DNA of 64,000 nt. Source: Takakia lepidozioides (Eukaryota; Plantae; Bryophyta). The notes beneath the pieces were generated by a model. The model was not told where the DNA came from. It was given only the letters and a program-made list of their open reading frames with translations, and did no database searches. Below are positions 1-64,000 of this stretch, piece after piece. A program made the position numbers and the translations under genes. Positions within the stretch are counted from its first letter, which is position 1; the number at the start of each line of letters is the position of its first letter. The DNA lies in contig CM060731.1 of assembly GCA_030704615.1 (NCBI GenBank), forward strand, positions 27,094,001 to 27,158,000, given 5' to 3'.

Positions 1-354
1 TGTGAGCTCTGAGTGGCAATTTTTAAAAGCACATTTATCATTGCACCGTTCGAAGTCTACATGTCTTGCTGTCGCTATGCACTACAATCATCTTTTGAAG
101 ATGATCATAACTCTCATTGTTATTTGAGGAGGGAGGAAGGTCTTCCCGTGGCAGCCTCTATGGCGCACACTTTGTGAGGATATTTTCTCGTCCTCGTAAT
201 TGTAAAAGTGAAACAAGCATTTGTAATTGCACAATGTTGGATGCTACAATTGTAGGCCTCATGGTAGTCTTGATGTTTAAAGCCACCGTCCTCTAACATT
301 ACAATCGCTTGTGTAGTGAGAGATGTCTCACCTTCACCGGCCAAATGTTGGAGG

Positions 355-551
355 GTGTCGAGTAGAAAAACTTTTGGCGCGAATCCACTTTGGATAATGT
401 GAGTGTGCATCTGCTTTCCAGCTTCCAGACCTTCCATCTTGATGCACTTAAGCAAGAGACAGACATATGTATCTGAATCTGCTAAAATGCCTCCTTGGTT
501 TAAAGTCTGTAGAGGCTCTGTCAGACTGCCTGCCGCACAAAGCATCTTCAC
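355..551 (-). pseudogene. PLS-class pentatricopeptide repeat (PPR) gene fragment
   Basis: ADSDTYVCLLLKCIKMEGLEAGKQMHTHIIQSGFAPKVFLLDTL matches the PPR L-motif consensus (PD..TY..LL..C.....LE.GKQ.H..II.SG....VF). Similarity stops after about one motif. Confidence 0.65.
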
Positions 552-1899
552 ATGCCCAGAAGTGCCATTCTCTACGATCCTAACGACTTCAAGGCCAATA
601 GGGAAACAAACCCTACAAAAATGCCACGGGCTTCCATTACCTGACCCTTCACTTTCAGATTAATGTGACCTCCCCCCCTCCAAAGGCTTCTTCTCATCCT
701 CGTTGTGAATTTCTCCTGCATTGTTGGTGTTGTCCCTCCACACCACATGATTCCAGCAACCACACCTAGCGCACGAAGGCAGACGCGCACAGAGACACGC
801 AAACACAAACGAAGACAGCGAGCGAGAAAGAAGCAGCAGCGCGCGCGCGTAAGTGACAAGTTTGGGCAGTTCGGGCAGACTCGACAGAATTTGGCGACAA
901 AACGTGGCAGCGAAACGTGGCGACGAAAACGTGGCACTTTGGCACCCTATTCCTGCTCTACGCTAAACTAGCTTCCGACCTTTGGTCGTCGCTAGAATAT
1001 CAAGAGTTAGCTCCTAGTGACTACCACTATCTCAATCCTATCATTGTGTTGCAGATTATGCGTACTCTACAGGAGCTCTCACAGCTAGAACTTGCACCGA
1101 GACTTGTCCCCAGAGTTCTTCAAGAACAACTATCTATCAATGGCCTAAGTTTTGCAAAGCTGCATTGCAACTTATTGTTGGACAATGGCTATAGTCTGAG
1201 GATGTCAAGCCCATTATGCTCTACAATCTACTCCCAGAATCAATTTTCCGTGACGCCCCCAGGACGCCGAGGAATCGCAGCGCCGCAGCCCAGCGACGCA
1301 TTTGCGACGGCCGGGCGCTCCTGCGATGGCGGGGAATCGTTTTTTTTTTTTTTTTTTTCTATTTAGGCAAGATTCCCTGCATTAATTCCACGGTCATAGG
1401 ACCATCCTCGGTTATAGGCGGCGCATGTTAATGCTGACGTGGCAGATGACGGAGAGTGCCACGTCATCGTTTGTCGCCACATCAGCATGCTGACATGACG
1501 CTCGCGCCACGTCAGCTGGCGTGAGCGTACTCTCACGCCACGTCACTCCTGCGTGAGCGTACGCTCGCGCGCTCACGCCATTGTGTCGTTGCTCGAGCAG
1601 GAGGACGAAAATGAGCACGGGCATGGGGAGAATTGTCATTGTTGGAATGGAGAGGCGGTTGGCTTCATGATTACAGACTATCGCACTGTCCCATTCACAC
1701 AACGTGCATAGTCATCAGGGCAGAACCAAAATTTATGATTCCAAGACCCCCTGGCTTCAAATGATAAAACAAGCCAGAGCATGAGTCCACGCAGTTCCTC
1801 TCACAATTTTCGATGCGCACTTGACAAATGTCATAGCCCTGATAGCACTACATTGAAGTATGGACCCAGCGAAAGCGCGTTCTATATGTCACTGCTCAT

Positions 1900-4700
1900 C
1901 AGCGTAGTCAGTCTTCTACACAACCGGAACCAGAGGCTCGTCAGGAATATTGACAAAAGATGAAAGAGGTGAAATTGTTCCTACCTGCGAAGACGATTCC
2001 CCCTGAAACAAAGAATTAACAAATCGTGTCTTTTGCGTTGCTACATGGGGCATGGATAAGTTATCATTGTCAGACTGTGCAAATCTCCATCTGAACTTTG
2101 GAGTAGTGTCGAGCTTCCGCTTGCAAGAACCAAACTTCTCCTCACCTTCAAGATGTGGCACTCTTGAGACCAAAGTAGCTCCAAAAGTGCACATTTCAAT
2201 TGTTTTGGCGATTTTCCCCGGGTCCCCAGATCTGTTAGCAGCTCTCAACATCAATTCAGTCATATCAGGCCTTTTCCACCACACCGACCCCTACTCGCGG
2301 TACCTTGTAATTTGCTATAGAATTGCTCATACCAAGTCGTCTGTTGTCGCAACGTACAAGTCACGTCGGGGTTTTTCAGGTTGCGCATACAACCATGCAT
2401 TGTGAACTGTCTCCGCAAGCTGGTTGTGCAATAAGACATGTCCGCAACATCTTCAAGTGGCATGGTCTGCTCCACGTGGAGCAAAGAAACGTCATTAGCA
2501 TGTAATATGAGAAGGACAAAACTTGAGGAACTACACACAGAATTGATCGATATGGCCACAACCAACTGGTGTGTCTGCCGATCGCTGTCATTCTCACCAT
2601 CCCACCACTGAATGTTTAGAAATCCATCATTGTTGCTGATTCCTCTCTCCAATCACACGGTCATGGGGTAGCGGCAGCAGGAGGAGTAGGGCCTAAACAG
2701 CCCTTGGGTGACTTGGAGCGGAGGCACACATGGGGTGGGGCTCCCTAATCCGTGGGCGGTGGGGACCCTGATTAGGTTGGTCGTGGGCCGTGGTGGCTTA
2801 GAGCAGGTGGGGGAACTCACAAGTGGGCTTAGTGTGAGTAGGTGTGAATTGTGGGGAAGTCTCGAGACTCAACAGGGTCGCGGGGAGTGGCCTCCAGGCT
2901 CGCCACAACTCATCACAGGGAGTGAAGGGTCATCGTGGTGGTGCACCAAAAAGGACATGGGCTGCTTATGAGACCCCCGCCGACAGTCACAAATGTATAT
3001 ATAGTGAGTAGTAACCAGTGTTGGGCGGGTATATTGATTACCCTGATATACCCGTCAGGGTATATTGATATATACATATCCTGGTGTGGCAAGTTTAGGT
3101 ACTTGGATATATACCCTTACATTAGGGTATATTTTTATGACATACCCTTACCCTCAAGACATGGACAATATCTCCTACTTTTGTGAAGGGTATATGTTAA
3201 AATGAATGGTATATCTAATCAGGGTATATAAGGGTTAGGAATTAGGATATAATTGAGCGGCCTTTCATAAATGTAGCTAGGCTAGGATAGCCACCATCGA
3301 CAAATGTCCTCAGTTGTCCCCCTCACACAACCTGGCTTTCCGTTCGGCCTGATCTTTATAAACCATGGCTTCAAAGCCCTATATCCTTGAGCGACTCCTC
3401 CAAAGTTAGAGAGAGGTACTCACGATATCGTCCAAGAACTTGAGTAAAAGTATCTTTGTGAGTGTTTGGCGGTCTTCCTCTAGCCCTAACTTCGCGCGAT
3501 CCTTGTGTCAGTTGGAAAATGTCAATGTCAGGTGTCCAACACAATTTTGCTTCAGCAAGTTGGACAGGCTATGGTAAAGGGAGGTAATGAATACAAAGGT
3601 CATATGTGGAGGATACGTCACATTCCATAGTTTTTCTTCACCAGACACTCGTTGAGGAAGAAATCCGTTCTCATCAATTTTCTCTTTTACCATATAGATT
3701 GTTTCTTTTGTTTTGTATTGGAAAATACCGTAATTTTAAAAAATGATTAAATTATATATTATAACTATCCATACCCGGAAACTATTCATACCCTTAGGGT
3801 ATATTTTGGCAAATATATCCTTACCCGGGAGCATATAGAAATCTGAGAAGTTGATTTATCCATACTCGGAGGATAAATAAATTTTTGAGATTTCAATTTA
3901 TCCATACCCGGAAGGTAAATGATTTGACAAAACTAATTTACCTATATCCTAAGGATATATTGAAATCAATATACCTACCCAACACTGGTATTAACCCTGA
4001 AAACCGTGCAAGCCCGTTAAGCGACCAGGAGCTAGTGAAGCAAACAAGCGAGCCGGATGCGACCAAAGTGTGGGAAACTTACATTCCGGACAACCTACAA
4101 CCAAAGGGAATTTCCACTCAGCCCACGTAACCGAGGGTCAAGAGGGGCAGCAAGGGGGGGATCGTTATGGCCCAATGAGCAACCAAAGCTCCAAGTTGGT
4201 CTGCTGGCCAGTTTGGGAGTTAGGCGCGCGTATCAAAGTGAGTAACTATGACATGAGAGTTTACCTAAGTGAGGTGCGCGTCATTTTCAAGTCGCATGAG
4301 CCAAACACGCTACAAACATCATTAAAGTTGGCTTGAGCACTGTCTGCCATGAAACCTCTAAAGTTAGGCAGATGAATGTCATTTGATCGCATAACTGCAA
4401 TAAAAGAGTTTAACATCAACATCTGAGATTCTGCATCCTCCAACTGAATGTCACAGACCACAAAATCTCTTCTTCGGTCGTATAAGGATGCTTCTGCACG
4501 GATACATTCTCTAGTGTTGGCAAGCCTTTTATAAAGCATTGTTCGAGTATGGCCGACCTTTCAGATATATGTAAGAGTTACTGCCTTGTGAACAACAGTC
4601 TGAAGATTCGTGTAATACTTCCAGACATTGTCGTCACTTTTAAACATCAGGTCGTGTAATATGTAGGCAATGGGCTCCTCAGACCTAAACAACTTACAAG
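1900..4700 (-). pseudogene. Degenerate Mutator-like (MULE) transposase relic, interrupted by later insertions
   Basis: 4261-4539 encodes VVCDIQLEDAESQ...PNFRGFMADSAQANF, which resembles the MULE DDE second-Asp block. 1916-2652 encodes PHLEGEEKFGSCKRKLD-type downstream sequence. Many stops and frameshifts; boundaries approximate. Confidence 0.5.
3016..3987. mobile_element. Non-autonomous hAT DNA transposon
   Basis: 24-bp TIRs CAGTGTTGGGCGGGTATATTGATT / AATCAATATACCTACCCAACACTG (2 mismatches). 8-bp TSD GTAGTAAC/GTATTAAC. Subterminal ATACCC/GGGTAT repeats. Confidence 0.9.
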
Positions 4701-5042
4701 CTCATTTTTTTGCATCAGCCTAGGTTAAATTACCTTTATCCTTTGATACTAGATTCAAAGATTATTTGGGCCTCATCTTTCAAACAATCACGGAATAATT
4801 TGACTCTGAATTGTTCAGGAACCGCATTCATTTCCTTGCTATCTTAAAAAAATCAAGGGAAGACTCAAAGTCCTCACTAAGACGATATTCATGATACTGT
4901 TATTTGTGCATCTTATCTACACACTCCACCTTTTGGAAACAACCTTTCGGGGCTGTTTTGATGTATTAGCATTTTCATGAGGGTTGAACAATTGGCTATG
5001 ACCCCATGGCTTCACACAATCCTTCAATGTCTATGTCTTTAC

Positions 5043-5782
5043 CACTACAGCAGATTGTGGCTTTTACGTTTGGCACTTTTGGTCAGTCGTGACATATATG
5101 TATGCAAAATGCAAATTGCAGTCATCAATGTCAATGGAGCTAGCCAGAAGTCATATATTTGACTACGTGACTCCTTGATTTGCAGTCAAACATAGGTGAC
5201 CGGATGCATTGAGATGGTTGATACGACTACGAGTCATGTCCAACACTATACTAAGATGACGTGGGCATTCCAATGTATGACTAGATGACTGCACGACTGC
5301 ACATATCAAATGTGAGATGGTACATATGACTAACAGTCATATACATATCTATGACTGCATAACATGTCATAGTCATGTATTACTATATGACAACATGACT
5401 GTGAATGTGATGTTATGTTGTACGGTATATTTGACTAATAGTCATATATATGACTATGATTAGACGTGTCAAAAGCTTTCTATTTCAAAAATTGTTATGG
5501 TTATATACAATCAAACCACTTACGTGGTATATATATGTGTAATAGGTGTCAAGCTGATATGGATTGCTAGAGTCATAGACTGTAGTCACGATCTATGTCT
5601 ATGAGGAGGCATATCAGGTGCCACGTCAACAGTCAGCACCGCGACTGGCGTTTATAGACTATGGCGCTTATGACTGGAATGTCACAACTGACAGTGTTTT
5701 TTATCACTTGGTAGTTATGAAGTCATAAATGGCTGATACTACTACAAAACAATAGTCGTAATAGCCGGAATTTATTGTAGTG
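5043..5782. mobile_element. Non-autonomous CACTA (EnSpm) element
   Basis: Begins CACTACA and ends TGTAGTG, with imperfect ~26-bp TIRs and a perfect 3-bp TSD TAC. The interior is dense in short TGACTA/TAGTCA subterminal repeats. Confidence 0.9.
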
Positions 5783-7889
5783 TACCCTTTAACCCCTCAG
5801 ATATATATAATTGGCTCTCTTCTGTCTAACGATTCTTTCTTCTCTTTGCAGCCAGCTAAGATGGCTGCAAATTCTTGCTGTTTGGCATAGTCAATAAAAG
5901 CTATAGCAATTTGAGCCCCTAATTTGTCTAGTATCTCCATGTTGGCTACCTCCTATCATGGCTCTAGTGACAACATGCATGACCACTAGCGAATCCTGCA
6001 CTTATCTCATGTCTTTTGGAGCCTTGACGTACTCTTCCGAGTTAGCCATGCAGTGGGAGCTAATGTAGCAATGTTTGTGGAGCAGGTACATAGCTTCATC
6101 AACCATATGCCAAACACCATGGTTGGTTTTAGCCCAAAAGGAACACAAATAACAGCGCGCACTATCCTCTCATTTGCCACAATTGTGTGTGGGGGGTAAA
6201 AGTCATGTGACAAGGGGTTGCACAACCCTAGGCATTCATGCTTAACATTAGCACCAATGAAAATCACCACATCTATCATGTTATGCAAGAATCATTTCGC
6301 TAGAATCCCGGCTACTATTTCTTCCCACTTTGGGTCATGTTTTAATTGGACTGGCTTCCGGGGTCACAAGTTGGCAAGAACAATGGCAATACTCTTGTGA
6401 TGAATTCTCACACATGCAGGGACTAGGTTTATTGGGATGAAGGAAGCTTTCTAGCTCGCAGCCCACCTCCCCTTGGTCACAGTAAATTGGGAATGCCTAC
6501 TTCGGCCCATCTTAAGAACTCGCTAGCACGCATGCGCCGCTGAATGATGTCCAATGGCAGCTTGCGAGCGATTTCATCAGCATGCATGACCTGCAACAGC
6601 CTACTAGCCCATGCACCCTGCAACCCCGTATCAATCTTTCGTTGCTGCTCACGCTTCTAAGCTTTGGTAGAGACCGCCTTGGCCGCCTCTTCAGCCGCCT
6701 CCTCTTCGAACTTCTGGACCCAAAAATCCGAAGGAGTGACTAACTCAAGCTCGAGTCTCAGCAAGGGTTTACCCTTTGCAAATTCAATGAACTTCTATAG
6801 CTCTTCAGTGATGTGCAACTAAAACTCATGAAGAAATGTCTCCTTAAAATTTTGTTCCACGGTCAGGCGTTCTGAATCATTAAGCCTGGCTTCTGAGGAT
6901 GAGGCCATGGTTTGACGTGTTGCTAAACCCCAAAACACAAGCAAGCTCGCAACACCAACAACACGAATGAAAGCCGCAAGACACAATGTAAGCCGCCATT
7001 TCGTGACCCGTCACCTTTCCAATCATTTCTTGCTCGATGAAACCCCAGACTCACTGCATCACATTCATCATATTTTGAGGCCTTTCTATCCTCCATCTCC
7101 ACCAATATTCCGGACGTCCGGATTATTCTTTTTTCCTCTCAGATCACAACACTACATAGGACAAGAGGTAGCTCGGTAAGCTTGCCTGCAAAAAAGAGAG
7201 AATCTACCTCAGAGGAGTCACCAACTCTAATTCCTCATTTGCAATTGATCACTTTCAACCACCATAGAACACCAAAAGGACTCACCTTGAATCCAAGAAA
7301 ACACCTTCGCTGGGATTAAGAGCCCAAGCACCCAGTTTAAATAGCACAAATCCTAATCTAAGCAAGATGCCAGGTGGCACAGTTTTAATTGTTCAGATCC
7401 TAGTCCCCCTCAACAAGGTAATCCTAATCAAAATCTTAAAACTACGTGTTATAATAAGAGGAACCATACATAAGCTTTCCTCATAACTGAGTCCAGCAGG
7501 GTCTTCATCTTTTCCAGCTGCTTCTGTCCGTTCATCGAAAATGGGGAATAGAGGAATCCCGACCTCACAACCTACCACGTAGCAAAAATACAATGGCGAG
7601 CAGTTGGGGGTGGAAGTAACCCTAAAGTTGTTCAGCCACATTGCGAGAAGGACGGAGCCGGACCTTTGCTGCTACGCCGCAACTACCGCCGGCTTGGCTG
7701 TGCGCACTTGAGGTTCTTGTAAACAACCCTCCTGCGGCGCGTGCACCCTACGCTGTCTTTCTTTCGCTCCTTTCCATCCGTCGAGCACCATGCCCTTTCT
7801 CCTCGCGTCTTGAGGTCGTTGGTGGTGTTCTTTATCTTCTTTACCAGAGGGGGATTGCGCTGTTAGAGCTGGTACAACGGAGTGTGAAG

Positions 7890-10800
7890 ATGGCAAAGCC
7901 TGCGGCTAAACCAGGCAAGGTTAGACCCGCTACTCCTTCAGGGACTTCAGGCTCATCATCGTACACGGGTTCGTCATCTGCATCAGGCTCGAGGTCCAGG
8001 TCTCCGACTTCCTCCTCTTCAGGAAGTGAGACCTCAAGGAGCCGCAGCCCTCGCGTCAAGGCAAGGTTGGTCGTTTCTATTTTACTCCTTTTATTTTTAT
8101 TTATCTGAGCATGCAGTGGGGTAGGAACATTGAAACAGTTTTAAGATAAATAGACGTGGATGGAGAGTTGAGTGGGAAAGGTTGAAGTTATAGGCCCCGT
8201 TAGGGTTTAGTGCCTTCGTCAGATCAGTAGCGAGAATGAGGCATCCTATTGGATATATTTGGGAAGTTGAAGACATGTAGAGTCTTAACAAGGTGGATTT
8301 AATCCGATTTCCATGTAGTGGGTCGTCCAGAGGCCCTTAGAGAGTAATGGTTTGCCACAATGTGATCTCAGGTCGGATAAGTCTGTAGCCACTCGTGTAT
8401 TTTATCTCTTTGTTGCTTCCACACTAAGCAGCTTGACAATTTGATTGTGGATTGCATGATAGTACTCAAATATGTGAGTTCTTTTCACCTCATGTAGCCT
8501 GTATGGTTGTCCACAAGCCATTGATAGACGCCATGGTTAGTCTTTGGATGGGTTTCCCGCTTTGCTGCCACTCTATTTTCAACATTGCAATAATTATTAA
8601 ACATTACGAGCAGGAAACTCTTCCTCAGATATCGGCAGAAAACATTGGAAGAACACAGTCCTTGATATTTGTGGGGTGATGAAGCCATCATATAGTCTTG
8701 GGGTTCAGCCTTTATGTGCACCGGGGAAGCAGAACTTTATTTTTAGTGTTTACCACCTTTATGGAGCATGTCTTTTGGGTGGGACATACCAGCTAGCATC
8801 TGCCTGGAGGAAGGATCATCGTGTTATTATCTATTGGTTGTCAATCCTGTACATTGGTGCCAGGCTGTAAGGGAGCAGAGACTAACACTGGCAGAAACAA
8901 ACTTTGATATTTTTCTCCTACCTGGGTGTTGCTCTTTGAAGGCTAACCATAAACTACAGTCCAAAAGTAGTGTGTATGCTAGTGAACTTCTTCATCTTAA
9001 AACTTATGTATTATACGTCACAGTGATGGTGCTCCAGGAAGGAAAAAGGTACGGTCAGCCTCGCCTGCAGCAAAGAAGGCTTCTCCAGCAAAGTAAGTGT
9101 CTGCGTCTTTCCTTCGTTGTGGTCCCCCCTGCTTGTAGCTGGTACCAGGGACTGTAGTATCATGGGCTGCTCGTATGGTAGTTCTGCCTATCCTATCTCC
9201 CATCCTAAGGTTCTCTCTTCTCAAGCTGGTTGGACATTGATCCCTATGGGCTGTCCTTGATTTCTTAGTACTATGCTAGAGGATCCCCTGTTATAGCTGG
9301 TGTCAAAGACACGAGTCAGATGGATTGGGTGGAACTCGTGAAAATAGCAGTTTACTATTAGGGCAGGGGGAATATGAGAGTAACATGCAGCCTTAGCTTG
9401 CATAATGTACACCAGGGAGAAGGTCCCTTCGCCAGTTAATATTGCAGGTTCAATTGCAGGTTAATATTCAGTTGCAGGTTAATATTTTGTTTTTTGACTT
9501 TGTTGAAAATATGCCTGGATTACAGGAAATTACCTACTCCTGAGTCAACTGTGTTGCATGTTGGCTGCCTTACCCGCAATGTGAATGAAGCTCATTTGAA
9601 AGAGATTTTTGGTACGCACTAAAACCTAAATATCATTCTAACTTTTTGGCTTTTGTGGATTTTTGCAAACTATGCGTTCGATAGTATGTTTTGGAATCAT
9701 TCTAATCCACTGATATTCTACAGGTCATTATGGTGACATTGTGCATGTGGAGCTGGCCATGGATCGCACTGTATGTGACCTCTGCACCTCGAGATGTTTT
9801 GCGTAACTGTTTGCTGCTTTAATTGTGTGTTTGAGAAAATGTGATGTTTCACATATTATCATCCAGTGCTTACGATAGGTTGGAGAATGTTAGAACTCAA
9901 GGTCTGATGTGCACATTCATATATGAAAATATTTTGCACGCCAAGGCATTTCTTACATCAGTGTCATGGGAAGGTCGAGGAACACACCTAGATACACAGC
10001 CACCTGCATAACACCCACCCCTGTCCCTGCATGGAGTAAACTGTTTTGGGTGCGACTTAAACTAATAATTAGATCTTCAAGAAGATTTTCTCTAGCAGCT
10101 GTGTTACCTGTTTTGTGTTTGGTGAGACAGGACTTGCAACTGCAGATAGGGCATCTTTTTAGGTCTTTCGGATACTGTGATTGCAAAGCCAACAGGGTCA
10201 GGAGAGAGTAAGGTTCTTGTGGGCTAATCTTGATTTGGTGGGTCCAATTTGGGCTTGGCCTTTCCTCAACGGTGGTTTAGGTCAACTTGCCGAAGGGATT
10301 TGGGTATGTGGAGTTCAAGACCAGGGTTGATGCTGAGAAGGCCCAGCAGCATATGGATGGGGTCAGTAAACCCCTTGACATTGAGAATCTGCTTTCGTGG
10401 ATTGATTATTTCTCTCATAAATCAAGTTATGGTAACCATGCTTGCAGCTGATGATTAAAGTTTTCTTGAGAGCCTACCTCTGCCTGTATTATGTAAACAT
10501 TCGAATAGCCCCATGCAATGTGTTGGGAATCTAGGAGCCTAGTAGTCTCACTCAATGGTTTCACAAGGACACTCAGAGCAATTTGTACGAACTTGAAGTT
10601 ATCATTGCTATGCAGTGAGGTCTAAGTCTTAGATGTGGAATCAACTCCTTTCACTGTCGATTTTGTATTTTCACACTTGGCAGATGGCTACTGTGACAGA
10701 TATAATGTTGAAGTATGCTTTAACTTTAATCCTGCATGAGGCAGTTCGTCTCACGTGACGTGGGGTTTTCTCTTTTTGTTTTCTGTAGCTCTAATGTGTC

Positions 10801-13524
10801 CTGCAGGCTTTCTCTGGACAGAATAAATATCTTTCCTTTTTATCTAGCATCCTGTGTATCATTAGAGGAATCTATATTGTGTAAGATTTGGGTGCAGGGT
10901 CAGATAGACGGGAATGTGGTGAGTGCGCAGTTCATATTGTTGCCACGAAAGAGGCCATCACCACCACCTCGCAAGAGGGAGATTTCCCCCCATCCTCAGA
11001 GGGATGATGGAGTGCGAGAACTTCTTCCTCGTGATGGTCTTAAGGGTGCTCCCCGCCGCCGTGAATGTAAGTCATTGATGTCTGCCTTGTTTGCTTGAGT
11101 AGTTAGATCCTTTCAGTCTTGAGTAGGAGTTGGGCAGAGGATTGCATGCAAAGTGTCATCCTCCACTTCTAGTCCACCTTTCTCTACTGTTGCATGATAG
11201 ATTATGGTTTTTGTTGAATAATGGTTCTGATTGCTCGTCTAATACTGGTTCTCAGCCCCACTTCCACCTCGCCGGCGATCCCCATCTCCACCCCCACGCA
11301 GACGATCTGTATCTCCTCGCCGTCGAGGGGGCGCTGCCTCTCCGCCCCGCCGGCGCCCCCCTGTCTCATCTCCCCCTCGTAGGCGCTCTCCTTCACCTTT
11401 TCGTCGCAGACGCCGCTCTCCAATCCGGTATACCTATTGCATCTCTCTTCCCTTGTTGTTTGTGTCAACTCTGATTGTATTGACTTCGTGCATCTGAGTA
11501 GAATGCTTTCTTGCAGTGCAGTCTTCTTCTCTGGCTTTCATATGAATTATCAGTTGGTTGTTTGTAGGTCTTCCCCCAGGAGGAATAGAGGCAGCCCGGC
11601 TGCACGGCAACGCTCCCCAGTCTCCTACAGACGCAGGTAAATTTTCCTGCAGTGCCTCTGAATCCTGTATGAGATGGTGCACCGTTTACTCCAATTCTGA
11701 ACAGGGCAGATTGTACACATCAACGAACAACAGTACTATCTGGTTGTGCATCAACTGATGGATGAAGTGAGGTAGTGAGAGAAACAACAGGGACAAGGTT
11801 ATGCATGCAAATGCACCTAGCTAAGTTTTGGGGAAGGCCTGGGCAGAATCAAATTTGGGTATGTGATCAGATTGGGAAGATCCAGTGAGGTTATTGAGGA
11901 ACAAACCAAAAAAAATCTCTCTTCATAGGTTTGCCATTGTCTGTAAGAATTTGTGCTAGAACTGCTGCCTCCACCTCTTTTAGTAGTGGACTTTTCCAAG
12001 ACTCCTAACCTAACTTTTGGATTTTGTGTTAGGACATCTCAGTGCCAACAGCCTACAGTGTCTTGATGTCCAGTTTGCCTTCATGCCCCTTGTTTTATTC
12101 TGGAATGACACAGATCACCAGCACCAGTGAGACGGGGGCGGACACCCCCACGCAGGTCATCCCCACCACCACAACGCCGGACCCGCTCTCCTGCGCCCCG
12201 GCGGCCATTGCGCTCTCGTTCACGATCACGTTCAGCTCCTCGAAGGTATACATATGCATGCAAATACCAGCTGTAGTGGTTGCACTTCACTTATACATGC
12301 TCCATGATATTTCCTCTGATAGTTTGTGGTGTTCTGTGAGATGGGAGATATATGGTATTGGACAGATGCTCAGATGTCTGTGTAGAGCCCATGAAACTGG
12401 TGAACATATGTGGCATCTTCTTCCTGGTTTGTCTTTCTGTTGACGTGTTCGGTTCCTTCTTTGTGACATTTTGATGTTGGTATGTCCTGTATGGTTGGGC
12501 TTTTTATTGACTTTTGGGAGATTTGAAAGTTTGACTAATATTTTCCGAAGTCTGTGGGGGTACATGTTTCATGTGCATCCTAGACCTCAGTAGTGTGTAT
12601 TCCTGATTTGTGACATTTTAATTCTTCTATGGTATTCAAGGTCTGGCTTCAAAACATTCTTCCTGTTCTTTCGTTAGCTTGAGGGAGTTGCTATTTTTAT
12701 GTGAGAACTGTTTGAGGATTTGGGTGTTGGTACTGGATTTGGATTGATGCATGTTTTTCAGATATGGTCATTAAGGTGGTGTAGTGTGGTGTATGTAGGG
12801 TGCGCGCTTCCCCAAGAAAACGGGTTAAGTCAACCTCTTACTCTTCCGACTCACCAAGCCCTGCGAAGGTCTGGCATTGCACTAAGTTAGCGTTTACTTC
12901 CGATTGTTTGTTCCAAATTAAATTTGTGGTGGCAGGGGGTAGCTGTTCTTGAAGTTTGCAAACCTTGTTACCCACCAGGGGTTGCCCTATCTGCTTTCCA
13001 AGATGGGGATGCAATCATGCTCCTGAAATGTTGCCAGAATTATGAGGAAGTGATTAAATGAGTCTCTGGTGATTGGTGGTATTCAGTTTCAAGATATCTC
13101 AATCTGCACCAGTTAAATGTTAGTTTTGTCTGTATATAACATCCATTTGTTTTGTTGAAGGGGCACAGAAGTTGCTTTCGTTTTAAATACTCATGACTGC
13201 TGGTTGGTTGGCATGACTGTAGGGTTCTCCCCCACCTCGTGTCACCAAGAAGACCTCCAAAAGCCACAGTCCTAAGAAGTATGTTAATAAATCCTACAGT
13301 CCCATATCTGCTCTTGTAAGTTTCTTTACAGTAGTCACTATACTATGCGCACAGTTGTATTGAAAGGAAATATGCGGGGTTTTAATTTAGCATTGTTGCT
13401 GAAGTTCAGCGAGTGGAGCATCAAGAGGTTCTAACCAGATTCTCCTCTGTATTACAGGCCTACTGCCAGGAGCAGTCCGAGCCGGAGCAGTCGTTCCTCA
13501 TCTCCATCAAAAAGCAGCCAGTGA
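7890..13524 (+). CDS. SR45: Serine/arginine-rich splicing factor SR45 (RNPS1 orthologue), RS-RRM-RS. Exons 7890-8065, 9024-9092, 9526-9611, 9724-9770, 10281-10361, 10898-11066, 11256-11427, ~11568-11636, 12114-12245, 12799-12868, 13223-13278, 13458-13524
   Basis: GT-AG exons with compatible phases join an N-terminal Ser/Arg tract to the RNPS1-type RRM (VLHVGCLTRNVNEAHLKEIFG-HYGDIVHVELAMDRT-VNLPKGFGYVEFKTRVDAEKAQQHMDG-GQIDGNVV). A long R/S/P-rich C-terminus follows, ending SSPSKSSQ*. Confidence 0.92.
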
Positions 13525-16500
13525 GTTGGAGTGGAGTGGAGTCTGTCACTGAGAGGTAGTATTGCATACATCGGTATTGCATGAGCACAATCTGCTCACT
13601 GGTTTTTCCTCTTTTAATTGTTTGAAGTGAGGTTCTTGCGAGATAATTAACTGCAATGCTGTCAATTACTTCACCCAGCAGGCCTCCTTGGCCTTCAATC
13701 TTATGTTCTGACTTTCATTGAAAGTACTATGAGCATAGGGGCTTCTAGCAAGGCTCTCCACCAAGGTGTGTCATCAAGTGAGGTCATTGTCTTTTTCCTT
13801 GCAGTTGAGTTATGAGGTTCTAAGGTGAAGTTATCCTGCCTGGGCAAATGTATTACGGAGAGATCAAAATTAACAAATTCCTGTGCTGTTGGTGTCCACA
13901 GGGCTAGAGCCAAGGCAAAACTGGGCACCAGCTAAGCTTGTTATGATTGTACAAGGGTTTTGACCCGCTCACTGATGGGGCACTCTCTGTCTCAGCTACC
14001 TTCTTCATGCCGCGACTTGTATGTGTGAGCCAATGGCTAGGTTCTTGCATTCTTTGTCTAACTTTTGTGCGTTAGCTCTTTTGCTTCTTTTTTTTAATGT
14101 TGGGGTATCTGGGTTTGGTAGGTTGCCTGGCAGCCTACTTGCTGTAAGTCCATTTTTCCTTTAGTTGTTACTGGTAATCAAAGCTTCTAGTAGACATCTT
14201 TGCATTACTGTCATGTTAGACTTCAAAGACTGATGTCAAGGGTTGTCTCTTTGGAAAGAGGAGACAGGCCATGAGAGAGTGCATACTTGATTTTGTTTGT
14301 TTCATCTCTGGCTCGGGACGTGCTCGTGGCCGTCTGTTATTTGCTCAGGCTGTCACATCAGATGCAACTTTTGGCTGGTTATCTCTCTCGTGTTCTGCGA
14401 CAAAGAATTGCGCGCTTGTGTGGTGTCACCAACAGAGTTGCCAATTCTTCCTTCATCGGTCAGAGTGGAAGATATGGTTTGAGATGTTGAGAACTGGTTC
14501 TTGATTCAGTTCATGGGAGGAATGGCAATGGCGGTAGTTCCAGTGGATGGGAGATTTGTTAAGTTAAGTGTTGGCCTGGTGGAGCTTTTGGAGGGTCGGA
14601 TTGTGTTCCGGGCCCTTGGACAGTCAAAAGTGGATTCATCGACCTTTCACATTTTCATGACATGATAGTTTGAGGCATTTGTTTGCAACAAGGCAAAAGA
14701 CGCTTTTGGTTCGGTCAGTGGAAATATGCCAGATATGGTAGAATGCGGCTTTCTGTCCTTTTTGGAACTGAAAATTTTGAGACATGGACTATGAAATATA
14801 TCATTCAATATAGGCCAGTTTTCCATCTTTAGCTGGGTACTCGATGCTTTTGTGTGTCAGTTGGTTCATCCTCAAGTTCACATCTTAACCTTGCAAGGGT
14901 TGTTCAAATTTTACTGTATTGTCAATCAGAGGTTGAATGGTAAGTGTGCAATATCATCATCCAATACAGGGGGTGGGCATAGACAGTCTCTCTTGATAGT
15001 TACATGGGCTGAGAAGTACATGACTAATGCAACTAACAACATGTTTAAACTGTCCTAGGTGTTAAGACATTTAATGTTTGAAATGTTACCCGTGTCAGGT
15101 GTTCCTCCTGCAGGGTTGGTTGCATCGCATTGCTATCAAATATGTAACGCATTAATATCCTGGCATTCATCAGAAGATGCTGTGCCAATTCTTTCATTTT
15201 GAGGTCAAGGGTAAAAAAGGTATAGGCAGTTAGGGGTCAAATCTACAGTAATGGAACATTTCACCTTTTTTATTCATAAATACAAATTTGATGGTTGCAT
15301 CATGTTCCTAATTACATTCCATTCATCTGAAATTTCATGGCATTTTGTCGAATTAGAACGTTATAACTTTTTGCTCAGCACCCACCACACTAGGAAACAC
15401 CATGCAAGTCACAATCTCTACTCCTATAGACATCTCCATTGTTCAACACTCACATCTGAACAACCTCCCTCTTCTCAAAGAAGCTAAGCTGCAGGGCGGC
15501 AAGTTTAACCCCTAAGGAACTAACCCCAATTTTTGGGTCCACCCCCAAAAAATTGACCCTTCCCCACTAAATGATTTATATCTTGAGATTTCCTCAGGCC
15601 TTGTAAAACTGACTGTTGTAATATGTTCCACAAAAAGTCTGGTCCAAATCGAACCGTCGGATTGCAAGATTATAATCTTGAAAGTTGGGCCAAAAACAAA
15701 TTGCTTATTTGCAATGGGGTAAAAAACCCAGCTTTTCTTATCGAATTTCCCATCTGTTAAATTGTTTGACATGACACAAACCAGAACCTTGTACCCTGCC
15801 AGGTAAGACACCTGCCCTGAAAATTTCAGCTTTTTCTGACATGTTTTCATGTGGGCTGCTTTGTATGGCCAATTTGGGGGGTCAAATTTCCCAATTTCAA
15901 AGGGGCAAGCACGCTTCCCTTCATATTAGTTTTTCCCTGCCCATGACTTATCCATGTGCACCTATGATTGCCTATACTTTTTGGCCAGTAGCCCTAAGGT
16001 ATATGGGTTTTGGGGGCCTTTGCCTCCCCGCCCCTTCATTTCAGGCTTTAGGGCGCAATAAAGGGTGTTGGGAGACGCGCCACCCTGCGCAAATGGGGGT
16101 GCGTGGAATTTCTCCCTAACCTGACCCTCGTTGACACGTAGGATGGAGGGCATGTTAGCTGCCCAAAATGGGGCTGAAAACCACGAATGTGGCAGACTCT
16201 AGGTGTTCCACGTGGCTGGGCCAGGCCCAATGACGAATTGGGAAATGCCACCTCATAGCTGACTCGATTACCTATCCAATGAGCCTAAGCATGCCCAAAT
16301 CAGGCTTAACCAGCTACTTTTCTAAAACGAACTGACCCAGTTTGGATCGCTTCGTCCTTTTAGGCGCTCAGTGGGTATGTTTGATTTTTTCAAGAAAAAC
16401 CACCCTTGTTGGTCAAGAATGGGATTATCTCTGTGGAAAAACAAAAACTAAACAAAAACTAAACAGATTTTGACAGCACATTTGTAGGTACTAACGTACT

Positions 16501-18058
16501 AACTAGGTACTAACCTACCTCTTGCATGGCTCCAATTAGGGTAGATCCAACAAATGTCACCATAGTGGGGCCACTTTTGGGCCCCTTTGGATGTTTTCAA
16601 AAAAGGATTTGGCATATTTCACTTTTGGATGAAGGGATGAAGGCAGATGGAGGTGTGACTTCGAGGCCTTCATCCCCACGGAATTCTGCATCCATCAAAA
16701 CAAATCTGAACAAATTTGGCCCAGAAATTTGAGCAATGTCACATGCTCAACGCACGAGGGGTGGGGGGGGTGTGTGTGTGTGTTCAAAATTTAGCTTTTG
16801 GACACTTTGAAAAACCAGCCAAGTTTTGGGTGTTTTGCTATATGATTCAATGCTTTGTAGGTCACAGCAACAACCTCTAGCAGCCTATGCACTATACTCG
16901 TATGTGCCCAATTGGTAGCCTCTACACCAAACCTCAGTCCCATAATTGTGTGCTCTATAAGTTGTGAATGTACGTTTTTTTGCAACCAGCAACCAGTCTT
17001 GTTGCAAATTCCTAGCCCACTCTTCTACCTTTAATGCAAGTCAAGAGTTCGAAGTAGCCATTCCACCATGTGCTTCCCGTGTGCCAGCCCAACACCCCAC
17101 ATGTTCCCCCGCATACAATATTGTGTGAGTTGAACCCAATCTGGACCTGCGGGCCCAGTGGCAGCCAACACATATCCACAAAGATGAGGAATTCCAGCAA
17201 ATGAATGCCCCATCCTTGTGTGCACCCCAGCTTGGCTGGGTGACTAACCCCTATATGAACGACTCAAAGGGAAGAAGCCTCATAATTGTCTTAGGAAGAA
17301 AACAAAAATTAATGATGACAGATTATACTCAAGTAACAGAGACATGTTGTAGCTCTTATCATTGCTGCAGGTTGTCCAATACAATTGAATCCCAACTGAT
17401 CTTTTGCATAAGCCACTACTGCAATTGTCATGGCTGCATCCCCTTATAATCCAAAATGATAGCCCATGTGAATGTCATAGCCACAGCTCCCATGGAAGTC
17501 CCAAAATGCAAGCTGCGAAACAACCCAACTTGCCCACCATTAGCCAAAGTCAACAACATAAAAGAGAATGACTTGCTAAGCGACTCCTAGAAATTTAAAA
17601 TATGACAAAGCATCCCAGACCTGCTCTAATAAAATCTTTTAAATGTGCCCTCCTCTTCAGCATCCCTGGAGTTTGACAAATCCGACATCAATTGGAAGCA
17701 TATCAAAGTGGCCACTAAAGCTAAATACATTTCCATAGCTAGTGTCCAGTATCCGTTGGCCGTTTCTGCCCTCTGGGAGCCCCTATTATGTTGGTTTTTC
17801 CTTCTCCGGTATAGATTTTACCAAACACCCCCTCTCTTAGGGTTACACCCTCTGTACGCTGTCTGCAACCAACCCTGCACAAGTCCCCCCCAATGGGATC
17901 TTGCTTCATCCTGAGCTCTCGCCCGGGGCTTAGTTACTGTTCCTGGTATCTCCATCACGGTCTCCTGTGAGTTTAAGCCTTATGGCAGCCTTCAGGCATG
18001 TAAGGGTTTTAATTTTGTTTCCTTTCAATAATCTTCAATAAAAATCTAAAGGGCTTCC

Positions 18059-18294
18059 CAGTGTTTTTTTTTTGGGTGAAAAATTGCCAGTGAAATCCGA
18101 GATTTTTGCCAAAAGGCACCAGCAGATGAATTTTAGGAGCCTAATCTTGCCAATGTGGACCAGTTAAAACGTGCCACCTAGAATATAGCCACTTTTCTAA
18201 CTCTTTCACCTCCTTATTCTCGCTACATGGGCATTGGGTAGAGTTCACATGTGGCCCCGCCAGCGATTTTGGAAATATGAAAAAAAAAAAACTG
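18059..18294. mobile_element. hAT-type MITE (copy 1)
   Basis: Ends CAGTGTTTTT...AAAAAACTG with a perfect 8-bp TSD GGGCTTCC. Interior is similar to copy 2. Confidence 0.88.
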
Positions 18295-18643
18295 GGGCTT
18301 CCTTCCCTTTCAACCTAAAATAATTTAGAAAAAATATAGAAAAAATAAAATTGAGGTACCATATCAGAGGTATCATCTATTAGTATTTGGGGTGGGACCA
18401 AAGGGTGCCACACTCATTTCAATGAATACTTTTACAAAGGCATCATTATGAATATGAAAGTATGTTTGTTATCCCTCCCCCATACAAATGAACACTCCAT
18501 AAGAGTGATGTTTATGTTCCATGCACATGCTCGGATGTATGTATATATATATATATATGCATAAAACATATGACCATATAATCAATAAGTGTTGAAAATG
18601 AATAAATAGGTTGTTCTGGATCAACTATGTTGTTAACGAGTAG

Positions 18644-18932
18644 CAGTGTTTTCAACTCCGGCAAAAAATCGCCAGATAATTTCGACCTGGAAAATGGGTC
18701 GGCTATTTTTACAAAGGAATTATGGGAGTAAAAATCAAAACATTCGCTAGAAAGCGCCAATGGTTAAATATCAAGAGCCAAATTTTTCCTACGTGGACCT
18801 GTTAAAATGTGACACATGTTATATAGCCTCTTTTCTAACCTTGCCACCTCGTTATTCTCGCCACATGGGTGCTAGGTAGAATTTACACATGGCCTTTGTG
18901 GCGATTTCGGAAAAGTGAAAAAAAAAACACTT
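18644..18932. mobile_element. hAT-type MITE (copy 2, same family)
   Basis: Ends CAGTGTTTT...AAAACACTT with a perfect 8-bp TSD ACGAGTAG. Shares GTGGACC.GTTAAAA.GTG and TTATTCTCGC.ACATGGG blocks with 18059-18294. Confidence 0.88.
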
Positions 18933-19044
18933 ACGAGTAGGTTGTCAGAACCTGTTCATTAATAAGTATGAAAGCATCTTTGTGTGAATATTGTTGATGT
19001 TGCACGTTTGACCACAGCTTCACCCATAACAACATCAACATGAT

Positions 19045-19168
19045 GTTGGTAGGGGGGTGTAACAGGGTTTGTTAGGGTCGGAGCAAGGTTTGGACAGGGA
19101 CAAGGTTTGCTCCGACCCTAACAAACCCTGCTACACCCCCCTACCAACCTTGTCCTTGTCCAAACCTT
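19045..19168. repeat. Interleaved inverted repeats (A-B-A'-B')
   Basis: 19045-19086 is the reverse complement of 19107-19148 (1 mismatch). 19085-19107 is the reverse complement of 19146-19168 (1 mismatch). Confidence 0.9.
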
Positions 19169-19175
19169 CTTTTTC

Positions 19176-19631
19176 GAGGTTGGCTAGCGTGTGAGCATGC
19201 TCACGCGAGCACAAGCGAATATTAAGGATATTCCCTAGATGCCTTTCGAATATTCTTCAACGAAACTAAAATTGAGAAACTAAAAACTTTGCGAAACTTT
19301 TTTAATTGCTCACATATGCCGTCACAGAATCACTTAAGAAACAAGTAACACCTATACACGATAAACATGTTATCCTATAGGCGTGGTGTTTCCTCACATT
19401 ATGCGAACCGGATACCCCAGAAAACCCCAGAAAAACAAAAATTGTGGTTTTCAGTCCGGGTATCGGCAGTTTAAGCCCTAGAAAAGTTATTTTCGCATTG
19501 AGAAAATAAATCTGAAGGTACTCGTATGCACCGTGACTGTTAACATGTAATTCCTATGACCGCGGTTTGAAAACATTTAACCCCTATGACCGCGGGTTGT
19601 GCTCACGCTGTGCTCACAGGATACCAACCCC
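19176..19631. mobile_element. Mutator-like MITE
   Basis: Imperfect TIRs GAGGTTGGCTAGCGTGTGAGCA / TGCTCACAGGATACCAACCCC. 9-bp TSD TTCTTTTTC/CTCTTTTTC. The GTGAGCA motifs are shared with the element at 62112-63614. Confidence 0.75.
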
Positions 19632-19810
19632 CTCTTTTTCTCTCAAACCCTAAATCTCTGTCTCTTTCTTTCCTGTGCGTGCTCTAAGCCGCCTCCAAGA
19701 CGCACAGCCTCCAAGCAAGCTCTCGCAGCTCCCAATTCAACGCCGGTACATGATGATGAGCAAGTGAGACTTGCTTTTCAATAGTGGGTACGTTGGGACA
19801 ACGTACGTAC

Positions 19811-20099
19811 AAGTGTTCGGAGGTTCTCAAATGTTATCAAGAAGGTTACATGGATATATAACCGTGGTTCTCCAAAAACAAAAAAATACAAAGGCTCGTA
19901 CCCGCCGGTTACCGAGTTTTGAAATAAGCAGCGTGACAACCGTCAAAAGATCCCCCAAATCCCCGTCTAGTATTTGATGAAAATAGGTGGTTCTTTTATG
20001 TTCTTACAATCAACCGGAATCGGTGGTTCTTTCCATTAAAAATATATGAAAAAATCGGAACCAGAGGTTATGAAATAAATCAATAACCGCCCAACTTTG
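19811..20099. mobile_element. hAT-type MITE (degenerate CAGTGTTGG TIR family)
   Basis: Ends AAGTGTTCGGAGGTT / AACCGCCCAACTTTG. 8-bp TSD GTACGTAC/GTACATAC. Confidence 0.7.
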
Positions 20100-20439
20100 G
20101 TACATACCTCCTCGCTTCTATTCTTTGCATTTGTACCTCATCTTTTTTTATTCCTTGCCTTCACTACTTTAATATTGTTTCTCTAGGTGTTTGAAGTGTG
20201 GTGCAACATAAGAAACCAAAGGGTTTTTACTTTGGACTAACTATAAGAAGTTCACACTTCTCCATCATTTTTAATTTCATATGATATGGCTGTGTGAAAG
20301 GTCAAAAATTTGTCAACTTGTCATGTGAGGCAAACTTGTCACATCGGAAGCAGCGCTTTTTTTTAGGCGAAATGGAGCCTAAAGCCGATTAAAAAAAAAA
20401 ATCTTTATACTATAGTTTTTCTTAGTACCATATTGCTCT

Positions 20440-21070
20440 TTCACATTGGGCTATGGTGCTACCTTGCTATTTGAAATTGAGGTCGTGATGTTTACTGGCC
20501 CATTGTAGGACTTTTTTGATTAATTAGTTTCAGATTTCAGATTGTGAATCAGCTGTCCTGCCTCACTTGGCATCAATTTGTTCCTTCACCATCCTCAATG
20601 GTGCCACCTTGCTACTTGAAATTGAGGCTATGGTTTTTGCTGGCCATCTTTGGACTTCTTTGATTAATTATTTTAGATTTCAGATTGTGAGTGGGCTGCC
20701 ATGCCTACATTGGTACGAGTTTGCTCCTTCAAATTGGACTATGGTGTCACTTTGTTATTTGATATTGAGGCGATGCTTACTGCCCTAGATTAAGACTTGA
20801 CCAATTAATTTCAGATTTTAGATTTTAAATAGAGTTGATTAATTATTTTAGATTTCATATTGTGAGTGGGCTGCCATGGTATGAGTTTGCTCCTTCAAAT
20901 TGGACTATGGTGTCACTTTGTTATTTGATATTGAGGCCATGATGCTTGCTGGCCAGTTTAAGATTTGATCAATAAATTTCAGATTTCAGATTTTAAATAG
21001 ACTGTTATGCCTACATTGCTTCTTGACATTAGGCAATGGTGCCACTTTGCTACTTGAGATTAGGCTCTAG
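20440..21070. repeat. Degenerate tandem repeat, about 5 units of ~130-165 bp
   Basis: ATGGTGYYACYTTGYTAYTTGA.ATT.AGG recurs at about 20450, 20597, 20738, 20904 and 21034. Most units are followed by TTAATT...TTTCAGATT. Confidence 0.8.
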
Positions 21071-21428
21071 TGTCAGCAAATGCACTTCGACTATGGCATT
21101 GTCGCCACATTGCAACAATATGTGGTCTCTTGTAGCCACTACTTTATGCCTCAATTTTTATTTGTATCGCCTATCCAATGCATACACAAAATACTCAAAT
21201 CGCCATGTTGCATGCAAATGAAATAGCCTAGAGCCAGTTGATTTTTAGCTAAGCATCTATGTCATGGCCACCTTTGCACTTAGCCTTCAAATTTTGTAGC
21301 CATCTACGCTTCTAAGCCAAAATGAAAAAAAAAAAACCCTGATCGGAAGGTAAAAAACAAAAACGCATGTCACAAAAAAGGTAGGCACACCCCTATCAAA
21401 AAAAACACCACCGGAGAAGGGTACATAC

Positions 21429-22209
21429 CACTGTTGGCCGGGTATGGCATCTGGACTTGCATACCCGGCGGTTATTTGCCGGTTATGCACATATGCATAC
21501 CCGGAAAGTGCAGCCCCAGGAGGAACCGGCTATGGAAGGGATCCGGCAAAAGCCATCGAGCTTCCTAACCGGCTAGAGAACCGGCATCGGGGATTGTAAG
21601 GGTGTTATACCCGGAGGAGGATCCGGAGCAAATATGCATGGCGTAGAGGCGGTTCTAGATAATACAGGTATAGGGGTTGGTGATGGCAATTAAGATTATT
21701 GCATATGGACATATCCTGATTATGTCTTACTAGTAACAATACGTTTACAATAGTTGGGGAGATTAGGTGCACAACATTGAGAATGCCCAAGTAAATAGGA
21801 AATTAATTAGTTGAGCATTTGGCTAAAACAATGGTTATAAACTTAGAGTATTACATGGGCAGCCTGAAGGCAGAGAGATAGATGGTAGGGGTTGAACTTT
21901 TGAACCGGAGACCCACAGTCCAATACATGAGTGGCTTACCACCATGCCATAGCCCTAGTGTAGTTTTCCACACATACACAAAAATGCTAGAAAAAAGTAA
22001 AAATATAAAAATGGATGAATCCCATAACCGGTACCATGGAACCCACAAGAACAAATTCATGTGTTTAATTAGAACCTGTAACCGAGATGTTTTTCAAACC
22101 TATTGTTATACCCTGCCCCCGGCCATCCACTTTTTTCAAGGAGTAGGCCATAACCGGACTGAAAGAGGGCTCAAAAGAGGGCTCAAGACATGGTACCCGG
22201 CCAACACTG
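21429..22209. mobile_element. Non-autonomous hAT element
   Basis: TIRs CACTGTTGGCCGGGTA / TACCCGGCCAACACTG. 8-bp TSD GTACATAC/GTACATAT. Many ACCGG/CCGG subterminal motifs. Confidence 0.88.
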
Positions 22210-22992
22210 GTACATATGTACTGCAGTGAGGTGGGTCACATGATGTCGGTTGCCTAATTGTGGTAATCGTGTTTGCTTTCTGTCGGAAGGCGCATCTGCA
22301 GGGTAGTGTCGGCTGTGGGTTTCAATGATAAAGGAGATCAGCAGCTGTGTGCACGCAGGAGCTGTCTGCACTACGACAGTCCCGAGGTGATGTGGCCCAA
22401 AGGGGCAGGCGATCTCGAGAGGTGGAGTCGAAGTCGGGACCACTGGTTGGTAGATGTAGATGTAGATGGCAGCTGTCACACGTTGATATGGCTGGTCCTG
22501 AGCTGATGAACTTCTGAATGCTTGTTGTTGGCTGGTGGAGCCCGTTTATCTTGTCCTGTATCAGGTTGCGTTGGACTGCTTGTGGAAAGGAGAAGCAAAT
22601 GTTGCATCGGAAGCTGATAGGACACGAGTTCGCCACCAGGGCCACATCGAATCATGTAGGGAGGATACAGCTCAATGCAACTGTTGGAAGGGTGTTTTGA
22701 ACAGATGTTGGTGGTGCGCGTGATTATACTCTCCTTGTGGGAAGGAAAGCAAGAGCTGGGTGCGGCGCCTACGTGCGTTCCCGAATTATCGCTGAGAACG
22801 ATGAGAAACATATTGTTTAGGAAAATAACCCGCAGGGTGGAGTGGCTGCCGGTTTTGGTAGAGAGGAGAGGCACGGCTCTTGCTTGGTTGCTTACAAACG
22901 TCGGAGGGTGCATTCCATCTAGACAAGAACAGCAGGGTGGAATGTAGAAAGGTGTTCTACCGTCTTAAAAAGCAGTGAGGAGTAAAGCGATA

Positions 22993-26964
<3,972 letters not shown>

Positions 26965-27293
26965 AAACCTGGTCATTGTCAGTTTACCAGAACACCAGCA
27001 AAGCTTTTGCTGTACATGTTACGGTCTTGTGTCTAGATGCTGAGTCTTAAGTCTCCCCAGACTAACATGCCCCAGATGATGTCTAAACTCGAAACTTGGG
27101 GACTGCAGTTTCAGGAAGAGAGCTTGGCCTGGAAAAGATTCAGTCTTCCACAGAAATATTGCACATTTCTGAGAGAATGTAAAAGTTTTGGAGGATAAAG
27201 TTCCATCTGTGCACTTTAAGCTGTTGACATCCTGCTATGTTCAAACCTGCGCGTTCAAATCTTCTCTGATGTCTGTTTTCTATTATTTATAAG

Positions 27294-27716
27294 ACTCGGG
27301 GCAGGAAGCCTACCTTTGAACAGCAAACAGAAGCAGAGAGGAAGGGGAGAGTGCAATTGCCCGTTGTGTGGGCAACGTGAAGACAATATTCATTTTCTGA
27401 TACACTGTCCGGGGTTCTCTGACCAAAGAGATGCTCTCTTCAAATCTATCAAGGGAACTGTGCCTGTACCTCTGTGTACCAACTTTGAAAGTCTCGAGGC
27501 TGAGCCAAAAGCAAAGTTTTTGGGCAAATCACACACAGCAGATTGATGCTTGTGTGAAGGGATTTCTAGAGGATATCTGGAAAACCCGGATCAATTCTAT
27601 GTATCAAGGTAAGTCTTACTACCAACGTCAGCCCCTGACAGAGGTAGGTTCTGTCCCTCTGGTTTCCGTGGGGTCAATGGCCACAAGGCTACGGCAAACA
27701 ACGTCTTATGATTACA
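27294..27716 (+). mobile_element. 5'-truncated non-LTR retrotransposon (LINE) 3' end
   Basis: Encodes a LINE ORF2 C-terminal zinc finger CPLCGQREDNIHFLIHC...IWKTR with one frameshift. Flanked by a perfect 16-bp TSD TTCTATTATTTATAAG (27278-27293, 27717-27732). Confidence 0.85.
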
Positions 27717-27897
27717 TTCTATTATTTATAAGGAATAACTACATGCTCTGCAGAACAAAAATGAAGTACCAAACCAGGAACTGCAAAGCTATGGGGACAT
27801 TGTTAGGAGAGGATGAATACACTTGCCATCCAGATTAATTCCCCTCGGAATTCGTTGGAGGAGGGATCCTCCCAGCATTTCCTTGGTAGCCTTTAGC

Positions 27898-28305
27898 TAT
27901 TGTTTGTGAGAAGTAGTTGGCAACACTTTCCACATGCAAGCTCAAGAAAGATACACATCTACTAGACACAGAGACTTGTGTCAGCACCTTACAAGCATAG
28001 TATCATAAAGACTAGAACAATATTAGTGACCATGGGAAAAGATACATTGGCTGACACAGCCTGCTCATGCTAATCTAGTGACCCACACACTCAGCTTCAT
28101 TACAGTGTCACTACAGCAGTAAACCTTAGGACCAAGGTATGTACTGGCCTCACACATCTGCAACAGCGTACAAACACATGAGGGCTAAAAGATAGCAGAG
28201 CCCATTGCTCTCAATGCTTAAGTAACTAGCACTGTAGTTACTAGTAACTACAGTGTCAAGAAGGATGACTCCAGTGTAATCTTGATGAGTTCTCTACAAC
28301 CAAAA
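27898..28305 (-). repeat. Copia 3' LTR
   Basis: Direct repeat of 32681-33087 (about 8 substitutions and 1 indel by eye). Preceded on the minus strand by the purine tract GAGTGGGAG. Confidence 0.95.
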
Positions 28306-28352
28306 CTCCCACTCACTGAGTCAATCCTTCTGTGAGATAAAAAAACGAAGAA

Positions 28353-31300
28353 TCACACACTTGTGAGACCAATCAGGCCTCTCATTCGTTGAAACTTCTC
28401 GGTCGTGAGCGCTTTCGTCAAGATATCAGCTCGCTGGTTTTCTGTGTTCACATAAATCATGTTGATAGTTCTAATCAGCTGGTGCTCTCGAATCAAATGG
28501 TACGAGATGTCAATGTGCTTTGTCCGGCGGTGGTACTCAGGATTGTGTACCAAACGAATGGCAAACTAGTTGTCACAATGCAATGGGGTAGGTCCACCCT
28601 GCACACAACCAATGGATCGGAGCAAACTGCGCATCCATATCACTTCTTTGGTGGTTGTGCTTGCAGCAATATACTCTGCTTCTGTTGTACTGGTCGTCGT
28701 GCAGGCTTGTTAACGGCTCATCCAAGCTATTGGTCCTCCATTGAGGAACAATATGAGGCCAGTCCTGGACTTATGGTCATCTAAGTCCCCGGCATAGTCT
28801 GCATCACTGTAGCATATCAGATGGTTGTCTTGAGCACTCTCGCCATATGTCAGGGCAAGATTTGGGACTCCTTTGAAGTATCTCATGATTCTGGAGACGG
28901 CTTGGCAATGTGCTTTCTTCGGGTCAGAGCTATACTTGGCAGAACTGCCTATAGCGTATGAGCTGTTTGGTCTAGTGCTGATGGAGGCGAACTGTAGGCT
29001 TCCAATGATCTCCTTGAATGGGAACTTGACCTATACTTCTTTGTCTCTGCGGCTGATCTCGTCGAGGCGGCTGTTTGGGTCTACAGGTATAGTCATGGCA
29101 TGACTCTCGTCATATCCATAGTTGTGCAGCTTCTTCATGATATATTTGGTCTGATCAACCTTCAGAATCTTCTTGGGGCGGTCTCTTGTGATGTGTAATC
29201 CCACATAGACTTCGGCATCTCCTCTGGTGATTTTGAAAGCTCCAGTCATATATTCGAGGATGTCATCGGCAGCTTTGGAACCTTCTGTGCATATGAGACC
29301 ATCATCTACAAAAATCGTGAGGATGATGATCGGGTCAATGTCACGATAATAGACACATGGGTCAGCAGGGCTGGCTACAAAACCGTAGGTCTTCAAGAAC
29401 TCATCGAACCGCTTATTCCACATACGGCTTGACTGCTTCAGCCCACAAAGAGCTTTTATGAGTTTGCATACGGCCTTAGGATTTTCTGCATTCTCAAAAC
29501 CTAATGGCTGCTCCATGTAGATTTCTTCCTCGATGTTTCCATATAGGAACGCTGTTCGAATGTCAAACTGTGTGATATTCATATCCTTCACGGCTGCAAT
29601 GGATAGAACAGCTCTAATTGAATCAAACTTTGCTACTAGCGAGAATGTCTCGGTGTAATCCACTCCAACTTTCTGGGAGTAGCCTCGTGCACAAAGCCTG
29701 GCCTTGAATCTGTCGACCTCCCCTTCTGCATTGTATTTTAATTTATAAACCCACTTGCAGGTGATCTTCTTTCTTCCAGGGGGCAGGTCTGTGAGTACCC
29801 AAGTCTCGTTCTCCATAAGGGAACAATACTCATCATGCATCGCCTCCAACCACTTTTCTCTATCTTCCGAGTTCATAGCTTCATAGAAACTCTCGGGCTC
29901 TTCTTGTGTGATGTTCTCATATTCAGCAATACATGTTCTTGTCTTTCCAGGGTAGAACCAGTCACCATATAGGTCTGGTTTCCTTCTGATTCAAGGCCGT
30001 AGCTCCTCAGTAGTTGTCATATCATTCCCAGATGTCTGCCTTGTGGCTTAAGAGCACTCCCTACGGCTTCCATTTGCTCAATGTGTGTGTCATCTGGGAT
30101 CTCCCACTGGTTGACAAGTTGCTCGGGTTCTTGTGAGCTTGGCCTACTTCCTTCAGGTTGACTCTTACCCAAAGAAATGATCTCCTGGTTTTCTTCTGGT
30201 TCTGAAGCTGGCAATTGAATTTCCATTGCAGCAGGTACTTGCACTCCCACTGCCACTGCCATCGGTACTACTGGAGACATGTCTTCATCAAACTCAATGA
30301 CATGGCTGGCTGCCCAGGCATCTCTATCTGGAGACACTCCAGACATATTGTCTTCGTTGAACACAACATCATGACTTTCATGAATCTTTTGCTTATCGTT
30401 CAGCCACACACAATATGCATTGATGGTTGGACTGTAGCCCATAAAGACTCCCTTCACACTTTTGGCATCTAACTTCTTTCGAAGTTCTCTCGGAATGTGA
30501 ACGTATGCATCACAGCCAAAAACTCTCATATGGCTTACGGATGGCTTTTGCTTTGTCCATATTTCAAATGGTGTCATTTCCTTCAAAGTGCGTGTTTCAG
30601 TGCGGTTGAGTGTATACACCGCTGTCTGGGCTGCTTCTCCCCAAAATCTTGGGTGCACTCCACTGTCATATATCATGCTTCGAACTAGTTCAACGATGGT
30701 TCTGTTCTCTCTTTCTGCAGCCCCGTTCTGTTCCGGTGTATATGTTGTTGTGAGTTCTTGCTTCACACCAATGTCTGCAAGATAGGCTTGGAACTCTTTT
30801 CCAATGAATTCACCGCCTCTGTCTGATCTGAGCGTCCCAACACTATGTCCAGCCTCTCTCTTCATCAGTGCGACATAGTTCTTGAAGCATGTCAATGCCT
30901 CTGACTTCTTTGAAATGATGTATAGGACCCTGTAGGATGAGTGATCGTCTTTGAAGATTATGAAATAGCTGGCCCCTCCCAATGACTTGGTGCTGAAAGG
31001 GCCACAGAGGTCGGTGTGCACTATACCTCCTATCTGTGATGCTCTCACTCGTATCTCCTTCTTCGGGAAAGAACTTCGTTTGGCCTTCCCGAAGACACAT
31101 CCTTCACAGAACTTTGGCTCCTTCTACTTGTCAGTATCAAGCCATCTACCACATCTTCCGCTGCCATGCGTTGTATCGCCTTACAGTTGACATGACAAAA
31201 TCTTCGATGCCATACCTCAAGACTCTTGGTTGCTTCACCTTTTGTTTCTCCGACAAATGACCCTACAGACGGTCGAATAACCTCCTTCTTAGTGTCTGCG

Positions 31301-32569
31301 ATGTACACTTTGTGTTTCGGTGGCTGTGGGCTTATGTGCAAATGCCACATATCATCAACTGCAGTCCCTTGCATGACAATCGCTCCATCATGAATAAGAA
31401 AACATGCAGTCAAGGTATGCATGGTGGTGCAACCTGCTTTGATCGCTCTTCTAATCGAGAAGAGACTTCTCCCAAGGCAGGGAACGTGTAGGATATTTTT
31501 CAGCACTGACATGTGCCATGTTTCACCAATCTTGATGAGGACGTCAATGTCTCCAACTCCGGCTATTAGAAACTTGGAGTTGCCCACTCCATGAACCATC
31601 TCTTGATCCTTCGATGTGTCACGATAATTCTCGAACCACTCACCGTGCTCAGTCATGTGTTGGGTGCATCCAGTGTCTGAGATCCATGCATCTCGATGCT
31701 CCTCCTTGGCAAGCTTGAGATTGGCCATCCATGCCTTGAAAGATCCACCAGTCTTTGGTTGTTCTTTCTTGCCTTTCTTCTCCTTCTGACATTCTCTTGC
31801 CCAGTGTCTTGGTTCACCACAGTTGTAGCAAACAGGAGTATCCTTCAACTTTTCAATCTCTGCCTTTCTTGCTTCTCTCTGCTCCTGGGTCAAATATGGG
31901 CGGTTGGTTGCACCGCTTGACATTGATCCAGTTGTCTTCCCCTTTGTCTTGGCCACAAAAACCTTCACTGCCTCTTCTTAGACGCCGGCTTCGATCTGCT
32001 CTCCTCGGTCAGAAGTCGAAGCGTCAAAAGGTCAAGATCCTTCATTGGACCTTCAGGGACGTTGTCCCAAGCTGATCTGAAATGTTTCAAATGGGGTGGC
32101 AGGTTGTACAAGACCTTGGCAATCATAGCTGAATCATCGAAGTTGTTGTTGTTCATGCCTCTGAGCTGCTTGATCACCATCTCGATTCGTCCAAGAAAAT
32201 CAGCTATGTCCTCCCCCTCCTCGATTTTGCATTTGAAAAAACTCTCCTGTAGCTGATGGATGTTCTCAGTAGCTCTCCTCTCATCCAAAAGGCAAAGGAA
32301 GTATCACAGCTCATCAAGTTCTTTAGCAATCTTCTGTCAACGGCTTGACAAAGTATTCCAAGCGCCTTACTATCTTTCTTGTCCCAGGCAGCTATCTCAG
32401 CAGGAGTGGTTGGTACTACGTTATCCCCAACTGGCTCTCGAACTACCGTCCCGTCCACTATACCCCACAACTCTTTGCCACGAAAAATGGCTCTCATTTG
32501 GTATTTCCACATGGCAAAACCCTCACCATTAAAACGCTCAATGTTACTAAGCTTCTTCCCCTGATCCAT
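28353..32569 (-). pseudogene. Copia gag-pol polyprotein, frameshifted and with in-frame stops
   Basis: Gag (FNGEGFAMWK; knuckle CYNCGEPRHWAREC), PR (WISDTGCTQHM), GAG-pre-integrase (WHRRFCH), INT (HTDLCGP, LRSDRGGEF, TPEQNGAAER), RT (KARLCARG, FVDD) and RH (HRRTKHIDI, ADILTK). Split over several ORFs. Confidence 0.95.
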
Positions 32570-32667
32570 CAGATCTCTCTCTTCCCAACTAGAAACAACA
32601 TAAAAGAACTGAGACTAAGCTTTAAGATGACGTCTAAAGATAGCTAAACGCACAGGGATACGAGACG

Positions 32668-32680
32668 TGGGCCAATAACC
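32668..32680 (-). other. Copia primer-binding site, half-tRNA(iMet) type
   Basis: GGTTATTGGCCCA directly abuts the 5' LTR. It is one mismatch from the GGTTATGGGCCCA half-tRNA-Met PBS of copia/hemivirus-type elements. Confidence 0.8.
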
Positions 32681-33087
32681 TATTGTTTGTGAGAAGTAGT
32701 TGGCAACACTTTCCACATGCAAGCTCAAGAAAGATACACATCTACTAGACACAGAGACTTGTGTCAGCACCTTACAAGCATAGTATCATAAAGACTAGAA
32801 CAATATTAGTGACCATGGGAAAAGATACACCGGCTGACACAGCCTGCTCATGCTAATCTAGTGACCCACACACTCAACTTCATTACAGTGTCACTACAGC
32901 AGTAAACCTTAGGACCAAGGTATGTACTGGCCTCACACATTTGCAACAGCGTACAAACACATGAGGGCTAAATGAGAGCAGAGCCATTGCTCTCAATGCT
33001 TAAGTAACTAGCACTGTCGTTACTAGTAACTACAGTGTCAAGAAGGATGACTCAAGTGTAATCTTGATGAGTTCTCTACAACCAAAA
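32681..33087 (-). repeat. Copia 5' LTR
   Basis: Direct repeat of 27898-28305, followed on the + strand by TSD TTAGC. Confidence 0.95.
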
Positions 33088-34522
33088 TTAGCTGCAATGG
33101 TTGCGATAAGTGGTATCAGAGGCGATGGAGTTTGCCATATGTACTGTGGAATGGGCCGCAACATGACATTGTGGCGGGTAAGGTGGTGGCGAGCCGGAGG
33201 GCGAGCTGCCGCCAAAACCGCCATAATGGCATGTTGCGGCCCATTCCATAACGTAAAGGATTGCATCTGCCGCCCTCTCACTGGCTTGCAAGTCAAAATC
33301 AAACACGTTATGTTTCATAATGTGCTACTGGCATTAGGCGTAGAATTCTACTTTTTAATCCTCCTCCATACACGCCATACTAGGCAGGCAAAATCCTTTA
33401 CGTAGAGGAGAATTAGTGGGTGATTATGTAGGCCCATTGGTTAAGCCCTGATAAACACGAAGCAGTGAAAAATTACAGGTCTGTAAGGGAAACTCCCATC
33501 TGCGGGAGGACTGGATGGATTCAATCACAACTATAGGAGGATGTTGCCAGATTGATTGAGAACATTGGGACCGTCCCATATTCTGAACAAAACAACCGAT
33601 GGTTTCCAAGAACCAAAAAGGTGGCAAAGTCTAGAAAATGCAGTTTTCGAACCCCCCGCGACCTCCAGAGGAGACATTAAAGTTATCCATTAAGCCGAGG
33701 GGATGGAGGGTGAGTTAGGCCAGTTTGGCCAAAAGAAAGGCTAAAACTGCAATAAATGTCAAAAGAGCAGGGGATTAAAGTACTATACAAGGGAAAATAA
33801 AGGACTAAACTCAAAATAGCACCAAAATGAGAGCAAAACGAGTTTCATCCTGCATTTGCTTTTCGGCTTTCCTCTCGGGGTACGGGCACGGGAACGAAGC
33901 GGGCAGGGAGGCTGGGGCGGGGCCCACATTGACTTAAGGAGAATACATGCGCACTTGTGCGTGGGCCCGCTGCTACCGTCCCTCGTTTTGCTTTTGGTAC
34001 TCTGTCTGCAGGACTTCCCGGACGTGCAAAGTGCCGATGAGAGGTATAGTGGGATGTATCAGGGGGCGGAAGGGATGGTCACTTAACGGATAACTTTATT
34101 GTTTGTTGGATTTCTTCTGGGACAGTTGGGTAAAACCAGGGGCTTCGGAGTGCTGGTAGGCAACCAGCGGACCCACCACTGCTGCATGTAGCGCCATGCT
34201 ACGTGGCTGAGGAACCCCCCCCCCACAAATTTTTGTGACCGCTGGTCACCCGTTAGGGAGTTTAACATAGGTATTTTCCATTCCTCCCAATTAAAATGCT
34301 TTTGATTGCATCTATGTTTTGAATGAATGCTAAATCTCATAATTCGATAGCACAACCGAGGGCTTTCAATCTAGTTGCTCCTCACCCGCGGAGGTGAAGG
34401 AAGTTGGGAGCTCTATGCAGAGACAGCGGGAGGAAAAGCCAGACGAGAAGTACACTAGCCTTAAAACAAGGCTATAGTAAATGAATAGTTGAAGGTTGGA
34501 GATAGTGGATGATGGTTTCCGA

Positions 34523-34710
34523 TGTCGTGCGCATACATATCGCTACACAACTACATCGCTGTCCAAAACCACACAACACATGTGCACACCACACACTAGT
34601 ATACCACTAGTCCACCACTAGTCCAGCCACTAGTCCAACCACTAGGCTACAACTAGTCAGTCACTAGGCTGCCACTATGCTGCCCACTATGGCAGTCACT
34701 AGTCCACACA
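34523..34710 (-). repeat. Extra copy of the first 188 bp of the element A LTR, placed outside the 3' LTR
   Basis: Matches 35031-35218 with 2 substitutions. Contains short CCACTAG repeats. Confidence 0.92.
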
Positions 34711-34711
34711 A

Positions 34712-35218
34712 TGATAAAGAAGAAGAATACAAGCACGAGCTCACAAATCTGAAGCATAAACTCATGCATATATAACCTCATCACTCAAATACAAGTCAAG
34801 CCAAGTGCACCCCACGCCATGGGGAATCCACAGTACGGCGCCATAGCTAGGCGCGGTGAGGCTCAACTCGAGAAAGATGAGCCTCCCGCGCTTGCCGTGA
34901 AGATAACCACTCCAGGGCCTAAATCTGCCTTGACCCCTGGATTGACACTTGGGCCAATCCCAAATGTCAATATGTAAAAGCTAGCTATTTCCTAGCTAGT
35001 TTCACACTAGTGGTAAAATAACTTGACAGCTGTCGTGCGCATACATATCGCTACACAACTACATCGCTGTCCAAAACCACACAACACATGTGCACACCAC
35101 ACACTAGTATACCGCTAGTCCACCACTAGTCCGGCCACTAGTCCAACCACTAGGCTACAACTAGTCAGTCACTAGGCTGCCACTATGCTGCCCACTATGG
35201 CAGTCACTAGTCCACACA
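34712..35218 (-). repeat. Element A 3' LTR (507 bp, TGTG...ATCA on the minus strand)
   Basis: Starts 2 nt after the PPT with TG. Ends with CA at the same point where the 5' copy abuts the PBS. Confidence 0.8.
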
Positions 35219-35477
35219 ATCGCCCCCCTAGCTGGTGCTTAGGTCCATCTAAGTCCAGGTAGCCACAAGATGTGATAGGACCATAGCCTCACTAAGTCCT
35301 CCACCACTATCCCTACTACACTCAAACTCGATAGATCAAGAGGCCGGGTGCAAGAGTTGCCCCATCATTAGTCGCCGTCTTGCAACCTGTGAACTTGAGC
35401 TTGGGATCTCATGTATTGACTCCTATGAGCTTGGCCTCCCATGTCTTGTTAGCTGCCTCCAGTCATGTCCACTGCCA

Positions 35478-37045
35478 CTATCCCAAGCAGTGTGGACACA
35501 ACCAATCTCCGTCAGGAACCTTCTCAAGAGGTGGTGTCAAGCATCCCATATGCCAACCCCTTGAGCATCGATCACACACCAGCATGGTGGCTGCCCCTTT
35601 GGCAGACCCACAAGCATGCACCTCAAACCTGCAGGTACCACTGCCAAGTTTGGGTCAACTCTGCCATCGACATTGGGAAGGTGACATGGCGCACAATTAC
35701 GCACATGGTCCTTCCAAGTCATGCCATCCCGACCCTCCAAGATCAGGACCCCTGAGGGCAACACCTCTCGAACCCTCAGAATAACACGCCCTGCAGTAAC
35801 ATCCAGAGTCGTAGGAGCAGTCTGCTGCAAATAAACATAGTCACCAGGGCTAAACCTCCGAACCCCAGGACGATATCCTCCACCACGTATAGTGGCATAC
35901 CTCAACGTATCACGGTGATGTGCAATGGCAAGGTTCTCAAAAGCCATGGGCATGACTTTCTTGAACAACTCTGCACGCTGATCACATGCACGTACCCACA
36001 CGTCCGGATCGTCAAGGTTAAGGACTTGAGCAGTGTCCCTACGAATGGCTGCAGGCAAATCCGGCTCTTGGCCAAAGAGAAGGAAATATGGTGAGAAGGA
36101 GGCAAGTGATGCTTGTTTGCTGAACCTGTAGCCCATGGCTAACCAAGGAACCTGAAGATCCCAATCTCCTAGGTGTCCGTTCTGCAAGCCATACTTGCGC
36201 AAACCCCTCTTCACCATCTAAACAACTCTCTCTGCTAAGCCATCGGCCTCAGGATGATCCCGAGAAGTGGTGCGGTGGTCTATCAAGGCTTTATCACACA
36301 AAGCCTGAAACTCCCCCAAAAACTCTCTCCCTTGGTCCGTGAATACCTCAGCTGGAGCACCAAATCGGCTAAGCACACGATCCAAGAATGCATACGCAGC
36401 CCCCTCACTAGCCTTGTCAGGCAATGGAACCAACTCAATCCACTTGGAGAAGTGCTCCACCATCACCAACACATATCTGTGGTGGCGCATAGTCAGTGGC
36501 AACGGTCCTGCGAAGTCAAGACTCCACCTGTAGCCCAATCCCATGATTGGTAAAGGATGCAACTGTGGTGTAGGGGCGTTGAATGAAGCACGCACCCTGT
36601 CACACACCATGCACCTAGCCACGAACTGTTGCACCTCTGTATGCATACCACGCCACCAATACTGCCCCTGCAGTAAACTGTGAGTGCGTCGCACTCCAAA
36701 ATGCCCCAACTCCTCATGGGCATGCCGCACTAACCGTGCACGCTGTGTGGGGTGAGGCACAATCCTCACCCGACCATCCTCCCACACTCGAAGTAGGTGT
36801 ATCCCCTCCCACTTGAACCTCTTGGCTCGTTGCAGGATCCGATCCCTCTCCCTGGCAGTCACAATGGCTGCCGTGTCTCCCGTGCGGAGGTAGTCCAACA
36901 CAGCCGAATCCTCATGTATATCTCTGGCACCACCTAGCTCATCACTAGCCTCAGGGTCCTCAGACACTCCGTCTACAGTCATCCCTGTTGTAGGTCCAAT
37001 CTGACCTCCCGATGCCAAGATACACAAAATGCAGATGCGTGCCAT
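35478..37045 (-). pseudogene. Element A integrase with C-terminal PHD finger
   Basis: Zinc finger H..LGH..CMVC, core WSLDFAGP / TDQGREF / PEADGLAER, and FSPYFLLFG. With one base restored the tail reads CMLCGSAKGAATMLVCDRCSRGWHMGCLTPPLEKVPDGDWLCPHC (C4HC3 PHD, 35478-35620). In-frame stop at 36218. Confidence 0.92.
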
Positions 37046-38472
37046 CCCGGCACCATCTCCTCGTCCGTCTCACCATGCCACCGAGCTCCAGTGTCATCCT
37101 GCTGGCTCATGCATGGATTGCGACTCAATCCATCCGCATCCCGATTGACCAAACCCGGTCGATGCACAACCTGAAAGTCATACTCCTGGAGTATAAGTGC
37201 CCACTGTGCAAGCTTCCCCGTAAGCTTGTCTGACTCCATCAACCACTTGAGTGGCTGGTGATCCGTGACAAGGGTGAAAAGATTGCCGTATAGATAGCAC
37301 CTGAAGTGTGCCACGGCCCACACTGCAGCTAAGCACTCTCCCTCATATGAGCTGTACTTAGCCTCTGCAGCGTTGTTCGAGCGGCTAGCATAAGCCACTA
37401 CGAACTCTCTTCCCTCATCATCCACCTGTGTGAGCACCGCTCCAAGCCCCAGCATGCTCCAATCCGTATGCAGCTGAAAGGGACGCCCCCTGATAGGTCG
37501 TCTCAAGATAGGCGCCGAGGTCAACCTCGCCTTGAGCTCTTGAAAAGCTCGTTCCTGCTCATCTTCCCACTGCCACTCCTGGTCCACCTTGGTCAGCTTG
37601 GTTAGAGCCTTTGCAATGGTACTAAATCCCTTGACAAACCGTCTATAATAGTTTGCCAACCCCATGAAAGCTCGAACTCGGCTCACATCCGTGGGGCGTG
37701 GAATTTGTGCAATGGCCTCTACCTTAGTCTGCTGTACCCCCAATCCTCCAGGATATATCATGTGACCCAGATACTCAATCTGGTTGTGGAAAAACTTGCA
37801 CTTCCCCGGATGCAACTTCAATCCGTGCGCTCTCAAGCGCTCCAATACCACCTGAAAGTGTCTCTCATGCTCCTCCATCGTAACACTAAAGATGATGATG
37901 TCATCTATGTAGCACCGAGCAAAGTCCACCCCTGCTAGAATCCTATCCATGACTCTCTGAAACTCTGCAGGAGCATTCTTAAGCCCAAATGGTAAGAACC
38001 GCCACTGATATAGGCAATCCTTGCCCTGCTCATTGATCCCCCAGAATGCCGTCTTCTGCTTGTCCGCCTCCTTGATTGGCAACTGGTGATATCCGGATCG
38101 TAAATCCAAAGTGCTAAAGGCCTTAGCATGCCCGATGGCATCAAAGATCTCCTCTGGTGTTGGCATGGCATACTTATCGGACTTGGTCTGACGATTTACA
38201 GGCCGGTAATCACCGCACATACGTCTCTCCGTCCAATTGCCATAGACATCCTTCTTGGCTGGCATCACTGTGGCTGAAGCATACTCTCCACCAGAGAGCT
38301 CCACCAAACCTGCCTCCCAGAGATCTTGAGTCCTCATCTGAATCAAAGACCTCTCCATGTCACTGTATCTATAGGGTCTCCGAAAGATTGGCGTGTCAGT
38401 GGCCAACTCAATACGGATCTCTTGACCCTTCAGTGCTCCCAAGTCCTTCAAACTGAAGGCAAAGCAATTCAT
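36979..38472 (-). CDS. Element A reverse transcriptase and RNase H
   Basis: RT motifs RMCGDYRPVN, LDLRSGYHQ, LPFGLKNAP, YIDD. RH motifs HTDWS..GLGAVL, YASR, TDHQPL, ADGLSR. Confidence 0.97.
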   Translation of the reverse strand: MNCFAFSLKDLGALKGQEIRIELATDTPIFRRPYRYSDMERSLIQMRTQDLWEAGLVELSGGEYASATVMPAKKDVYGNWTERRMCGDYRPVNRQTKSDKYAMPTPEEIFDAIGHAKAFSTLDLRSGYHQLPIKEADKQKTAFWGINEQGKDCLYQWRFLPFGLKNAPAEFQRVMDRILAGVDFARCYIDDIIIFSVTMEEHERHFQVVLERLRAHGLKLHPGKCKFFHNQIEYLGHMIYPGGLGVQQTKVEAIAQIPRPTDVSRVRAFMGLANYYRRFVKGFSTIAKALTKLTKVDQEWQWEDEQERAFQELKARLTSAPILRRPIRGRPFQLHTDWSMLGLGAVLTQVDDEGREFVVAYASRSNNAAEAKYSSYEGECLAAVWAVAHFRCYLYGNLFTLVTDHQPLKWLMESDKLTGKLAQWALILQEYDFQVVHRPGLVNRDADGLSRNPCMSQQDDTGARWHGETDEEMVPGWHASAFCVSWHREVRLDLQQG

Positions 38473-38899
38473 GTAAGCCCTCAGGAACCGCCGTATACGT
38501 CGTCTCTCTCCTCCGGTGACAATGGGTCCAATGTCAGGCTCCCAATTGTCCTCCGTAACTGCAACCTTAAGTCCAGTGGGCTTAGAGGTAGAGGACGCGT
38601 CCCGTGGTTGCTATGTTGCAACCTCTTGAGCAGTACTCCCTGCCTGCTCAGTCAATGACAAGGCCTCATCCTGCCCATCATCTCATCCTTGAGGACCTCC
38701 TCAACCCGAGAAGAATCCCCAACCTCATCCATCACAGCCGCCTTGGCTGCCAACTCCCTCTGAACCTCGAGCACCTCCCACGTGTGCCATGGATGCATGC
38801 ACCCCGTGGTCCTCACATGCTCGCCCCCACTCACTACCTGTACCGTCTCGGTAGGCAGAGAGACCATTGAGGGAAGTGTACTCCGCACTCTGCGTTGCT

Positions 38900-39850
38900 C
38901 AGCCAGAGCCAAGCTGATAATCCAGGTCAAGCAATTGAGATCCATTGCTTGCCCCAACACTTGACGACGTGATGCCTCAGAAAGAGACGACACCGCCGTG
39001 GTACCAGTGGTAAAACCCATTGGCCGCTCACGCTCGTCAGCATTAGGCTCCACTAACTGCTGCAACTGAGCATCCCACAGGAGGCCAGGTCCACTATCCC
39101 GGAAAGCATGCGATCCTGGGAAGCTGAGCAGTGTAGGTAATGTTGCTCGTGGTTGACCCACCTTGTTGACCACTGCCAAAGGCGAACGGTCATCGTGTCT
39201 CACACGCTGACTGTGTCCAGAATGTTATCCACTGTGAGATGTGCTGGCCGCTTCACCCCATCAAATGCACGCTTGAGCAGTGCGGGTGGCATCAAGTTAG
39301 TCCACCATAGCCGTGGACGATGAGCCCGTGACCCCACTGTAGCTGCATCTAGCAACACTGCTGACCCAAGCCACGACCGGACTTGATGCACAGTGGCCAT
39401 CACCCTGGCCCGAGAATCGCCCATCAGTGGCACATTCTCCAAGATGTATGCTGGAGATACAGCTTGATGAAGCTGCAAGTGGCGCAAAACCCGCACCATC
39501 TCCCAAAACAGACCCGACCTCGAGTCTCGCAATCCATTGCCATGCCCGGCTGATGAATGCCCTTGGCAGGGCCAACCTGCCACTACCAGATCAATGGAGC
39601 CAACCCGCTCCAAATCCTGCGCCCCCAGCAACGAAATGTCTGCTGGCAAGGCCTGCTGATATCCACGAATTGCAGATACCGACAACAACTCAGGGTACCG
39701 CTGCACCAACTGAGCAACATGGCGAAGTGAAACGCGTCGTGCAGTCTCATCCCTCTCCACATACAGGTAACGCCGAACTCGTACACCTGCTTGTAACACA
39801 GCAGCCAATCCGGTGTTGATCCCGCCAAACAAGTCCAGAAGACAAATGCC
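38900..39850 (-). pseudogene. C5 cytosine DNA methyltransferase domain (DNMT3-like) inside element A pol; one frameshift near 39200
   Basis: Motif I LLDLFGGI, II YVERD, IV AGWPCQG (catalytic Cys), VI YILENV, VIII AHRPRLWWTNL, IX ERERPMGF and X RRQVLGQAMD, in non-permuted order. Confidence 0.93.
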
Positions 39851-40126
39851 TTCATCCGGATACTGCCACACAATAGGTGTGGTGTCCAATGGAGACAATT
39901 GAGGTGGTCTTGGTGCAATCCCCACACTCTCCTCCTCTCTTGGCGGTACAAAAGCCTCCACCCAAGCTTGTTGCACCCGTCGATCAGCATCCCGCTGCAA
40001 ATCCTTGCTCGTGCCCCACAATGGAGTCTGAGCAACCATGGTAGGCAACTCCGCCATACCATACATTCATCCTGCTCTCCCGGAGGTGGTACATCCTCTG
40101 AATGAGCATTGCCCTCAAGCAACTCT

Positions 40127-42694
40127 CTAGGCCAACTCACTGCCGCTGTGAATGCTGCTAGTGTTGGCATCTTGCCTCGCTGGGCAACCGCAACTCCTCC
40201 TATGAACGTCACAGGGAGCTGCACACGCCGGCCCTCCCCTGATGCCATGCAGGCCTATAGGAAGCTGACTCCTCCCAAAATCCAGGTGAAGCCCATGGGG
40301 TACAACACTGCCCCACCAACCAGGATATCGTATGAGACTGCGTCTGTCACAATGGCCTTGGCTCGCATCACTGAGCCATCTGTAGGGTGATCCGGCGTAG
40401 TCTGATAGCCAACTCACGCCGTGTCATGCCCCGAGCCTGCTCCGATCCTCCCAGAGACGTCTGTATCTGGAAAGGACAAGGCTCCATATCCGCCTCCGTG
40501 AGGCCCAAGCCTGCAATAGCAGCTCTGCCCAGCATCAATGGCTGAGCTCCCGAGTCCAACAAGACCGCAGTGGCCGGTACCTCTTGCCTGCCGGTCCACT
40601 CAAACAGAAAATGTCATCCTGGTTGTCTAACATGACAACTCCAGGTGTCACCATGGCGCGCTCAATGGCTGGCCTAGCTGGCAGCTCCATCAATCTGGCA
40701 GCTGCAGCTTGCCATGGCGCCGCCGTGGCAGTCTTGACCCTCAAATCCGAGGATCCCTCCGGCACTACACCTCCCACTATCTCCGCAGAAGATGAAGTAA
40801 CCTCCCCACTCTCACAGAGTGAAGCTGCCAGCCTGAACACCTCAGCTGGTTTTACCCCCGGCGTCGCAATCATGGTAGCCGAGAACAATGGAGCCTGGCA
40901 CACAGATGTGGCCGCTCCTAGCAGCACACTAGCTGCCGTAGCCTTGGCAACACTAGGTAGTGGTGCTACCCGTGTAGCTCTCCCCAATGGCATAGTAACC
41001 TCCGCTCGGTAACCGTCGGGCGAGAACTAGGTGCCATGGATGGCGTCGACACTGTCTCCGCCAATGTGAATGACTGAGGAAGCCTAGCCTGACGGCTTGC
41101 CTCCCCACGCTGTGGATCCAACTCCACCTCTGCACTGTGGCTCAGGAACTCGTGCTGCTCCTCGAGTCACGGCTGCAGCAGACTCCACCTGCACTAGTGG
41201 TAGTGCTGCTCCACACATGAATCCCATGCCTCCCATATCTCCTCCCTCAGGAGCAAGAGGTGGACCATCCGGCCTTAGAGCCGGTACCACCTGAGCTGTA
41301 GCCATGGCAGCGAGCCTCTGCTCTAGCTGCTGAAGCCGGTTGGCCATGCCTTGGTCAACACCCTGACCTCCGCGTCCTTGGCCATGTTGAGCTTGCCCTT
41401 GGCCTGCACCTCGTGGCTGGCCACCTCGTCCTCTCTGGGCTGCTCCACCTCGCCCCGGCCACCATTGTTCCCTTGGAACTGGCCTGGGCGCAACTCAGGA
41501 TGCAAACCATAACACTGGGCCTCTCCATGCCCGTGCTTGCCACAATGCCCACACTGCAACTGTGCAGGCTGTGCATGTGCCGGCCCTTTGCCTCCCTCCG
41601 GGCAATCCTTCTTGACATGGGGTCCTCCACATGTCCAGCACACCACATCCGCCCGTTGTTGGCCAGCAAATGAAGGGAGAGACCCCTGCATCTGAGGTCC
41701 TCTCTGCCCTTCCCTGAGCTTCACCTGAGCCCCCTTGTTGCCTTGAGCACGTTGAGGTAGTGGTTGGCTAGGAGCACCACTACCCCGTGGTGTCTCCTTA
41801 GCAAATCCCACCATGACCACTCGTTCCTCCACCATGTTGAGCTCTATCCGCTCTGCCAGCAAAAACACATTTGCTAAGGTGGGTTGGGCACTTGTAGGAG
41901 AGTTGCATCCCGCACCCTTCTCCTCAGCTCCTTGTCCAATATCCCATACCAAATTGGACTGCCTGAGCTTCCGTAACCCTGGGTTACATTTATCAAGCGC
42001 CTCATGCGAGTGAAAGCCTCCCTCAAGCTCTCAGTCGGCTTCCGTTGGAACTCTTGCAAGCTCCGCAACTTCTCTGTCCTCACCCCTTGGTAGTTCCCTC
42101 TCAACTCTTCGAAGAACTCCACAACAGGGTTGAAGAAGTAGTAGGCACAGGTGCTAGTGCAAGTGTGGTAGTGGCTTGGGTGGACGTCGTAGCTACTGTA
42201 CCACCAGTCCCACTGCTACTTGCTGAAGCTGCCGGGTGCAGCGGCAGGTGAGCCACTGCCCTCGTGGCTCTAGTGCCCCTAGTGATGGAGACATAGTCAG
42301 GTGACCAGTACATCCTCCACTCCTCGATCTCAACCTCATGCCCCCGCCTGAACTCATGGTAATCATCCATAGGCGGCCCCTCAAGGTGCTGAAACAGCCC
42401 CTTCCATGCCATGAAAGGCGTAAATAGTTGTGGATTGCGCATTTGCTGCAAATCACACCAACTATCAAACTCTTGGATAAAATCATCCAACTCGATGGTG
42501 CCCACCGCCCCAGAGTACCTTCGTGGCCCCTTGGTAGCTCCATACATTCCTCCATTGTGTCCCACAACAATGGCAAAGAAACAACTTGCACCGCCGGTAT
42601 GAGTCCTCCTGATCACAATCCGAATCAGAACCTTCCGTGGAAGACACAGGAGATGAAGGTGGCCTAAACCGCACACCTCGTCTCGTGTACCCAC
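40127..42694 (-). pseudogene. Element A gag and aspartic protease, frameshifted
   Basis: Gag-like LDDFIQEFDSWC and LQEFQRKPTESLREAFTR, two CCHC knuckles (CWTCGGPHVKKDC, CGHCGKHGHGEAQC), and protease VLLDSGAQ at ~40550-40568. Confidence 0.85.
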
Positions 42695-43429
42695 TAGTAT
42701 CGCTAGTGCTCGAAACCGGCACTGTCCCCAGCAACTAGTGGCACCTCCGTGTTGACACTCAACCGGTCATGAACATGTCCCTAACCCCCTCTCCACAAGG
42801 TAACCGGGTAGAGAACCTGTTGCGGCTTATGGTTTGGAATACTAAGTTCCTAACATAGCCTACACCCTGTACCTGCATCCACCGCAAGCACTCCTATGGT
42901 TGGCTGGTCGTCACCTCCAACCTCACCCAGGAGAAACAGAAACAATGATGGTCTGGCTGGTCATCACCCCAGCCTCACCATCGACAGCATGCTCTAGGAC
43001 TGGCCGGTGATCAAATCCGGACCAATCACCTATAAAAACAAGCGCCCACACAAAACTAGCATGGCGCACAGTCAAGCATGCAGGTATGGAGGGGATCCAC
43101 AAGAAATCAGAATGACAACTCCCCCACACCAAAAAACAACTCCACGGTGTTGCTTCTGCAATGACACCCCAGCCCAACCCGGACTGACTCTTGCCTCCAC
43201 CTACGGAAAGGTCTTGGCCTAATGAGAGGGTAGAAACTACGAGGAAGAGAAGCTAAAGCAATGCCTAACCCCAGCATGCCCTCATCCCAACACTCTTCCT
43301 TTCCTCTCTTCCCTCACTTGCATGACCATGGGAATATCATGAAGATACTCCTCAAACCGCCCTCCACGAGCTTCAAAATTCGGCTTCCAGACCACATGCT
43401 AGTCCTTAGGCAGTCCACTAGTGCCTCCA

Positions 43430-44270
43430 CGAGTCAACACAGGCCGTCCACAGGTCAACACGGGCCACCACAGACCAGCACAGGCCCACACAGCTCACTG
43501 GTCACAGCCGTCACAGTCCCACAGGCCACTGGGCACAGCCTGTCACAGCCCCTCACAGCCAGTCACAGCCCCAAAGGCCTCAGGCACGGCTTGTCACAGC
43601 CCCTCACAGCCCCAAAGGCCACGGGCACAGCCTGTCACAGCCCGTCACAGCCCCACAGGCCACTGGCACAACCTGTCACAGCCCCGCACAGCCCCAAAGG
43701 CCACGGGCACAGCCTGTCACAGCCCTCACAGCCCGGTCACAGCCCCACAGGCTCAGGCACGGCCTGACACAGCCTCTCACAGCCATCACAGCCCCAAAGG
43801 CCATGGGCACAGCCTGTCACAGCCCGTCACAGCCCCACAGGCCACTGGGCACACCTGTCACAGCCCCACACGCCCGTCACAGCCCACAGGCCACTGGGCA
43901 CAGCCTGTCACAGCCCCTCATAGCCCGTCACAGCCCCACAGGCCTCAGGCATGGCCTTCACAGCCCCTCACAGCCCATCACAGCCCCAAAGGCCATGGGC
44001 ACAGCCTGTCACAGCCCCGCACAGCCCGTCACAACCCAAATGCCTCAGGCACGGCCTGTCACAGCCCCCTCACAGCCCATCACACCCCAAAGGCCATGGG
44101 CACAGCCTGTCAAGCACCCTCACAGCCCGTCACAGCCCCACGGCCACTGGGCACAGCCTGTCAAGCCCCGCAAGCCCGTCACAGCCCCACAGGCCATAGG
44201 GCACAGCCCGTCACAGCCCACAGGCCACTGGGCACAGCCTGTCACAGCCCGTCACAGCCCGTCACAGCCC
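43430..44270. repeat. GTCACAGCCC / GGCACAGCCT minisatellite in the element A leader region
   Basis: Dozens of 10-11 bp units built on CACAGCC, with a higher-order period of about 55 bp. Confidence 0.95.
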
Positions 44271-44428
44271 ATCCATGGCCGCTCTGGCAGTTTAGCCATT
44301 TGTCCAAGGGGTTTAGCCACGCCAAGCTAGGGTTTGTGTCTCTTGGACTCTAGGCTTCTTCCACCGAGCTATGGCGGCTGTGAGGAAATCAGCAAGGTAT
44401 TCTTGCTCTTTCGGCTCCCACACATCAC

Positions 44429-45511
44429 TGTTAGAGGACTGTAGGGGACTTAGACACTTATACGGGATCTGTAGGGTACCCTTAATTTTTGCACAGACTG
44501 AGACAAACAGGAACCTTAGGGGTGACAGCAGCGCACTGTAGAGGGGGGTTACATAGCCCACACAGCCGACACAGCAGTCACAGCCCACACAGCCAACACA
44601 GCCGTCACAGTCGTCACAACCCACACAGCCAACACAGCCCGTCACACAGTCGTCACAGCCCACACAGCCGTCACAGCCGTCACAGCCCACACAGCCGACA
44701 CAGCCGTCACAGCCCACACAGCCAACACAGCCCACACACCCGTCACAGTCGTCACAGCCCACACAGCCGTCACAGTCGTCACAGCCCACACAGCCCACAC
44801 AGCCCGTCACAGTCGTCACAGCAGACACAGCCCACACAGCCAGTCACAGCCCGACACAACCAAACACAGCCAGTCACCGCTTGACACAGCTGTCACGATA
44901 ATAGGGAACGCAGAGTAGGACAGGGAACGACTGTGGGGAACAACACCAGTGAAGGGAACATGTTAGTTCACATACGACGGTTAGAGAGGGAAACGGTTAG
45001 AACCGCGGATAGGAGGATAAAGGGAAGAACGGGGAATAGGAAGGGGATCATTATTCGGGGAGGACTTCGGAGTCAGGCGGGAGCGGAGATCGGAGAGCAC
45101 GATGAAGGAGGAAAGAGGATTAGTAGATGCTTGTTAGATGCAAAGCTGTAGGGATATTGTAGAGGAGAATAGAGACACAATGGCTTCGGCCTGATACCTG
45201 ATAAATCATAATCTGATACTTATACGATACAATCACACTGTGTAGAGAGATCTGAGTGAAGCTGTGGATTGAATGGAGGAGTTAAGGAAACCGATAAATT
45301 GATGAAGCAAACTGATACTTAATTATCAATGGTAAGGTAGCTAAGATGAATGCGGAAAAGGAAACAAATAGGAAACACCCCCATGATACACTAGCTGTAG
45401 GTCATGACTGATTGTTCTGCGCGGGCTGAGTACTTAGAGATTTCCAACTCTTCTATCTTGGAGTTTCCGCCTCGGATAGCGAAGGGATGGGTGAGTAAAA
45501 GCCGCGCGACA
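44429..45511 (+). repeat. Element B 5' LTR (1083 bp) with internal CACAGCC minisatellite at ~44550-44890
   Basis: Direct repeat of 57059-58140. Only a few substitutions outside the minisatellite. Confidence 0.97.
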
Positions 45512-46099
45512 TTTGGCGACCATACTGGGGACCTGGGACATGAACAACCAGATGTGACAGGCATCTGGTGGGATCATGGTGGTTGGACCATTAAAGAGTT
45601 TGAAGTGAATCAAATTCCCTGTGGAACGAAGGAAGAAAGATTGTCCAAACAATTCTTTCAAAGGTTCTTGGAATTGCCAGACGGATGTAAAGAAAATATT
45701 CTTAAACGAGTGCATGATGCTGATCCAGAATGGGGTCTGGAGAAAGGAGTGATAAAGATTTATCAGGTAGCCTGTAGAGGAAGAGCACGTTGGTTACCAA
45801 CATTAGTTTATGTGATAGCGTTGCTATCCATTAAACGAGTAGAGTTTGAAGGTTGGGAAGAAAGAAAGGTGAATGTTTATACTCATATGCATGAAGAGCT
45901 TGTACTGGTAAAGAATTGGATTCCAAAGGATATTTTGTGGATCAAACTCACACCAAGAACAGCTTTTCAGACTTGTTTGCCATATGGTTATATGGTAACG
46001 GAGACTTCAAGTATAGCCAAGGGTGCATTGAAGCTTGAAAGAAATCCAGGCATATACGAGAGATATTACAGAAGAGAGTTTTGGTTATTGCCACATTAA
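45404..46099 (+). CDS. Element B extra 5' ORF, unknown function
   Basis: 231-codon open frame upstream of gag and in the same frame. No recognisable domain. Confidence 0.5.
   Translation: MTDCSARAEYLEISNSSILEFPPRIAKGWVSKSRATFGDHTGDLGHEQPDVTGIWWDHGGWTIKEFEVNQIPCGTKEERLSKQFFQRFLELPDGCKENILKRVHDADPEWGLEKGVIKIYQVACRGRARWLPTLVYVIALLSIKRVEFEGWEERKVNVYTHMHEELVLVKNWIPKDILWIKLTPRTAFQTCLPYGYMVTETSSIAKGALKLERNPGIYERYYRREFWLLPH
45514..45532 (+). other. Element B primer-binding site (tRNA-Arg-like)
   Basis: TGGCGACCATACTGGGGAC lies 2 nt after the LTR and resembles TGGCGAC.....TGGGGA Arg-type PBSs. The tRNA identity is inferred. Confidence 0.7.
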
Positions 46100-46120
46100 A
46101 AGAAATGAAAGACATGGGAC

Positions 46121-47521
46121 ATGAGTGATGAAAGAGAAGCTAGACGACAAAGATATTCATCAAAAAGAGAAAGCTATCTGAAAGCTAATTATCCATATCT
46201 TTGGGAGAGAGGAATAGACATAGGGGAATCATCTGGACCTCTCACACCATCAAGATCAAAAAGTGCATCACCTATACCGGAAGAACTAGAGTTGGATGCC
46301 ACTCCTTCTGTTTCTTTGCAAGAAAGATTAAGGGAATTGGTACAGGAAGAAGATCAATCACGAGGTGAAAGATCTGAGGTACATCCTTGGATAAAAGACT
46401 TGACAGAAATCTTTGATAAGAGTTGGCATGGAACACCAAAAGCAGGAACTCCAGTTTCTGAAGCAGAAGATGAAGAAGGAGATGAGGATGTGGCAGAGCC
46501 AACGGAGAGTTCAGACTCTCCAACACCATTACAGTTGAGTTACATGAGTGAAGAAGAAACCCAAGGGCAGAACTTGGAGGATGAAAACAGAGAGAAGAAA
46601 TTGGAAGAGGAAGAATATGAAGAAGTAGACCCAACAGCTGAGGTTGAGACTACAACCAGGACATCCCAACCCGTTGGACCTGGATCAAGTGGAGCACTTG
46701 GATCACAGGCCAACGAAGGTGTCGGCTCAGGGGGATCAGGCGGGCTGCCTGGATCTGGCTCTGGGGGGACAGGGAGTGTGGGAAGTAGTGCAACTGAAGC
46801 TGGGAATACTGTGAATATCGTGGGGCCAGAAGCAGGGAGTGCTCAAGGGCCACCACTTGGTGGAAGATCCACCACAAAAACAACAGGTCCAGAAGGACCA
46901 GCACCAGCAAGGGTGCCAGCACCTGTCAGTGGGCAGAAGGTAGGGCCACAGATGGCGTTACAACCAACACGGGCAAAACCACCCTTTCCAATATATTCAG
47001 GAAAAGGGGATCCCGATGTACACATTAGCCAATTTGAGCACATGTGTATAGTGAACAATGAGAATGGCGATGATGCCAAGATGAGACTGTTTCCTTGTTC
47101 ACTTATCAAGAAAGCAAGTGAATGGTATGCAAGATTCCCTGATAATCATTTCCTAACCTGGAATGGCTTGAATACAGCATTTCGAAATAGGTTCAGGACA
47201 AGTAAAACTGAGGATGAAGTGTATGGAAGTTTACAACAGCTGAAGCAGAAGAAGCATGAAACTGTTGAAGAGTATATGGAGAAGATGGAATTGATGATGA
47301 AAAAGCTGGCTGCAGTACCAGCACCCGGTTTACAGAAGACTTGGTTTGTGAGTGGACTAAGACCAGAGTTGCAGAAGAAAGTGGATATGTTACCCCATAA
47401 TACAGTGGAGGAGGCATTTGAAACTGCAAACAGAATTGAGCAATTGGGAATGCTCAGGAGAGAGAAAAGGAAGATGAGGACTCTGAAGATGAGTCAGATG
47501 AAGAAGAAGAGCAAGAACTAA
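46121..47521 (+). CDS. Element B gag
   Basis: Retrotrans_gag core FPIYSGKGDPDVHISQFE...LFPCSL..KASEWY...LKQKKHETVEEY...FVSGL. Frameshifts near 47470 into the downstream ORF. Confidence 0.93.
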   Translation: MSDEREARRQRYSSKRESYLKANYPYLWERGIDIGESSGPLTPSRSKSASPIPEELELDATPSVSLQERLRELVQEEDQSRGERSEVHPWIKDLTEIFDKSWHGTPKAGTPVSEAEDEEGDEDVAEPTESSDSPTPLQLSYMSEEETQGQNLEDENREKKLEEEEYEEVDPTAEVETTTRTSQPVGPGSSGALGSQANEGVGSGGSGGLPGSGSGGTGSVGSSATEAGNTVNIVGPEAGSAQGPPLGGRSTTKTTGPEGPAPARVPAPVSGQKVGPQMALQPTRAKPPFPIYSGKGDPDVHISQFEHMCIVNNENGDDAKMRLFPCSLIKKASEWYARFPDNHFLTWNGLNTAFRNRFRTSKTEDEVYGSLQQLKQKKHETVEEYMEKMELMMKKLAAVPAPGLQKTWFVSGLRPELQKKVDMLPHNTVEEAFETANRIEQLGMLRREKRKMRTLKMSQMKKKSKN

Positions 47522-47547
47522 AAAGAAAGAGTAAGAGAAAGGAAAAG

Positions 47548-50500
47548 TTGAAGAGGGATAACTATGAGAAAAGATTGGAAGAAATCTTGAAGAAGTATGC
47601 CACAGAGGCTGCAACACATTGGAGGAAGGGTGTATGGTGTGCAAAGTGCCAGAATGAAGGCCATACCACTACAGAATGCCACATGAAGGAGAAACACTGT
47701 ACTATCTGTAAAATGGATAACCATTCTACTGAGAATTGTTACTACAACAGAAGGACAGCTGCAAGAGAACCTAGGCAAGTGAGGGTGCATCAGGTGCAGC
47801 CCCAGCCAAGAAGAAGCAATGATCAGGACCACTATGGTAGGTCTGGTGGTTATAACAATGGCATGGAAGGGAGAGGTAATTCAAGAGGGAATTACCAAGG
47901 AAATTCCAGAGGCAACTATCAGGGTAATCCAAGGGGGAATTACCAGCCCGGGAATCAGGATTATAGAAATAATCCAAGACCAGACCAAGGGCGAGGACCC
48001 AATGGTGAAGAGCTATGTTACTATTGTAATCAGCCAGGACATCGCAAGGCAGCCTGTTCATTCTGGATAAGACACCAGAATGAGATGAGAGCTCCTGTGA
48101 ATGAGGGCCCAGTGGTGGCAGCTCACATGGTTAGGCCATGTGTTGTACCAGAAGTAAGTACAATGATAGTAACAAGAAGTAAAGCCAAACTAATACCTCC
48201 AGTAGAAGAGGAAGAAGATGAGACTGGAAGTGGCAATGATATGCCTGAAGATGAAGAGACTTGGAAGGATGAGAAGGAACTGCACAAGGAAGTGGCAGAT
48301 ACTATAAGGGAAATGCAAAAGAGTACGGATATTCCTGTGGCAGATTCCTCTGATTCGGATGGAGAAAAAGAGGGGAGTGAGGAAGAAAGGAAAAAAGAAG
48401 ATGCAGACATGCAAAGTAATGAAGAGACTTTGGCTGAAGTAATATGTCAGACCAAAGCAGAAATTACCATTGGACAGCTATTAGCTGTGGCACCTTATTG
48501 TAGGCACAGGCTGTATCAGGCAATCAATCGAATTGCCCAAGAGACAGGAAACACAGACCTGAACAGCAAGGTGACCAGTTATAATGTGAAGCCGGAAGGG
48601 CGAGAACCAGTCATGGACTTTGATGATTCTATGCCAGTAATCCAATTGAGAATTGGAAGCACAGAACTAACTGATGTACTGATAGATGGTGGTTCTGGAG
48701 TAAATATCATGACAGACCAATTAAGGAAGAAGCTTGGTCTAAGTAACATGAAACCAGCCCCATTTACAGTAACAATGGCAGATCAAAGAAGTGTACAGCC
48801 ATTGGGATTAATAAGAGGAGTTAAGATACAGATACAGAAAATGATCTTTATGATCACAGTAACTGTATTAAAAATGGATGAAGTCATGGAGGCTTACTCC
48901 TTATTATTGGGACGTCCGTGGCTGAAACAGGCAAGGGTATTCCATGACTGGAATTCTCAGTTACTAACTGTGCATAATGGGATGCACGAGATACAAATTA
49001 CCACAAAGAAATCTAGTAGATTACCTGCTACAAGAAGACCTCGAGGAGTCAGAGAGTATGACTGGAAGGGAGGACTGGATGAGGAGCAGGAAGCTACCCT
49101 ATTTGCTGCACACCCAGAATGGGAGCAGGTTGCAGAGATGCGGCTGGAAAGCCTAAGTTGTTTGAGAGGTATCTGCTGTGGTGTAGTGACAGCAACACCA
49201 ACTGAAGAAGAAACCAGCATTTACCCATCACATTTCTATGAAGAAAGAGAAGGAGAAATAGAAATCCTAGAAGAACCAGCCACTGTGAGCTTACAGGATG
49301 AAGTGGTGACTGGTTGGACAATCACAGCTGATGAGCAGGTGAGAGAAGTAAATGTGGGAACTCAGGAGGAACCGAGGATGGTGAAAGTAGGAGCTGATTT
49401 GGAGCCGGAATTCTTCGAAGAAGCTAAAAGCTTGTTCATCAAATACAGAGATGTATTTGCTTGGAGCTATGAGGATCTAAAAGGGATACCACCTGAAGTC
49501 TGTCAGCATAAAATTGAACTGGAACCAGGGTCAGTACCAATCAAGCAGGCGAGGTATAGAATGAATCCCAACTACGCACAGAAGGTTGGAGAAGAGATAA
49601 AGAAGTTGGCTGAGGCTAAGTTTATATACCCAATAGAGTATACAACTTGGTTGTCACCCATTGTTATAGTTCCCAAGAAGAATGGCAAACTAAGAGTATG
49701 TGTGAACTATAAGAAGCTGAATGCTTGTACGAAGAAAGATCCTTTCCCTTTGCCATTCACAGAAGCAGTATTAGACACTGTGGCAGGCCATGAGATGTAC
49801 TCATTCATGGATGGCTTCAGTGGTTATAATCAAGTGCAAGTGGCAGAAGAAGACCAAGGGAAAACAGCTTTCATCACAGACTGGGGGGCTTATGCATACA
49901 AAGTCATGCCCTTTGGACTTTGTAATGCACCAGCGACCTTTCAGAGAGTGATAAGTGAATCTTTTCAAGAGTATCTGGATGATTTCATGCAGGTGTTTTT
50001 GGATGATTTCAGTGTGTACAGCTCTAAGAATGAGCACTTGCATAAATTGGAGTTATGCCTGGCCAGATGCAGGATGAGAGGTCTGGGCTTGAACCCAGAG
50101 AAGTGTACTTTCTGTGTGAACTCAGGGGTGCTTCTGGGACACATTGTGTGTAAGAAGGGACTCCTTGTGGATCCCAGGAAGACAGAGTCCATTAAAGCCT
50201 CTCCACCACCAGTGAATGTTAAGAGTTTAAGGAGATTCCTTGGGCAAACCAGTTATTACAGAAGATTTGTCAAAAGGTATGCACAAATAGCAGCACCATT
50301 GAGCAAGCTTCTGAAGAAAGATGCAGTGTTTGCATGGACAGCTGAATGTCAACAGGCGTTTGAGGAACTTACACTGTCAGTAACAACTACACCTGTGCTG
50401 ATTAACCCTCACTGGCATGTAGTATTTCATGTTCACTGCGATGCATCAGGAGAAGCGTTGGGAGCGGTGTTAGCCCAGAATGTTACAGGGAATATAGATT

Positions 50501-52322
50501 CACCTGTGTACTATGCTAGCCGGTTGATGAACAGTGCTGAGAGGAACTATAGCACAACGGAAAGAGAAGCATTGGCAATGATCTATGCAGTGAAGAAATT
50601 CAGGCATTACCTATTGGGAAGAAAGTTTATGTTTTATGTGGATCACCAGGCTCTGATATATCTGGTGAACAAACCTTTGATAAGTGGAAGGATAGCGAGG
50701 TGGTTAATAATCTTGCATGAGTTTGAGTTCGAGGTTATTTACAAGCCTGGCCGTTTGCATCTTGTGGCAGATCATTTGTCACGACTAACAACAGGAGAGG
50801 CCGCCACAGGAGTGGACGATCAGTTACCTGATGCGAGTTTATTTGTAATGGAGGTGCAAGGAAGTGCAGATGAATGGTTAGATTGGCAGTGGCCAATCAG
50901 ATACTACCTTGCTCATGGTCAGTGCCCACCTAGTTATGGTAAGGAGCAGAGGAAGAGAATTGCTATCAGAGCTTTACCTTATACTATGGTAGGAAGCAGA
51001 ATGTATAAGTTAGGACCTGATGGAGTACTAAAACGATGCTTGTACCACCATGAAGTAAATAAAGTCTTGGAGGAAGTTCATAAAGGAGTGGCTGGAGGTC
51101 ATTTTGGAGAAGAGACTACCAGTAGAAAGATACTACTCGCAGGATACTGGTGGCCTACTTTGTTCAAAGATGTACATGAGTATTGTCAGAAGTGTGATGA
51201 ATGTCAGAGGCTAGGACCTTTGCAGAGATCTGGAAGAATGGCCTTGCATCCTACAATGCCTACGGAACCATTTCAGAAATGGGGACTAGACTTTGTTGGA
51301 CCAATTAATCCACCATCCAAGAATACACAAACAGGTACATAATTACAGCCACTGATTATACTACAAAGTGGGTGGAAGCTAAAGCTTTGAGGGACAACAC
51401 AGCCAAGTCCACAGCAAGGTTCCTGTACGAGAACATACTTACACGATTTGGATGTCCCTTAGAATTTATCAGTGATCAAGGAAGTCACTTCATGAATGAG
51501 ACCATTGAGTTATTGACTAAAGAGTTTATGATTGTGCATAGAAAGAGTACAACATATTACCCACAGGGTAATGGACAGGCAGAGGCTACCAACAAAATAC
51601 TATGTACTATCTTGGCTAAGATAGTCAATGCAAACAGAACGGATTGGGATACAAAGCTGCTGACAGCTTTATGGTCATACAGGACTTCGTATAAAGTCAC
51701 CACAAAGTATACACCATTCCAATTAGTTTATGGTATGGAAGCCTTACTTCCAGTGGAATTCCTGTTACCTACCATGAGAACGGAGTGGGGAAAAAGAATG
51801 GAATTGCAAGACTCCATCAAGGTCAGGAAACATGAATTATACCATGTGGAAGAAGTACGTGCTGATGCAGCTGATAATATGACCAGAATTCAGATGAAGC
51901 GAAAGGAACAGTTTGATGAAGGCAAATTAAAGACTTTTAAGACGGGGGATTTGGTTCTATGGTTGCAGAAGAAAGGAAAGATTCAAGCTTCTAAGCTTAA
52001 ATCACCATGGAAAGGACCTTATGTCATACAAAAGATGTATGATAACAACACAGCCATGTTACAAACCATTAACAAAGAAATGCTGGGAAGAGTCAATGCA
52101 AATAAGTTGAAGGGGTACAGTGGTATCCATGACAAACCCCTGCAGCATGATTTGCATGTTGAACCGCAAGAGCAGTCACGGGCTGCACCAGTGTTACGAA
52201 CGGAGTATGGAACACTTGTCGCTAGGCCCAGTATATATGACCGGGGTGGGCAAAACAAACGTGACACAGCCTATCACAGCCCATCACGGCGTGATACAGC
52301 CTATCACAGCATCACGGCGTGA
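47548..52322 (+). CDS. Element B gag C-terminus and pol (zinc knuckles, PR, RT, RH, INT); one frameshift at ~51335
   Basis: CCHC knuckles, PR LIDGGSGVN, RT MDGFSGYNQ / MPFGLCNAP / FLDD, RH CDASG / DHQAL, INT WGLDFVGP / SDQGSHF / PQGNGQAE and a GPY motif. Confidence 0.96.
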
Positions 52323-52790
52323 CACAGCCTATCACAGCCCACACGGCGTGACACAGCCTATCACAGCCCACAAGGCGCACACAGCCTATCACAGCCCAGG
52401 CGTGACACAGCCTATCACAGCCAGCACGCAACACATATCACAGCCCATCACGCGTGACACAGCCTATCACAGCCCAACACGGCGTGACACAGCCTATCAC
52501 AGCCCACACGGCGTGACACAGCCTATCACAGCCCAGCAAGGCGCACACAGCCTATCACAGCCAACACGTGACACAGCCTATCACAGCACAGCGCAACACA
52601 GCCTATCACAGCCCATCACGGCGTGACACAGCCTATCACAGCATCACAGTGACACAGCCTATCACAGCGTACACACAGCCTATCACAACCTACCGCAGCG
52701 TGTCACAGCCTATCACAGCTTACCACAGCAACACCTATCACAGCGTAACACAGTATGACAGCCTGTCACAGCTCAACACAGCCTACTAAA
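52258..52790. repeat. GTGACACAGCCTATCACAGC minisatellite between pol and the 3' ORF of element B
   Basis: Repeated ~28-30 bp units containing ACACAGCCTATCACAGC. Confidence 0.95.
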
Positions 52791-53474
52791 GTTACACGAT
52801 CCATAGAATCAGTGACAAGTGGACACATAAAAACTTCAGGAAAATGGCTGAAGGAAGAAGAAACGGAAATTAATTTAAAAATAGACACGTGGAGGTCAGG
52901 GTGCGACACACAGCAGAGAATGAAGTGCAAGGACAGGTGTCAAAAAGAAAGAGGACAAGAACGGCCGTCAAAAGGGATGAAAGGCGGGCCCATTAATGAA
53001 TACGGAAAAAGGGAAACAGAACGAACGGCAAGTACAGAAAAACTGAATTCATGTCGCATGTGTGATCCTAGTGGACTATCCAACAGGGAAAGTCCACTAA
53101 AGAAGATAAAAGTTAAAATCCAGTCACAGCGGATACAGCCAATAGAAAACCAGAGAAATGATCAAGAAAATGGAGGGAAATTAAGCGCAAGAGGCGGCGT
53201 CGTTCTGAGTAACGGGCGTCTCGACAGGACAGGCCATAAATGCTATAACTTGGAAACTATGGAGGAACTAACAGACTATACGCTCGCAATATTACTTACG
53301 CAATGGCAGAGACACGAAACGAAAGAGCAGAGCTTTTCTCTTGAACAATGCTTGCAAGCCCCGCAGGCTTACAAGAGATTACCCATAGCTTTCTGCGGCA
53401 ACCATACGTTTCTGCTTTGTGCACTACAGGCATTCCTGCAGTTGTTACAGCCAAAGCAGTTCTGTGAGTCTAAG

Positions 53475-56400
53475 ATGAAGAGAGTGAGAGGAATGGAGGA
53501 AATCAGGGTGAAGAGCACCACAATTCTGCAGAAACAAACGATGGCTACCCCACAGGCGATAAAGATACTGAAGGAGCTGAGATTGGAAGGATTGCAAAGC
53601 ATGGATTGGACACTACACCATAGACAGTACATGTTACAATTTTTGCAGAACTTTGAGCCAAAGACAGGAACAACAACGGTGAAGGGAGTTGAATTAATGA
53701 TTACTCCCCTATACCTCCAGCAATTGTTTCGATTGCCAGCAGGTCATGTGTATGTGGAGGAACACAGAGAACTGCAAATAGGGGATTTATTCCAAGAAGG
53801 GAGTTTCTTTAAAACTCAGGGTTATGCTTGTACCAAAGCTGTGTACCCAGGGTTAAAAGACATAGGCCAAGTATTGAACGTTCTGATTGCCCTGAAACAG
53901 AACCAACAATATTTGAGCAGATCCTTCACAGAGGAAATCCTCAAAGGCTTGAAGGGACAAGAGGTACCATGGGCGGACATAATGTACAACGCACTGGTAG
54001 AGGAGATGAAAAGATTACAAGGTACTACCGCAAAATCTCCTATCATAGTGTCTGGCCCAATCATTGCTCAAATAATCCTTAGTTCTGGCATACTTAATGC
54101 ACAAGAAAGGAAGGAAATGGGAGTGTTTGAGCCAGAAACAACTGCAATGGAAGAGCAAGGCTCTTCACACAGTGAGGGTGGACTAGCAGCACAACCCGAG
54201 ACTAAGAGGCAGAGAAGGGGAAAGACTGTAGTGGCGGATCCACTGGCTTCACGGATTCCGCATGATAATGTTTCCCAAGCTCATGACCAGGAGGGGCACA
54301 GCAGCACAAAAGAATGTTATTACTGGAAGCAGGACCTTCAGAGAGGGAGGAAGAAGTTACTTCTGCATCACAACCAACACAGCCACTTGAACGACTTGTC
54401 ACAAGGTCACAAGTTATCCATGCAGCTCAACCCGAAATAATAGATTTGGAAAGTGAAGGGATAGATATTCCAACTACAGAACAGATAGTGGCGGAAATAG
54501 AGAAAGGGGACCTTCTCTATGAATATTCTGGTCTGGTCAAGCAGACAGAAATCCCAGAGGTGCAACAGTTGCCCAAGAAAATCCTGAGGTACATATAATG
54601 CACACACCTGTGTCGGAGGTACCACAGGCGGAAGGCCATGACACTGTAGCACCGGTCATAAATGAAGTAGTTCAGGAAGAAAATCCGGTGGGACAATGGT
54701 CTGAATGGTTAGTGAGACATCATACTGTTGAAGATCGGGAGGAACAGCAGCAACCTCACCATGATGACCCTCAACAGGCAATGCTGATGAGTTCCATAGG
54801 CAGGACACTTAATTTGTTGGGGACTTATGTCAAAACCCATGTTCCAATTACCCAATTGACAGCCTTGAAAGAAGAACTCAGGAAGGAGTTTGAGGCTCGA
54901 CTTGCCACTGAGTGTGCAAACAAGGTCGATGAAGAGGTCACTCTCAAGATGAAGCAGGACTTGGCCAATACAGAAATGGCTTTGCAATTGGCCAAGCAAC
55001 AATTGATTGAGGCAGGCCTCGCGCAAGACCAGTTGCACGAAGCACATAAGCAACAGCTATACCAAATGCAGGTGCAGCATGAAAGCAAGTTGCAAGAACT
55101 GAATGCACTACATACGGAGTTGCAGACAGTGCATAACAGGATGGCGATACAATGCGCTACATTTACAACTATGCTTGACCAATCAACAAAAGAAATAAAC
55201 AGTCAAGCGGAAAAATGTACGAAGGCAGAAGAAGAGAATGTGGAGCACATGAAGCTCATTGTCGATATGAAGAATACAATCTGTCGCAATGAAGATACTT
55301 TCAAGCAATACAGGCAGATGGAAGCTGAGAATGAGAAATACATCGTGGAGTTGCAACAAACCATCGTGGCCAATAGAAATGAAATCGCGGTCAGTAACAA
55401 GGCTTCGAAAGAAGCCAATAATCTACTTGCTGCCTATGCGCAATTGGTTGAGCCACAGGCGAAGCGCATGAAGGCTTTACAACAGCAGTTGGAATTGTAT
55501 AAGCTAAGAGAGGAGCAAACTCTCAGGGGAACCACAAGCAGCTTGGTGGATAACAGCCTTATGCAGGTCTGGTTAGCACAAGGGCCAGTAGAGGGCAAAA
55601 GCCCACGGAAGCTCACCCAAAGCGAGATGAATGAGCTCAGACTGCAGGTGCAGAACATTGCCACAACTACTATAGACAATGTCTATAGTAGGATAGCAGA
55701 GTTACAAGAGGATGTAGACGGACTCCAGACTCAAGTGGAAGACCTCACTTCAAACATCGACCAAAGAGTCTATATCCCTCAGGAACAGCTAATGGCTTCT
55801 TATTTGCAAGCCAGAACTCTGGCTTTTCAGTCTTCACAGGAGGTGCAGGAGATGCCAATGGTACAGGAACCAGTACCACCACCACCACAACAGGTCAGTG
55901 TACCAGTAGCTGAACCTGTGGTTACTACAACCACACCACAGCCACCACAGCCGGAGGTATGGGGCAATGCAGCTTTTAACCCACCTAAAACTCCAGCTGC
56001 CAGGGAGTACAGTAGGGCTATGATTATGCCCTTCAACCAAATTCCCATCATGTTGGATTTGGCTTGGAAAGAATTTAGTCCTCCGCAGTCATTCGCACAT
56101 TACTACCAAATCATGCGTATCTGGCTGCCAGTGGCAACCAGGACTAAAGTTCTTCCAAACAATCGACATATTGAAGATCATCACTTTGCACAATACTGGC
56201 ACGAGGCAGGTACCATGTTGAGGGAATTGGTTGCTTTCCAGGTTGTACATGGACTCATTTATACCAAGACCAAGGAATAGCAAGTATTGTCATGGGGTGC
56301 GGGCTATACTACGCTGCTTGTTTCCTGATACGTTACCACATAGAGCAACAAAAGATGCAAGCACGCTTTCAAAGTTACTCCAGTGGAGATCATTGGGTAT

Positions 56401-57020
56401 TACCTTCGGTGCCACCTCATATGTACCTATATGACCCAAAAGTTATGATACAAAAGGATTCTCAAATTCGTTCATGGTTTCAAGCAGCCTGCAACAATTT
56501 GTCAACACAGAAATTCGGACTTGATGACATTTTCTATAAGGGACATATCGCATGGAAATACTTGCACGCGGCACCAGTAATTGGTACCCCACTCATCTGG
56601 ACAGACAAGGAGCTCAGTGTCTACACCAATTTTGCTGTTCAACGGTTACACCAGGTTGTAAAATGCAAACTTCCAGACATGGTAGGACAGCATTGTATGC
56701 CCCAGATGATTCCACAAAAAGTTCGAAAATTAAAACACCTGAGAGGCGATGAGGATTCTGATACAACTGTTTCTTCACAAAATTCTTTTGACATGGGAGA
56801 AGACTATGCAATTCAGATGGAAGAGAAGAAACAAAGGGGATCTCCTATGCCGGAAAGATTACCTCGATATCAACCTCCAGAAGGCCTCACTTATCCAGGT
56901 AGTGATCAACCATCTCCATCAACCAGAGACAGACCTCGGGCTCGTACACACAGCCCACCACGAAACTCTCAACGTCAACAAGGTGCTCACTCACAAAGGG
57001 TTGCTACTCGGAAACAGTAA
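53475..57020 (+). CDS. Element B extra 3' ORF(s): Transposase_32/Athila-ORF-like N-terminus plus long coiled coil, broken by frameshifts or stops
   Basis: MLQFLQNF...TTVKGVELMITPLYLQQLFRLP resembles the conserved block of Athila/Tat additional ORFs. 54598-56280 is Q/E/K/L heptad-rich. Same-strand ORFs abut at ~54310, ~54600 and ~56285. Confidence 0.65.
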
Positions 57021-57058
57021 ACCGTGAGGACACGGCTTTTTGAGGGGGGAAGGGGTAA

Positions 57059-58140
57059 TGTTAGAGGACTGTAGGGGACTTAGACACTTATACGGGATCT
57101 GTAGGGTACCCTTAATTTTTGCACAGACTGAGACAAACAGGAACCTTAGGGGTGACAGCAGCGCACTGTAGAGGGGGGTTACATAGCCCACACAGCCGAC
57201 ACAGCAGTCACAGCCCACACAGCCAACACAGCCGTCACAGTCGTCACAACCCACACAGCCAACACAGCCCGTCACAGTCGTCACAGCCCACACAGCCGTC
57301 ACAGCCGTCACAGCCCACACAGCCGACACACCGCCCACAGCCCACACAGCCAACACAGCCCACACAGCCGTCACAGTCGTCACAGCCCACACAGCCCACA
57401 CAGCCCGTCACAGTCGTCACAGCAGACACAGCCCACACAGCCAGTCACAGCCCGGCACAGCCACACAGCCAGTCACAGCCCGACACAGCCAAACACAGCC
57501 AGTCACCGCTTGACACAGCTGTCACGATAATAGGGAACGCAGAGTAGGACAGGGAACGACTGTGGGGAACAACACCAGTGAAGGGAACATGTTAGTTCAC
57601 ATACGACGGTTAGAGAGGGAAACGGTTAGAACCGCGGATAGGAGGATAAAGGGAAGAACGGGGAATAGGAAGGGGATCATTATTCGGGGAGGACTTCGGA
57701 GTCAAGCGGGAGCGGAGATCGGAGAGCACGATGAAGGAGGAAAGAGGATTAGTAGATGCTTGTTAGATGCAAAGCTGTAGGGATATTGTAGAGGAGAATA
57801 GAGACACAATGGCTTCGGCCTAATACCTGATAAATCATAATCTGATACTTATACGATACAATCATACTGTGTAGAGAGATCTGAGTGAAGCTGTGGATTG
57901 AATGGAGGAGTTAAGGAAACCGATAAATTGATGAAGCAAACTGATACTTAATTATCAATGGTAAGGTAGCTAAGATGAATGCGGAAAAGGAAACAAATAG
58001 GAAACACCCCCATGATACACTAGCTGTAGGTCATGACTGATTGTTCTGCGCGGGCTGAGTACTTAGAGATTTCCAACTCTTCTATCTTGGAGTTTCCGCC
58101 TCGGATAGCGAAGGGATGGGTGAGTAAAAGCCGCGCGACA
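57059..58140 (+). repeat. Element B 3' LTR (1082 bp)
   Basis: Direct repeat of 44429-45511, preceded by the PPT and followed by TSD ATCAC. Confidence 0.97.
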
Positions 58141-58429
58141 ATCACCATAGTAGCCCTAAGCCATGAGGTGGTTGCCACAAACCAAGCCTTCTTTCTCACT
58201 TAGCCTCCCCACTAAACTCAATGGCAAACAACCAAGCCCTGCTGGTTCCCAGCCCTTGTGAGCACTCATTCAAGCACTCTCCTTAGCCATAGCATCTATC
58301 TTAGAGCCTATTCCAGCCCCCTACACCTGCTGCTTCAAGAGTTGCGCTCCCTTCAAGCTTGAAGTTGAAACCCCAACTCACATAGGCCCTACAAGTGCTT
58401 TTCTTTCACTCCAAGTGGAAAACCAGCCC

Positions 58430-58860
58430 CTAGACCTTCCGTTCTAGATCTCTAAAGCTTGAAAACAAGAGCCTCAATGGGCTGAAGGCATGCTCCACAC
58501 ATGCCCCACTCTCACCATAAGAGAATCAGCTCCTTTGCTTCATTTCTTGCACCCACAAACCTGAAAATACAAGCTTCAGCAGGCTGAAAGCATGCTCCAC
58601 ATGCCCTACAGGGAAACCAGCCCCTTCCTTCCTTTCTTGCACTCCCACACCTGAAAGTGCAAGCCTTCACCAGGCTGATAGCATGCTCCACACATGCATT
58701 GCCCTCACATAAGGGAAGTCAGCCCTTCCCTCTTCCTTGCTTGCCCTCCAAGCTTGAAGATGGAAGCTTCAATGAGCTGAATACATGCTCCACACATGCA
58801 ACCTCTTCACACAAGAGATATCAGCCCCCTATCTTGGCTCCTTGGCTCCTTGATGCTCTC
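58430..58860. repeat. Degenerate ~90-110 bp tandem repeat (4 units) in the element A leader
   Basis: GCTGAA.GCATGCTCCACAC recurs at about 58481, 58584, 58675 and 58776. Confidence 0.75.
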
Positions 58861-59426
58861 TAAGACAAGACTAAGCACTCCACAGCCTTTGCCAAGCTCC
58901 TGAAACCCTAAGCCTTACATTTCCAGCCACAAGACACTTCTCTTGTGGTGCAAGAGCTCTTCTTCCAAGCTCTGAAACCCTAGGTGCACATTCCATGGCC
59001 TTGCCGCACCTCTTAGCTCCTATTCCAGCCCTGCTCTTGCCATGACAAGAGCCCTCTCAATGCTGAAGCTCGAGATTGAAACCCAATCTCACCATACTCC
59101 ACAAAATACAGCTTTGCCACCAAAGCCACTATAACGTGCTCTTGATTGGTCCTCTTCCCAATCGTGCTTGCTCATGCATGTACACAATCTGAAACCATCA
59201 AGGTGCTCTGGAATTACCTGCAGCATGGTGCTTTCATCTCTGAAGCTGAAGATCGAATGCCAAGGTCTACCACCTCGTAACCCACATCGCCTCCGCTTCT
59301 AACAACCAAGAGCTCCACGGTGTTCCTTGCATAACAACTTGGTTTCTCTCATTCTCAAGCAAAAACCACAAGTGCTACAACTAACTCGTATCTGGCACTC
59401 ACAAATACGAGCTGATCTTTCTCGAG

Positions 59427-59629
59427 TGATAAAGAAGAAGAATACAAGCACGAGCTCACAAATCTGAAGCATAAACTCATGCATATATAACCTCATCACT
59501 CAAATACAAGTCAAGCCAAGTGCACCCCACGCCATGGGGAATCCACACTACGGCACCATAGCTAGGCGCGGTGAGGCTCAACTCGAGAAAGATGAGCCTC
59601 CCGCGCTTGCCGTGAAGATAACCACTCCA
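59427..59629 (-). repeat. Element A partial 5' LTR (last 203 bp only)
   Basis: Matches 34712-34914 with 2 substitutions. Followed on the minus strand by the self-complementary PBS CTCGAGAAAGATCAGC. Confidence 0.9.
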
Positions 59630-61127
59630 AGTTGATTTTGTATATATCTATGTGTTGAATGGTAGTGAAATTCTGTTTTTGATAGGATAACAGCCCAGAC
59701 CAAGGCTTTTATTCGAGCCGCTTTTGGCTCACGTTGGTAGAAGGGGAAGAGAACTATGCTTGGAGACATCGTGAGGAAATTTTTGAACAAAAAATACACT
59801 GAAATCAAAACTAGGCTACATAGACGAATAGTGTAAGATTGGAGGTAGGGGATACCAGACATTAAAATATCCCTCCCCTACCCATATTTTATGCCTAAGT
59901 GAGATCTTTGGGGGCCACGTGAGCAAAACAAGGGGGTGGACCCACCAAATACATTAGTTTAATAGTTAGCATGGTAAGTTTCACCATTATGGATGAATTC
60001 TAGTGATTCATTTTCTCATCCATTGGGGACGAATGAGAGTATTTTAGAATTGATTACTAGACAACTAAAACATGAGCTCATTCCTCCTGCCATAGGGAAC
60101 TGTTCCCAACTAAGAGGACATTTCCAAGTTCTCTTGGAGATGCCATTATGAACTTTCTTCGGAATCCCCAAATGATTCCCTATCTATAGGATTTTTTTAC
60201 TATTATTATGTATAATTGTTAATTTTATAAAATTCAACCATTGAGCTAATTGAATTATTTGACCATCTTAATACCAAAAATTGGGTTTTAAAGGGGATTT
60301 GCTCCTCTTGAAGATAATTTGAACCCCAAACACCTTGGAATTGGAGGGGAGTTGAGAAGAGGTCTTTACCCTTCCTTCCTAGGCTCGGATTAGGTGCTTT
60401 GTGGTGGGATTTGGACCATTCATCCCTGCTATAAGCACTTCATGAGTTTATGCATGTCTGAGCTTGTAAATAAAACAAAGTCTTGGAAGGCAAAATATAA
60501 AAACAATCCCGCCATGGGGAAGAAAGTTGGGATGTTTCTACATATTCATTTGAAGTAACCAAATCTTGATAATAAAGAAGAAGACAAATGAACGCAACAA
60601 AAAAAATCGTGTCACCTCATTTTTTAGGAATGATAGTATTAAGGAAAGAAAATTACAAATGCAATACTTATAACAAAAAAAGTGTGACGCCTCCCGAAGG
60701 AAGCGTAATTTATGGTGTCACTTCACCACAAGGGATACCGCCTTCCAGAAAGGTGGACACCTTCATGATACACCGTGGTTTGAATCCACAACCACATCCA
60801 ACGTGGTATGTACCCATTACCAGTGGGCTAGATGTTGGTTGTCTACTTATAACATAATTATACCAAGGAATAGAAGAGTGAACATTGTTGCTAAAGCAAC
60901 CATAACTTAAGGTGTCACTTCATCCCGAAAAACTACTATTTTTTGTTTATGTATTATAATGGTCATAACTAGTCTGAGCAATGCGGTTGCCCAACCCTCC
61001 CCCAATGAGTACTCGAAATTCCCTATGTACCCACACATAAAGTAATTGGTTGACCAAGTTATCCCCCTTTTATAGTTGGGTTGGCCATAATGGGTAACAT
61101 CCAACATACACCCATGCGGCTTTGAAC

Positions 61128-64000
61128 CAGTGTTGGACTGGTATATAGGGTCTGGCCGGGTATCAACCGGGGTATTGAATAACCGACCCAGCTGGTATTG
61201 GCAATTCCAATACTATGGTTGATAACCCGGACCGGTTGCCAAGGCAATACCAGAGTGCATACCAGTATTATGGGCAAAAACAAGGACTATACCATGGTAT
61301 GAATAGGAAATTGGCTAGGTGCACAATATGTCAGGGGTCAGGTAAGAGGGTGCACATGTCAAGGAGGGCATGTCGAGCCCCAAGGGCCCGCCACTATGCT
61401 TCATTTCTTACCACATGTAGGGCGGGCCCGTTTTTTTTTTTTTTTTTTTTTAGCACATGTAGGGTGTCTTATGTGCGGGCCCATCCCAAGACCTAAGCAA
61501 GTAATCAATCTCATGTCTTTCTGCGGGCCCACCTGAACAGCTGCACACAGCCACAAAGACTTGAGAACTTAGGGTTCGACATTAGGGTTCCAGTACACTG
61601 AGCACAAAGGTACAATGGCAAAGAGGGAGGGGACAGATGTGACTGCAGCCGTGTCTCCAGCCGGATCTGCTGCCTAAATCATGGGAGCTGAGGGAGCTGA
61701 GGACATTGTGGGGCTAGCACCTTGGCCATTTGCGCAACAATCAAAAGTTTTGGGCACCATATCACAGGGTATCAGCAGTCTGGGCTTTCTTTGTATTGAA
61801 TGAGATTGGTATTCAAGTAGATAACACCGGTGCTCAAATTATGCGGTGTGTCATGTGTCATGGTGTAGCACAAGAGCAAGTGGCCTCACATAGCAGCACA
61901 AGATCCAGGAAGGGAATTTCAACCTATAATCCGTTACATGGAATTACTGCAATGATTAAGCATGTAACCAATGAGCATGCCGAGATGTACAAGAGATACA
62001 AATCAGAAAAGAATTCTGCAGATCCAGGAGAGGTGGGTCGGCAAGCATGTAAGAATGGAAATGTAGCAGCAACCCCATCAACTATCACAAATTAGTTTGA
62101 TAGTCAAAATTGGGGATTACTATTCCGTGAGCAGAAAATTTTGTGAGCAGAAATCTGCTCACACTTCAGGATCTGCTCACCTATAACCGCGGACACCTAT
62201 TCGGCTTAGAAGACCTATTACTGCGCAGAGTGGCCCGTATTACATGCATACCCACAAGCTCGGTTATGGATGAATGAGGGATGAATGGCGGATGAATGTT
62301 TGTAGGACGAATGAGACATAGATGAATGTAATAAATGTATGAATGGAATAATACAAAGCAATCTTTAGTACTGGTCGCCCAATCCCCCGAGCTCCAGAAT
62401 CATGTAAACCCTGCTAGTCTTGCTTGCAAATTAATTCTGAAAGTGCAGTTTATATGTTCAGCATTGCCAACAAGGAATTCACATTGCTTTGATGACGTGA
62501 GGAGGGTCGAGGTTGTTTTTTTCCTAGGTATCCAAGGTTGAGAAAGAGGCTCACACCCAATTCCAAAGAAGGTAGAGAGGTAAATTGGTGCTTTATAAAG
62601 AAACGTTTCAAAACAAATGATTCATTCCCACAAAGAAGATCCACTACTACAGGACTTAGTGTCCAAAACGAAGGCAGAACTGTCTATGAAGACACTAGCC
62701 CTACTTTGTACAAAACCATCTCTGTCGTAAAGCACAAGAGGGGGAGATGAGAAGAGACTAAATTGCCCGCTGTAGCCTTTGTTTGCAAGTTTTCCAAAAT
62801 AAAAAATAAAACAAAAGAAATCTGTTTTTTTTTTTTTTTCCCCGAATGTGCCTAATCTGGTACCTTAATCCGTTTTTTTTTTAAACCTAGAAGAAGGACG
62901 TGACAACGAATCATAAGTTATGTAGTCCGAGCAATTTGTAGATGCCATTCACCCCAAATAGCACACCAAAAACCAGCCAGATTAAGGTGGCGTCAACACC
63001 ACCTTAATCTAGCACATTCGAGAAAAAATAAATAAATAAATCGGATTAAGGTGCCAGATTAAGTTGGCGTCAACGCCACCCTAATCTGGCACACTCGGGG
63101 GGAGGGGGGGTTATATATATATCCGATTATTTTTATTATTATTTTTCCCGAATGTGCCAGATTAAGGTGGCGACATGCCAGCTTAATCTGGCTGGTTTTC
63201 TGGGTTGGACTTAAGCTTCTGCCAAATTCAAATAACGTATTTAAACTCAACAACACATGGTCTCTACTCATTTATCAGTAAGGATAAATGTTGTTGCAGT
63301 CATCTATGGTTCATTCATCAGGCCAATTTTTCATCCACACTCATCCAACATTCATCCCTTCCCTTCTTTCATTCATCGGGCAGCTTTTCATCGTACATTC
63401 GTACCACATTGTCATCATGGAGCACGGATTCTTTGGTCCGATGGAGAGGAGTTTTCATCCATGCAGCGGAGTTTGCGTCCACGACAATAAGCCCTCTTTT
63501 TCCCTCGGTTATAGGCTCCACTTCACTAATCTGCTCATGCTTAAGGGATTATGCTCACGTTTACCACGCAAAGCGTGAGCGTGCTCACGGGTTCTGCTCA
63601 CACGGTAGTTGCTCTTGTCGAAATCCATACAAAAAAAATGATTTAACCCAACAAAGGTTATTTGAAGATCTGGTCCTTTATACTGCCAAGGGCTATAGAC
63701 CTCTTTCTAGTGTAGAAAATGCATGGCTTCGTCGCTTGGTCATGAGGCAATGTGATAAAGTGGTATTTCCTTTTTGCAAGCAACTTGCTCATGAACTTAT
63801 ACCATCCATGGTATTGAAGACCATGGAACTGTACGTCTTCCTTTCCTTGGCTGGTTGTATAACTGCGACGGTCTCGTTCGATTTGTGGATGTCTCGAGCT
63901 GGTTTTGATACATTCGCTCTTGTCATTAATTTCATATCAGAGTCTTGGGTTCCTTGTCATATTACGGTTGGATTGTTTGAGGCTCCAGACATAGCAAGAG
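61128..64000 (+). mobile_element. hAT transposon (left part) with disrupted BED-finger transposase, continuing beyond the window
   Basis: Left TIR CAGTGTTGG with CCGG/GGTAT subterminal repeats. BED finger VWAFF..CVMC..H...H at 61730-62095. After the insertion the frame resumes PYKKND...ENAWLRRL...SFDLWMSR (first catalytic Asp) at 63625-64000. Confidence 0.88.
62112..63614. mobile_element. Mutator-like non-autonomous insertion splitting the hAT transposase
   Basis: Ends carry inverted GTGAGCAGAA/TTCTGCTCAC motifs and inverted GGATGAAT/ATTCATCC tracts. Degenerate ~10-bp TSD TAGTCAAAAT/TTGTCGAAAT. Removing the insert restores FDSQN-PYKKND. Confidence 0.75.

Follow-up and report, generated by a model that had tools for sequence, protein, structure and literature searches.

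A Gypsy Retrotransposon in Takakia lepidozioides Carries a DNMT3-like Cytosine Methyltransferase between Its Protease and a Conserved Stop Codon

The window analyzed here is the whole 64,000-nucleotide stretch of Takakia lepidozioides contig CM060731.1 from position 27,094,001 to 27,158,000. A Gypsy element was found on the minus strand at approximately 34523–59629, and it carries a DNMT3-like C5-cytosine methyltransferase (DNMT) between the protease and the reverse transcriptase (RT). The element is arranged as repeat A, leader, coding region, purine tract, repeat B, a 2-nt spacer, repeat A, and repeat B, and the leader is split by a nested LTR element. The features of the methyltransferase-bearing element that follow all lie on the minus strand. 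The 5′ repeat A (59427–59629) retains the last 203 of approximately 317 nt, without the TG end, and is 99% identical to 34712–34914; because it is truncated, the target site of this element is unreadable. The 13 nt directly following repeat A (59415–59427) are the exact reverse complement of 59593–59581 inside A and may serve as a self-priming site. The leader contains a tandem array of approximately 10-nt units (43400–44330).

The coding region begins with a frameshifted Gag (41330–42555) with two zinc-knuckle-like motifs. Its match to Retrotrans_gag (E = 0.003) lies below the cut-off, and by eye it resembles the N-terminus of the Marchantia protein P0004; it is also similar to L035, an intact relative of the element. 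The aspartic protease (40245–40595) is also frameshifted and has the motif LLDSGA at 40562–40545; Asp_protease_2 matches ORF1 of L035 with E = 2e-4, again below the cut-off. The methyltransferase domain (38922–39853) is followed by the in-frame stop TAG CAA CCA (38605–38613), by RT and RNase H (37027–38610; RVT_1 E = 6e-33, RT_RNaseH E = 2e-35; RT motif YIDD at 37911–37900), and by an integrase composed of an H2C2 zinc finger and an rve core (35640–36997). A PHD finger (35481–35620; PF00628, E = 3e-11) is located C-terminally on the integrase; it is frameshifted off in the window copy and in frame in L035 and in proteins P0049–P0053. A polypurine-tract-like run (35221–35233), the same in L037, L041, L042, L082, and L035, stands just before the first copy of repeat B (35031–35220, 190 nt), which ends in CGACA and is 99% identical to the terminal repeat B (34523–34712), the 3′ end of the element, with the same CGACA ending. 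Between the two copies of B lies the 3′ repeat A (34712–35028, 317 nt, TG..CA), and the palindromic B/A junction CGACA-GC-TGTCA (35024–35035) presents two integrase-type ends separated by the 2-nt spacer. A 2-nt-spacer junction was found in 10 related loci of both clades described below.

The window copy of this Gypsy family has decayed and, as assembled, is dead. A 10-nt loss near 39210 splits the methyltransferase over two frames, a 1-nt loss near 38673 shifts the frame of the linker to RT, and single-base losses also break gag, protease, integrase, and PHD finger. These lesions are absent from the family contigs in public sequencing runs. Some of the single-base losses may be assembly errors, since 6 of the 10 listed sit in base runs of 2 or more.

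The nested Gypsy element (44429–58140, plus strand) is unrelated to the methyltransferase-bearing element and not part of it. It has 1.08-kb LTRs (44429–45511 and 57059–58140) that are 97% identical, a 5-bp target duplication (ATCAC), gag and pol, an upstream ORF (45401–46099), and long downstream ORFs (52749–57017) without a Pfam match above the cut-off. CACAGCC-rich arrays of 9–10-nt units (43400–44330, 44560–44900, 52260–52750, and 57130–57520) are shared by the leader of the methyltransferase-bearing element and by the LTRs and body of the nested one. A young Copia element (27897–33087, minus strand, LTRs 98% identical) is found just downstream of an intron-split gene (22969–26964) that combines an LTP-like cysteine-rich N-terminal exon with a receptor-like kinase (Pkinase E = 2e-16; LTP_2 E = 5e-4, below the Pfam cut-off). 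This gene and the nearest named homologues of the methyltransferase-bearing element, from liverworts and Sphagnum, support a land-plant host, probably a bryophyte. The ORF at 63187–63999 resembles a fragment of a hAT transposase, and the ORF at 123–659, which has no Pfam match, looks like a PPR fragment.

The sequence-only reading of this locus had described an intron-free and complete catalytic domain with six motifs in the linear, DNMT3-like order, on the same strand as protease and RT and between them. The placement and the absence of introns were borne out by the motif positions and by the length of the domain, which is 932 nt in the window copy and 942 nt in L035, where it occupies 3784–4725. 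All six motifs are present in linear order on the minus strand (I, 39841–39821; IV, 39577–39560; VI, 39439–39431; VIII, 39322–39305; IX, 39035–39024; and X, 38957–38940), and the profile and fold comparisons given below also place DNMT3 first; as for completeness, the window copy has all of the motifs and is frameshifted, not intact. The PF00145 search proposed in that reading returned a match for the N-terminal frame of the domain with E = 1.7e-13. The proline of the motif IX string ERERPMGF is private to the window copy, and position 39023 differs in nearly all of the depth of three runs.

Among solved structures, DNMT3A/B/C were the top matches of the homologue profile (E of about 1e-14), compared with 5e-6 for DRM. 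A structure model of the L035 domain, built from 66 sequences in place of an earlier 5-sequence model with a pLDDT of 51, reached a pLDDT of 96, and its best Foldseek matches were DNMT3A/B (E = 5e-20, TM 0.74). A wide structure search with the same model gave DNMT3B a Z-score of 28.1 (rmsd 2.4 over 262 residues, 26% identity), with lower scores for bacterial M.MpeI (24.7) and MET1 (17.3). On profile and model, the closest sequence and fold match is DNMT3, and not DRM, MET1/CMT, DNMT2, or a bacterial enzyme. Membership in DRM was rejected: the motifs are linear and not in the permuted order of VI–X followed by I–V. In a tree with one host DNMT3 and four phage enzymes, the element enzymes formed their own clade beside fish DNMT3 with a support of 0.92. 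The viral contigs yielded 30 distant matches (27–53% identity over short stretches), four of which served as the outgroup, and an ESM Atlas feature search returned only generic C5-methylase clusters. No PWWP, ADD, or DUF3444 domain was seen with the element domain. The catalytic loop is PCQGHS in the element enzyme and PCNDLS in DNMT3A, and because of this difference a preference for CG or CHH cannot be assumed. The ratio of observed to expected CpG is 0.52 for the element and 0.66 for its DNMT domain, against 0.22 for the nested Gypsy, 0.53 for the Copia element, and 0.43 for host gene DNA; as a trace of self-methylation, no CpG loss was detected in the element beyond that of the neighboring DNA of the window.

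The possibility that other copies lack the domain had been named in the sequence-only reading as an outcome that would argue against it, and the domain proved to be widespread. Among 4,883 candidates, 48 longer homologous proteins were found. The best are 68–79% identical and include records from Calypogeia fissa and Marchantia polymorpha, followed by Sphagnum and Closterium; most of the liverwort and Sphagnum records are 57–79% identical, those from Closterium about 40–45%. A metagenome scan yielded 600 pattern matches, 331 of them confirmed as relatives and 80 kept as loci, and a profile search of 50%-identity representatives returned 424 proteins at E up to 1e-30. No record named Klebsormidium was present among the homologues found, including two cluster look-ups of 20 proteins. 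In sequencing run X1, 92,019 contigs align to the element. Coverage extends to all 30 bins, those of the DNMT domain among them, in three runs; contig depth over the element is not copy number. None of the 15 joints listed, from a total of 19, skips the domain. The runs of a second organism, B, contain 0.23–0.29 of the words of the element, and the X8 contigs match its gag and integrase at 95–99% identity, so the family either is common to a close relative or moved recently.

The catalytic residues were compared in 81 sequences (the 80 loci and the window), 78 of which could be mapped at motif IV. The catalytic cysteine is kept in 73/78, the glutamate of ENV in 72/76, and the asparagine in 77/77, and G93, C96, Q97, E139, and N140 are invariant in 66 sequences. 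Two clades were distinguished: the PC clade of 33 sequences, with proline before the cysteine position and the window among them, and a sister clade of 45 with glutamate or lysine there, in which the motif IV proline is replaced by glutamate in 44 of 45. In the DNMT tree, the window copy groups with Calypogeia, Marchantia, and a close clade of loci with a support of 0.98. The sister form (L055:10751–11689, 44 other loci, and Closterium P0035) has WECQG at motif IV and ENT for ENV in one continuous frame. The Calypogeia record P0138 has this form as well, which shows that a single species can harbor the two clades together.

Neutral evolution, or loss of the PC and ENV residues, had likewise been considered as evidence that would count against the sequence-only reading. 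The residues are kept, apart from the proline in the sister clade, and the substitution ratios indicate that purifying selection acts between lineages. These ratios come from hand-chosen pairs, with L035 as the reference for mapping codons and a filter on local identity. For the window against 11 close loci, pN was 0.16–0.18 and pS was 0.75–0.81, which is saturated. The dN/dS of the DNMT domain was determined to be 0.115 over 314 codons for L035/L036, 0.19–0.37 for six sister-clade pairs, and 0.07 for one distant pair. Three pairs of young close-clade copies gave 0.56–0.82 for DNMT and 0.26–0.64 for RT; high values in young copies are as expected for decay after insertion, yet they exceed those of RT. 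The DNMT and RT trees of 28 sequences have 8 well-supported splits in common and no conflict, which fits one old acquisition of the methyltransferase; part of this agreement is automatic because the sequences are related. A search for intact frames, also proposed at the outset, led to L035, which is naturally intact apart from a single stop codon.

In a larger radiation (P0139–P0157 and P0168–P0306), this DNMT stands after RT/RNase H and ahead of integrase, frequently together with a PHD finger. Of 139 new representatives, 73 have DNMT after RT or before integrase, 12 have PR-DNMT or DNMT-RT, and 54 consist of the domain alone. One PR-DNMT record, P0162, is labeled Haematococcus, and the label suggests a family range beyond the streptophytes. 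P0165 (1,198 aa) is of another retroelement type, with a DNMT-like domain that lacks the catalytic cysteine and ENV fused to RNase H. P0103, a family RT-integrase-PHD protein labeled uncultured cyanobacterium, is probably a eukaryotic contig in a bin.

The domain had initially been assigned to the inside of pol. In this lineage it is instead the C-terminal part of the Gag-PR frame, and a family-invariant stop (38613–38611) precedes RT. The linker TAG CAA CCA (38613–38605) is in frame with the downstream RT; no variant at ≥8% was detected on these nine bases in four runs, and positions 38603 and 38616 vary. Family contigs restore the frame from the DNMT domain to the TAG. The architecture is thus one long Gag-PR-DNMT frame, TAG-CAR-YY, and then RT-RH-integrase-PHD. 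In L035, a 1,360-aa ORF1 (Gag-PR-DNMT) is followed by TAG CAG TTA and a 1,047-aa ORF2 (RT-RH-integrase-PHD), with no further stop in about 2,400 codons. A stop followed by CAR-YY is present at the corresponding position in 19 of the 21 PC-clade sequences that cover the junction (16 TAG, 3 TAA); the scan required CA after the stop, and an unbiased walk found the same stops. The remaining two junctions are disrupted, and one of them shows a stop in the unbiased walk. The Marchantia and Calypogeia records P0004, P0007, and P0002, available as proteins only, end 86–88 residues past the domain, and separate RT-to-PHD proteins exist among the homologues. One contig of run X12, guessed to be RNA, covers the junction and is not counted as evidence of expression.

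An origin of the stop as a deamination artifact was rejected for the PC clade, where there is no sense codon among the 19. The recurrent stop site of the sister clade has TAG in 7 of 28 sequences and a sense codon in 21, with L055 open for 847 codons, and here the TAG was accepted as a deamination artifact. The sister clade and Closterium P0035 encode DNMT and RT in one frame, so dosage at the level of the capsid protein is not required by the whole family. Within the PC clade, the exact UAG-CAR-YYA was found in three sequences (window, L035, and L036), and 16 close-clade loci have CAA CCC or CCT, matching in five of six bases; because these 16 are near relatives, the stop has been seen in about three independent lineages. 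No downstream RNA structure that might stimulate readthrough was found in the two sequences folded (folding term −0.3 kcal/mol). Because DNMT ends the Gag-PR frame ahead of a conserved stop, the methyltransferase is likely made at the level of the capsid protein.

The termini were compared in 11 loci chosen for a B/A junction: six have the full layout, three have B-A-B, one has A..B-A at a contig end, and L035 has one copy only. The ends are TG..CA. Among the six full loci, three have perfect 4-bp target duplications, one has a duplication with one mismatch, and two have none. The junction CGACA-NN-TGTCA is found in both clades. No TGG-type tRNA primer site was found after the 5′ A. In 4 of 8 loci, 13–15 nt following the 5′ A are complementary to the middle of A (15 nt in L062, L079, and L093). 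Self-priming is used by REM1 of Chlamydomonas and by Tf1 of fission yeast, and the complementarity found here resembles that of Tf1. If B-NN-A acted as a long repeat, standard reverse transcription would give B-A-coding-B-A, and a circle cut at the first CA-NN-TG would then give A-coding-B-A-B.

We propose that a particle-borne methyltransferase methylates the cDNA of the element before insertion, for which we judge the chances to be even. Quite probably, most ribosomes would stop at the UAG and a minority would read through, so that far more DNMT would be made than RT and integrase. By analogy with other retroelements, the enzyme would enter the particle as a fusion to Gag and may be cut loose there by the protease. 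The enzyme could then methylate cytosines of the new cDNA, so that the copy would arrive marked for the maintenance methylases of the host, a step whose odds we also place at about one half. More speculatively, reverse transcription might be self-primed from repeat A, the A-coding-B-A-B form might arise when integrase cuts circular cDNA at the internal CA-NN-TG, and the PHD finger might steer insertion by reading a histone tail. The combined picture is tentative and, taken whole, rather doubtful: a Gypsy group of ancient origin in the green lineage, still alive in land plants, that would use a leaky stop to load each particle with capsid-level amounts of its own DNMT3, prime itself, methylate its circular cDNA, and integrate it at the internal palindrome under PHD guidance.

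Several observations stand against methylation of the cDNA, namely the lack of extra CpG loss, the one-frame relatives, the exact CARYYA in only three sequences, the high dN/dS of young copies, the absence of target duplications at two of six loci, and a self-priming match of at least 13 nt in only four of eight. The available text of PMC5890265 bears on both sides: KnitGypsy-Dnmt3 of Klebsormidium gave no methylation in yeast, a result called inconclusive by its authors, and the related SymbioDIRS-Dnmt3 methylates CG in yeast. An active enzyme might instead work in the nucleus, on insertion flanks or on resident copies in trans, seeding heterochromatin or limiting the spread of the family while the PHD-bearing integrase targets chromatin. 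A writer and a reader do occur within one element, DNMT, integrase, and PHD finger would form one chain in the readthrough product until it is processed, surplus ORF1 enzyme could act in trans, and such roles are discussed in the accessible parts of PMC5890265. However, the fusion partner of most of the enzyme in this lineage would be Gag rather than integrase, and we regard nuclear action as unlikely, if by no means negligible. Methylation might also serve the replication route, by protecting a long-lived circular cDNA or by marking which of the two CA-NN-TG junctions is cut by integrase. The junction kept in both clades contains a CG, all full-length loci show the same permutation, A-coding-B-A-B, and DIRS elements with the same repeat layout also bear methyltransferases, as the portions available of PMC5890265 and bioRxiv 10.64898/2026.05.21.726589 describe; the circular intermediate on which such a role depends is itself conjectural, and the chance we give it is small.

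It is also conceivable that the domain is kept for a noncatalytic or RNA-directed role, such as nucleic-acid binding in the particle or RNA methylation. The inactivity of the Klebsormidium enzyme in yeast (PMC5890265, in the text available), the change of the motif IV proline to glutamate in the sister clade, the lack of CpG depletion, and a Gag-level dosage that suits a structural function would agree with this. The cysteine, the glutamate-asparagine pair, and the motif IX arginine are nevertheless kept across deep divergence, and the fold is closest to the DNA-directed DNMT3, so that such a role seems improbable. A separate question is whether the stop is read through at all. ORF2 might instead be expressed after reinitiation, or from an RNA of its own or a spliced one; DNMT would in that case still be made with Gag. 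Reinitiation is a rival in the close clade because an ATG follows two codons after the stop in 15 of its 16 loci with a stop, and the transcript-derived ORF2 record P0050 from Coleochaete starts with methionine and is without DNMT. Such an ATG is missing in L035/L036 and in the window family, which nonetheless keep CAR-YYA and the frame, and expression without readthrough has in our estimate a fairly low probability. That the domain is a one-off capture or a neutrally decaying passenger in the window copy might be argued from its frameshift and from the high dN/dS of young close-clade copies. The presence of the domain in liverworts, Sphagnum, Closterium, and many unnamed records, the match with the RT trees, the intact L035, and the lack of a skipping joint among the 15 listed make this extremely improbable, and a one-off capture was rejected on the wide occurrence, the congruence with RT, and L035.

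Why retrotransposons keep an enzyme that normally silences them has been an open question since 2018, in part because the hosts do not lend themselves easily to experiments and no activity of the Klebsormidium enzyme was obtained in yeast. Since L035 is intact and the genetic model Marchantia polymorpha has the family, with a copy of the Mp4g09160 type, it can now be tested whether the enzyme is active, whether it is loaded into particles, and what becomes of premethylated insertions. A leaky stop predicts many copies of DNMT per RT, and the termini provide a testable model of how an element with an integrase may gain DIRS-like repeats. If active, the enzyme would add a so far unnoticed source of de novo methylation to bryophyte genomes, in which the proteins are annotated as hypothetical genes. 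The combined picture, if true, would mean that a retrotransposon writes its own epigenetic state and replicates by a nonstandard circle route.

Retroelements that use stop-codon readthrough include SIRE1. In plant viruses such as tobamoviruses, type I readthrough takes place at the motif UAG-CAR-YYA (PMC3542737 and PMC5382211, as far as their available text extends). The element agrees with these in the stop, the six-base context, and the lack of a conserved downstream structure; it differs in that the putative readthrough stop separates a Gag-PR-DNMT frame from RT. A first ORF of Gag-PR is known in plant elements from the accessible text of PMC6317226. According to the same text, Chlamyvir and Tcn1 are likewise Gypsy elements whose integrase bears a chromatin reader, and assignment to these chromoviruses was rejected, for ORF2 of L035 has a PHD finger and no chromodomain match. 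DIRS/Ngaro, defined by a tyrosine recombinase and the lack of a DDE integrase, was rejected as well, given the rve integrase of the element and the 4-bp target duplications in relatives. So was Troyka, which on the available description (PMC12440569) has CG..CG termini, 3-bp duplications, and animal hosts, whereas the element has TG..CA, 4-bp duplications, and a plant host. Like the host DNMT3 enzymes (animal DNMT3A/B, and plant DNMT3 with DUF3444 as described in the portion available of PMC6453930), the element domain has linear motifs and finds its best structural match there; it differs in having no PWWP, ADD, or DUF3444 and no introns that were seen. EpiLTRs also carry a DNMT, which differs in being sister to DNMT4 and having a DAM domain (bioRxiv 10.64898/2026.05.21.726589, available text).

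The main text of the plant LTR survey PMC6317226 has no mention of methyltransferase or PHD, and land-plant copies are not reported in the available parts of PMC6453930 and bioRxiv 10.1101/2021.11.30.470311. In the openly accessible article text, no paper was found that describes the leaky stop, the termini, or copies from land plants. The expectation of the sequence-only reading that such elements are not standard in embryophytes agrees with the literature searched, in which no embryophyte report was found. Two features were overlooked in that reading, the PHD finger and the A-B-A-B repeats, and the repeats link the element to the published Klebsormidium family, which lowers its novelty. In the accessible text of PMC5890265 (de Mendoza et al. 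2018), KnitGypsy-Dnmt3 of Klebsormidium nitens is described from that genus alone, with DIRS-like repeats and a Dnmt3 domain placed in the Pol ORF. The name "streptophytes (Gypsy-DNMT3)" appears in the part available of bioRxiv 10.64898/2026.05.21.726589, and that of PMC12344493 also cites the streptophyte case.

SymbioDIRS-Dnmt3 of Symbiodinium (PMC5890265, text available) likewise has a Dnmt3-like domain in a retroelement polyprotein, A-B-A-B repeats, and no CpG depletion; it differs in its tyrosine recombinase in place of a DDE integrase, its CG methylation in yeast, and its dinoflagellate host. The closest known system is KnitGypsy-Dnmt3, which was compared through the accessible part of its published description. 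Both are Gypsy elements of PR-RT-RH-INT type with a DDE integrase, an intron-less and unrearranged Dnmt3-like domain with key residues, and the DIRS-like arrangement A-coding-B-A-B (here in six full-length loci and, with the 5′ A truncated, in the window). Purifying selection is a further likeness, with dN/dS between lineages here of 0.07–0.37 or a saturated pS. KnitGypsy-Dnmt3 differs in having DNMT and RT in one ORF, whereas the window lineage has an in-frame stop and the sister clade and Closterium P0035 are one-frame; the available text on KnitGypsy-Dnmt3 is without a PHD finger, termini, target duplications, or priming site. The Gypsy-DNMT3 type in Klebsormidium is thus already known; not encountered in the literature text searched, and in this sense new, are the land-plant copies, the position of the methyltransferase at the end of the Gag-PR frame, the conserved stop, and the termini.
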